Positions 1 to 64,000 of a stretch of DNA of 64,000 nt are shown in pieces (positions within the stretch are counted from its first letter, which is position 1; each line of letters opens with the position of its first letter). The notes beneath the pieces were generated by a model, which worked only from the letters and a program-made list of their open reading frames with translations, did no database searches and was not told the origin of the DNA. Both the position numbers and the translations under genes were made by a program. This stretch comes from Perkinsus chesapeaki ATCC PRA-425. Lineage: Eukaryota > Protista > Perkinsozoa. The stretch lies in assembly GCA_013115145.1 (NCBI GenBank), contig JAAPAO010000048.1, positions 1-64,000 of the forward strand, written 5' to 3'.

Positions 1-1325
1 TGTCTTCAGTACTACAATTACCAGATGTTAGTTTCTCATTTTAAGTTGACTCTAATCTTTACAGTTGTTTGATGAATGGTATTATCTGACAATGTAAACT
101 CTGAATGAATCCTAGTACCCTAGAAAGCGATGTTATTAATTCCAAATTTCATGTTATTGTTCTTGTGTTGAACGTCTCGACCCACCTCGGTTGAGTGGCG
201 AGATATCTATATTTCGGAGGTATAATTTTAAGCTTCAAGTACTTTGGCACATCAAATGTTCGTGTCGATGTCTTCATATGTTTTGTTCCAAACAATAACA
301 CTACACGTGCTGAGTGACAACAACATCAACTTCCGTCGCATCTACAGCACGGTCACCATTTCGCGATCTTCACGTTGCACCTTGCGGCCCTTCGACTTTG
401 TTATTTTTTGTTGGTATTGTGGCAAGCCGTTGCGAAATCGCCTTTTGCAAATTATCTCACCGTATTCTTATTAGGAACCTCTTTCACATTAAGACGGGTT
501 CGTTGGGTCGAAGGTGCTGCGTTGCGGGCGGAAAATAACAGAACTAGCAGAGACACCATCGACCATAAGGGCATCGGATGTCTCGTTGACAGCAAATAGG
601 ACCGAAACTGAGCACAGTTAATTTGTTATGCACGTTGAGGGTGCTCGCTTTTACCTGTAATTCTAGCAGTAGACACTTCGAGTACGCTAACGCCTAATCG
701 AAACAGTATGATGACTCTTGACTTGAAAGTCTTGAGTTAGGTTAGTCGAGGTTGATTCAAGCCCTAGAAGGCTTTTACCTTTTGTGACAAGAAGTTTGCA
801 TTTTCGCTTGCCCAGGGCGCCAGCGCAATCCCCGCGCTCGAATTATTAGATTCCAGCGGGGTGTTCCGAAGACCGTGTTCGGAAAGTAGGCCAAAGGTAG
901 AATGCCGTATAAAATAGACTGTAGATGTATCTTGAGGTTCTTCCAGACTGCAGGCTTCTCTACAGACAGACATTCTATAAGACAGTACTCCGTCTGCCAT
1001 GTTAGTGTTTTCGTAACGCATCTATCGTTACCCTCCATGAATTCTATCGCTCGTATAACTGCCTTCTTGCTCTCCCATTGGTCTACTGCTGAGATCATAG
1101 GTTAGCAAGGAAGGTACAGAGCATGGGTTATATTGTTTTGTTCAGTAAGAGCCCCACCAGGCTGCGATAGAAATAACAAGTATTCACGAACCTGGCCTTA
1201 CCATCTTGTAGGCTTTTGTGAAAATGTTACATGTTCATATGCTGTGACGATGCTATTTATGAGATGTAAGGTTGCTGTGAACAGTATTCAAATGCTGCAG
1301 ATGAGGGCCCCAAAGCTTGACTTTT

Positions 1326-2141
1326 CATGAACCACGAGCAGTGGTGCGTGAGGACTCGTGAGTTCTTCGACCCACTTCTCGCGACCACCAGCGACCTTCT
1401 CCCTAACGTAGTAGATTTATACTCGGATCACGCTTCAATTGATATTACTGACCTCGCTCCTGCTCCCTCGAATTTGCACCTTGATACCGTCTATTTACTG
1501 TTGTAGTTGGCCTGACCCTCATCGCGGGTGAGTCGGTGCCACACCGCAGTTCGCTTCCGAGCCTTGGATCATCATGGCCACAACTTCACCTCGAAGGCGC
1601 ATTAATACAAACGAGATTAAAAATTGCCCAAGCCGCGTTGAGACTTGCGAGCCACGAGGATGGTGAGAATGAGACTGAAGTTTCCGGGGAAGGTAGCCTC
1701 CAAGCTCTGCCTCACAAAACACACGCAGAAGCGAGCTGGGTTCGGCTGCACCTACTGGAACTAGAGTGCCACTTAACCGAGGTATATTAATGAAGATAAA
1801 GGACATTCTAAGAATGCAATAAGCCTCATAGCCTGAGCTTCTCACACCGCTCTACGCTATAGCGGATGCCATCCGCCGGATGGGGCTCGTTGCGAGGCGT
1901 TATTGCATTCCTATGGCTGCCTTGCCATTCTTACACTGCTTCTGTGAAGGTAAAGGTGATTCTAAGGCCCCAAGAAGCCCGAGGAGCGATGGTAAGGAGA
2001 TTCCGAAACAGTACCGTGACCGAACCTCATCATCCAATCACCCCGTGTCATCAGTCTGCATTACTAAACCAAATTTATGCGAGCAATGTGCAATCGACTC
2101 GCTACAATGACTCAGCTAGTTGGTCACATGCCAATTCTTAG
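1326..2141 (+). CDS. Hypothetical multi-exon gene (approximate limits)
   Basis: Short open segments (MNHEQWCVRTREFFDPLL...; ...HLLELECHLTE|gtat) bounded by GT/AG-like sites. No recognisable domain. Confidence 0.25.
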
Positions 2142-2510
2142 CTCTTACCCAGAGATTCAATCCCTATCTTATCAAAGTAGATAAACCTTGTAAATCAGCA
2201 CTGGTGATGAGTCCTCTCACACTTGAAGATCAGTGCGGGTGGCGAGCTAATACAATCCGAGGATCTTTTTATGTTTATATTCCATGAAGGATGCATCTGG
2301 TGTGTTGTCTCTCGTGGCGAGGCTAGCTCTGTTACATGTATGTTAGATTCAGTTTTCTCGTATTCTGTCTCGTCGGCGTTAAGCTGATGTCCTCGACGAT
2401 CAACACTTGTGAACACAACATCTGGAGCGGAAATAAAGCATCTACTTCATGATTTTATGAAATACCGAGACGGCGACAGAATTGAAATAATCGTGCAGAA
2501 TCGAGCCACT

Positions 2511-3566
2511 TTAAAGACGCATCCAAGATGTCTCCTGCCAAGTTTCAACTCTATTAAAATAAGTATTGACCAAGGCCACCAAGCCTTCGCTAGAGCTGTA
2601 GCTCAGCTGCTGAGCCTGCCCTATATAGCATATCCTTTCGACCTTGAAATAATCATACAGCAACACTCGGTACAGGTGCTCATCGAGTGCGCTGCTGACA
2701 TAAAGGCATTTCCCGTGCAGACCCAAGGAGAGCCCTCTTGGCCTTGGTACAGAGTTTGTTACTGTCAACCATGAGGATGCTCCGAGACTGTCCCAGCAGA
2801 ATACGCTACTATCGAGTAGGTTAACGACAAACACTAGTCCTTTAAGGACCGCGAACTCATATGAGATCAATGGTGCTCCGCAAATGACAGGAGATCGAAC
2901 AGAAACACCAGTGTTGAGGTTAACCCGAACTATGCATTTATTATCTCGATCGCTGAGGTAGAGAAGCTCCCCTCCTTCAGCAATAACTTTCGGTACACAT
3001 GGTCCAAGAGAGCCGTCTCGAAATAGCCATGCTCGGAGGTCCAAGGCCTTGAGCATTTTACGCTTGAGCAACAGCAAACGGGAATCACTAAGTGACACCA
3101 CGAAACCGTCACGGCCGATACCACACACGCTGAGGACGTCGCAGTTGGTAGCCCAAGCGAACTCGGGAAACCGACCGAGTTGGCTCAGTCCAACCACATA
3201 GGGATTTCGGGAGATGATAAGATTGTTGTTATCTTCGTAAGATATACTTACAGAATCACCAGAACGAAAGTAGGCTTCTGGGTGACTAGTTTTCAATAAA
3301 GTTGGTGATGGTGACAGAAATGACCAAAGCTCACTGCAGATTTCTAAAGGCAGCTTTGATACGTAATAGTGAGCAGCAGCCAGACTGATGATTATGTCGA
3401 AACTGCCGTGGTGAGTAGGAGTGTCCCTCAAGCCCTTCAAGTTGGCCATCAGAGCAATAACTTTTACTGTATCGAAAATATGCAAGTGAAAAATGTTGGA
3501 GAGACGACATTTCTCGTGTAGTCGTGGAGGCTTATCCGGTGCTTTTAGAGAGATCTTTGCCCCCAA
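2511..3566 (-). CDS. Intronless hypothetical protein with an F-box-like segment and a repeat/beta-propeller-like C-terminus; likely ATG at 3449
   Basis: 351-codon uninterrupted ORF. LPLEICSELWSFL resembles the F-box LPxE pattern, and LLYLSDRDNKCIVRV and PRPRGLSL...LYVSS resemble NHL/SGL-type blades. Family assignment is inference. Confidence 0.6.
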   Translation of the reverse strand: MGAKISLKAPDKPPRLHEKCRLSNIFHLHIFDTVKVIALMANLKGLRDTPTHHGSFDIIISLAAAHYYVSKLPLEICSELWSFLSPSPTLLKTSHPEAYFRSGDSVSISYEDNNNLIISRNPYVVGLSQLGRFPEFAWATNCDVLSVCGIGRDGFVVSLSDSRLLLLKRKMLKALDLRAWLFRDGSLGPCVPKVIAEGGELLYLSDRDNKCIVRVNLNTGVSVRSPVICGAPLISYEFAVLKGLVFVVNLLDSSVFCWDSLGASSWLTVTNSVPRPRGLSLGLHGKCLYVSSALDEHLYRVLLYDYFKVERICYIGQAQQLSYSSSEGLVALVNTYFNRVETWQETSWMRL

Positions 3567-3700
3567 TTCACCACCAGACGAGAAGAGCTCAATATTAAAC
3601 GAACAACAGGTTTAAGACAGATGAATTTGAGTTAGTAGTAAACCATATACGGGATCAGACTGGAAAGTCTCATGAAAGACCGAGAAGCCTCTACGAGATA

Positions 3701-6000
3701 TTGAAACTCCTTTCACATCGGTTACTAGTCGATTATGCAAAGTTCACTCAAGCTTGTGATGCGCCGAAAAGATCCTCAGTATCAGAAGAGACAACACATC
3801 TCAGCGTAATGGGATATGAGACGGTTGAACTACTGGTTGATACTGGCAAACTCAGAGCAATCAAGCAATTGCTTCCGAAACAATTATTGCAATGCAAAAT
3901 GTACAGGCAGGAATCTTCGAAGACGGTTCCTATCTCGAAGGTGGCACCAGAGACTCGGCTGATGCTCCTCGGTCCAGTCGACTGCTTGCTATCGACTTTG
4001 GCATCCCAAACACCTAAGCCAAGCCATATGATGTGGAGAGGAGGATAAGGGTCTACGCTTTCACGGGGCTCAAGACTGGCGTCGATGGAGGGCGAATAAC
4101 TGAGAGAGATTTTTCATTAAAATATATGTAAGGGCGAGTGGAGGACATACCTCTACCTTGCTTGTGGGCCTTTGAAATGGTGGAAGTGCCCGGCGCACCG
4201 ATAGACGATATAAAAGAGGGTGAAGATGCCAGCAAGGGTGAAGACAACCATCTGAAGGTTAAAGAGACGTCACAACGTCTCACGAAGCGTTGAATTAAGT
4301 GCAGTAAAGGGCCTTACTGTAATTCTGAGAAGGCCAGAGTCTCGTCCGGGCTCCAAGATGTAGTCAGCCCAGAATGACTGTGCTGCTGATGAGGCAGTGT
4401 AACCATCCTGAGAAGGGGGCTTTGGAATTAATTGTACTTAGATCTACATAAAAAGTGTAATTCATTATCAATTGTATCAGTTTCATTCGATTAGTAATGT
4501 AATTAGTATGAAAAGTAGATCAACGAGAGCGTTATCGCTTAGCCTTCTCAGCGGTAAATAGAAGTACTGTGAGACGTACAGTTAACTCTGAGAAAGAAAG
4601 AATAGCGAAATGCATTAAATTGACGTTAATTTGAACCACGCCTGTGATCGAATGTCTACAATCGCTGCCGTGATGACGCAGTCTGACCCTCTGTGGGCCG
4701 CAAGACTACTTTACTCGATATGGTAAGAAGGACGCGAAGGTAAAACAAGTTAACATCGAAGACTTAGTCTCATCACGTGATTGGCCGAGACTAAAGAATC
4801 TTATATTAGAAATGTAAGTGACCTCCCTTATGAGGAGAATCGTTATATATTAGCAGTCAGCCAGTTCATGCAATCGATAACTCCCGTCGTAACGCTAAGC
4901 AATGTCAAGTAGCAAGTAACGATGTTTTGAGCGAAGTATCTTTGATGGGTTTTAGGTGTTGATATAGGTTAACATGAGAAGTGTTGTCAACAAGGCTTGC
5001 CTACCTTGGAATCGTCTACTCGCCATTTGACAGCTATTGGCTCCACTACGGCTAATGATTCATGTATCGGTAACAATAGTAGAAAAACGATGTTCATTAA
5101 AACAATAGGCTGACTTCCAATTAACCTGTTATGAATCTTGACGACGTTATTGTGAGTGCTCATCAAATTTATTCTCACGCTCAGGATCGTCAAGACTTTC
5201 AAAACTTATTTTTCAGAGTTCACCTCATCAAAAGACCAATTTGGGGTTGTCAAATTCTTGCCTATCTTGCAATATCTTGACATTCCCCAACGGAACCGCG
5301 TCAATCAAAAATCATCATCAGTCGGGGCCCAGGCAGCTAATTTGAAAACAGTGTGTGGTGTTGGTATTTACATGTCCGATCCTTGGAAGCTTCAAGTTGT
5401 ATGGCAACGGTTGATTGAGAATGAGACCATGCAATATGCTAACTTTGCCGAGAATATGCAGAAACAAAGAGAAGAAGCGGTAATATTGGTAGAGTGGTGT
5501 AATTCGCGGTATGTATCCGATAACCATGGTTCGATTCTCCGGTAGGGTATTGAGGAACAAGAGCGATATTTACCTCATAAATTAATTAATTTCGAGATCG
5601 TAGTTAGTTTTCTGGAGTGCGAGGCGATTTCATGTGAGTCCAGGAAAAGGAATCTCTTCATCCAAAGCTTCGTAAGAGGCTACCAAGCTGTCAAAATTCA
5701 GAAGAAAAGTTTCACACTTTCCTCAACTAGTCCCGTTTAATAGAATCAATGCTACCGTCGCACTGGGCCGCCGAATTAAGACGTTGAAAACTCATACAAG
5801 CGGATGGTGGAATAGACTCGAAGTTAAGTGGCAAAAGAAATCATTCAGGCAGCAGCAAAGGCAGCTTTGGAAGGTGTAGCATCTCGAAGCATTCAGACAG
5901 ATGGTGATGATCGAGGAGGAAGATCTAATAAAGGCAGGGGAATGGTTGATAGATGTTGTCGAGGAGGGTTTATGCCTCATTTTAAATGGGGTATTTGTCA
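3701..6000 (+). pseudogene. Degenerate coding remnants, possibly a decayed retroelement
   Basis: Several protein-like frames broken by stops (3701-4290, 5131-5600). NLDDVIVSAHQIYSH at 5134-5178 has the spacing of the RT motif YLDD-x10-H. Confidence 0.25.
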
Positions 6001-7439
6001 TTAGGTGGAAGTAAAAGGCTTAAGGGGGCAAAGGGAGCACAAGTGCCTGTTGAAGAACGAGTGCGAAGTGCTCATTAGTTTTTCGTTTTATTTTCATTCC
6101 AGATAAAACAGCTTCCAATAGCCTGTAGTAGTACGGGGACATTCCAGCATAGACAGCAGCCGAAGTAATAGCTCTGGTGTAACATGCATTATTATATAAT
6201 ATTAAATGATTCACTGCGGTGATATCTATCATATCTGACCATTGCTCAGTTTATTAAGCCTAACTCGGGGCATAATATCCAATACTGTAGGTAGTTATTG
6301 CTAACAATGTGTTGAAGCGCGAGTAGATTTGACATTATAATATAATACTGTACAATGGTATTTTATATAATATAACATTGTTCATATGGATCAATGTATG
6401 AAGCACGCGTCAACCTAAGATGCGGCTTCAGTGTGTCGCTGAGTATGAGGGCCACTATAGGCCGACGCTTGAAGATTATAAGGAATTGAGGAGGGGAATC
6501 AGACCCCAATTTTCATTTAGTTTCAGGAAGGTGAATTGTGGTCCTCATTAGGTTAGTATTATTTCGATTTACCTTTATAATGTTTATAATTCTTCTCAGT
6601 TCATTGAGCCTCCGTCGCAGGAGCCCTCGTCTTTAACAGTTACTATTAAATCCGGGAAAATACGTGTTCCTTCCGGCACTCATTCACCTTACACATGAAG
6701 TCATTTGTTTATATATCATCTTCTGCCAGGCCACCCTTGCCGCCGCCATCCAACCCTGCTACTGTTGTTGAGGAGGAGAAAGAGGATCGACCCTATCGAC
6801 ACGGTTTTGTTGATAAATTCAAGAACAGGAATCCTTCAGGTGGTTTTTATCTCGGTTGAACATGTTCTTAACAGTTGTTGCTCCAAAATATCTTGTCGAG
6901 TTTTTTTTTTCAGTCATCGTAAGACCTTTGGGAAATATGGGATGTGAAACCGTCAAGGTATCGAACAGTACCCTCACCATGGACAACGCTCTAGGAGAAG
7001 TATTATTCTCAATAGTATCAAAACTTGTGCTAGAGGATGCTGGTGAGGTCACATTAAGGAAATACTCTTCAACAGCTGCCGGACAGTTTGTGACGTGACC
7101 AGGCGTCACGTAATTTCCAATTGTCCGACAGCATTGATGTTTTGGTTGTTTTTTATATAAGAGTCGTGCTTCGACTTGTGTGCTGCCGAGGTGTTGTCAA
7201 GGTGTTATTCTAGAAGAGTAGGTAAAGCAAGTACTCCATTTAATGCTTTCTGGAGATATGATTATACGACTTTTATATTGACCGTCAATACGGTAGTCGA
7301 CCCAGGGCCAATGAATGACAATATTACATTACTAATATCGATTGAGATAATTTATTGTGATAAGTCGAGTAGCCACTTTTTTTATCATTACCGAACTGTC
7401 GTGCGCTTGATTAGTATTATTTTAAAATGATAGGCTCGA

Positions 7440-8411
7440 TTGTGCCGTCAACATTGGGAGCATTGTCGACAACCGCAGGGGTCGCTGGAGCATCGGCTAC
7501 AGGTAATGATCAGAAGGAAATTTGGTAGTACTCGGGAAGTTCTTAGTGACTTCGTATCGACCTTTATGATGGTGAAAGCCTGTAATTGATTTCCACTGGC
7601 TTCCATGGACCATTTACCATATCAATGTCTACATCTTACGTGTCTAAAGAGAGCATCCTGTCGACTGTGCAGATAGTGAGTATCTTAGATGTCGTCATCC
7701 GTTCCAATTCCCATACTGCCTTATGTGGAGTAAATGGGCTTTCCTCCTCGTCGCCGTATTGTCTTAAGAAATACCCCTCTATAAAGTGGTATAGGACTTC
7801 AGTTACCCCAGCCCTCCTTATCTTAGGTTCGTATATATTTCACCGTAAGCCAAGGCTGTGTGGGAGGATCGGGGAGTTCCTGTTGCTGGTGTATGCAGTA
7901 TTTAGACTCTCTTTCTTTGCTGGACATACATTACGGGGACGACTTGAGTCTAGTGATGCTATAGAGGAGAGCGATCGGTTAAGAGGTGATGGCAGTTGAG
8001 GCCTTGGCGGTTGGAAAGGTGGAATTCGTAGAAACGCATTTTTGCGGAGACGTCGTGGACAGTACCTCTAGATGGAAGCATAGGCGGCCTTTGGATTCAG
8101 TTTCTTGTACCGAGTTGAACAGTCGAGTATCATCGTTGAGCTCATCCCTGGAAGCAGACACGAGGCTGTTGGATAAAATGGTCCGTTATGTTGGCGGAAT
8201 GGGAATGGATGAGGTATGTGGTTCGACAGGTATCGGGTTCAATTCCCGTGTGATGTGTTTTTGGTAGAATGGGACATCAATGCTGGCGGATCAACAGCGG
8301 ATAGTTGACGATAAGACTGAGGAGTTGAGTGTCGCAAAGCATCGGCGAGATGACTGCTATGAGCGAGCTGCAGAGTGGGAGGAGGTGGGTAGGGCATCAT
8401 CGGCAGCCTAA
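7440..8411 (+). CDS. Hypothetical multi-exon gene; 5' end uncertain, last intron 8214-8267, stop 8409-8411
   Basis: Removing the GT-AG intron 8214-8267 joins ...GGMGMDE to NGTSMLADQQRIVDDK...SSAA* in frame. Confidence 0.5.
8214..8267 (+). repeat. Intron carrying a tRNA 3'-end-like element
   Basis: TCGGG TTCAATT CCCGT GTGATGT G TTTTT at 8233-8262. Confidence 0.65.
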
Positions 8412-8689
8412 GCGGGGTGCTCACAGCCTCACGGGTGTTGTCCGGAAGTAATAGATAGATAAGATAAAGAGTGTAATTGACAAACAAACAATAAATCTTC
8501 AATTTTGCGTGCAATGACGCGTCAGCGAGGTTTAAGATATAGGCTTTCGGTCGCAATGTTAAACGCATCTTCCGGGGGTTCGCGGCCTATTACCTACAAG
8601 TCATTTGTATCGTTACCATCACCGTTAAACTTTGAGAGTTAGAAAAGTCAATCTATAGTTGCAAACCTTCGGAGCACAGGTATAGGTCA

Positions 8690-9580
8690 GCCAGTGTGGA
8701 AGGTTTCTTAAGTTGTCCAATTCGCAATTAGGGATTATTTCATCTTTAATGTATGAATTTTGTCCGACGCTGGGAGTAGCCCTTTTCCGCCAACTCGAGA
8801 AATAATTGTGCTCGAGTGGTTCCCTCAAAAGTTGTAGTGTTGGTAGATCAGATACGATCGATAGTGGTTGAGAGACTTCGACGACAAGAGATATCACCAC
8901 TGAAGATATCTGACTTCTTGGCTATCACTTACATAAAATTGCTGATAGACGTTTATTACTCTGATGGTTACTCAGATGGTCTCAGAGGCACATACCCTAT
9001 CCACCACTATCAGTAGGTCTACTAGCTTCACAAGCAAAACGGTATCTGAGCCGCTTACTTGAGCTGTCGGCGAAAAACTGTAGTCAAAAATGTCTTCCAA
9101 TAAGAAAACTGTGCTCGGGGTTGCACATAGTACGAGTAGACCCGCTAGTGAACGCAGTAACATAAATAAAGCATCCTCCTCCGCAGCATTGCCTTTGAAG
9201 TGTAGGAACACTAAGGAGGCAAGTAGCAGTAAAGCAATATCTCTTGCCATGCCTCCAAAGCTAGGCCATTTTCCCGAGTTATTACGGACTGTAGAAAGAC
9301 GCAGAAATCGAGGGCCGGAGTTTTCCTGGAATTGAATGTTTTATTGTAGAGAATGTCCCGAATTACACTTAGTATTTATAGCTTCAGTTTCACCTCTAAT
9401 TTGCTGTCCAAGCACATACGTAAAGCGTCCATGCCAATAATGGCATGTGAGCCGGTGAATGACGTATGTCTGGATTGGCCGGAGATGACCCCCACTGCTG
9501 TTATTGCGGCTGTGGCTGGCGCAGCGACGTCAAGTAGGACGCAGCTGGGGTATTTGTGTGAATATGCAGGAGGCAATGCT
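8690..9580 (-). CDS. Hypothetical multi-exon gene (approximate limits)
   Basis: Open segments MARDIALLLLASLV...PTAQ|gtaagc and ag|VVISLVVEVSQ...CAPK|gt, flanked by splice-like sites. No domain recognised. Confidence 0.3.
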
Positions 9581-9989
9581 ATCGCTGTATACGATATTCA
9601 TTTTATATGGTGTTGCTTGTCATGCGCTATAGAGTGCCACCCTATATTAACGATGGGCACTTTCCGTTTTCCGGTGTTGGGTACGGCGAGATGATCAAGG
9701 TGTTAAGGAGTACGGTACGAGCCCTCTAAGAGTGCTTTCGATAAGGAATATGCTCATACTGAAGCCGTAAATTCATTATTTTTGTGAAGGCTTCATTTCT
9801 TCTAGGGCATCCTGGTTGGGATTGGTTTGGGCAATCCTGATGTAGTATGTCGTACATACAATACTCAACTTGGCGCTTGTGATTCGTATACCTGATTCGG
9901 CATGCATCCCCACTGTAAGCTGGATTTTGTATGTGTGTCACGGAAAGGCTCAATAAATACGATGGTCTATTGTCATTTGATAGGTTTAA

Positions 9990-11349
9990 TTGTTTTCAGA
10001 TACAGGAGCGTCCGCTTCGGCCGGTGCAACAGCCTCCCTCCTTCTCTTGAATGACTATGGTCTGCTGCCCTACTCGAAGCCGACGGCTTTCCATGCCGCT
10101 CTAATTCAATCTCTTATTCTCGTCGCTATTCTGTATGTTGCACAATATGTTGTCTCCTATTTGCTTGTTCTGATAAAAATGTTGTTCGTCCGAGCCATTT
10201 CAGATCGTTGTGGGCGTCGACGGCTGGCAATTTCCTCTGCGGTGTCAACCTTGCATGGCATGTCCGCTGTATGGCGAATTATCTCACCAGGCTCCATCTC
10301 GATCGCGATCCGGTCTCGTGAGGAGCCAGCCTGTGTCTTCTGGCCTCTACTGAGCGTTCGCATGCTGGTGGTTCTATCGATTTATATAGCGTCATTTGCA
10401 GTCGTTGGCGGCATGGGTAACTTGGCTCTAGAAATGGTTGTGCCGTCAAGTTCGCCGGAAATGAGGATGCGTCACCATGCGTTGTTGTCGTGGTTGATCG
10501 GTGTCGGACGGACAAGCACGCCCTTGCTGTTTGCAACGATGCTATTAATGTGGATACAAGCAGGAATAATTTTAGGGCGCGCGGTCCGGCCGTTCTCTGC
10601 CGGAGGAGATTTGAAAGCATTGCAGTTCGTTGAGAAGGAAAGAGAGTTGAAGGCGATTGAACGACATGTCATTGAGACGTGGATTGCGCAATTTCGGCTA
10701 AGTCGATGCGTCCATCCAAAATCTAGGGACTTAGCGGAGCGAAGCGAGTCAGGATGCGCCAATTTCGGCGGCCTCGAGCGGCTCTCTTCAAATGCTTTAT
10801 TGAGGATCTGTCACGGTCTGAGTGCTTACAAGATATCCCTCACGACGGCGGAGCGAAGAAATTTATACGACCTCCTCTTGAGTCATCGGGATATTGCTGG
10901 CAGGCTTGAACTAGCGCGGCAAATGCGTGCTACGGTTGGACCGGTTGACGAAGATTTGCTTTACACTAACGCGGCAGTTGAATATCTGAGAGTCGTCGAA
11001 TGGCCGTTAGTAGGGAAATTTGGGGCGCGCGGTTTTGCGTTGGTGACGGCGATTGTGGCTGTGGGTGTATATTGGGGTATGGGCGAGGAAGATATATTTT
11101 AGGATGCAAAATCTTTCGAGTGCGAAGATCTTTCGTTTTATTATACGATTGGTACTGTTTAATGTAGTAGCTTGCAGTAAGGTGGCAGATTGGATCCCGG
11201 ACGAGCTATCTCGGGTATATGATCCACATGATTGTACCTCAATCACGGTAATCTACTTGTGTTGCAGTGTTCGAATATCTTTCGGCCTTTCCCAGTTGAA
11301 GCATGCGATGTCCTCACCAAGTAGTGCTAGGAGATTAACTCCTCAATAG
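9990..11349 (+). CDS. Membrane protein with an MFS-like motif; probably spliced, possibly two genes
   Basis: Hydrophobic helices plus DRCGRRR (MFS loop motif D-R-x-G-R-R) and SIYIASFAV. Further exon-like segments at 11103-11349. Confidence 0.35.
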
Positions 11350-11479
11350 TACGTAGCGCAGAATAAGCCAGTATTCGGAGAAATTCCCGCGAAACTGCTT
11401 TCCGTCACAAAGGTATGTGGGGGACAACTTAGATCGGAAAAATACCTTTGAAAATATACCTATATGTCACGTTGGCTCA

Positions 11480-12420
11480 TCACATAGCGCGTCGGATATC
11501 TGTCGGATGACTCAACTGAGTTAAGTCCAAATTGAGGACTCCTAAAGCCTCCTTAGCCATACTGTAGTAAAGTTTGCTGAGAGAAAACGAGAATGCTGGA
11601 GGATGATCTAAGATTGGGATCCGGAGATTCCCGAAAATGCGAGAAGCAGGCGGAATGCTCAAGCATTTTATCTGAAGAGGGCCATTCGGGAGCTATCGCA
11701 TGCCATGCGATAGCTCCCAAATGCGACGCATGACCAAGGGCCTCCAGGCTGAATTATATGTTGAATCTAGATTGGCATAAATTATGAATGGTTTGATAAG
11801 GAGTTGTCCACCACCTCTCAATGGTAGTAACTGCTCGTAGGGATTTCCCTCATACTTCACCATGTCCGTTGGTGAGTGGATTGGGGAAATCACGAATGCC
11901 AATGGCATCAGGACTTCTGATGCGCCAAAAGTATCTCTCAGTACATTCCATAGCGTCAACTTTGAAGTTTATCTTGAGCCAGGAGTGCTACCGATTTCGA
12001 CAATGGGATTGCTTATGGCATTGCTGCCACCCCCATCGATCATTGTTGTTTCGCGAGGGATAGAGTATACGATACTAGACGTGTCGCCACTTTTTTGGCA
12101 GTACATCAGTACGAATTGACTTCAGTTCCTGTGCCCCCACGCCCATCAGCCGATATTGGTTCAATACCGGCTAGCGGACGTGGGGGCACAGGAGACTCAA
12201 TATTATTGAATATCGGATATTCACAAAGTCGGACATTCGATCACTAATATTGTTATCACACAGTCCCTCGTCATAGGCGCTCTGACTATTGTGAATGCGG
12301 ACTTTCAGGAGCTATTGACAGCGCGTCGGACGTGATGGATTATAGCCTATGTTGTATAGGACGCACCGCGTCCTGTAATGTCGGAGAATCCGACTAGGGA
12401 AGCCACTTTATGTGGACGGA
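11480..12420 (-). CDS. Hypothetical multi-exon gene (approximate limits)
   Basis: ORFs 11693-11959 and 11480-11662 share a frame and are separated by one TAG inside a palindromic, probably intronic segment. Confidence 0.3.
11688..11718. repeat. Perfect 15-bp inverted repeat with a 1-nt loop
   Basis: GGGAGCTATCGCATG-C-CATGCGATAGCTCCC, read directly. Confidence 0.95.
12127..12193. repeat. 67-nt hairpin with a perfect 15-bp outer stem
   Basis: TCCTGTGCCCCCACG ... CGTGGGGGCACAGGA, with inner stems AGCCG/CGGCT and TATTG/CAATA. Confidence 0.9.
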
Positions 12421-13776
12421 GTGGCATGGTTATCTATTCACTGCATTTAAGGTTCTTCATCGAAGTTTGCAGCTCCTGAGCTCTCGCTGATGTTTTCAAC
12501 ATTTGAGCTAAACAATTGTTTCGGAATAGACCCATTAAGTGGAACGGGCGAAGGGGGTTGACGAAGAGAGAGGAAGACTCAAGATCACACAGAGAATGGA
12601 ACCTTAGCTCAGCTTAACACTAGTATCGATGATAGTGTTATAACCTAGTATAGATTCATGTCTCATTTGATCTGATGGTCAACAATCAGACGCCAAAACC
12701 CGAATAATGCGAGATGAGGTATGCGTTACGCAACGTTATCAAGAATTTCGATTTAAGCTATTATTTGCGTTCATTTCTTATATATCGTCAACTGGCCATC
12801 AGAGTTGGCAATTAATGAGTGGAAGTTCCATTTATTATGGATCCTTGCCATTGGAACATTCAGTTTGGGAGTAAAATTTTTTCACTAAAAATGGCTTCAG
12901 AAAAGTGGATATTGTGGTCTCCCAATCACCTGAAAACAGAGGCGTCTCCTCAGAATTATTGCTTTAACAGAAAAATTTCTCGCGTTCGTTTTCGAACAAG
13001 TTGCTTGGGGCAGCCCAACTGAGTGAGTTGTAGTACTAACATCGTGTAGTTGAAACTTTTAAAAGTGCAACCCCAGATTGATGTCCTTGTTTTTGAAATG
13101 TACAGTAACAATAGCGTCACTGTGACAAGCGTTACAGTGTACTAATAGTAACTGTAAATTTGGGTAATACAACTCAATTGTATTCCTTATTCACGGCGAA
13201 AGTAATTTCCCTACCCGCCTAGTGGGCGGCCTCAAACGCGAAGAAGATTTCTGGTATTGACGGAATTTCGTGGTTGATCGTTTCTGTGATCGTAATTGCA
13301 TGACGGATGTGAAGAAGTTGAACACGTAATATATCCAGCAGGTCTTTTAAAGTCTTAAAGTTTTCAAAATGAAACCTTCATGTCATTTAATTCACCCGAA
13401 TCTAAATAGGTTCTCAGTCCTCCTACTACTCAGCATCCCACCAATAGGCCCGAGAGGTTGTTCGGATCTGGTGAAGGCCTTGAAGCGGCGGATATATATC
13501 GATATGTTTCGTGACTGCCTGTGTTTCTCACTCAGTGCAATCTTGGTGTTAACGATTAAGTAAATAACATTCCGGCAGGGCTATTCAGTTGTCTTTCTGT
13601 GTATGGATACCACTGGTACGCCGCAGGAACATACAGGATTGATAAAACGAGCGGTAGGCCGGCATAGGCATCGAATGGCACGGATATCATCTGTAATAGT
13701 GGCTTGAAGCAATATAGTGTTATCTTAGTGCTAGGGTATTGTTGGGAGGCCGCCCCCGGCATTATCAAGGCAGATG

Positions 13777-16700
13777 TCAAGACTGAGCCTGAGTGAACCA
13801 CCAGGGGGAGGAGGAGGAGGACCTGGATCGGCTACATTGGGATTTAGTGATCTGGAGATTGTAATAGGGAAATGTAAAGTGAATTTGATGAGAATAATGG
13901 GCAAGAGCTCAAGAAGGATTGAAGAAAAATCGGGAACGTGATTATCGTCACAAAAAAGTCAAGTCAAATTTTGGTACCGTCGAAGAAAATAGAGCCATAA
14001 AATTGAATTGTGAAGACAATAGAGGACAATCTTATAGAGGAACTGATGTCATGCATCAACCTAAGATACGTGGTTTGGATGCATTGGCTCCAATTAGAAG
14101 TGACGGAACACAGGCAGTTGATCAATCATCATCGGAGCTCCTTGGTGGGGTACAGCAAGATGGTATGGACGCCAAGGATCTCAAGCCATGTTTTGATGCG
14201 ATGTAGAAGGGGGGAGGGGTGAATCAGATAAGTCGGAAATGTGGTATGAGATGAAGTTCTCAGAAGGAATGCTGTTTTCGTTTGGTCTATGAACACAAAA
14301 GTCTGTCCCCGCTATATCATCATGATCGCATTAGAAACAGTTTTCATCCTAGAGTATCTTATGGAGCTGTTGAAAGTGCACTTCGCTCTTCCATCGGCAA
14401 TGCATCTCCTGTCGGGAGTTACGCTACTTTCTTGTATTTGCGAAAGTGTGCCAAATCTCCGCACTGGAACTACATTTATATTACGCTGCAGTCTCCGACG
14501 ACATGGAGAGCACGAACTCCATTTGGGAGGCGCAACTGGCCGAGTCACGAATAATATTCCTATACACCACGTCGTATCGAGGCCGACTATAATGTATTTC
14601 TTGTCTACTGTGTTTTAAAGAAATCGGGAATCTCGCATATAGTTTTCTATCGGACCACAGCATTTCCCGGTCATGCTTCCGACATGCGCACAGTTATTTC
14701 CGAGATACCGCAGGCAAATATCCGGCGCGTCACAATTATTCCCGACCAGCACCCATTTATCCGATTCGGCCATGTGCAATATCCGACGAATACGGTCATT
14801 CTAATATCTGCACAATTCTACATCTCAAATACCCGATAGCCTACTTTTCAATATCCGCGGGCGCTAATCCAAAAGAATCTTCTGCGCAGAAATCGGAAAT
14901 AACAATGCGCATGTCGGAAACATGACGGGGAAATGCTGTAGTTGGATGTACTATAGCTGCTCAGTGGAGTTAAAGCTCGTACTTAGGCTAGGCATTGGTA
15001 TTCATTTTATAATAAGGATTCAACATGCCCCACTTTTAATTTCTAACTCGGGAACTCTACGAACCCAAAATGAATACGATATCATAAAAGGGACATGTTA
15101 CCTGTGTTCCCTCAATAGTCTCGTCATTCTGATAAGATACAAAATAGGTTAACTCGGTGCCTCAATACAGTTGTGGGAAATTTCGTTTTCTTACCATCAC
15201 TCAGTTGACTTAATTCCCCTTTTCATTGGTTGTTTTCCTAATATTGGCAGGCCGCCCACCGCTCAATTGGAAGCCAAGCGTTATCAAGCCTGCTTGAGCC
15301 TTAAAGATATAGCAGCAAGTTCGCCGGAACATTTTGGCCTTTATAAACCTGTTTTCCTACAGCGAGTGTGGACGGTCATACTGGGAGAAGGCCATCGATT
15401 GGTGAGTATTTCATACCATATTTCCCACAACTTTCCTCTAGTCAACGCGCCGTGCTGCTGTCCTTGCTTTACAAGCATCGTTGCCCATTTCTCCACCTGC
15501 ATCGAAGGAGAGCACAGTGGAGCCGAGCGAGTGGTGTGTCTGGACTTTGGCTATCGTCGGGAGAACTTTGGATGACTCAATCCAAGCTGGAGGCCCGTCG
15601 AATTCATCTGTAAAGGAGATGGCTGCCGGCATGCCGCGAGTGAAAAGGACGGAGGCGGCCATACAGGGCAGCTTGATTGTACTGGGCGCTATGGTGGACG
15701 TCGGAGGTCATATTGAGATACTCAAGCGATTGAGTAAGATGGTGATGGTATCTTAGGTCCAACCGTGCGTTCTGATCTGTCATATTGGTTACGGTTAACA
15801 TTACGATATCGTCGGTCGAAGTATAAAAGTGTTGTTCAAGTGGTTGATAGACTTCTGGCCAATTTCGCACAGGCCAGCCCGGAGGAGTTTGCTCTTTGTG
15901 GTGATGAAGCCATTGGGCATTTGATAACCGAAGGTGCTGGTATAGAAGGCTACTGTGGACAAGATGGCAGACCAGCTGCTATCAACTCAGTAAGGGGAGA
16001 CGGGAGAGTAGGATAGTGTAAGGAGTCGAATTGAACTTTATAACAACAAAATTAGTGTAATCAATTATATTAATATAAATAATAAATTACCAATGAAAGA
16101 AATGAAATTAAGTGTCCCTCTGGATACTCCCTCTCGGCATGATTGTGTTACCCGTGGAATGATAGAGGTACTTTGGCTGTCAAATTCTGTTGAAGTGCTT
16201 CGTGGTCTTCCTTTGCTCGTTATGCAGCCTCACTATTTACTACCTTCTCTCGTCCTTATTATTACTCAGTCATATTTTTTATCGTCTTTGCCTGTTGTTC
16301 AGCTCGCTGAAGTCTGTGTGGCGGAGGGATCGGAGAGAATCCTTCCATACGTGAAGAGTATCATTAGTTGTATTGAGTCTGTGTTGGGTGATGACGACAT
16401 TAAAGCAGCTGTTGGGAGGAAGGCTAGTGGAGGTAAGCGTTAGAGGAAGAGGAGGCGGGCCGGTTATTATAATTCAATTTCAGAAGCATCTCCTACGGGA
16501 AGGACGGACAGAATGTATCGACTACACGAGAGCACTCTAGAGTAAGTCCAAATCCTAACTTAGTCACTTCAATAGTTCATCCTCAGGTGTCTGGGTAGAC
16601 TAGCAGAAACTGTTGGTTATGAACTGGGTAAATATTTTGAAGATGCCAATTTATCCTCATTAATATTCTCGGCTGGTTTGACTCCAGCTGTATTGGAGGC

Positions 16701-19700
16701 GGTTTGGGATTGTTGTTGTTATTGTCAACCAGTTGTAAGTGCGGCGGCTCCACCTTCACAGCACCATTATTGTTCCCCAAACTGTTTTACTCTCTCCGGC
16801 GGCGTCAGCGTCATTTCTCACGTTGCAATAGACTTAGGCGAATGGAAGGAATGATGCGAAATTGTGCTCGATTTTTTATCTCTGAAAGATGCACCTTCCT
16901 CTCGGGAACTCCGCGGCTCGGTAGAGAGGTTGTTAAATGATACGTTAGAGGTTATAATCAAACCATCGTAACGATTTCCTCAATTGATGGGTATGACTTG
17001 TGAGCTAGATATCCTCACCATTTCATGCGGGACTTATGGTCAAAAAGCGCGTTTTTGGCTGTTCGGTATTTTCCATATTTTCCTCAAATTTTTCTCAAGC
17101 TCGACAACAGATGTAGCCAGCCACGTGCACACTTTCCCAATCGAACGATGCCATCGTGCAATATCTCCTTTTTCATGTTCAAGGTGTTTTCCATCTTTCA
17201 TAAATCCTCTTAACTTCTTCTTCTATCCCTCAACGACTTATAAAAATTCGAGTCCCATCTCGTATACCTATCTTTTACGTAGGTGAGGAAATAATTCACA
17301 GAATTTTCCACGAAATATTTTTTCGTTTTTTTGTAAGTGGCAATTATCCGTTTCCATATCGTTGTTCAACGAGGAAAAGAACATCTCTGTAAATTGGTGA
17401 TATTGGTGGTTCGCTTTAGTGTTCGGCCTTGCAAACTCAACTGCTCGATACAGTATCGACTATCCTACAGAATGTTACCTCGTGCACGAATCCAACTATG
17501 CTAGCTCCTCAGGAGGAACAACAGGTAGGCGGGAAATTGGTATTGATGGGTCGCCATGACGTGCAGGAGATACTTGGCTGTAGTCTGAGTTGACATGAGT
17601 TGCTATAGTGTCCCTTTCATTTAACTTGCACTGCTAGAGTCGTTCATTTCGCTCCCTTTGGCAGCGAGCTGTCTTTAGGAACATCATATTGTAGGTTATC
17701 TCTATTTAGTCTAACGGAAAACAATTGCGGCTTTTCCTGGTAAAAATTAACCTTCCATCATTTCCCCTTGGTTTTTTATTAATAGGTTTTCTGGTTCAGG
17801 CACACCGATCAAGAACGTTCTCGGCAATGTCAGCTGGTAAGCGGTGAGAATAATCCTATCACTTTAAAGTGCACCTCTTTAGGTACCGCTGCCCTCGAAG
17901 CACAGGCTTCAACAGCAGTACTGGCCATGAGGGCCCTTATCAGTTTTGGGCCCTACGATCCACGAGTGAAGCCCTTCCTGTGTGACACTGTCTTGAGGTA
18001 TGCTCTTCAGGGATATGTTTGCTAATCGGTCGGATTAGTAGAATCCAGCCGAATACGCAAACCAACTACGCTGAGCTATATTCCATTGGATGGCCAGGAT
18101 GCTTTTAACTGCTTAAACTTTACCGACAAATGATTGAAAATTTGTTTTTGAAAGTCTTCGAATGTGCATTCTGTTAGTTCGACAAATGGAAGAGTTCATA
18201 CAGGCAAACATCAAAGATTATGTCTTCTCCGAGATGAATCTCATAATCCTTTTGGTCAAGGATGGTCCTTCCTAGCATTACTCGATTATGTCTTCTCCGC
18301 ATTACGTTATTCTGAGGCCAGATGACTCTTTGTGTAGGTGTTTGGACCATCAACATCCACTCGTCCGTAAAATGGCAGCGAAGACAATCACTAAGTTGCT
18401 CTTGCCGGTCGATCTGCCCACAGACGATGAGAGGGAGAGGAAACCGTCATTTAATGATGAGGTGAGACCATGATAATCGTGCCTGTTACATAGCTGGCGT
18501 GTTGGAGTATCACATTGGTGTCCTCCGCGGAGCCCCACCACAATTTCACGACTCTGAGATTCACGTCAGAAAGTGCTGAGGAAATGTTTTGTCGATTCGC
18601 GCAATATTCCCTAAACTCGTCCCATAGATGTATATAGGGTACCTTATGCGTACCAGCCTAGCTCTGGCTGGTTAAGTCCAGGTGTTTAAGGGATTTCTCG
18701 CTTCCACCTGCTAGCATTAAAAATTGAGTGAATTCACTCGGCTCTATGGAAAGATAAAATGATGTGGATTGAGTTGCTACTGATCGACATTTTGCGATAA
18801 AATGACATTATATCCTTCCGGGCAACCACCGTGATGAGGATTAGCGATTACCTTCACTACTGCAGGAGAAGTTGGGTGAATTTGTGAGCGGTTTTTTCTT
18901 TGTCAGACCCCTCACACGAATGCTTCATCGGAATGTTCGGACACTCAACCCAGTCGAGGGAGACAGATAGTTTTGTGCAAACCGCACCATATAGAAGCCA
19001 TTTCAAGGGTGGTGCAACGCTTGTTAGTTTTAGCGGTTGCAGATACTGATCCGGATATAAGGTGGGTGCTGGGGATCGAACCTGCGTGGTTTGGATGACA
19101 GCTGTTGTAGGTACTCGGTGTTCGACGGTATTGATCGACGATTTGATCCATTCCTTTCGGATCGGACATGTATAGCAGCGATAACTCAGGTAGGCAAGTC
19201 GTGGGTTCGATCCCGGCATGTTGCATTTTTAATAGGCTTTAAATGATGAATCTTTGATTGTGAGGAAGGCAGCGGTGAAGCTCCTCGGAAGGCTCTGTTA
19301 TCATAATCCAGCTTACGTCCTGCCGGCACTGAGAAAGCTTCTTATACAGCTTTTAACAGAGTTGGAATATAATCACGTAAATGGCCACCCGGGTTCGATC
19401 CTCGGCCGGGGCACTTTTCCGTTAGGCTGATCTCGGTGGGGAGGAAGCCGCCGAGTTATTGTGCGATTTGCTTTCAAAAGCTGGCACCCATATGAGCCCA
19501 TATGTTCTGGCAGTCGTCGAGGCGGTTGTATCGAAACTTAGTCGACCGGAGCCGATTCCACCGCGGTGAGAAAATGCTCTTGCCGGGGATCGAACCAGGG
19601 TGGATCCTGTCGCCACAGATACACATCACTCCTGTTGGAGGCTTTAGGCCAGTTGAGCGATATTTCCGGGCAGTCGATTTTATCGAGCGGGATGATCGAT

Positions 19701-22700
19701 GATATACTTCAATTGCTTGTAGATAACATTCAGGTAGGTTCCGGGTTCGATCCTCGGTAAGGGTATTTTAGGATACCAGATCGGGTGGCGAAGGTGACCA
19801 AGCTGTACAATGGGACAAGAAAAAAGAAGTCGCATATAGGTGGGTCATGGACGGGAAGCTCTGGGGAATTTACCTTTGGTCTTAAGTGTGAACTCTCGAG
19901 CCAAAATGGACGCCTAACCAGTTGAGTATTTTTCACATCTGGAAATAGACTTTACAGCGAGTCACACTTGTTAGGAACTATACTTTTGTTCAATGATTGT
20001 GAAAAGCTGACGGAGACGATGCCAGAACTGTCACGTCGGGCATGCGGCCTGTACCGGGCCGCGGCTATAGGAGAAGTCGTACTTCTGGATTGGGGTTCAG
20101 ACAGCATAGGTCATGATGAATCTCATTAAAAACTGATGAAAGCTTGTTCAATTTTTTGCACCATTCGCTCCGGAAGTTGATTGTGATGATGAGCAGGACT
20201 CCACAAAGACACATCGGGCATACCGGGCCGGATTAGAATCGTCTTAGCTTGATTAACAGTGAATTATGGCTGTTGCTAGTGTGAATAAAAAGCTCTTATT
20301 ATTGGGCTCTACCGAATAGCTTGAATTATCGCCCTCCTGTTCAGGACCCTATCCCGCGTGATTGAGAACACTGGTTTGGTGGTTGTCCCCTACGAGAAGT
20401 TCCCTCCACTTCTACCCTATATGATTGACTTTCTAAGAGCTGATGCTCAACACACCGCCCATACGGCAGTCAGGCGTCAGGTGCTGCCGCAACCGGGGAT
20501 CGAACCCGGGTGGATCGATTGCTAAATCAGGCTATCCGAGCGATAGGCACATTAGGCGCCCTCGACCCGAGCAGGTTTGATGCGCTGAAGCATATTGCTA
20601 CCATACCAGCGATTGATACCGCCTCTGCTGGCCAGCTGGCACAACAACAACACGACTCGAGATCCTGTAGGGGATAGATGCTTGTTTGCTTACACTTGCT
20701 TTGTTGATAGCAGCGACTTTGGCAACTCAGAGCACTATGGTGGCTGTGTCACACTCACACGGTCTTCCTCCTCCTCCTCCTACTGGAGGAGGACCAAGCC
20801 CTGGGGAAGCAGCGGCATTCGAAGCAAAACCATCAACCGTTGGTGAGAATGTCCTTATTATGTCATAATGTTGTCTTATGGGTCGTATCCTCACAGCAGA
20901 CTAACATAACACACATTTGTGAATCTTGGTGGCTCAATACTGTAACGCCGTCAGAGCTAGCTGCGGTCAGAAAAGGTGTACTGTTGAGAGTTTTGAAAAC
21001 CTTACATTAACCGCGTAGTTGATATTATATATGTACTTCAAAACTGTTATATGTTGCCGTCTGAATGTTTTGCTGGAAAACATTTCTGGGGGAATTTCTC
21101 CGAAGTTCGATCGATATGTGGGCGTTGGTTGAGCGGTGTTACGGATGGTATTACGGTAGATTGAATGATACATCCTTTACTTAGGCACTGTGGTGGCTGG
21201 TGCCGGGTGTGGTGGTGGTGGTGCACCTTACGCCTGCTATGGGTTCACTGCAAGTATTGCTGCTGGTATGGATCTTCAACAACAACTGTTAACGGTTATG
21301 ATACAAATGGCATCTGAGGAGGTCAGTTGTTGACTTAGTCTTCACATCCGCTTTCTGACTTCAACGTTTAATATATTATTTATTTACTCTGCATACCATA
21401 AAGTCCGGTTTACTGCTGCACTTATCGGTTATGTGGGCTCTTCTTGGATTTACGCTATAACATTAACCCTCCTCCTATCAGACTGCATAGTCACCTCACA
21501 CTGGTCAAATCGGTTTTCGTAGCAAATATTATTATCTAGTTTTATAGACGAGCAAATGCGGGGATTCCGGCGGTGCTTATTAACAGATGTGGAAAAGTGA
21601 ATCTGAATCATCACAAATTCTGGTATTGGTTAATTTGACAACTCGCCATATTGCATGATAGTTTTATAACTGTCCCTTTTTGTGTGCTGTCAGGGTGTCA
21701 GTGGTGATGGCTGCAGTGGTAGTCCTCCAGATGGGATGAGTCAGCAGCGTGACGGTAAGTGCTCATGTGGATACGTTATCATCCATACCGGCTTTCCCAT
21801 TTAGTTGATCAAAATGCGGGGCAGCAGCGTCTGGCTCAGGCGAGTGCGGCTCCAGCTTGGGCGGCGAGTGGAGCAGATAATCCGCAAACATGCAAGTAAG
21901 GCGTAGGAATTGAACCTGGTCACTCGCATGAAAGTCTAACATCATAACCGTTCAGGTGGCTGTACACTTCTCATGCTGTGGCAACTTTATTAAAGATGCT
22001 TTGTGATACATCGCTCCCGAGCGACTATCACAGTCATGTCGTCGATGCACTGATGACTATTTTTCAACACCTCGGTCGTCAAGCGGGAGGATGTGTTATG
22101 CCATTCCTACCCCAAATAATGAACTCGATCATATCAGTGGTACAACGCAGCCCCGCCGACAGCTCGATCGCCCACGAGCGAGCGCCACTTCTTCGACATC
22201 TTGCCTATCTGGTCAAAGTAGCAAACGCCAAGCAAATAGCGCCTTATCTGAAATCGATATTCGACTTGGTTGCTGCAGTATGGCCGCCAGAGCCTGTGCG
22301 CGGCGCTGGTGAGATTTGTGAGAAAGTTGGTATAAATTACATTTATTTGTAGTCCAAGTGCCGCCGCCTCCTCCTCCACCTCCTCCACCATCAATCCTGT
22401 CGAATGGTGAGCCTTCGGGTGGTCAGGGCCCAGGCTCACAGTTGGTCATGGTGGCCGCATTACCGACTACATCACCGCCGAACTCGGACAGAGTTGATCT
22501 CATCCTGGCAGCGCTCGCGCTACTTGAAGAGATATGCAAGCAACATCACCACGAATCCAAGGTGGGATTCGAACCCACGACCTTTCGATTGTTAAGTTCA
22601 GGTCTACATGGGTCCCCTCGTTCCGCGAATTCTCCACCTGTTATCGCCTGACCGCGGCCTCGGGTACAGCAGCCAGGATAATGGTGTCATAGCGAGCAAA

Positions 22701-25700
22701 GTTCTCTCGTCATTGGTGGTGTTCGGATCGACTATCACGGAGTTTATGCATTTAGTCATACCGACACTTACCAACCTTTTCGACTATACGCCTTCCAACT
22801 ACGCCAATGAAGGTGAGCTTGGAGGAGAATCTTGTAAATGATAAACTGTCTGTGGATGGGTATCGTAAAGTAGGTCTTGTGGACCTTGTTCTTCGATAGA
22901 GCATCTCGCAAAGCATCAGGCGATCCATCAAAAGCATGTGTTCCTTAAATGACTTTGAGTATTATTTGTGAAGACACGCCATACTCAGTAAAGGCTACCG
23001 GTCAGCTAATAATAATGATCGACAACTTTTCCTAGTGTGAAGCAGTAACAAGAGCTCTATCTTTCCAAAGTGCCGATCAACTATCCGAGTAGCCGGAAAC
23101 ATTTCGAACGAAAGCATATCCCTCCCCGGGTTGCTCTGAATGGGGATATGCGACACAGGATGCTCATCGGCAACCTCAGCTGCTCCAAAGTTGATTATCA
23201 TGTTAAAGCGTTTTATTACATTATAAAAAGTGCTGTGAAACACGAGCGGCGAGAAGTGTGTATCATAATGAGAATACAGTTATGAAGTCAAGGATTAGGA
23301 TCTTACTGGTTGCAATTTGTAAAAAGAAGAAACTGTCCTACCCGGGGATCGAACCAGGGATCTTTTGCTAATGGAAAATCTACGAAATTTTTCGTCGTCT
23401 TGCATTTGCTAGAGTCAAGTCTCACTTAAACATTATTCAGGTCACTCAGTAGTGCCTCCTCCGATGCATATCCGCATTAAAGCCATCAAAGTTGTTGGTG
23501 CTCTATCCAAGCAAGTGCCATTCGCACAGTTCTCCGGTCGGATTACTCATCCTTTGGTCCGAATACTCGACAACGAAAGCGCCCCGCTTGAGCTTAAGCA
23601 CGTTGCCCTGGGCTGCCTGGGTCAGTTGGCTCGCTCCTTCGGCGAAGGCTTTGCCATCTACGCACCGCTAATAAATCGTACCTGCATTCGACACGGCCTT
23701 CCAGCTGTGTTTGATACACCGGAGGGGAAGAGCGAATGTCGAGCGTTCAATCGAATGGTTGTGTCACCGAGATTTGCCCCACCTGGTCGGATGCATTCGA
23801 GGAGCCTGTCCGATGGTGGTGACCTATGTGGCATACCTGACACTACGATTGCTCCGGGCTCACAGGTGAGGCAGACAGGTTTGCCGTATTGCAATTTGGT
23901 CCATAGTTTTTTCCTTGCTACTGTCAGGGAGCCATCTGGATACTGTAGATTAGTTTCTGAGTACAATTGTGAATATCTTTTTATTTGGTCCAATTTGAGC
24001 ATCAAACATCCATTTGACATCACAGCTGGGATTTATATAGTTGTATTTTTTGAAATAATAGTTTTGCTATCTTATGAGGGCCGGAGATTGGCCTGTCCAA
24101 AATTCGCCTGATTCCGGTTCACTTTTTAATATTATACAATCCCCTTTATTTCCTCTATATATCAAGTATTATACAATCCCCTTTATTTCCTCTATATATC
24201 AAGTATTATACAATCCCCTTTATTTCCTCTATATATCAANNNNNNNNNNNNNNNNNNNNNNNNNNNNNNNNNNNNNNNNNNNNNNNNNNNNNNNNNNNNN
24301 NNNNNNNNNNNNNNNNNNNNNNNNNNNNNNNNNNNNNNNGTATTATACAATCCCCTTTATTTCCTCAGATATATCAAGTATTATACAATCCTCTTTATTT
24401 CCTCAGATATGTAGTTTTGTCCCAGATCACCCAGCCCTCCACATGGCTTGGGAAGCCAGTCAAAGATGGACTAAAGATGAATGGGTTTTGTGGATGAAAA
24501 GGATTTCACTTGAGATTCTGCGAGAATCGCCGAGCGAGTCTTTGAGGGCGTGCTGGTCTGTGGCACAGATGCACCCGCCTGTCGCAAAAGAACTATTTCC
24601 CGTTGGCTTTTTGGCTACATGGACGTCATTACAGGTGAGTTATTTTCTATCTTGCATGGTTGACGTGAAGATACTCTCACGAGCTTGGGCTGCTATTACG
24701 AATGAATCCTTATCGAACTCTGTATACAAGTATCGATGTTTGACTTTTTGCTTTTTTGTCCGAATAAATTTCGATTTTTTTCTCGACTTTTCCGAAATAC
24801 TTTTATTATTTTCCTTCAGGACAGCTACCAATGTTTCCTCCTCCGCTCCCTGGAGCTGGCTCTGTGCTCACCCCAGCTGCCGCCGGACATCCTGCAGACT
24901 CTACTGCAGCTGGCGGAATTCATGGACCGATCGAACGTGCCGCTTCCGATGGAGAATAGAATGCTGGCAAGTTTGGCGGAGAAGTGCCATACTTATGCCA
25001 AAGCTTTGAGGTGAGGAGAGCGAAGACTCATGGAGGAGTATCTAAGGTTGAAGGACGGCTTTCATGTTTGTTCTCCCAGTAGGAAACTTTTTTCCACCAG
25101 ATATCCTATTATATTACTTCACTAGGATTGAATATTCTATTAAACATTTGTAGTGTCGTCTTCGCTCTAAGAACGCTTCGAAAATCCGCAAATTCGAGTC
25201 CAATATTTTCGCCTGTCGTACCGATTCACTTTCCTGAGCGAACTGTACCAAATTAAGTAGTCTCACAGAGCTGAGCCTAGAAGGGACCAACGAATGCATC
25301 ATCATCCTCCTCCGAGAAGTATCTCATGCTCCTTTATATTATAAACTAACATGAGTTATAAACTACTTGGTGAGCTTATGTGATGAGATGGTATCCTATC
25401 AGATACCGGGAGATGGAGTTCAAAGCATCACCATCGGTCACTTGTGTGGAGGCGTTAATCTCGACAAATATGCAACTTGGTCAAGTTGTCGAGGCACAAG
25501 GCGTGCTGCAGTATGCGCAAAGATACCTTGGTGATGAGCTTGAATTGAAGGAAAGTTGGTATGAGAAACTACAATGTTGGGACGAGGCGCTCGAGGCCTA
25601 TGAGCTTCGTCAAATGGAGGAGCCCGGTAACCTCGACGTCACCACTTCACGCATGCGATGCCTTCGTGCTCTGGGAGAATGGGAACGTCTTGGAAAGCTT

Positions 25701-28700
25701 TGTGAAGCATCTTGGGACAATTGCTCGAAGATTGATGGACAGTCAGCTAGAAGGCATAGATTGGCTATGGCGCCGATGGCTGCTGCGGCGCAGTTCAATC
25801 TGAGGGATTGGAACAGTATGGAAAAGTAAGCATTCGCTTACCTCGTAGGCGATCGTTCTGAATGTAACTAGTTAGTAATTAGTGATTCAATAACTTAAGT
25901 AGTGGCCTACATATCGGGTGTCGGAATAAAGCTTGCTCAAGCTGGCTGAGCACATCGGTGGTGATGCTGCTCAGCCGATTAGAAACGACGCAAAAGTCTA
26001 AGAGGAATTGCACTAGCGTTTGGCGTCACTCGCCACGATATTGGTCAGATACGTTAAAGTGTTGGAGGGTGTGTCGGTATCTGATGTTATTGACGCTGGA
26101 GGGACAATTGACACAATCGACACCACTGCCTCGAATTCATCGGTTACTTCATCTTCATCTACACCAAATGAGAGTGATAATGATGGCATGTCTTTCGAGG
26201 GCAGCTTTTATGCTGCTATTTTGGCTATACATAAACAACAATATGAACGAGCATTCAAGCTGGTAAGCTCTACGGCTACTTCAAGTACAAGTTGAAATAA
26301 TCCTATATTTTCAATCAATATTGTCCGTTGCCACATGACGGCTAAGATCATACAAGTCATTCCCAAATTGGGCTAATGTTTCGCCGTTTGCGATTCGCCC
26401 TTGAATTTCGACCTGATTGATATATTTACTATTTAATAATCACTTATTTTTCCAATAGAATTTGAGTCTCTATTTCCCTCTGAAGTGAACGGAACGGAGG
26501 TCCACAAGATCCAAAGGCGGAATGCTGCACGTCCTACGGCTTCATTGATTCTGGACTCAATTTCAAGATTTTTTGATTTCAATTGGATTTATTTTTTTTA
26601 AATATAAATATCGTATATCATGAAGAGTTCGGCTAATCTTGAGGTTGGCTTAGTAGCTGGCGATGCTGTTCACTAGATATGCTATTCACATACCAATAGT
26701 CTTGAGGTTGGCTTAGTAGCTGGCGATGCTGTTCACTAGATATGCTATTCACATACCAATAGTCTTGAGGTTGGCTTAGTAGCTGGCGATGCTGTTCACT
26801 AGATATGCTATTCACATACCAATAGTCTTGAGGTTGGCTTAGTAGCTGGCGATGCTGTTCACTAGATATACTATTCACATANNNNNNNNNNNNNNNNNNN
26901 NNNNNNNNNNNNNNNNNNNNNNNNNNNNNNNNNNNNNNNNNNNNNNNNNNNNNNNNNNNNNNNNNNNNNNNNNNNNNNACTATTCACATACCAATAGTCT
27001 TGAGGTTGGCTTAGTAGCTGGCGATGCTGTTCACTAGATATACTATTCACATATCAATAATTCTTAGATTCACAAAAGTCGTGACAGCCTCGATGGAGAG
27101 CTCACAGCTTTGATTGGCGAAAGCTACACACGGGCTTACAGATGCCTTATTAAAGTACAACAACTCACTGAGCTTGAAGAGATAATAAAGTGATTACGAA
27201 AAATGTAAAGATGAAACGCTTCGCTCCGCCTCCTATTAGATACAAGCAATTGGAGGATACTGGGGATAATCAGGGATGCTCCATGATGAGAGATATGTGG
27301 ACACGTCGATTGATGGGATGCCGACCGGATGTGGACGCGTGGCGATCTTTGTTGGAGCTGAGGTTGGTATCTTTTACTATCGCACTCGGAAGATTTTATT
27401 CAGGACGCTTGTTGTGCCTCCACGAGAGGACCTTACAACATGGCTTAAATTTACAGGTGAGTTTATAACAATCTGGCAGCTGATTTAAAAGCTCTACTGA
27501 AGATAACACAGTATACATTTATGTAGGAATATCTTCAAGATCGATTTACCACTCAGATGAGCTGTATAAAGCATATTACCGCGCAACTATTTTTATACCT
27601 TCCCGTCATCATTAATGCCCATACCTTCATAAACCTCTTCCTACTTCTCTCATACTTTTTATTATAATATTTCCATACCTTTTCATACTTTCATGCATTT
27701 TAATACTTTTGAATATTTTCGTACCATGTTGTTGTTGTTAAATGATGTCATTCCTGTTCAGCACTCTGTCGTAAGTCCGGTAGACTATCACTTGCAACTA
27801 AGACGATCGATATGCTTCGAGCCGACAACACCTTAAAACGTGATCCTGTTGTTACGTGGGAGTATTTAAAGAATCTTTATGCCAATGGTAGCAGATGGGA
27901 GGCTCGAGATATGTTACAGGTAGGGAAGGAGGAGGATGGTGACGTCGATCGCAGCAGCGGCGGAGCGAAGCGTTTTTCAAACCCAAAGAAAATATTAGTT
28001 CGTTTGGGGCTGTCGATGTCAAGCGGGTTTGCAGCTCTTTCATCGTGAACTGTTCAACTTTACTCGGCTTGGTCAGAAAAAAGACTCATTTCATATTAGT
28101 ATGTTATGTCTGATAATATATCACTAATACGTACATCATACAAGTATTGACAAGTATTAAATATATTTAAATAATTATAGTAAATATTAATATAATAATT
28201 AATAATAAATTGAATAAACACTCTACGGTTGGAGGGAACTCAACTCCTCCGACCATGAAATAGGGCTTCCCACAATTGTTCAAATGTGCTAGCCGTTGGC
28301 ACGTCGCTGTTTATGCCAACTCATACGGCGGCAATTCTTCTGGAGTCAAAGACATTGCTCCTGTAGGGCCGAAATATGAAAGAGACTTTGATATAGAATA
28401 CGTTATTGAAGCTGCTCTGTGTAAATGGATCCCATAGGAAATAATCGATGCTCCTTTATACCTCCCCGATCTCCAGCATAGCCAATTTCTTTTCAGTCGT
28501 TCCTTCAGCAACAAGGTGCGGTGGTTAATCCGGACCTAATAGTGGATGTTAGCTCTTACGCTCCATCACCGCTGTTTTTATCACCTGAATCGAGAAGGGT
28601 TGGTAGCCCTGGAGGACGGAGGAGACGCCGAGCACCGAGTTCATACTCTCAAACACAGCAGCAGCAGGTTGGGGGATCACTCCACCCGAGTTCGATCCTC

Positions 28701-31700
28701 GGATACGGTATTTTCAGGTTCCCATTGAACTCCTTTCGAAATGTCATCTCAAAATGGGCCTCTGGACCAAGGACCTAGCGGAAGACTATCTCCACGTGCG
28801 ATCAGCAATTTCGTGGCGCAGCGGTCATTTATCTGGCAGGCATCCTTCTATGAAGATGAAGGCGTTCTTGAGAATGTTCTCGGATGGTTTGAAAGTGCCA
28901 TAAAACTGAATCCGAAATATTATAAAGGTAAACATGAATCGCTTCGCTCCGCCTATAATTTGGTATTTCAGCCTGGAACGCCTGGGCACTAGCAAATTAT
29001 AATGCAGTGACCTACATAGAGAATCAACAACACAGAGAATCGGCTGCATCAAGTCCGAAGGAGATTGGGAATGAGGATAAGAGAAGGAAGGCACCAGCAG
29101 CAGCAGCTCCACAATCGCAAACTTCAGGTTTGCTTGCTCCCGCGTTCGATCCCTGGCAGGGGCAGTTTTGCAGGTATAATCGAAGAATCGAAACCATACC
29201 TGTTGAATGCACTACGAGGCTTCACAAAATCTATCATTCTTAGCGATCCGCCTCAGTTGCAAGTAAGAGATGAAACGTCACGCGCCACGAAATGCCGTTG
29301 CAGGACGTACTGCGGTTGATAACGCTTGGGTTTAAATACAGCGGTGACAGCGATCTTGAACTTGAGCTGCAGAAGGGCTTCGATCAGGCACCATTGGTGG
29401 CATGGTTACAGGTGAGTAACAGATCGATCAGGTGATCGATTTGGTATCGATTTGGTATTTATTGGTATCGATTTAGGTCACTCCACAGCTCATTGCCCGG
29501 TTGCGGAGCAAACGACAGTCCCTTCGGACGACGGTTCATCAGTTGCTTTCACGTGTTGGGAAAACGTAAGAAATTTCATGGCGCAGTGAAATATTTGATC
29601 CATCATTATTTTTAGTGGTATGAACTCCTTTTGTAGCCAGTATGAATTTATTGATGCCGGCTTTTCCCCGGTTCGATCCCTCGTAGCGTCATTTTATCAA
29701 CCTACGTGAAATGATAAAACACCTGCTTCTCTGCAATGTCTCCTCGGTGTAGTTGTTGTATAATTCTTCCCCATTAGATACCCTCAAGCTTTAGTGTTCC
29801 CTTTAACAGTAGCCACTCGTAGTAGTGTCAGTACCTTTGTTATCAGCAGCAAACGATTGTTACAGGAGATATCGGTATGTCTTTTGTTTCCATCTGGATA
29901 GATTATTGTGTATCAGGTACACCGCAAAACTCTTGTCCAACAAAGTCAGTTGGTGTCGGCGGAGCTCATTAGGATATCTATGCTTTGGCATGAGATATGG
30001 TAGCCAAGCATACTGTTACACCTGCTGGCATTGTCGATATCTCTGTGATGGATTATCGGTGCTTGGCATTGTTAGGAGATATAGTAGATCTATACTCTAA
30101 CACTCTCAGGAGATCTCTCTGGGCGTCATATTATTTACCATGAAATCAGTACTCTACTTTATTTCTGTCAACATGGAACCAGTGGTGAAGGAAAATGAGC
30201 CTGAGTTGAAATTAGTTAGTTGTGGGCTAGTGAGCATTTCTATTTTGGAGAGACACATCGGGAATGATTGCAATACCAGCAATATATGGGAGCATCTATG
30301 TTCCTCTATGACTCCCTGAATTTGTCCCGTAGATGTCGGACATCAAAAGTATCTTTGATGCGCATGCGTGCAAATGATTGTGCTGCTATTGATTTTCTTC
30401 AGGTGTGAAGCTCTAGAGGAGGCCAGTCGATTGTATTATGCCGAGCATGACGTAAATGGTATGATTGAGGTGCTGAAACCATTGCATGAAATGATGCTTC
30501 AAGGACCTCAAACGCTAAGGTGTCATTTTTTTCGCACTGTGAAGATTTTCAAGACATGCGTATCTTTGCCCAGAGAGACATCCTTTACTCAAGCGTTTGG
30601 CCGTGACCTTCGCGAAGCCCTTAAATGGATACACGCCTACGAGAGGGAGGAAGCTCGACACCAGAAGGATGACGTAGATTTTTGCGCTGATGGAGAGTCC
30701 TCGAAAAATGATGACAAACGACTCGACCTTATCGACCAAGCTTGGCAGATCTATTATAAGGTTTTCCAAAAGATTCACAAACAGGTCAGTAATGAGGTAT
30801 CTACTGCAGTCCACTGCTGCTTGCCTTAGAGACATCTTTTGAGATGTTTTTCTTGAATTTCGATTGGCTCCTGCATCGCTCGGCATGAATCAGTGTGTTG
30901 AGGAAACTCGGGCGAGGGTACCAACACACATTCCAACACCGAATGGGAACCTTACACTAATAAGCATGAATTTAGAGCAGTCACAATACAGTAGAGATAT
31001 CCATGTGGGAACACTGCCTCGTAGGTGTTGGACGGCTCGCTGAATCCGTGATGATATGATAGGTTTGAGTTTTGAAATCAGTACCAATCTGATAAAATGA
31101 CTTTTCAAAATTGAAAGGACAAGAAACATATTAGCTGGGACTCTTTCATCGTCCCAGTTGGGCTTGGAAATACGTGGACTCCTCCTTCTCTGTCTTTGTA
31201 TAAAACGCTCTTCAAACGAAACCCGAGCCGATCAAAGCAAAGTCAAAAATCATACCGGATCGGTGATGTTAGTCAAGTCTTGAATCTCACACGAGAGAAA
31301 CCAAGATGCTGCTGCTGGTCCTCAGCACCATCCGCCTATCAGGTGCAAACATTATCCCATCTTGATCTGCAATATATTTCACCGATGCTTCTCAATGCTC
31401 GAAATCTCGAATTGGCAGTCCCTGGAACTTACACGCCTGAGAGAGAGGAAGCTGGTGATCTGGTCACTATATCGTACTTCAGCCCCAGCATTGATGTAAG
31501 GCGGAGCGAAGCGATTCATGAAAACCGTTTTGCCAGATAATAGCGAGTAAGCAAAAGCCGCGAATCATCCACATGAGAGGCTCCGACGGTCGAAGCTACA
31601 AATTCATTTTGAAGGTAAGACCGCCGTGTGGTCGACGAGAGTTGATGGGGCATCCTTCTCATCAGGGTCACGAAGATCTGAAACAAGACGAGAGAGTGAT

Positions 31701-34175
31701 GCAGTTGTTTGGTTTAATTAATAGTCTTGTTGCTGGGCAAGCTTCGAAGTCGACTAAGTTCCAGGAGATACCGGCAGCAGGTATGATAGGAGGAATCTTT
31801 CGCACTGTGTAGATTTTCTGGATTCAGCTGTACGTGGTGGTATGGTTAATGTTGGTTCGCCAGCTTATCAACAGATTTACAGTGGTGGTAAATACATATC
31901 AAATGTGAACCAAGTTTACAACTCATTGAGGGTAAGTAGAAGCTACTAATGAAATCGATCACGTGATCGATTTAGATTCAAACCTATGCCGTAGTGCCTT
32001 TATCGAATAATTCTGGTCTGATTGAGTGGGTGCCTGGGTCTGATACGATACATAAGCTCATCAAAGACTATCGGGATGCCAATAATATACCACTTAGTGT
32101 TGAGTAAGTCAAGTACCACCACAAACTAGTCACTCGCAAGAATGGCATGTTTCAATCGTTTGAGTTGAAATGCATCTTTTTTACGGAAAGATTCGAATTA
32201 ATTAATTATTACGGAATTATTAACCGACGATTATAGCTACAATTAATCTAATTATTCGATTATACTCTTTCCATTAATTCCTACTTTTCTGCTTACCACG
32301 ACTTCAGGTACTCCCTGATGAAAAGTATGTACGGTCGCTGTGAGGAGCTATCTTTGCTGCAGAAGGTCGAAGTCCTTCGATATGCTTTGGATAACACTTC
32401 AGTGAAAACAATGCCTTTCTTGTCGTTTTCGTGACTTGCTTCATTTCTAGGGTGACGATCTAGAGCGTGTTATGTGGCTTCAAAGCCGTAACAGTGAGGT
32501 TTGGCTTAGACGGCGAGGCAACTACTCAAGGAGTCTGGCGGTTATGTCTGTTGTCGGGTAAGCCGGTGTAGACGACATGATGGACTTGGAAGTGTTGTAA
32601 GCTGTATAGGGTTTGAGGACGAGTATAATAATAGGAATTTAACACAGCACCACTGCCTCTTGAAGGTTAGTAATTCAGTATCATTTCTTCAGTCTATACT
32701 TTACACAATATCTTTTTGTATCACTGCGGGCATTGCTTAACCCGCAGCTTCCACCAATACCTTTAGAGTCGTAATCTCTCTCCACATCGATTCATTCATC
32801 CCAAGCAAGGAAACGAGAAGACGGATCCCAAAAAATATTCCTTCTGTTGACAGTGGTAGCTTTGATGGGAGCTTTCAGTTACGTTTTGGGCCTCGGCGAT
32901 CGGCATCCTTCAAATATAATGATCGAGCAGGAGACAGGTAAAGTTGTGCACATCGATTTCGGTGACTGTTTTGAAGTTGCAATGCTGAGGTAAGTTAATA
33001 AAAAGATTTAAATCACTACTCAAACATCTCAGGGAGAGATTCCCGGAAAAGATTCCCTTTCGTCTGACGAGGATGTTGGTGAACGCATTGGAGGTATCTG
33101 GTGTGGAAGGATCTTTCAGACGGACTTGCGAAAAAATGGTGAAATGCCTCGGCAGGGAATTAATGATTTCCTCGAGTTCAGATGCAACTACTGCGTACAA
33201 ATAAAGATGCTGTAATGGCGATGCTCGAAGCCTTCGTATTCGATCCTCTCATCACATGGCGTCTGATGCCGACCAGGTAAGGCAGCCATCAGCACCTTTA
33301 TAAACTCTGATGGGAGCGGGTTGAGTTATTTCTTTCGCTGCTGTCGACGGCGCTAATTCGGAATTAAAAACCTGACAGATTGCGACAATTTCGTGACGAT
33401 ATCTGACGTGTGCGTGCGTACAGTTTCCTTGCATGTTTGCATTCAGACCATTCGAGAGCCCCGCCCAAAAGAAGGTAACAGTAGCTGAGGGTTCAGCTGC
33501 GGGGGCTGCAACTCGAAGGGCCTCAGATGCCAGCGCTAAAAGTATGTCTACCGAGCTTGTTCAATTTCATTTTACTCCTTTGTAGGCCAAAGTGGCGTGT
33601 CTGATGCTAGTGGTGAACATCAGGAGGAAGAAGGATCGCAGCAGGAGAGTGCTCAGGTAGGTATTCTTCTTGCTGCCATCTTGGTATCACACTTGATTTG
33701 GCAGACGGATTCTAAACGTAAAGATCGAAGTGATGGCAAGGTGGAGAACTACGCCGATCCGGTGCCCCGACCTTTGCAGAAATTCGATGTCGGTGGAGTT
33801 GCTGGTAGGCTGCTAAAATGAACATCATTCGGCGTTAGTTCGGCGATTTCAGGGCAAGGTGATCCCCATCTGGCCTCGGTAAGAATTAAAGTAGCACGGC
33901 AGCGAGAGTTAAGACATGTGTTGGGTCCGGAAGGACTGTTGGCAAATCAAGAGGAATTACAACACCATGCTAGAATAATTGTTGATCGTGTTCTCACCAA
34001 GCTCACCGGAACTGATTTCAATCATGGACAGTAAGTCGTAGTCGAACTTTAGTTTCTATTGTTGAGCAACGGCAGGTATATGTCGGTCGAAGCACAAGTG
34101 GAACGACTGATCGAAGAAGCGACCTCTTACGAGAATCTCTCACAGTGTTACGTCGGATGGTGTGCTTTCTGGTGA
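13777..34175 (+). CDS. TOR: Target of rapamycin (TOR) PIKK kinase, many introns; start approximate
   Basis: HEAT exons ([21 protein letters not shown]; [13 protein letters not shown]), FAT ([12 protein letters not shown]; [12 protein letters not shown]; [12 protein letters not shown]), FRB ([18 protein letters not shown]), kinase (ELAVPGTY; [19 protein letters not shown]; GDRHPSN; [11 protein letters not shown]; PFRLTRM) and FATC ending [12 protein letters not shown]. Confidence 0.97.
14658..14938. mobile_element. MITE-like element in a TOR intron (Tc1/mariner/pogo-type termini)
   Basis: ~46-bp terminal inverted repeats CAGCATTTCCC(G/C)GTCATG(C/T)TTCCGACATGCGCA..GTTATTTCCGA with about four mismatches. 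Flanks are CA|CAG...CTG|TA, consistent with a TA target duplication with one mutated base. No ORF inside. Confidence 0.8.
19062..19771 (+). repeat. Five consecutive TOR introns, each carrying a tRNA T-arm/B-box element
   Basis: Introns 19062-19110 (element on -), 19190-19235 (+), 19377-19425 (+), 19566-19618 (-) and 19734-19771 (+). Boundaries are fixed by in-frame TOR homology. Confidence 0.9.
20481..20530 (-). repeat. TOR intron with an antisense tRNA 3'-end element
   Basis: Reverse complement GATCCAC CCGGG TTCGATC CCCGG TTGCGGC A; perfect 5-bp T-stem. Confidence 0.85.
22562..22601 (-). repeat. 40-nt TOR intron that is almost entirely an antisense tRNA 3'-half fragment
   Basis: Reverse complement ...AATCGAA AGGTC GTGGG TTCGAAT CCCAC: variable loop plus a perfect T-arm. 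Confidence 0.85.
23321..23366 (-). repeat. tRNA 3'-end element in a longer TOR intron
   Basis: Reverse complement AAAAGATC CCTGG TTCGATC CCCGG GTAGGAC A GTTTCTTCTTTTT. Confidence 0.8.
24130..24406. repeat. 37-bp tandem repeat spanning an assembly gap (N 24240-24339)
   Basis: Unit TATTATACAATCCCCTTTATTTCCTCTATATATCAAG on both sides of the gap, inside a TOR intron. Confidence 0.95.
26636..27060. repeat. 63-bp tandem repeat spanning an assembly gap (N 26882-26978)
   Basis: Unit AATAGTCTTGAGGTTGGCTTAGTAGCTGGCGATGCTGTTCACTAGATATGCTATTCACATACC, about four copies before the gap and one after, inside a TOR intron. Confidence 0.95.
27190..27239 (+). repeat. TOR intron with CGCTTCGCTCCGCC motif; near-identical core to AFG2 intron 61446-61496
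   Basis: TACGAAAAATGTAAAGATGAAACGCTTCGCTCCGC here versus TACGAAAAATGTAAAAGAAGAAACGCTTCGCTCCGC. Confidence 0.85.
28668..29777 (+). repeat. Cluster of TOR introns carrying the three intron motifs
   Basis: 28668-28717 T-arm(+); 28796-28839 AATTTCGTGGCGCAGCGG(+); 28928-28971 GGCGGAGCGAAGCG(-); 29128-29173 T-arm(+); 29263-29303 TTTCGTGGCGCGTGAC(-); 29566-29777 A-box-like(+) plus T-arm(+). Confidence 0.85.
31496..31536 (+). repeat. TOR intron with GGCGGAGCGAAGCG motif
   Basis: gtaAGGCGGAGCGAAGCGATTCATGaaa; 22 nt are the exact reverse complement of part of intron 28928-28971. Confidence 0.85.
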
Positions 34176-34569
34176 TTCATAATTCTGTCAAGTTTTTGTG
34201 TTATTCCATTTCTATCATTCTTTCCTGTTGTGTCGTAACTTGCAAACTTGTCACCAGCGAACTGCCTTCTATGCCAGGTCCAAGCTCCTCGACGGTATCA
34301 ATGTTTCCATTGCTCGATTCGATCAGAGACACTCTAAAGTGATTGACTTATTGAGTTCCTTTCAGTACCAGATTTAATAGATTTACTCCTCGCAATGCAA
34401 CGAAATCTAAGTACGATCGACTCTTGAATAAGAAAGATTGCGGGCTATTGAAAACTAAGCAGCTGCCGAACACTAAAAACCATCAGTTCGAGCTTGATGA
34501 AAAAACCGAATATTCTACTAGGGTGCGCAACAAATACGAATAAATATGCAGCTTCACAGAAGACACTGC

Positions 34570-35455
34570 TTAACTTCACTTGTAGAGGGCCATGTATATC
34601 TCATCGCCTTGTGCTGAAAGAATACGGTGTCAATCCATGAGCGTTACTCCCGAGGCCATCCTTTCCTGGCTTACTCAGAACTTTAATGAAACCCAGCCTT
34701 TTATAAAGCTTGATGGCGCCTATATTCGTATCTTCAACTTGTAAGACCACAGCAAGGAAGTCAGGCGTGCTCTTGCCCTCAAAAATCAGTCTTGAAGTGT
34801 GTGATAATCTTCGTGGCTTGAACAGGTCTCATTCTCATCGGCTCGAAGAAGGGTGGTTTTTACTATGAGACCGAGAGACCTTCTTACCAAATTAATAATA
34901 TATTCCAGAAGATTGGTAACCTTTACCTTGACTCTCGCTAGCAACGGCAACCTAAATAGCAGTAGTCTCATGAACGGAAACCCACTCTGCCTCCACCTGG
35001 TGTATGAATCCAAAGATGCCTTTCGTCTTTTTGGTTCTTCCTGATAAACCATATTAATAGTCGTTATCGATTATTAATAACCGCGTTGACGTATCGAAGT
35101 CAACCGCTAATCTACTGTATATTCTCGAATAAGTCAGCGCGAACCTACATTTTCGAGCGAACGGCTTTTTCCACTTTCTTAGAAAGTGACTGATCCATGG
35201 TGGCGATGATGAAGCCAACAACAGTCTGATGACAAATTACCACGGATGAAGGGAGCGTACATGGGGCATACATGAGGGACCTTGTCCGAGTCAACTGCGA
35301 CATAGCAAGGAGGATCCTTCCTAGTTTGACATTGAAAGCGGAGCCAAGACGGAATCTCGGGGAAGTTGTCGCCGTTTTCATAGTCACGGTAATCAATCCT
35401 TCCCAAAGTGAGGCATGCCAGATAGGCAACTAGTGGGATGTAAGATTTAATCGAG
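34570..35455 (-). pseudogene. Signal-peptide GNAT-like gene, copy 1 (ATG appears changed to ATT; in-frame TAG)
   Basis: Homologous to copies 2-4 (DPPCY|TVVGFII; GIFGFIHQVEAEWVSVHETTAI*VAVASESQGKG; TNMGAIKLYKRLGF-like last exon). Confidence 0.6.
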
Positions 35456-35469
35456 TGAATCAACAAAGC

Positions 35470-35975
35470 CTAAAGGGTGGAGCCGGGCCAGTAGGCTACA
35501 CGGTACAAGGACCATGCTGCTTCTCGGTCAATACAAGTGTAGTTTCGGTTGTCAATACCTACAAGGGAGCTGAACCGCTCGTAACCATCACGACACCAAA
35601 ACCTCATCAATCCAAGATGCTCCCAATAGTATTGGAGTAATACTCCCAAACTCGACAAGTATGACTTAAAAGAGGAAATACCATAGGATTTCGGTCATTA
35701 CAATTTAAAATGCCATTCAGGTGGAGTTTAGGATGTAAGAAATGGAGGATATGGCCAGGAGGCACCGTCACGCCGTGACCGTACCGATGGCCGGTGCATT
35801 CTATGCGCACGTTATGGGCATGCTTAATAGGGCCGCCAACATGGGCATGTCGGAGGGTGACAGTCACCCAGTGACTTTGCAAAAGAAACGTTATCATGGC
35901 CATGGCTATGGTATTTCCTATATGCGAAATTGTATTTCCTAGACGAGTGTAGCGATATTGAAGTTCCTCAACCAC
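35470..35975 (-). pseudogene. Possible decayed coding fragment of unknown identity
   Basis: Protein-like frames broken by stops between GNAT copies 1 and 2. Confidence 0.15.
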
Positions 35976-36544
35976 CTACCTGGTGAAATTGAAGTTACTA
36001 AACGAGAATCTTAACATAAATTTCGCTCGCCTGTCGAAATAGGCGTTGAAAAGGTGTACCTTTCCCTGAAAACATCATATATGAAGATAAGATAAAGAGC
36101 TCTCATTTGGTGTGTCCTGCGGAGTTCCCCTGGTATTAGTTACAGAACATTCGATAAGGTACTGAGAATAGAGATCAAGCGCAAAAACGATGATGTGTTC
36201 GATCCGGACATGCCACAACTAGCATACCCAAGTCGTGGATGATCTTTCAGTAAGTAAGGCTCATTTATTCAGTTTATTCCCGAACCGGACTATTATCTAA
36301 CGTAATGTAGTCACTCGCAACGCAAAGAATGGTCAAATGACAGGAGATATGAAAAGATGATAATTAACGATAAGCTTCTGAAGAATAGCGACTGACAATT
36401 CCAAAGATCAATCAAACCGTCAATTGAAAATTGATGAGACGAACGAATATCCTATGAGGCTTGGTTGCCGTTACAAACCGGCGTGCAGCTCCTCGTAAGG
36501 TGGTCAGGTAGTGTCGACTTCACTTATACAAGGCCATGTATATC

Positions 36545-37422
36545 TCACTGCCCTCTCCTGCAAAAACACCAAGTCAATCTGCGAGTGTTACCCTCGAGAA
36601 CATCCTTCTCTAGCTTACTGAGGACTTCAATGAAACCCAATCTCTTATATAGCTTGATGGCTCCTAGGTTATCATGGTCAACATACAAGACCATAGCAAG
36701 GAAGTTGGGAGTGCTCTTGCCCTGAAGGATCGCCAAAACCAATCGCTCTTAATCACCCCCACTGCCAAAAAGCTCTCGGAACCGCACTGGTTTATACTGT
36801 GCAAACTTCATAACTCTCATTCTTATCGAGGCGACATCAGTTTAGTTCATCGCAGTATAGCACTCCGAGGCGGGTATTCCTTCATTATGAGACGCAGATG
36901 CCTGCTGTTCTTACCAAATTTATCATATAGTCAAGAAGATGGGTACCAATGCCTTTACCTTGACTGTCCTTGGTAACGGCAACCTGAATGTAAGCAGTCT
37001 CATCGAGAAACTTACTCCGCTTGTACCTGGTGTATGAAACCGAAAATGCCTTTCGTCTTGGGCTTCTTCCTGATATACCATATTAATAGTAACATACGTG
37101 AATCTTTTACATCTTTCTCCGAACAGCATTCTCCACTTCCTTCGAGAGTGGCTGACCTATAGTCGCCACGACGAAGCCAATAACGGTCTGAAGCGGAGAC
37201 ACACTGAACAAAGGAAACGTATACGTTGTGTCACACATTAGGGCCACTGTCCGAGTTAACCGCCACATAGCAAGGGGGGTCGTTTCTAGTTTGGCATTGA
37301 ATCGTGAGTGCAGCTGGATTATCGGGATAATTGTCACCCTTCTCATAGTTACGGTAAACGATCTTTCCAAAAGCAGGGCATGCTAAGTGGACCAAAAGTG
37401 GGATGTAGAGAAATGACTTCAT
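36545..37422 (-). pseudogene. Signal-peptide GNAT-like acetyltransferase, copy 2 (TAA plus a 2-nt deletion relative to copy 4)
   Basis: MKSFLYIPLLVHLACPAFG signal-like start; GNAT motif A YIQVAVTKDSQGKGIGTHLLDYMI; motif B LYVDHDNLGAIKLYKRLGF. Confidence 0.65.
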
Positions 37423-38519
37423 CGAATCAGTCTAGAAGGTAAGACCTGAAAGGTTCAGCTGTGTGAATAGCCGCGATGAGTGGCCGCAAGTACAAGGAAG
37501 AATTCAACTCAGTCAAAATTGTACATTCAGTGCACGCGTGCAGCTGGGTCACCATGTCACCAAGATTGGGGGGGACAGTCATCGTTCGTAGTTGTTGTGA
37601 AGTATCGGAGGTAGCCGTGAACGAATTGTTAAGGTCCAAGTCGACAGAGGAGGTGCTTCTCGATGCTCAGAGTCCTAGTCGGCGTTTATTCCCAATCCTC
37701 GGGGAACTCAAAGTCTGCTGGTGTAGAGAGGTAGATGGAACGGGTGAATAACCAAGGAAGGGATCCAGTGGATCAGTGGAATAAAGCCCTTTTGCCAACG
37801 GTTTCTTGACCCGTTGGCAGATACTGGTATCTGCCAACATAGTGGTAGGATTCTGAGCATCGAGAACCACCTCCTCTGCCGACTTGGACCTCAACAGTTC
37901 GTTTACGGCTACCTCCGATACTTCACAACAACTACGAACGATGACTGTCCCCCCCAATCTGGGAGACACTCTCCCCCACAATTTGGTGACCTGGTGACCC
38001 AGCTCCACGCGTGCACTGAATGTACAATTTTGACTGAGTTGAATTTTTCCTTGTACTTGCGGCCACTCATCGCCGCTCTTCACAAAGCTGAACCTTTCAG
38101 GTCTTACCTTCTAGACTGATTCGATGAAGTCATTTCTCTACATCCCTTTTTTGGTCCACTTAGCATGCCCTGCTTTTGGAAAGATCGTTTACCGTAACTA
38201 TGAGAAGGGTGACAATTATCCCGATAATCCAGCTGCACTCACGATTCAATGCCAAACTAGAAACGACCCCCTTGCTATGTGGCGGTTAACTCGGACAGTG
38301 GCCCTAATGTGTGACACAACGTATACGTTTCCTTTGTTCAGTGTGTCTCCGCTTCAGACCGTTATTGGCTTCGTCGTGGCGACTATAGGTCAGCCACTCT
38401 CGAAGGAAGTGGAGAATGCTGTTCGGAGAAAGATGTAAAAGATTCACGTATGTTACTATTAATATGGTATATCAGGAAGAAGCCCAAGACGAAAGGCATT
38501 TTCGGTTTCATACACAAGG
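37026..38519. repeat. Large inverted duplication; arms ~37026-37678 and ~37846-38519, spacer ~167 bp
   Basis: The arms are reverse complements, near-identical distally, with several mismatches next to the spacer. Confidence 0.93.
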
Positions 38520-38557
38520 CAATGAGAAATACATGGCCCTCTACAAGTGAAGTTAGG
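38124..38557 (+). pseudogene. GNAT-like copy 3: inverted, -1 frameshift and internal deletion
   Basis: A C5 run replaces C6 in the DPPCY codons. The 5' part is fused at CAC(A/C)AGG directly to sequence homologous to the 3' end of copy 1 (38516-38820 is the reverse complement homologue of ~34310-34615). Confidence 0.75.
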
Positions 38558-39147
38558 CGGTGTCTTATGGAAAGCTGCATAGTTTATTTGAATTTGTTAC
38601 GCAGCCCAGAAGAATAATCAGTTCTTTTCATCAAGCACTAGCTGATCGTTTTTAATGTTCAGCAGCTGCTTAGTTACCGATAGCTCGCCATCCTTTTGAA
38701 GCCGATCGCATCGTTTAGTTCACCTAACAGTCTAGACTTCGTTTCGTTGATAGTAAATCTATTAAATCTGGTACTAAAAGGAACTCAATAAGTCATTCAA
38801 TTTAGAGAGTGTCTGATGGAATTGAGCAGTGTAAATCGTGGTTAATAGTTGATAGTTTAATAGTTCAATCAGTCAATTCACGTACCGGACTATTCCCTAA
38901 CGTAATGTATTCACTCATAACGCAAAGAATGGTTAAATAACAAGAGATATGAAAAGACGATAAGTAGCGATGACCTTATGAAAGATAGTGACTGACAATT
39001 CGAAAGAAAGTCCATCGAACCATCAATTGGAATTTGATGGAACAGACGATTATTCTATGAGGCTTGGTTGCCGTTACAAACCGGCGTGCAGCTCCTCGTA
39101 AGGTGGTCAGGTAGTGTCGACTTCACTTATACAAGGCCATGTATATC

Positions 39148-39963
39148 TCACTGCCCTCTCCTGCAAAAACACCAAGTCAATCTACGAGTGTTACCCTCGA
39201 GAACATCCTTCTCTAGCTTACTGAGGACTTCAATGAAACCCAATCTCTTATATAGCTTGATGGCGCCCGTGTTAGTGTGTTCAACATGCAAGACCATAGC
39301 AAGGAAGTCGGGAGTTCTGTTGCCCTGAAGGATCGCCAGAAAAAAACAATCGCTCTTACTCACCCCACTGCCAAAAAGTTCTCGCAGAAAAGAACTCAGT
39401 GAAGGTTACTCCTTCACTATGAAACGCAGATGCCTGTTGTTCTTACCAAATCAATAATATATATTTCAGAAGATTGGTACCAATACCTTTACCTTGACTC
39501 TCGCTAGCAACGGCAACATAAATAGCAGCAGTCTCATGAACGGAAACCCACTCCGCCTCCACCTGGTGTATGAATCCGAAGATGCCTTTCGTCTTTGACT
39601 TCTTCCTGATATACCATATTAATATTAATCTATATTGTTAAATAAGCTAAGTGCATCTCGTACATCTTTGTCCGAACAGCTTTCTCCAGTTCCTTCAAAA
39701 GTGGCTGATCTATAGTCGCGGCAATGAAGCCAACAACGGTCTGAAGAAATGCCCGTTGTAGAGAAGGCTGGGCGTTAGCATACAGTCAGGCTGGTGGACG
39801 CCACGTAACAAGGGGGATCTCTCCTATTTTGACATAGAATTCTGAGCACAGATGGATTCTCGGCGAAGTTGTCACCCTTGTGATAGTCCCTGTAGACGAT
39901 TCCCTTCCCCAAGGAAAAGCATGTCAGATAGATTAATAGGGATGTATAGATTAACGATCTCAT
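39148..39963 (-). pseudogene. Signal-peptide GNAT-like acetyltransferase, copy 4 (apparent +2 frameshift in an AT run)
   Basis: MRSLIYTSLLIYLTCFSLG start; AIYVAVASESQGKGIGTNLL; LHVEHTNTGAIKLYKRLGF. The 3' region is a direct repeat of copy 2 (~36280-36780 versus ~38880-39390). Confidence 0.65.
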
Positions 39964-41047
39964 GGGTAAGTCCACAAAGCGTAAGGCTGCATGAGGTAGA
40001 AGTCCTCTGGTTTCCATGGCTCCTACTACGAGCCAGCGACTGATAGCTAAACTAAGCTGTAAGCTATCCAAAAGCTTTTCAGTAGACATAACATGAGCAT
40101 ACCAATCATGCTCCTTCTTAAATATTTCACACGTTGGAGCGATCATTCTCAAACGTCGTGAGGCTTCTTCACTCCGCCTTCCGGTATAGTGAAGCACGTT
40201 GATGATGATAATAATCCCACGTCGATCTGACCGGGAATACCAATTTTGACTTCATCGTGTGCTGCGCGCATTAGATTGCTGTTTGAAGCCTTCTAGTTGT
40301 AAATGTATCCTGGCGGAATTCCTAGCGGCTGTGGTGTAAGACAAGCGGTTAGTAATTGAACCTCGGCACGGTCACTGTATCAACAGGAAGGAGTAGTCCT
40401 TTCAACTACACGCACCGCAGTTCGGCGGCGCCGACACGTAAAGGGAGCTAAAAGAGAGGAGCCTCGCGAGGGTTTATGTGACTCATTATTCGGGGCAACT
40501 CGTCATGATACGGCGTTTCAGTAGTTTTCGTCTTGTTTATAGCAGATGGTCTGGAGTTCCGTCAGCTTTGTTGCAGTTATCCACATTCAAGTGGCAGGTG
40601 CTCAGTTGCTCAACAGTAGTGGGCGGCGGGACATTCTAGTAGGGGCAGAAGCATCCGTGCGATGGTGCTCCGTCCCTTCTCAGATGTCGCATTTCCAGAG
40701 AAATGCCTGAAGAGCAACTGGGCGGGATGGGTGGGCAAACGCTTTTCTGCCACTAGACCGGGGGTGTAGGTGATATACTGGCGCTGACGACGTCGTAGAC
40801 TGCGCGAGGAAAATTGCGCTGAGCTATGTTTTGGTTGCACGCATGCTCTGATCTTCCCTCCGCGCGCGACATTTGACATGATCCTTGTCTTGCAACTTTA
40901 GTATCTGCATGCGCGGCACGACGTTAACGATGACGACAATGAACATTATGTCCGTTAGACCAATAGATTGTATGATAAATTGACAGATTCCACTTGCTTC
41001 ACTCGACAACTTGGCTCAACAAAGAGAATGCATAATTAGTAATTAAG

Positions 41048-44000
41048 TTATTCATTCATATTTCCTCCTTTAGCGAACTGTTGTTCATACATTTGCAGTA
41101 GCTGAAGAAACAACGATTCCAACCCTAGTCGAGCACCACGTTGAGCAAACCTGTTCGCTCGAAGTAGCATCTTCTGGATTTTTGTCATCCCTTATTCTGA
41201 TGAAGCGTGGGAAGCGTAAGCCTATACCTTTACCACCAGCACTATCAATCAGATTGCACGCTGACAAAAGTTAACTAATCGCAGGTGAACAGTAAAGCTC
41301 ACCTCCAGTGTGAACCGGACTGATACTTAAATCAGCACATTGGATTTCCCAAACCTGATCGATACAAGTTATCCGCGAAAGATTCTCGAGAGGTTACTTG
41401 TGTGGCATCCAGCCAGACATCAGGTGTCATCTTATCGGCTACAACATAGTCAGCTCGTTTACGCGGGATCACCTAAAGCTGCAATAAAAGTCCAGAAACT
41501 CGAAAAATACTAAACCGGAATCGATTGACGGCAGAGGCTTACATTCTCCTTATGATGATCATAATGCTTATCGAGGAACTCGTCGGTGAACCCCGTGGCG
41601 ACTTTACAGCAACTTTGATATTCTCCCTCATTAGCATCGTATACGGCCAACAGATATGTACCATACACGCCGGTGCGCTGATGATGACATAAGACATTAT
41701 CTTCCGTCAGAGGTCGAGCAAGCTACCTTTCCTTTGCCATAAAATGCGCCAATCGGCACCAAGTCCAATGAGTCTGCCATACCAGTGAGATAATCCTTCT
41801 TTAACTTCAACCAGTTGAGAGATCTCTTCGACGGTTCATAAGTAGCGTGGTCGATTAACGTCTTCAACATGAGGCCTGTCCGAGTACGTGTGGCCCCATC
41901 CTCCCCGATCCCTCACCTTCACAGGATGCCTCAACACTCTCAGTGAAGAATAATTGTATCTCTTCTTCAGAATCCATATCACGAGCTGTGGCAAATTGGA
42001 TTCTGTCATCAACTTCCTTCAGTCGAGTTCTTAAAATCTAAAGGAGTAATATCATCAAAGATTGAATGGACAAAAAAGGTCCACAACTGATTTTGACTTG
42101 TATAGTCAAAGTTCTCCATTTCACACCGCGCTGATATATTTCGGGATATTCCACACTAAAAACCTTTGCAAACCATTTCCGGTGTAGTTAGGATTTATAA
42201 CGATGCATTACTTGCACCTACTGGACAGGACAAACACTAGTGGATACCCTCTTAGAGGCCCATGTCGACTTTAGAAGTGAAAAATATTTTTTCCACAGTA
42301 TCAAGCAACAAGCACCAATAATTTCCGATCAGATCTTTCTTCGTTTTTGAAACACAGCGATGGTCCCTAGTTGCCTCGGGTGGGCGTCTATTTCAATTCT
42401 CACGGATGCGCCACTCACAGTTCGTCGAGTATCCAGATTCTTCGTTATTAAAGATTCGTCATCCAAATAGATTAGATCAAACGGAAACAGACATACTTGC
42501 ACCTGACACTTCCAAATCTTGCTAATCTTGCATTTCCTCAACGCCTCACCTTAATATCAGATATATCAACATTTTTCCTGGGTCTTGATGACAGCATTTG
42601 GAATGGTAAAACTTTATGTTTTTCCCTATCAAATGCCACCGCCTCTGCATCAATAATCATATTATTGATCGGCTAACAATAACTTAACAACAGCTCATAG
42701 AGCTACTAGACAATCTCACCTTATCAACTGTTGACAACATAACTTCAATCGCATCGATTACATCTGGATACCTGCAAACTTAACAATGAATACAAATTAG
42801 ATTCCCCCCCGAGTTCTCTCCGAGCCGTACATCTTGGCTCTAGACGAGTATGGTGAGTTAAGGTGCACGAACTAATGGTTGGAGTTAATCGTTATGAGTT
42901 GTTACTTTTCTGTAAGATCTTCACTATTTCTGCTATACACTTTGATGACCCTTTTCCCTTTATCATTCATCCACATATGAACTTGAGCACGTTCACCATC
43001 GTACCTAATTCAGGCACGTCAAGCTCCGAATTATTTGCAGATGCTTCCAACAACCCCGAGTCAAACTCTGCCCATTTATGCCCCTCATTTGAAAATATAC
43101 ATTTTTGTATTCCCTAAATCTGAACTATACCATTTAAAAGCATGTTGAATTTTCATTCTCATTTTTTTATTAAAATGACTATGAGACTTCCATTTACTTG
43201 TATTCTGCAGTGAACTTGATATCCTTAAAGCGATCGAGGACCTGCTTAAGCCATAAAGATACCAAATAGGTTAACAAACACGCACCTCTGTGATGGATTT
43301 AGTTGGCTTAGCAAGCATTGGCTTTACTGGAATGCCTGGGGTTACAGTGCAAACCTAAAGACAATAAAAGTACCGCAATCTTCAGGCCAAAGTTCCGACT
43401 TGGAAAATAGAAGATGAATTTGATATAACCAATGCTAGAAAACAATGGCCAAATGATTCCCCTTCAATATGAAGGAAGATTCTTTCAAGAAGACCCTCTC
43501 ATCTCACTTGAGCAAGCTTCTCAGCATCAGCGCCCGATAAAAGGCATTCAACCAACTTGTCGTAACTTGGCACCTCACAAAACGCCTGAGAGAATATTTC
43601 TTGCATTTTTCCACCTTTACATTTCCTAACCTGTTTTGTAGCAGCTTCCAACTCCATCATCTGTAAAGCAATCTTCTCATTGCTCGGAGACGGTTTTTCT
43701 AAAATCGCAGAATTTTCCGACAACGAGGACCAAGACGCCCTGCCCCTGCAACCGTGTCGGGAATTGCCTTTCTCATTTGTACGGAATTACCCCACAATTC
43801 GCACCGGCTGCATAAATCAACCAAAATTTTATGTGAAACGCATCTAAGCGATAGTCGCATTTTTCACACTAGTAGTGTCGCATTACGATGAAATATTCCT
43901 CAGAAAGATGAAATTTTTTACCTTATTGCAGAAGATGCTACCTTTTCTAATATCAGGAATACATTCTTTATCCTTTCCTTCAGCTGGTTTTGTAAGAACA

Positions 44001-46346
44001 AATGCATAGGCTAAGGCTTGAAGTATAGTAGCTGACAGGATTCCCACTCGAAGACGCCCCTGAATTAACTGTTTATGTATCTTACCACCTTCAAGCTAAG
44101 ATACTCACCTGTAGAGTCCTAACAATATATTTAGCTTCCTCTCCTTTAGCAGCCACCAAGCATTTCGTGATGATATCTTTTCGAAGCTTCTGTGAATCCT
44201 GCAATAAATTGTATCTTAAGATTCTCCATAGTGCGCAAAGATACCTTTCCTTTAGCCTGACTCATCACAAGTAATTCCTTATATAATTTACTTATCGTCA
44301 AAGGCGGTGGAGCGAAGAGCATCGGTTGGTTCACACGAGACAACAAAGCGGCTTCACCAAGATCCTGAAAAAATAAAAAAATAAAAAAATGCGAACAAAA
44401 GTTTCCGGAAAAAATTTTCCTCTCAGTTTTCCTAAAGATTAAATCTCTACATCAAAATTAGTTCCTCCTTCTGATTTCCGCGAGAAAATATTTTCCCACT
44501 CGTTTGCGGTATTGGCCCTGCGGTTTAATTCGATAGCGTCGTATTTAGCGGATTACACCAATCTACTTATATCTCTTCGGTAACTTACCGCTGCATTGCC
44601 ATTGCTTATATCAGCTGTAATATGCTTCTCTGATCTACCATATACTTGAGCCATCGCTTTTAATATAACATGATCACCAACACCAACCTGATGAACAACA
44701 AATAAAAGGATATACAGTAACCTTATAAAATCGAAGCTTATTAAATTAATAAATATTTTCTGCTCTTTATTATTCTAAGTTTGAGGAGCAAGAATGAGTT
44801 CTCCACAATATAGCATTTACGTACTACAAGGAAGTCGTGCTTTTTTATGAAGCTATTTACGAAATAATGCGGTTCAAAGTGGTGAATGATGAATCTATAA
44901 AGTAGGCAAGAAGTGGGATACGAAAAATGTCAAAATATAACCAATACTAAAAACGTAACTAATTTTTTCACAGCGAAAAATTTCCTTCAGTATCTTCCCC
45001 TGTGACACTAATTCCTTTCTGACACCTCTAGCTGTCTTTACCTCAACATTCTCATAATCCGGCCGCAGTTTATTAATTAATAAATATACCGCATAAATAA
45101 GCTCGGATGGATTATAATAAATGATAACACGGAATAGGTTAGACAATATCACCTAGCACAAAAATCAAGAAATCAAACAATTTCGCGGCGCGCGGTCAAC
45201 CTTACTAGAACCTTTTTCTTCGACCCTTGTCCAGAGTTCTTCAAATCTTCTATCTTCTGCAATGCCAATGCGAGTAGCGAGTAGGGCAGGTTTTTGCCAG
45301 GTGTGAGCTGGAATGATAAAAAATACCTCCGCTGGGGTTCGAACCCGCGCGATCAAAGGCTTACTTTTATTTGACTGAACTTTGAAGGGTCAAAAGCAGG
45401 CGAAGTGATGTCGCTGATTGCCGTCGGATTCTTTGCTGAAAATTTTTGGGAAAAATCATTTTTTCCAATTTTCCTTCTTACCGGCCGACGCTGGAACTTT
45501 CCAGATAGACAGAGGACCTGTGAAAAATTTCCGAAAAATATTTTTTCCCCGAACTCACCAGTTCCCTTGGCGACCTGAGCGAGTTTTTCAGCGTCGGTTT
45601 TACCGGGCTGCTTCAAGGCTTCTGATAACGGCATGGCACTGAAAATCCAAAGATTGGAAAATTTATGCCGCTGCGCGGAAAAATAGACGATAATACTGCA
45701 CAAGACGAGAAAAGAAAAGTGACATATTTTTCTGGTAGAGAAAATGAACCTCCAACTTCCACGGAAAAGTATCTTCCCATCGCGAAAAGCTTCGTGTGAA
45801 TCGCAAGGCTCACTCAATGTCATCGTCATCTTCATAGTCATCCTCAACTTCTTCATCATCCGAATTTTTACCATCATCGACGACCGTCTGAGAAAATGCG
45901 ACAAATAAATTGATATTTAGTCGATACAAAAACGTATTGTTTTTCCCCTTCTTAGCGATTGAGAACTCAGTAAACGAATCTTCCTAATCAGCTTTCTCCG
46001 CGGAGAGAGATCTTGGACAATACGACACAGTAAATCGGTATTGTGCAGGACTTCCAAAGTTCAACACCAAGTCTATTGATGTTCGAAATTTCAACCATTC
46101 TCTCAAAAAAATGCACCAGCTCACATCAGCGGGCACATCCTTCACATCTTGCTCATCTTGCATTTCCTTAACGCCATTATCATCGTCGATCTTCCGTTTT
46201 TTCTCCACGGGCATATTATCCTCAGCAGTTTTATTTGGTGAGTGTGCAGCACTTCGTTTAGCTCCCCCCATCATCATAGCAAATGCATTAACAGCCGGTC
46301 CACATGACATATTTTCTTTCGATGACGAGGATGATGATGAAGACAT
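41048..46346 (-). CDS. LIG1: DNA ligase I (ATP-dependent), multi-exon
   Basis: [23 protein letters not shown]; [11 protein letters not shown]; motif I EYK|YDGERAQVH; VYSRNSED; [16 protein letters not shown]; stop after [10 protein letters not shown]. Confidence 0.95.
42824..42843 (+). other. Relict spliced-leader-like sequence in a ligase intron
   Basis: GCCGTA--CATCTTGGCTCTAG versus the Perkinsus SL ACCGTAGCCATCTTGGCTCAAG (recalled consensus): 11-nt exact core plus CCGTA and the terminal AG. Confidence 0.55.
45153..45364 (-). repeat. Two adjacent ligase introns with intron motifs
   Basis: Intron 45308-45364 has GCGGG TTCGAAC CCCAG CGGAGGT A TTTTTT. Intron 45153-45205 has AATTTCGCGGCGCGCGGT on the + strand. 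Confidence 0.85.
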
Positions 46347-47429
46347 GAAGGCAATCGAATGAACACTATGTCATCGATAAAGAAAAGAAATTCCAGAGAC
46401 ATTTCGCAGGAAAAAACGTTCATTTCATTTCCTACGCCACTAGCAAGTCTGACAGGCGAGAGAGAGAAGAAGATTTTTGAGCAGTTTTTGACGTCCGTGA
46501 AACCCGCTACTCCTGTTGAATTCGTTTGTACGTTAGTCAAAATGTCGACTGACACATTCGGGGGTTCGGTTGGAATTATCTGAACTGTGGGAAGTATTGA
46601 GATGATAGTAATAGTAATAACAGCTACTGGAGGTTAGCTCATCATCTGCTACATCAATGATAATAAAGTATTAAAAACATACGCAACAATAATCCATTCT
46701 ACCATCAATAATAAATTTCGAAATCGAATAGTAACGATTTTTCCCCCGAGTGTCTTGAAATTCCGAGACCACTAGGAATGCATTCCTCCCTTCCTTCCGA
46801 ACATATCTTTCGCACTAGGAAGGTTTCCGTCCCTATCCACACCCGATGTCTTCGCCTAATTACTTCACTAAATCAACACCGTTAAGTTAATAACAACAAC
46901 AAAAAGGATCATGAACGTGTTGACAAAAATGAGTAACTGAGCCTCAAGGCTATAATTTTGTGGCGCAGTGACAATAATATTATAAAATCAACATCATCAA
47001 GCCCGACCATTTACTGGCGGTAGGTTCTCCGGTCGGCAAATGAAGTCGTGCAATCGCAGGAGGCACTGAAAAAGAATAACACTCCAAATGGATGGAAATA
47101 AAAACGTCGCCGAGAATGGCAAAACATTACCAAAAGTTCGACTGTTTCAATACCAACTTTTACTCACAACCCGAGATTGCAATGCTTTCCTACTTAGGAG
47201 AAGAAATGAAGAATTTCTTCCAGAAGCCACTTAACAGTTTATTATTCGACCATCAGCAAACGTCTCTCATTTGTTGTTCCGTAAAATATCCTCATCCATA
47301 GGTATGTTATAATACTGTGATGCGATAAACTATCTAAATTCTCCTTCCCCCAAACTTTTGTCTCCTTGCCGATATATGCAGTCGCTCCAACACTGCAGGA
47401 ACTTCCGAGAGAATAGTCATCATTTCTCA

Positions 47430-50400
47430 CAAGCGAGCATCGACGCTCCGAAAATTTTCAACAAAAAATAAATTTTCCGGGAAAATCGAATCCTTTACCT
47501 CCTGGTTGTCTTCAATATCCAAATCAAAATCTCCATCATGAGCCAGCATATAGGGAATCCAGGCCGATAAAATTTCTAGCTGCGGAATCAACTGAGTGAT
47601 GCTGGGATCTGATGATACCAATAATCGATCAACTGGGCGAGCGCTAAATCCACGTACGACTTATCATCTTCATTGTTTTTTTCCGGCAAATTTTTGAAAA
47701 ATTCTGGTCGTAATTTCTGTCGGCGATAACTTCTTGAAGAGCTCGACGTTCAAAAACAGAATCACCGATTGACAACACGTTCTTCCAGCTTTGCATCTCG
47801 TATCTGAAAAGATATCTTTGAGGTTAAGATGCGAAAAGATATTCTTTACCGTGAGTAAAACAACTTCAGTTGCTTCTTCATGGCAACTTCTTTCATGTAC
47901 GCCGGAACACAAAGCTGAAAAAGTGGAAAAATAATTCAGCGGAAATTTCCAGGGGGAAATTTGAGGAAAATTTTTCAGTGATTGAATTTCCCATCTCAAA
48001 ATTTCAGAAATTTTGGGAGTGTTTTTAGCTCAGAACGCTTGGAAGAATCTCGGCTTGTAATGACTAATAAGAGGTTGATCAAGTCTACTTGGAACGACTC
48101 CCGGCGTTGTCAGATTCTTCAGAGTGCGATAAGATACTCGAGCAGGCTACCAGCCCGGCGCCAGTCCAAACCCCACCAGCCTAGCGCACTTTATAGGTTG
48201 TTCGATAAATCATAGTTAGATTCATCCGTAATGATTGAGAATGTTTTGCACTATACCGCCAACATATATTTCAACTTGTTCTCCACCTGCTTGCCCCCCC
48301 CCTCACCCCAGCCTTTCGAGCTCGTCTTTGCTCTTCAGGTGATACAGTCTCCTTGGCATAGATGACAGGAATCTTCAACCGCTCTATCACTGGACCAAGC
48401 TCAGGCATGAAATTTTCTGACAATTTTTTTGGGACAAACTGCACAATTTAGTCTTACGTATCGAGATGGTAACCCAGGGAGCCGTTGCTAATGTTACGAT
48501 GACCACATGACTGATTGCTGAGGCATTCTCCAGCAAACGTATCGCCATCTCACTGCACTTCGCCAGTGGCCTTCGGTACCTTAAATCCAAGGTGAGACTC
48601 ATTAAGGAGTGTGGTAATGTACTGCATGTGTCAAAATACATACTAAAGCCATGAAGTCATACGATACGTAATATGAGCAAAATGATACCGAATTGACCAC
48701 TACTAAGTAGGCACTATTTCCCTGTGGACTTACGAATAAGAAAATATGATACGAAAAGTCATTATTTATTTTAAACTAGTGCACATCAGAAAAGGTAGGA
48801 ATCGTCTAGTGCTTTGAGAATGCAGGAGGCAATGATACGAGGTTGATGAGAAAAAAGCATGGCGAAGGGGGAGGGGAACAGTCAACGATTAAAAATGTTC
48901 TCACTGTGGTGACCAGGGTATGCGCACTTTCTGTGAGTAAAAGCTATGCTCATTGAACATAACTTGTTTGTATATATTATTACTGGGCTTTATTCGGACA
49001 TCTTTCATTCCATTTCAAAGTTGGATATGAAAACTTAATCCATGCTGTTGGAAATAGAGTGTCATCCCAATCAAGAATAGTCACCGATTGACTTGGCAAA
49101 TGCCATTCTAGACCTGATTATGATCATGAGCGCAACAAACACCATTCGTCACTGCGCCACAAAATTGTCCCTTATTATTATTACAACTATTGAAGCTGAC
49201 GCCGCTACTGTGTGGCATGTCCATCGAGCTTCTTTTAGACTGAAAAAGTGGAAAGTTGCAAAGCAGGTGTAAAATCGACATCATCGTATACGTATCGAAC
49301 TATCATAAGGACAGACATGCTAGACCGTTAAACCGTGCTAGTATTCTCTACATAGTCGCAAGCAGCAGCAGCAGCCACGGTCAAGAAGAGGGATTCACTA
49401 AGCCTCCCCAACTAAGCAGTGGTGGCCTCCTTCGATTATTTTACTATTAATTTCCAGCCCAAATATTATTTCTTCCATCATCAATTTTTCTATCATCTAT
49501 CGCCTCACCTGCGAATTGGAACTTTCGCTTTCATCACTTCCATTTGGTTTCTGCCCCATCGGATTCAACACAATAATGTTCGCTAAAATAACCCCACTGC
49601 GGTTCGAACTCGCCTCCGTCGTCTCATTACAATTCGGCACTATGCCCTCCCCTACTCCGCCATTTTCACTCGATGAAGACGACGACGCTTCGCTTTTATT
49701 GCTGACACTCTTTTCTAAGGACACCCCAGGAGGAAGCAATTGTTGCCCGAAACTGGGGCGAGGTGACAGTATGACTTTCTGCATCATCGGTATCTAAATC
49801 GATCATCTGATCGATTTCAATCGACCAGCTAACTACCTCAGATAAAGACACATTAAACTGCTTTCCAAGATCAGAGCAACTGTTTGCCATACTTTCGAGT
49901 GCATCCCCTTCCCCTTTATTATTCTCTATACAGGATGCTCGCCTAGCCGAACCATCACTCATAACAGCCCATGGCTCCAAGTTGGCCGAGTTGCTCTTAT
50001 TCGACGAAGAATTCTTTAAAGCCTTCATTGCGTCGGCTCTGAAAATGAAAAGGGCATATATCGAAATCACCATCTACCATCGATCACCAATTTTCAACAA
50101 AGCGATGCCAAAGAAGTGAAGATATAGTAATATAAAATAATAATTAATAAATTTAATATAAAATCAATAACAGATATTTGATGATAACATATGAAATTCA
50201 TGTCACTAAAAACATAAAAACATGGGTAGAGAGGAATAGTATTTTTCCCTTCCTTTACCGAATATCTATCGAATTCAGCCCCCCTAAATTCCCCTGTTCC
50301 CGTCTATGTTAGGCAACCTCCTCATTTGGGAGCTGCTGCAGCGGCACACTCGGCATTCCAGAGTAGAGTAATCATGCCACTTTTCCATTGTATTACGCAG

Positions 50401-51774
50401 CTCCAGTGATTTGTAGTCTGAATCTTTTATCGCTCAAAGTGGAATGTGTCCCGCTTTTTGTCGGCCTCACGCTCTCCAAAGTGCTCATTCGGGCAGAAGA
50501 TGTGGATAACTGAAAAAAGTCATCAACATAACAACAAGTTAACAGAATTTCCCATTATTTTTGCCATGACACGAATTCGCAGGAGGGAGTTGTAAACAAG
50601 CGGAGTATGCTGAAAAATATCAACCAATACGAAATAATACTTGGAGACCGGGATTTTTAAGTAGCTGAAGGAAAGCGTGTACGTCATCATAGATGTTACA
50701 AGTTATTGAATGCGAATCCAACATTGACCTTTTGAGTGTACAGCAGAATTCTAACAAGTGTATTGCTCATTCAGCTAAATGAGCAGACATAACTTGAACG
50801 GATTTGAGAAATACGTAATGTTCGTGAACGATCATCTGCTCAAGGACTGTTTGAATGAACTAGTATTATATTCCTCACAAACTAATAAGTTTATTAATAT
50901 TTCAAATACTAATAATAACTTAAAAAAGTCATTAGTTGCTTGAATGATTGAATGAATCTACCGTAAACCACATAATGATTTTATATAAAGCCTCACCTTC
51001 CGTCTCCATGGTAATCCTTGTCCACATAAACATCCCGGAAAACTATTACTCTTATTGGTCTTGGTCTTACTTGGTGAGGCAGGATGCTGAAATGAGGTAA
51101 ACGGAGTCCATCAAGAGAGAAGCGTCAACGAATTGATGACCACAGCTGCTGTGGTGGAATAGATCGATTAACTACGACACCTAAATCCAATCTCACGGTT
51201 TAAAATGCCCTTCCTGGGCTTGAAAAAACTCTCAATGTTAAAAAGCAAGTTATAGAGTATGTTACTAGTGCGGAGGAGGAGTAGGAGATATAATATAAAA
51301 TATGTTAGTAGTGCGGAGGAGGAGTAGGAGATATAATATAGAATATGTTAGTAGTGCGGAGGAGGAGCAGGAGATATAATATGAAATATGTTAGTAGTGC
51401 GGAGGAGGAGCAGGAGATATAATATGAAATATGTTAGTAGTAGTATGTCTAACCTGTGCTGTTAGTAATAAATATTTTAAGAGTACTTAATACCAAGTAT
51501 AGGGTACGAATCATTACTACGATACAGTTCTCCAATTTTGCGACTTAGTGAATTTCCTTCTTATATACCACCCAAGTTTCAGCGTCACAAAAAGTATAAC
51601 AGTATGGGAGATATTCCAAGTTAATTTGGAGGACTGTAGAGGTTATAAAATATATATCATTAAGGTGTGAAGGGAATTTAATATTACCGGTGGAGCTGAT
51701 GGTAGTATCCCCTCAATAGTACTCCTCTTAGATGACGAATTAGATGTTCCACGTACTAGAGACGGAATCTTCAT
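47430..51774 (-). CDS. HAD-like hydrolase family protein (ILDWDDTLFPT), long low-complexity N-terminus; ends approximate
   Basis: Exons EWHLPSQSVTILDWDDTLFPTAW (~49030-49100), IRLLENASAISHVVIVTLATAPW and PSITQLIPQLEILSAWIPYMLAHDGDFDLDI. Upstream exons join through ...PQMR|RADAMKALK to a likely ATG at 51774. Confidence 0.7.
49583..49630 (-). repeat. Probable in-frame 48-nt intron with a tRNA 3'-end element
   Basis: GTAATGAG...GCGAG TTCGAAC CGCAG TGGGGTT A TTTT AG. Confidence 0.65.
51259..51440. repeat. 43-bp tandem repeat, four copies
   Basis: Unit TGTTAGTAGTGCGGAGGAGGAG(T/C)AGGAGATATAATAT(A/G)AAATA; GTGCGG recurs at 51268, 51311, 51354 and 51397. Confidence 0.95.
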
Positions 51775-51934
51775 TAACCTACAAATGCCCAAGTTAACCT
51801 AAAGATACTCCCCTTATTAACAGCCAACACAACAGCTTTATAGGGAGATCATTCTAAAGCCCTTCCTTCAAAGAGCATTTCAATCGAGCAAGACCATTAA
51901 CATTTCCATTTTCAAGTCCGTCTCCATTAGCCTT

Positions 51935-51962
51935 ACAGGTTCGAATCCCGCCAGGTACATTT
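51935..51962 (+). promoter_or_regulatory. B-box/tRNA 3'-end element in the divergent promoter region between the HAD-like gene and RPS10
   Basis: ACAGG TTCGAAT CCCGC CAGGTAC A TTT, ~110 bp upstream of the RPS10 ATG. Regulatory role is inference. Confidence 0.5.
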
Positions 51963-52069
51963 TAAGTGTAATTAAATTATCGATCACGCTGCGGGCGCGC
52001 TCTATTAGCCTTGGACGCCCTTCCTCTTCTAAAGGCCAATCGCCTGGTAAAACCTAAGTTATCATCGTT

Positions 52070-52600
52070 ATGGTGCTAATCAGAAAGGAAGATCGTCGTA
52101 CCGTATATGAGCATCTCTTCAAGGAGGGTGTTATTGTTGTGGAGAAGAAGCCAACTTTGAAGCATCATCGTCAAATGGAGGTTGCCAATCTTCATGTTAT
52201 GATGATCATGAAGTCTCTTTCTTCCAGGTAGGAAAATGGGAGGGTACATCAATCAACCTCTGGAGAATCTTTCTAAATGCTATTCAAATTTCACGACCAA
52301 AATTATTTTTATTTTCAGAGATCTCGTCGATGAGAAGTTCAACTGGCAGTGGCACTACTACACCCTTAATGACGACGGTATCGAGTATCTTCGTCAATAT
52401 CTCCACCTTCCCGTAATAATTAACGTTATATTAATAGTCATTATTATCATTATTCCCAGGCCACTGCTTTCCCCGACACTATGACCAAGCAGCGCCCTAC
52501 TCGCGCCATTGGTGGTGATGATGATGACCGCAAGCCTCGCCGTGACTGGGGTGGCAACAAGTGGGGCAACCAGCAGCAGCAGAAGCCCGTAGAGGCCTAA
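52070..52600 (+). CDS. RPS10: 40S ribosomal protein S10 (eS10), two introns
   Basis: MVLIRKEDRRTVYEHLFKEGV...NLHVMMIMKSLSSR|DLVDEKFNWQWHYYTLNDDGIEYLRQYLHLP|ATAFPDT...KPVEA*. Confidence 0.97.
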
Positions 52601-53149
52601 GTTGTCCTTGGTTACCATAAAGTATCTTAGGTTGATGCTATAGGTTGAGATGGCTTTTGGTTAACACCATTTTTAATAATGTTGTGTTTTGTAATTAACT
52701 TGTTTCAACGCAACAATTCGGGGAGGATATTCCGCACGTTATTTTTATGTCTTCTTCTGCTGAGGAAAAATGAAGAGAAAAGTTGCTGATATATGAAATT
52801 GGATCGCAGTCGTTAAGTAATGTGCTTTCCAGTTGTCGTATTGCACGCATACAGATCTTAACAACTACGCTGCTGACCAGTGGACTATTAATACATATTA
52901 TGAAAGCAACGACAATGATGATTACCATCTTAATCATAATAATAACTCAGGCTGTAGTTAAGACAAACCTAAAATGAGAATGATGAATTACAGCAGTTAT
53001 TAACCATAAGAATCAATATAACAATAGGGATTTTCTATACGGTAGGGAAAAGCAAAGAAGTTAATAAACCATGATTGAATATAACTAATGTGACTATTTA
53101 CGATTAGAATAAGACATAAACAACGCTAACCTGTTGCTGTTATTATTAT

Positions 53150-54723
53150 GTTGTGATTTCTGCCTTCCTTCACAACTGATATCATCATCACACCTAAAAT
53201 ACAATAATAACCCTATTAGATATTGAGATTATTACTCTTGAATTTCGCGGCGAGTGACGGTTATTGTATATCTGTTGTCGATATCGGCAGCATATAAATC
53301 GAGTATAGCCTCTGAACTAGCGTCCGCTACGGAGTAGTCCAAATGATTACCATCATCAGTTAGGATACTTATTAATGAATAATACAAATACGTCTGAACA
53401 AATAGTATTCATAGTGCGAAAAGATACTTTAACACTTGCGGAAGATTCTTAGCAATTATTCAAAGTGCGAAAATGTATCATCGAAATCTTTGCAGTGCGA
53501 AAAGATACTCCTAAATACTTCGCAGTGCGTGTGAATATTCTCAATTACTTTATAGTGCGAAAGATACTCTTAAAATTTTGCCACTGCGAGAAGACACTAT
53601 TGAATTCTTTATAGAGCGCAAAGATACTACCAATTGTCGTTGAATGTCCTGTACAGAAGGATGAGTCTTCAACAAGCAAGTCTTGACTGAAGTGTTTGGT
53701 AGAAGGCTACTAATCATTTTACTAGGGCTGATGTCCCCTATTTGGTTACCAATAAGGAGAACCTAGAAACAAGAAGGGTCCGTGGTTCGAATCCCAACAA
53801 GAGCATCATCATCATCTTTACCTGTGAAGAGGGACTGCCTTCATTTCCCTTAGGTAGATGAGAATACCACTCGCTGGCTATTTTAACAGCTGATGCCTCC
53901 TTCTGTCTGTTATTAAGTATTATTGTAATTATCAGCATAATGATGTTGTCTTACTTAATTCCCCGTTGTAAATGCTGCTTCGGTGTATGAATAACTTTAA
54001 TATTCGATAATACTGGAAGAAGCCGGGGAAGGTATATTTTACAACTCTCTTTAACCCACCCCTAAATAACAACAATAGCTAGAGGTGTCAGAAAACTTAT
54101 ACCAAGCAGATTTCTACGATTTCATCAAGGAGAGCCACTAGACCTAGTACAGTGGAAATGTAATAAGTTCAATCCAGAAAACAGAATATCGACGCGAGAT
54201 TAGCAACATCTTAGCCGGGTAGCGAACGAGTCTGTAGTAGTGAAGTTGGTTTGCTGAAAAGTCCATTGTTGATTGGGCGGCGGCGGCGGTGTTGATGGGA
54301 TAATATAAGTAATTTCAATGTTCTTACCTCAGTACTCGAGCTGAGAATGCAAACATTGCCGTTAGTTAATTCAAGTAGAAGGCTAAGAAAAGCTTCTACA
54401 ACTGACGTGTAGGCGCTGGACAAACTCAACTGAGAAGGAATAGAATAGAGTTGAAGTAAAATGATGCGGGCTACCTTTCCACCGTGGCTGATAAGAGCCT
54501 GTGTTGGAACTATAGTATCATCCCAATCAAGAATAACCATCGAATGACCATTAATAGAGCCATCATCTAGGGAATCTCCCGTACTGGTAGGGGTCTGGCA
54601 GTAGCAGGGCGAGTAGCAGCTACTTGTCGGGCTGTTGTCGGCAGGATGTAGCTGCTGCTGCTGTTGCTGGTGGTCGAGGAGGAGGGTAGATGTAGTAGAC
54701 TTTAATTGTGGTGACATCATCAT
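53150..54723 (-). CDS. Second HAD-like family protein (VILDWDDTIVPT), polyQ N-terminus; 3' end approximate
   Basis: ORF 54211-54819 contains SMVILDWDDTIVPTQAL; later exons NVCILSSST and SQ|VLLIGNQIGD. Confidence 0.65.
53413..53628. repeat. Degenerate ~30-bp periodic repeat with core AGTGCGAAA(A)GATACT
   Basis: Cores at 53413, 53464, 53494, 53524, 53554, 53583 and 53613. Confidence 0.85.
53763..53821 (-). repeat. Intron with a tRNA 3'-end element antisense to its host gene
   Basis: The + strand reads AAGGGTC CGTGG TTCGAAT CCCAA CAAGAGC A. The 7-mer CAAGAGC+A matches the TOR intron 19566-19618 copy. Confidence 0.8.
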
Positions 54724-54899
54724 GATTGTTATATTCAAAAGTGTTAACAAAGGTGCGGTACAATAATGAATCGCTGAAAATAGGGATTTGGACGATACAG
54801 ATAATATCATAATATGCACGCATAGGATAATAATTGCAGGAATAAATACCCCAGCCAGGGATCGATCCTACGTCCTTCAATTGATGAAACAATTGCTCA

Positions 54900-56800
54900 G
54901 AGCTCACCCACTAGACAAAGTAAACGTACTCTAGTGATGGTGACCCATTTCTGTACGGGTGACCTGCCGTGCCAGAACTGCCGTTTATTTGTGCTTCTCT
55001 TGATGTGTCGATGGTGTTGGAGCTCACCGCTTTTTTCAGTATTGATATATAACAAATTTTATCCATCCGATCCATCATTACTATCGCCTAGTTGAGTTGC
55101 TATTGACTTAATAATGCCATTCAGTAAAAGTTATCGTGATACAGTCTATATACCCGATGGTATATCAGTTAGATCCGTCAAGGTAATAATATCATCACTG
55201 TCATCAATATGTCAACATCAGATACCTTCCAATAAGGGAAAGGATAACACCGCTATCACAAGTAGTAATAATTATTGGGGAAATAGAATTATACATTTCC
55301 ATACAGTTAGTAGGAAAATTGTATTATTGATCTTCATATTCTTCATTAGTATTGAAGTGTATATATGTCACTATATCTTTAAGAAATCTATTTCGGGAAT
55401 GAAAATGCGAAGTTAAAAGCACAGCCCGAAATTAATTTCCTTATCCGTAAAATTGTGATCCTTATTCGCGAAATAGATTTCTGGAAGGTAAAGAAGATAC
55501 TTAATTTACAGACAGTAGGTCATGGAGATGAAATAACACCGGTATACTTATTCTGGTTACACTAATGACATTGTCACTCAACTGTCAATATATCGCTACT
55601 TTTCCCCTCGAAACTATGTCTGCCATATCAGACTAGGGATGGTTACTATGATGAGGCATATTAATTGATATTAGTAATATTTCACCTGTTTAGATTCCAA
55701 AAGGAAGTCCCCTTTACCGAAGCACAGTCCAAGTGTGAAGAGCTACCATAGATGCAGTCATGTTGAACGGATGTATCATGAAAGCCCCTCCATCATTATC
55801 GGTGGGGGAGAGGGAGTTAAACTAAGCGATACATTACCTAAAGAGTAATAGGGAAGAAAACATCATATTCATTTTGCCAGGAATATTTTATTATTATAAC
55901 ATTTATATGAAGATCGTTGTGGTATCCTATCTAGTGATTTTAATTTAATAACAACTCTAATAACACCCAGACTTGGTGGCAGCAAAGATCCGTATATGGC
56001 AGACGTTTTAGGCTCTCTCTACTTGTTTAATTGTTATCTATATTATTATTCTTCACCTGCATTCTCGTATTTTATCATATGCATTACAATTCAACTTGAA
56101 CTACGTATTATGTGGCGCGTGACTATCAGGTATACCACTCCTGGTCTGCGAGATAGCAGTAAAATAACTAAACCAAGATATTCCAAAGAGGTTCGAACGT
56201 ACTAGGTCAACTTGAGCTCGAAAATATCTTTTAGGATGGCAGTTTACAGCATATTGTTGCATCCAAGGGTAAGATAGGTGGTGAAGGTAGCTCACTTGTT
56301 GATGAGAGATCAGCCAAAGATGCCATTAATGAACCTAATAAAGTACTAAAGGGTGCCTATATTATTTATTTCTGGTCAATCAACTATAACCGTACTGTCA
56401 TTCCACATACCCTCTTCAACCCTGTCATCGGTCCTCAACTGCGAGATTCTCCGCCACTACACGTTTATATCATCATCACCGACCACGGTCTAGACTACTT
56501 GTCGATACCTTGCTGTATTCACGGTTAAAGGTTTAACCGTCACAATTTTTTATATTATTTCACCTGGCATGCATGGGTTAGGCTCACCATCATCGATAAA
56601 GCATCTTTTGGGAGCATCTATTTACCTTTTGAAACCTTGTTATTTATTTACCATAGCAATCATCATCTTTTTATCCGTGGAATTAAGATATTTGCTCAGG
56701 GTTACCTCTACGCCAAGAATAACAATATTATCGGTACCCTCGGTGAGGTAGCATTTGGTCGCTCCGCTTCCCAGTCGATGGGCTCATGATAATTCATTTG
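54900..56800 (-). CDS. Hypothetical multi-exon gene (approximate limits)
   Basis: Exon-like open segments (TDNIVILGVEVTLSKYL; WRRISQLRTDDRVEE; HHLSYPWMQQYAVNCHPKRYFRAQ) separated by AT-rich GT-AG introns. Confidence 0.35.
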
Positions 56801-57159
56801 CTTGTTGTTAACCACCACCACCATCATCATCAGTTAACCTTGTGTTGAAGTGTATCGGTTAATGCTGGATTGAGTGACTCCATTTTAGTCGTCCTTTAAG
56901 GACTCGCTTCTTCAGGGATACTTCTCTTAAGTTTTCAGTATATTTTATTGCTTACAATTACGAATTTAGTCACTGAATCCATTCCAATTAACCATTATGT
57001 GTGTATCTGGTAGGAATAGTATGGAACATCCGTCACGCGCCACGAAAATAGTATCGGTTTTCTCCTGGAGAGTTTGATGCAACTGAAGTTATTCGATAAA
57101 AAAGTATATAAAAATGCAATTACTATTGTCAATAATTCTTGCAGTGTCATTACAATTAC

Positions 57160-62546
<5,387 letters not shown>

Positions 62547-63096
62547 TCATTACCATTGCACCACACCACTGTCATCGACGATTAACTCTTACGTTTCTTA
62601 TATTACCATCCAAGATGTCTTATGTTGGCATTTCAGCATTAATCTGGGCTTATCTGGTGATAGTATGTATGCTGATGTGATGTTCGTCATCTTCATCATT
62701 ATATATTAGACCAGATTCGTTAATTGTTATTGTCAATATATTGCTTAGCGTTCTGTCTAGGAAGACTGTGTATCATAATTTCTTGTCAAACTGAGGTTCA
62801 AAGATGGAAGCAATTCTTTGAAAATGTTAGTCGATGATGATTATGATGATTCCCCAGTAGCACGGCACGGCCTTCGAGGAGGGTTATGCTAGCCCAGCTC
62901 TATACACTGTGGTGAAAAATCATTATATGTTGAAGTGTGATGATGTTGTTTCGAATCATGACTACTGCGGAACCCAACGACTCTTTGTGATAAACAGCAT
63001 CAGGCGTACACAGCGTTAGTGATACGGAATATAGTGATATAGATAGAAAGACACTTTCCATGGCTACTACAACGACGACCACACGACCTCAATCCA

Positions 63097-63918
63097 TCAT
63101 ATCACATTATTAAGGATTCTTGTGAAGTCTAATGCCATGCCTCTGGCTTTATCTTTCGGAGGAGCCAGCAGAGAGTATTCAGTATCTTGCGTGATGTCCT
63201 TTCTTCTCCATTCCAACATTGTTTGTATCCAAACACCATAGCCGGTGGGCAAAGGTCTTCTCATGACTGGTTCCAGAATGAGTCTCGTCTCCGTTTTTCT
63301 ACCCCGAAGCATGCTCACGAGAATCATCTCAATGGCGATATTATCGAGATTGACATATCTTACCTCCTTCACATTATCCACACCAACCACATTAATGTCA
63401 CTTATTTTACCTTTATCGACCCTTATCCTTACCGCAACGGATTCTTCTTCCAAGTCGCCACGGTACTCTCCGTTTGCTACTGGGTCCAGAAGCTCGTTAA
63501 CCACATTAAATCCAAGCTTAGTGCAAATGTTATTGAGGTCGTTCAGAACGGCTTTATCGGTTGGATGGATAATTGAAAAACATTCAGTGCTCGAGCTCCA
63601 TCCTTCTGGCATGGTCAAAATTCGCGATTTCTGTTTCCCTGTTTTGCGTTCTTCTCCCAACTTTGAAGTTACTGGTTCCACTTGGTACGCCTTAATACGA
63701 TTTATCGTACCGTTCCCTCGAAGATTATATTCTTGTTTCATTTTTATCCCTCTCACTTCGTAGCTTTTGTCAACCCTTTCCTCGATTACTCTAACACGTG
63801 GTTTGATGTAGTATCTTTTCCTATCTTTCAAGCTCGTTCCAAATAACCACTGTACAGGCATATTGGCTGAGGCTATTTCCAACAGTCCAACCGTCATAAC
63901 AAAACAGCGCTTAATCAT
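63097..63918 (-). CDS. Intronless hypothetical protein, possibly secreted
   Basis: 273-codon ORF starting at ATG with a short hydrophobic leader (MIKRCFVMTVGLLEIASA). No recognisable domain. Confidence 0.6.
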   Translation of the reverse strand: MIKRCFVMTVGLLEIASANMPVQWLFGTSLKDRKRYYIKPRVRVIEERVDKSYEVRGIKMKQEYNLRGNGTINRIKAYQVEPVTSKLGEERKTGKQKSRILTMPEGWSSSTECFSIIHPTDKAVLNDLNNICTKLGFNVVNELLDPVANGEYRGDLEEESVAVRIRVDKGKISDINVVGVDNVKEVRYVNLDNIAIEMILVSMLRGRKTETRLILEPVMRRPLPTGYGVWIQTMLEWRRKDITQDTEYSLLAPPKDKARGMALDFTRILNNVI

Positions 63919-64000
63919 CTTAAATAATACTAGTATGAGTTAGCCTGCCGTCTCCTATTGGAAATGCTCCTGCTCGAACATGGTTCTTAAGGGGCGAGAT

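Follow-up and report, generated by a model that had tools for sequence, protein, structure and literature searches.

TFIIIC is bound to the relics of tRNA-derived SINEs. It is also bound to extra-TFIIIC (ETC) sites, and most of these ETC sites are intergenic or lie near promoters. The ETC class, established in yeast and human, is comprised of TFIIIC sites that carry a B-box only and are occupied without Pol III (PMC12409998). Introners, described in Micromonas, Aureococcus, fungi, dinoflagellates and Amoebophrya, are families of related sequence that fill introns (PMC7789003; PMC11282704). In Perkinsus marinus, the Dada DNA transposons target tRNA genes (PMC3706591). No paper on tRNA-derived introns in Perkinsus was found in the literature.

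The window analysed here is a stretch of 64,000 nucleotides of Perkinsus chesapeaki, a parasite of clams, containing the gene of the TOR kinase. The intron coordinates of this gene were obtained by placing the GenBank protein, P0159, exactly back on contig JAAPAO010000048.1. Pfam recognises the domains mTOR_dom, FAT, FRB, PI3_PI4_kinase and FATC in the protein. The initial annotation had described five consecutive TOR introns, each with a T-arm, in the orientation -,+,+,-,+, and all its strings, lengths and orientations are present in the sequence. It had placed the intron boundaries by TOR homology, and these are confirmed in three ways. Excision of the five introns, none of which has a length divisible by 3, leaves a single open frame that reads as the N-terminal HEAT part of TOR, successive residues of a TOR homologue are matched by successive exons around them, and the five are identical to those in the GenBank TOR model. 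Judged by frame, homology and gene model, the hosts of the five elements are genuine spliceosomal GT-AG mini-introns. The stretch 18954-19825 is present entire, with identical five introns, in a second DNA sample, where the sole difference is one SNP in an exon. Apparent "joints" over this stretch, considered as deletions, were rejected; they are due to contigs of other genomic origin with matches to two of the T-arm copies. The two RNA runs of the species placed no reads on the stretch.

The anatomy of the five elements can be read directly from the sequence (Table 1). In each, a T-arm is accompanied by an acceptor strand of 7 nt, by A as the discriminator and by a T-run. The geometry proposed earlier also holds: between the T-run and the end of the intron there remain 5, 7 and 2 nt in the sense introns 2, 3 and 5, and the GT donor of intron 1 coincides with the complement of tRNA positions 71-72.

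Table 1. The TOR gene, the five consecutive introns and the other T-arm relics of TOR (positions in the window; strand as annotated for each feature).
Feature	Position	Strand	Description
TOR kinase gene, Perkinsus chesapeaki	15619..34175	+	GenBank model, 2656 aa, 58 introns; locus L002 100% identical to the window, its record range the same as the window coordinates
Intron 1, 49 nt	19062..19110	+	antisense tRNA relic, T-arm 19069-19085; GT donor = complement of tRNA positions 71-72
Intron 2, 46 nt	19190..19235	+	sense relic 19201-19230 (T-arm, ATGTTGC, A, TTTTT), then AATAG
Intron 3, 49 nt	19377..19425	+	sense relic 19389-19418 (T-arm, CCGGGGC, A, CTTTT)
Intron 4, 53 nt	19566..19618	+	antisense relic 19571-19599 (AAAA, T, GCTCTTG, T-arm)
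Intron 5, 38 nt	19734..19771	+	sense relic 19741-19769 (T-arm, TAAGGGT, A, TTTT), AG immediately after
Next short TOR intron, 50 nt	20481..20530	+	antisense T-arm relic 20493-20509
TOR intron, 60 nt	21896..21955	+	degenerate antisense relic (GGTTCAATTCC); congener orthologue has GGTTCCATCCC
TOR intron, 40 nt	22562..22601	+	antisense relic, T-stem provides GT donor; B-box same in congener
T-arm relic within long intron 22813-23440	23342..23358	-	congener's 55-nt orthologous intron without counterpart
TOR intron, 50 nt	28668..28717	+	sense relic 28686-28702, then ATACGGT, A, TTTT; perfect B-box in congener orthologue
TOR intron, 46 nt	29128..29173	+	sense relic 29140-29156, then CAGGGGC, A, GTTTT; orthologue B-box with one mismatch
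T-arm relic, then TAGCGTC, A, TTTT, within long intron 29566-29777	29667..29683	+	congener orthologue without counterpart

When 24 relics were aligned on the T-arm, the discriminator was A in 17 and position 72 was C in 15 of them; the 5 nt beyond the discriminator are T-rich in most, and the acceptor strands are diverse and tRNA-like. The T-arm (a stem of 5 bp and a 7-nt loop TTCRANY), its exact spacing to the acceptor strand, the discriminator and the T-run together identify the five elements as relics of tRNA-gene 3' ends. The relics represent no more of a tRNA gene than its 3' 25-35 nt: D-arm, anticodon arm and A-box are not present in them, and no A-box above chance level occurs upstream of the T-arms. 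Because the relics end in the T-run of the gene and lack CCA, their source was genes or primary transcripts and not mature tRNA. The ARAGORN count of tRNA genes over the 64 kb is zero, and Rfam, at the gathering threshold and at E up to 10, has no tRNA match in the window; its sole T-arm match is a tmRNA T-arm at 22562. The relics are thus too short for family models. Neither terminal repeats nor consistent target duplications were seen around the relics. Two mobile-element origins were rejected. An introner family is at odds with a sharing of the core alone between differing flanks, with mapped positions common to the congener and with an unchanged second sample; a tRNA-derived SINE is at odds with the restriction to the 3' 25-35 nt and the lack of an A-box.

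The five introns are one instance of a class of core-bearing introns that is spread over the window. The enrichment is observed directly: GGTTCGATCC occurs 8 times in the 64-kb window where 0.06 are expected, and there are 13 structured T-arms against an expectation of 1.3, in an orientation ratio (about 7 sense to 6 antisense) near 1:1. Within TOR the 9-nt core is found in 13 of the 58 introns and in 10 of the 35 short ones, but only once in the 7,971 bases of exon. We lean, with somewhat better than even confidence, to the reading that these are tRNA-gene 3'-end relics lodged in real introns, in which the B-box is kept as a DNA site, probably for TFIIIC in the manner of an ETC site.

The initial annotation had proposed an alignment with a relative as a means of dating the introns and of testing the B-box for conservation. 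Such an alignment could be made with contig L001 of another Perkinsus species, which starts at about window position 21,670, and it covers the 3' 60% of TOR, downstream of the five introns, which lie outside the contig; both the dating and the B-box test thus apply to that part of the gene. Introns were paired across the species by exon-by-exon mapping, and B-box orthology was scored by the 11-mer consensus GGTTCGANNCC with at most 1 mismatch, the 6-mer core being too permissive in long introns. Fourfold sites of the two species are 29.6% identical, that is, saturated. All 35 orthologous intron pairs that were mapped are at common positions. Exactly 4 of the 35 L001 introns contain GGTTCGANNCC at this threshold, the chance level being 0.006 per intron, and they correspond to the four short introns with a T-arm on the window side (4/4), with the same orientation; the other 31 have no match. 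Conservation of the B-box in these orthologous TOR introns at saturated divergence is a direct observation, and it would reflect selection. The five introns are expected to behave like these four comparable TOR introns. For the five themselves, a query with a 58-aa ORF for their orthologues gave no match, a contig of assembly GCA_013115865.1, found via P0104, extends over only 846 nt, and L003 was rejected as a comparison, being the intronless TOR of another organism.

The conserved B-boxes bear on the possibility that the relics are neutral debris. Fragments from the 3' end of tRNA genes or pre-tRNAs, with the trailer T-run, would have been captured repeatedly, for example as break filler or by 5'-truncated reverse transcription, and would persist within genes only at places from which splicing removes them, the B-box seeming conserved because the copies are young or re-seeded. 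The T-run ends without CCA and the diverse, tRNA-like acceptor strands agree with such an origin, as does the recurrence of the same acceptor strands in unrelated introns: that of intron 4, CAAGAGC-A (19576-19582), is identical to that of a relic at 53785, and the 8-mer TAGCGTC-A occurs in W29671 here and in L4461 of the congener, which are non-corresponding introns. Near-copies found at other places in the genome, one of 34 nt for intron 2 and several for intron 5, also fit. So do the differences between the species. Intron 27363 carries another motif class here and a T-arm in the congener orthologue, another motif, in intron 31781, is reversed in orientation between the species, and two long-intron relics are without a counterpart in the congener. 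The stems and acceptor strands of W28668/L3822 and W29128/L4461 are quite unlike despite orthology. Differing stems, the 8-mer in non-corresponding introns, the class swap and the two unmatched relics fit turnover better than static conservation. We nevertheless regard purely neutral debris as unlikely. Congener B-boxes occur in precisely the four expected orthologues, in the same orientation, and in none of the other 31 introns, at saturated fourfold sites; random re-insertion is disfavoured because the same introns would not be struck twice in the same orientation. Moreover, W22562 and L945 both carry GAAAGGTC upstream, an indication of one old copy.

Only 1 of the 58 TOR intron positions is common to Vitrella, so the TOR introns arose in the Perkinsus lineage and intron gain there was large. 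This agrees with a local history in which one TOR copy gave rise to another, or all of them go back to a single source close by. Templated insertion or short-tract conversion, in one orientation or the other, would have been the mechanism, and the cluster of five would be a record of this history. The distribution of the copies offers hints of the same kind. The run of five neighbouring T-arm introns has a permutation p of 0.013 and the six consecutive ones among short TOR introns a p of 0.0035, introns 3 and 5 have the same 17-nt T-arm letter for letter, and the T-loop variant TTCGATC is found in 10 of 12 copies in TOR against 0 of 7 in the rest of the window (p = 0.0007), where TTCGAAC recurs at 45-60 kb. 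However, the TOR copies have almost wholly unlike acceptor strands, every mapped intron position was already in place before the congener, whose neutral sites are saturated, diverged, the 64 kb contain no tRNA gene, and the relics are free of terminal repeats and of consistent target duplications, all of which makes local copying an improbable account. Recent local serial gain, as suggested by the initial annotation, is in particular left without support by the common positions in the 3' 60% of TOR and by the spread of the motif over the window, although the run and the T-loop bias remain as local hints. These two features are left unaccounted for by the reading that we prefer; the TTCGATC bias does not follow from simple selection on GGTTCGANNCC.

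The part of the relics that is retained bears on the choice between a DNA site and an RNA structure. Among the 24 relics, information is highest over the B-box 11-mer (tRNA positions 52-62) and does not peak on the hairpin; the peak includes positions 52, 59, 60 and 62, which played no part in picking the copies. Positions of the outer stem pair in 11-14 of the 24 copies, near the chance level of 37.5%. RNA folding z-scores, from -1.7 to +0.6, are unremarkable against shuffled sequences. A function in the pre-mRNA, in which a T-arm-like hairpin would aid the splicing of very short introns or would be recognised by enzymes that bind T-arms (such as RNase Z or a pseudouridine synthase of the Pus4/TruB type) or, at the U-run, by La, could draw on the inner pairs 52-62 and 53-61 (formed in 21 and 23 of the 24 copies), on compensatory stem changes in W28668/L3822 and on the location of the T-run where a pyrimidine tract is required, but it is highly improbable, as about half of the copies are antisense, with the loop GAUCGAA, and are conserved equally, the outer pairs are near chance, the folds are no more stable than those of shuffled sequences, the minimum-energy fold is the canonical T hairpin for just 2 of 9, and the inner pairs belong to the B-box consensus itself. 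The view that the mixed orientation points to the DNA level and not to a splicing signal, expressed at the outset, is upheld by the near-equal orientations, the B-box peak, the unremarkable folds and the four orthologous B-boxes in the same orientation. A minihelix formed by pairing of the 5' end of the intron with the acceptor strand was also considered; intron 2 agrees with it in part (4 of 7 pairs), introns 3 and 5 do not fit, and it was rejected.

With the B-box as a retained DNA site, the following scheme is proposed. In the sense copies the T-run of the relic serves also as the pyrimidine tract ahead of the 3' splice site; where the relic is antisense, its 3' end adjoins or provides the 5' splice site. 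Retention over time would concern the 11-bp B-box (tRNA positions 52-62, GGTTCGANNCC) and not the tRNA hairpin, and would be independent of orientation and of an A-box. Since it is the B-box that persists, whichever way it points and with no A-box, the action would most likely be on double-stranded DNA, where the relics may act as B-box-only, ETC-like binding sites of TFIIIC, housed in the only non-coding space of the long, exon-dense TOR gene. The B-box, kept where tested in other TOR introns, probably works at the DNA level. The TFIIIC platform suggested as one possibility in the initial annotation is compatible with such a B-box-only site because an A-box is absent upstream, and the reader of the motif would be TFIIIC. 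A more far-reaching proposal, that the mini-introns of Perkinsus are carriers of short DNA modules, which fall into at least five conserved classes with the tRNA-tail B-box as the most frequent, that thousands of sites for TFIIIC and other proteins lie in gene bodies, and that tail capture with some local copying is one engine of the massive intron gain, is put forward as a doubtful one.

The Perkinsus lineage is a relative of the dinoflagellates in which a spliced leader is trans-spliced onto mRNAs, and to our knowledge it has no well-defined promoters. If the B-boxes are bound, they would constitute a new mode of organising chromatin or transcription in this lineage. The relics provide a concrete and datable source for part of the large intron gain, so that the origin of new introns becomes testable here. 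They also account for tRNA-like matches within genes, which bears on gene prediction in Perkinsus.

Of the described systems, the Dada elements come from the same genus, Perkinsus, in which the tRNA genes are present in unusually many copies and mobile DNA is associated with them (PMC3706591). They are transposons of 4.7-11 kb at specific sites in tRNA genes, and nothing connects them with 30-nt intronic T-arm relics. Introners resemble the relics in the presence of recognisable related sequence in many introns of a lineage with massive intron gain. They are, however, near-identical copies of whole introns, usually young and in many cases bounded by terminal inverted repeats and target duplications, whereas the relics have only a tRNA-derived core of 17-30 nt in common, with differing flanks, and the intron positions mapped in the 3' part of TOR are common to a congener at saturated divergence. 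Like tRNA-derived SINEs, the relics are Pol III B-box sequence of tRNA origin scattered in genes in both orientations. A SINE has a 5' tRNA head with A and B boxes followed by a body and a tail, while the relics comprise the 3' part only, stop at the gene's own terminator and come from several different parent tRNAs. Further counterparts are the ETC sites of yeast and human and, in fission yeast, the clamp sites that organise chromosomes, which likewise have a B-box only, without an A-box or a full gene. These are conserved between species, are free in their orientation on the DNA, and are bound by TFIIIC without Pol III as a barrier or organiser (PMC12409998). Unlike ETC sites, the candidate sites described here are inside spliceosomal mini-introns, and the tRNA gene of origin can still be made out in them from its acceptor strand, discriminator and terminator. 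ETC sites are also few, eight in yeast and about 1,800 in human, whereas here about one quarter of the short introns of a single gene carry the motif; if bound, intragenic TFIIIC sites would be far more numerous in P. chesapeaki than in any organism studied.

The genomic context of the elements is the TOR gene. The window, positions 1-64000 of Perkinsus chesapeaki contig JAAPAO010000048.1 (assembly GCA_013115145.1), is matched with 100% identity over the same coordinates by the GenBank locus of the annotated TOR protein P0159, and the 2656-aa protein, mapped back exactly onto the DNA, defines 58 GT-AG introns. The initial annotation had described a tRNA T-arm in five consecutive short introns, with the loop TTCGATC and followed by 7 nt, an A and a T-run, in the orientation -,+,+,-,+, and the elements were found exactly so. 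None of the five intron lengths is divisible by 3. Once the introns are spliced out in silico, the exons read through in a single open frame whose translation is typical of TOR HEAT repeats, and the flanking exons match consecutive residues of a TOR homologue. The whole five-intron stretch is present in a second DNA sample of P. chesapeaki, with one exon SNP as the sole difference.

The elements are read as relics of tRNA-gene 3' ends residing within what would be real mini-introns. In the sense copies 2-7 nt separate the end of the T-run from the 3' splice site, which suggests that the T-run serves as the pyrimidine tract of the intron. In the antisense copies the relic 3' end adjoins or provides the GT donor. 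ARAGORN detected no tRNA gene and Rfam no family in the window, and no A-box was found above chance upstream of the relics; the elements are thus 3' ends only. A literature search found no description of tRNA-derived intron elements in Perkinsus. Perkinsus genes are intron-rich, with most introns under 100 bp (PMC3101222), and P. marinus has an unusually high tRNA gene copy number and Dada transposons inside tRNA genes (PMC3706591). The introner elements of Amoebophrya are of a different kind (PMC7789003).

The T-arm relic class is not peculiar to the five introns. The window contains 8 occurrences of GGTTCGATCC against 0.06 expected, and 13 structured T-arms against 1.3 expected. The 9-nt core GTTC[GA]ANNC is present in 13 of the 58 TOR introns and in 10 of the 35 short introns (up to 70 nt), compared with one match in 7,971 exon bases. 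Further relics with the same grammar lie beyond TOR, at 5529, 8237, 45337, 49601, 51939, 53785 and 59266. Three of the 34-nt elements were matched with 1-3 differences on other contigs of the second DNA sample, so that the genome holds near-copies at other places.

The age of the introns was examined on L001, a Logan contig from a congeneric species (SRR12548988), which spans the window from ~21,670 to 34,300, downstream of the five introns. Its TOR protein is 83-90% identical to that of P. chesapeaki over the aligned parts. Only 29.6% of fourfold-degenerate sites are identical, which indicates that neutral sites between the two species are saturated. Exon-by-exon mapping showed that intron positions are common to both species in all 35 mappable pairs. 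The TOR gene of Vitrella brassicaformis has 26 introns and shares one of the 58 Perkinsus positions (30785-31342); one additional position lies within about one codon of a Vitrella intron. Turnover of positions relative to Vitrella is almost complete, and the two comparisons together point to a gain in the perkinsid lineage prior to the split of the two Perkinsus species. Local serial intron gain, raised as one possibility in the initial annotation, is therefore not supported as a recent event; a local component is still unexplained.

Of the 35 L001 introns that were mapped, exactly four contain GGTTCGANNCC with at most one mismatch, against a chance rate of 0.006 per intron. These four are the orthologues of the short T-arm introns 21896, 22562, 28668 and 29128, with the same orientation in each, and the flanks of the B-box are unalignable. 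The relics at 23342 and 29667, in long TOR introns, have no counterpart in the orthologous L001 introns. When 24 relics were aligned on the T-arm, information peaked at tRNA positions 52-62, the extent of the B-box; positions 52, 59, 60 and 62 belong to the peak though they were not used in selecting the copies. Position 72 is C in 15 and the discriminator A in 17 of the 24. The outer T-stem positions form pairs in just 11-14 of the 24 copies, close to the 37.5% chance level. RNA folding z-scores of nine introns lay between -1.7 and +0.6, and only two of these introns had the canonical T hairpin as their minimum-energy fold. In shape, the constraint matches a B-box and not a hairpin.

One of five recurrent modules, the T-arm and the four others listed in the table, is found in 20 of the 35 short TOR introns, compared with 0.9% of shuffles. 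Several non-tRNA modules are kept in orthologous L001 introns, with the orientation flipped once. Perkinsus mini-introns therefore hold a wider system of modules, to which the tRNA tail belongs.

Positions of the TOR gene, the run of five T-arm introns and the other intron modules
Feature	Window	L001	Remarks
Annotated TOR gene	15619-34175 (+)		GenBank model, 2656-aa protein
T-arm intron 1	19062-19110		49 nt; matches GenBank model
T-arm intron 2	19190-19235		46 nt; matches GenBank model
T-arm intron 3	19377-19425		49 nt; matches GenBank model
T-arm intron 4	19566-19618		53 nt; matches GenBank model
T-arm intron 5	19734-19771		38 nt; matches GenBank model
Second module, ~CGCTTCGCTCCGCC	27190-27239, 28928-28971, 31496-31536 (antisense), 27920-28496	3144-3190, 4182-4307, 6050-6095, 2218-2274	both orientations; kept in orthologous introns; flanks unalignable
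Third module, ~ATTTCGTGGCGC	28796-28839, 29263-29303 (antisense), 25826-26048	3962-4093, 4615-4660, 7679-7723	both orientations; kept in orthologous introns; present at L001 7679-7723, absent from window 33139-33181
Fourth module, ~TTCGCACTGTGAAGATTTTC	30520-30573, 31781-31827, 27363-27403	5570-5632, 6339-6384	reversed in L001 at orthologue of 31781-31827
Fifth module, ~ATCGATCACGTGATCGAT	29412-29476, 31932-31975	4769-4822, 6489-6540	palindromic, centre CACGTG; kept in orthologous introns

Several features are at odds with a simple static model. Stem and acceptor strand differ strongly between orthologous relics (28668 and L001 3822; 29128 and L001 4461). The acceptor 8-mer TAGCGTC-A occurs in non-orthologous introns, at 29671 and L001 4461, and the acceptor CAAGAGC-A is common to intron 4 and the relic at 53785. 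The intron 27363-27403 carries the fourth module where L001 has a sense T-arm (3314-3370). The loop TTCGATC is found in 10 of 12 TOR copies and in none of the 7 copies from other parts of the window (p = 0.0007), and the run of five T-arm introns has a permutation p of 0.013. These features suggest that turnover, local copying or homogenisation, which 64 kb cannot tell apart, is added to selection. T-loops are regionally uniform: TTCGATC in TOR (19069-29683), TTCGAAC or TTCGAAT at 45337-59266, and TTCGATT or TTCAATT in the relics at 5529-8237. Those of the congener's TOR are mostly TTCGAAT.

Other repeats were noted in and near TOR. Tandem repeats at 24130-24420 and 26634-27059, the latter with a period of ~63 nt, flank N runs (24240-24339 and 26882-26978) in long TOR introns; these are probably assembly gaps within repeat arrays. 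A weak Rfam match to mir-6132 beside the repeat array in a long TOR intron (24054-24146; 29 bits against a gathering score of 112, E = 0.0026) is probably due to chance. Sequence directly downstream of TOR recurs a few kb further along in copies of 70-79% identity, on both strands (34304-35447, 36517-37407, 38163-39952). This pattern suggests that duplicated genes or gene fragments form a small family here.

The initial annotation took the mixed orientation as a sign of a function or insertion process at the DNA level, not of a splicing signal. The DNA-level reading is supported by the conservation of the B-box rather than the hairpin and by the nearly even orientation of the relics in the window, about 7 sense and 6 antisense. 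The B-box would have been kept as a candidate DNA-level site, and a role for TFIIIC as its putative reader is plausible. TFIIIC is the known reader of B-boxes lacking an A-box, at extra-TFIIIC (ETC) sites (PMC12409998). The TOR relics and the ETC-type sites have in common a B-box without an A-box, and it is from this likeness that we infer TFIIIC binding at the relics.
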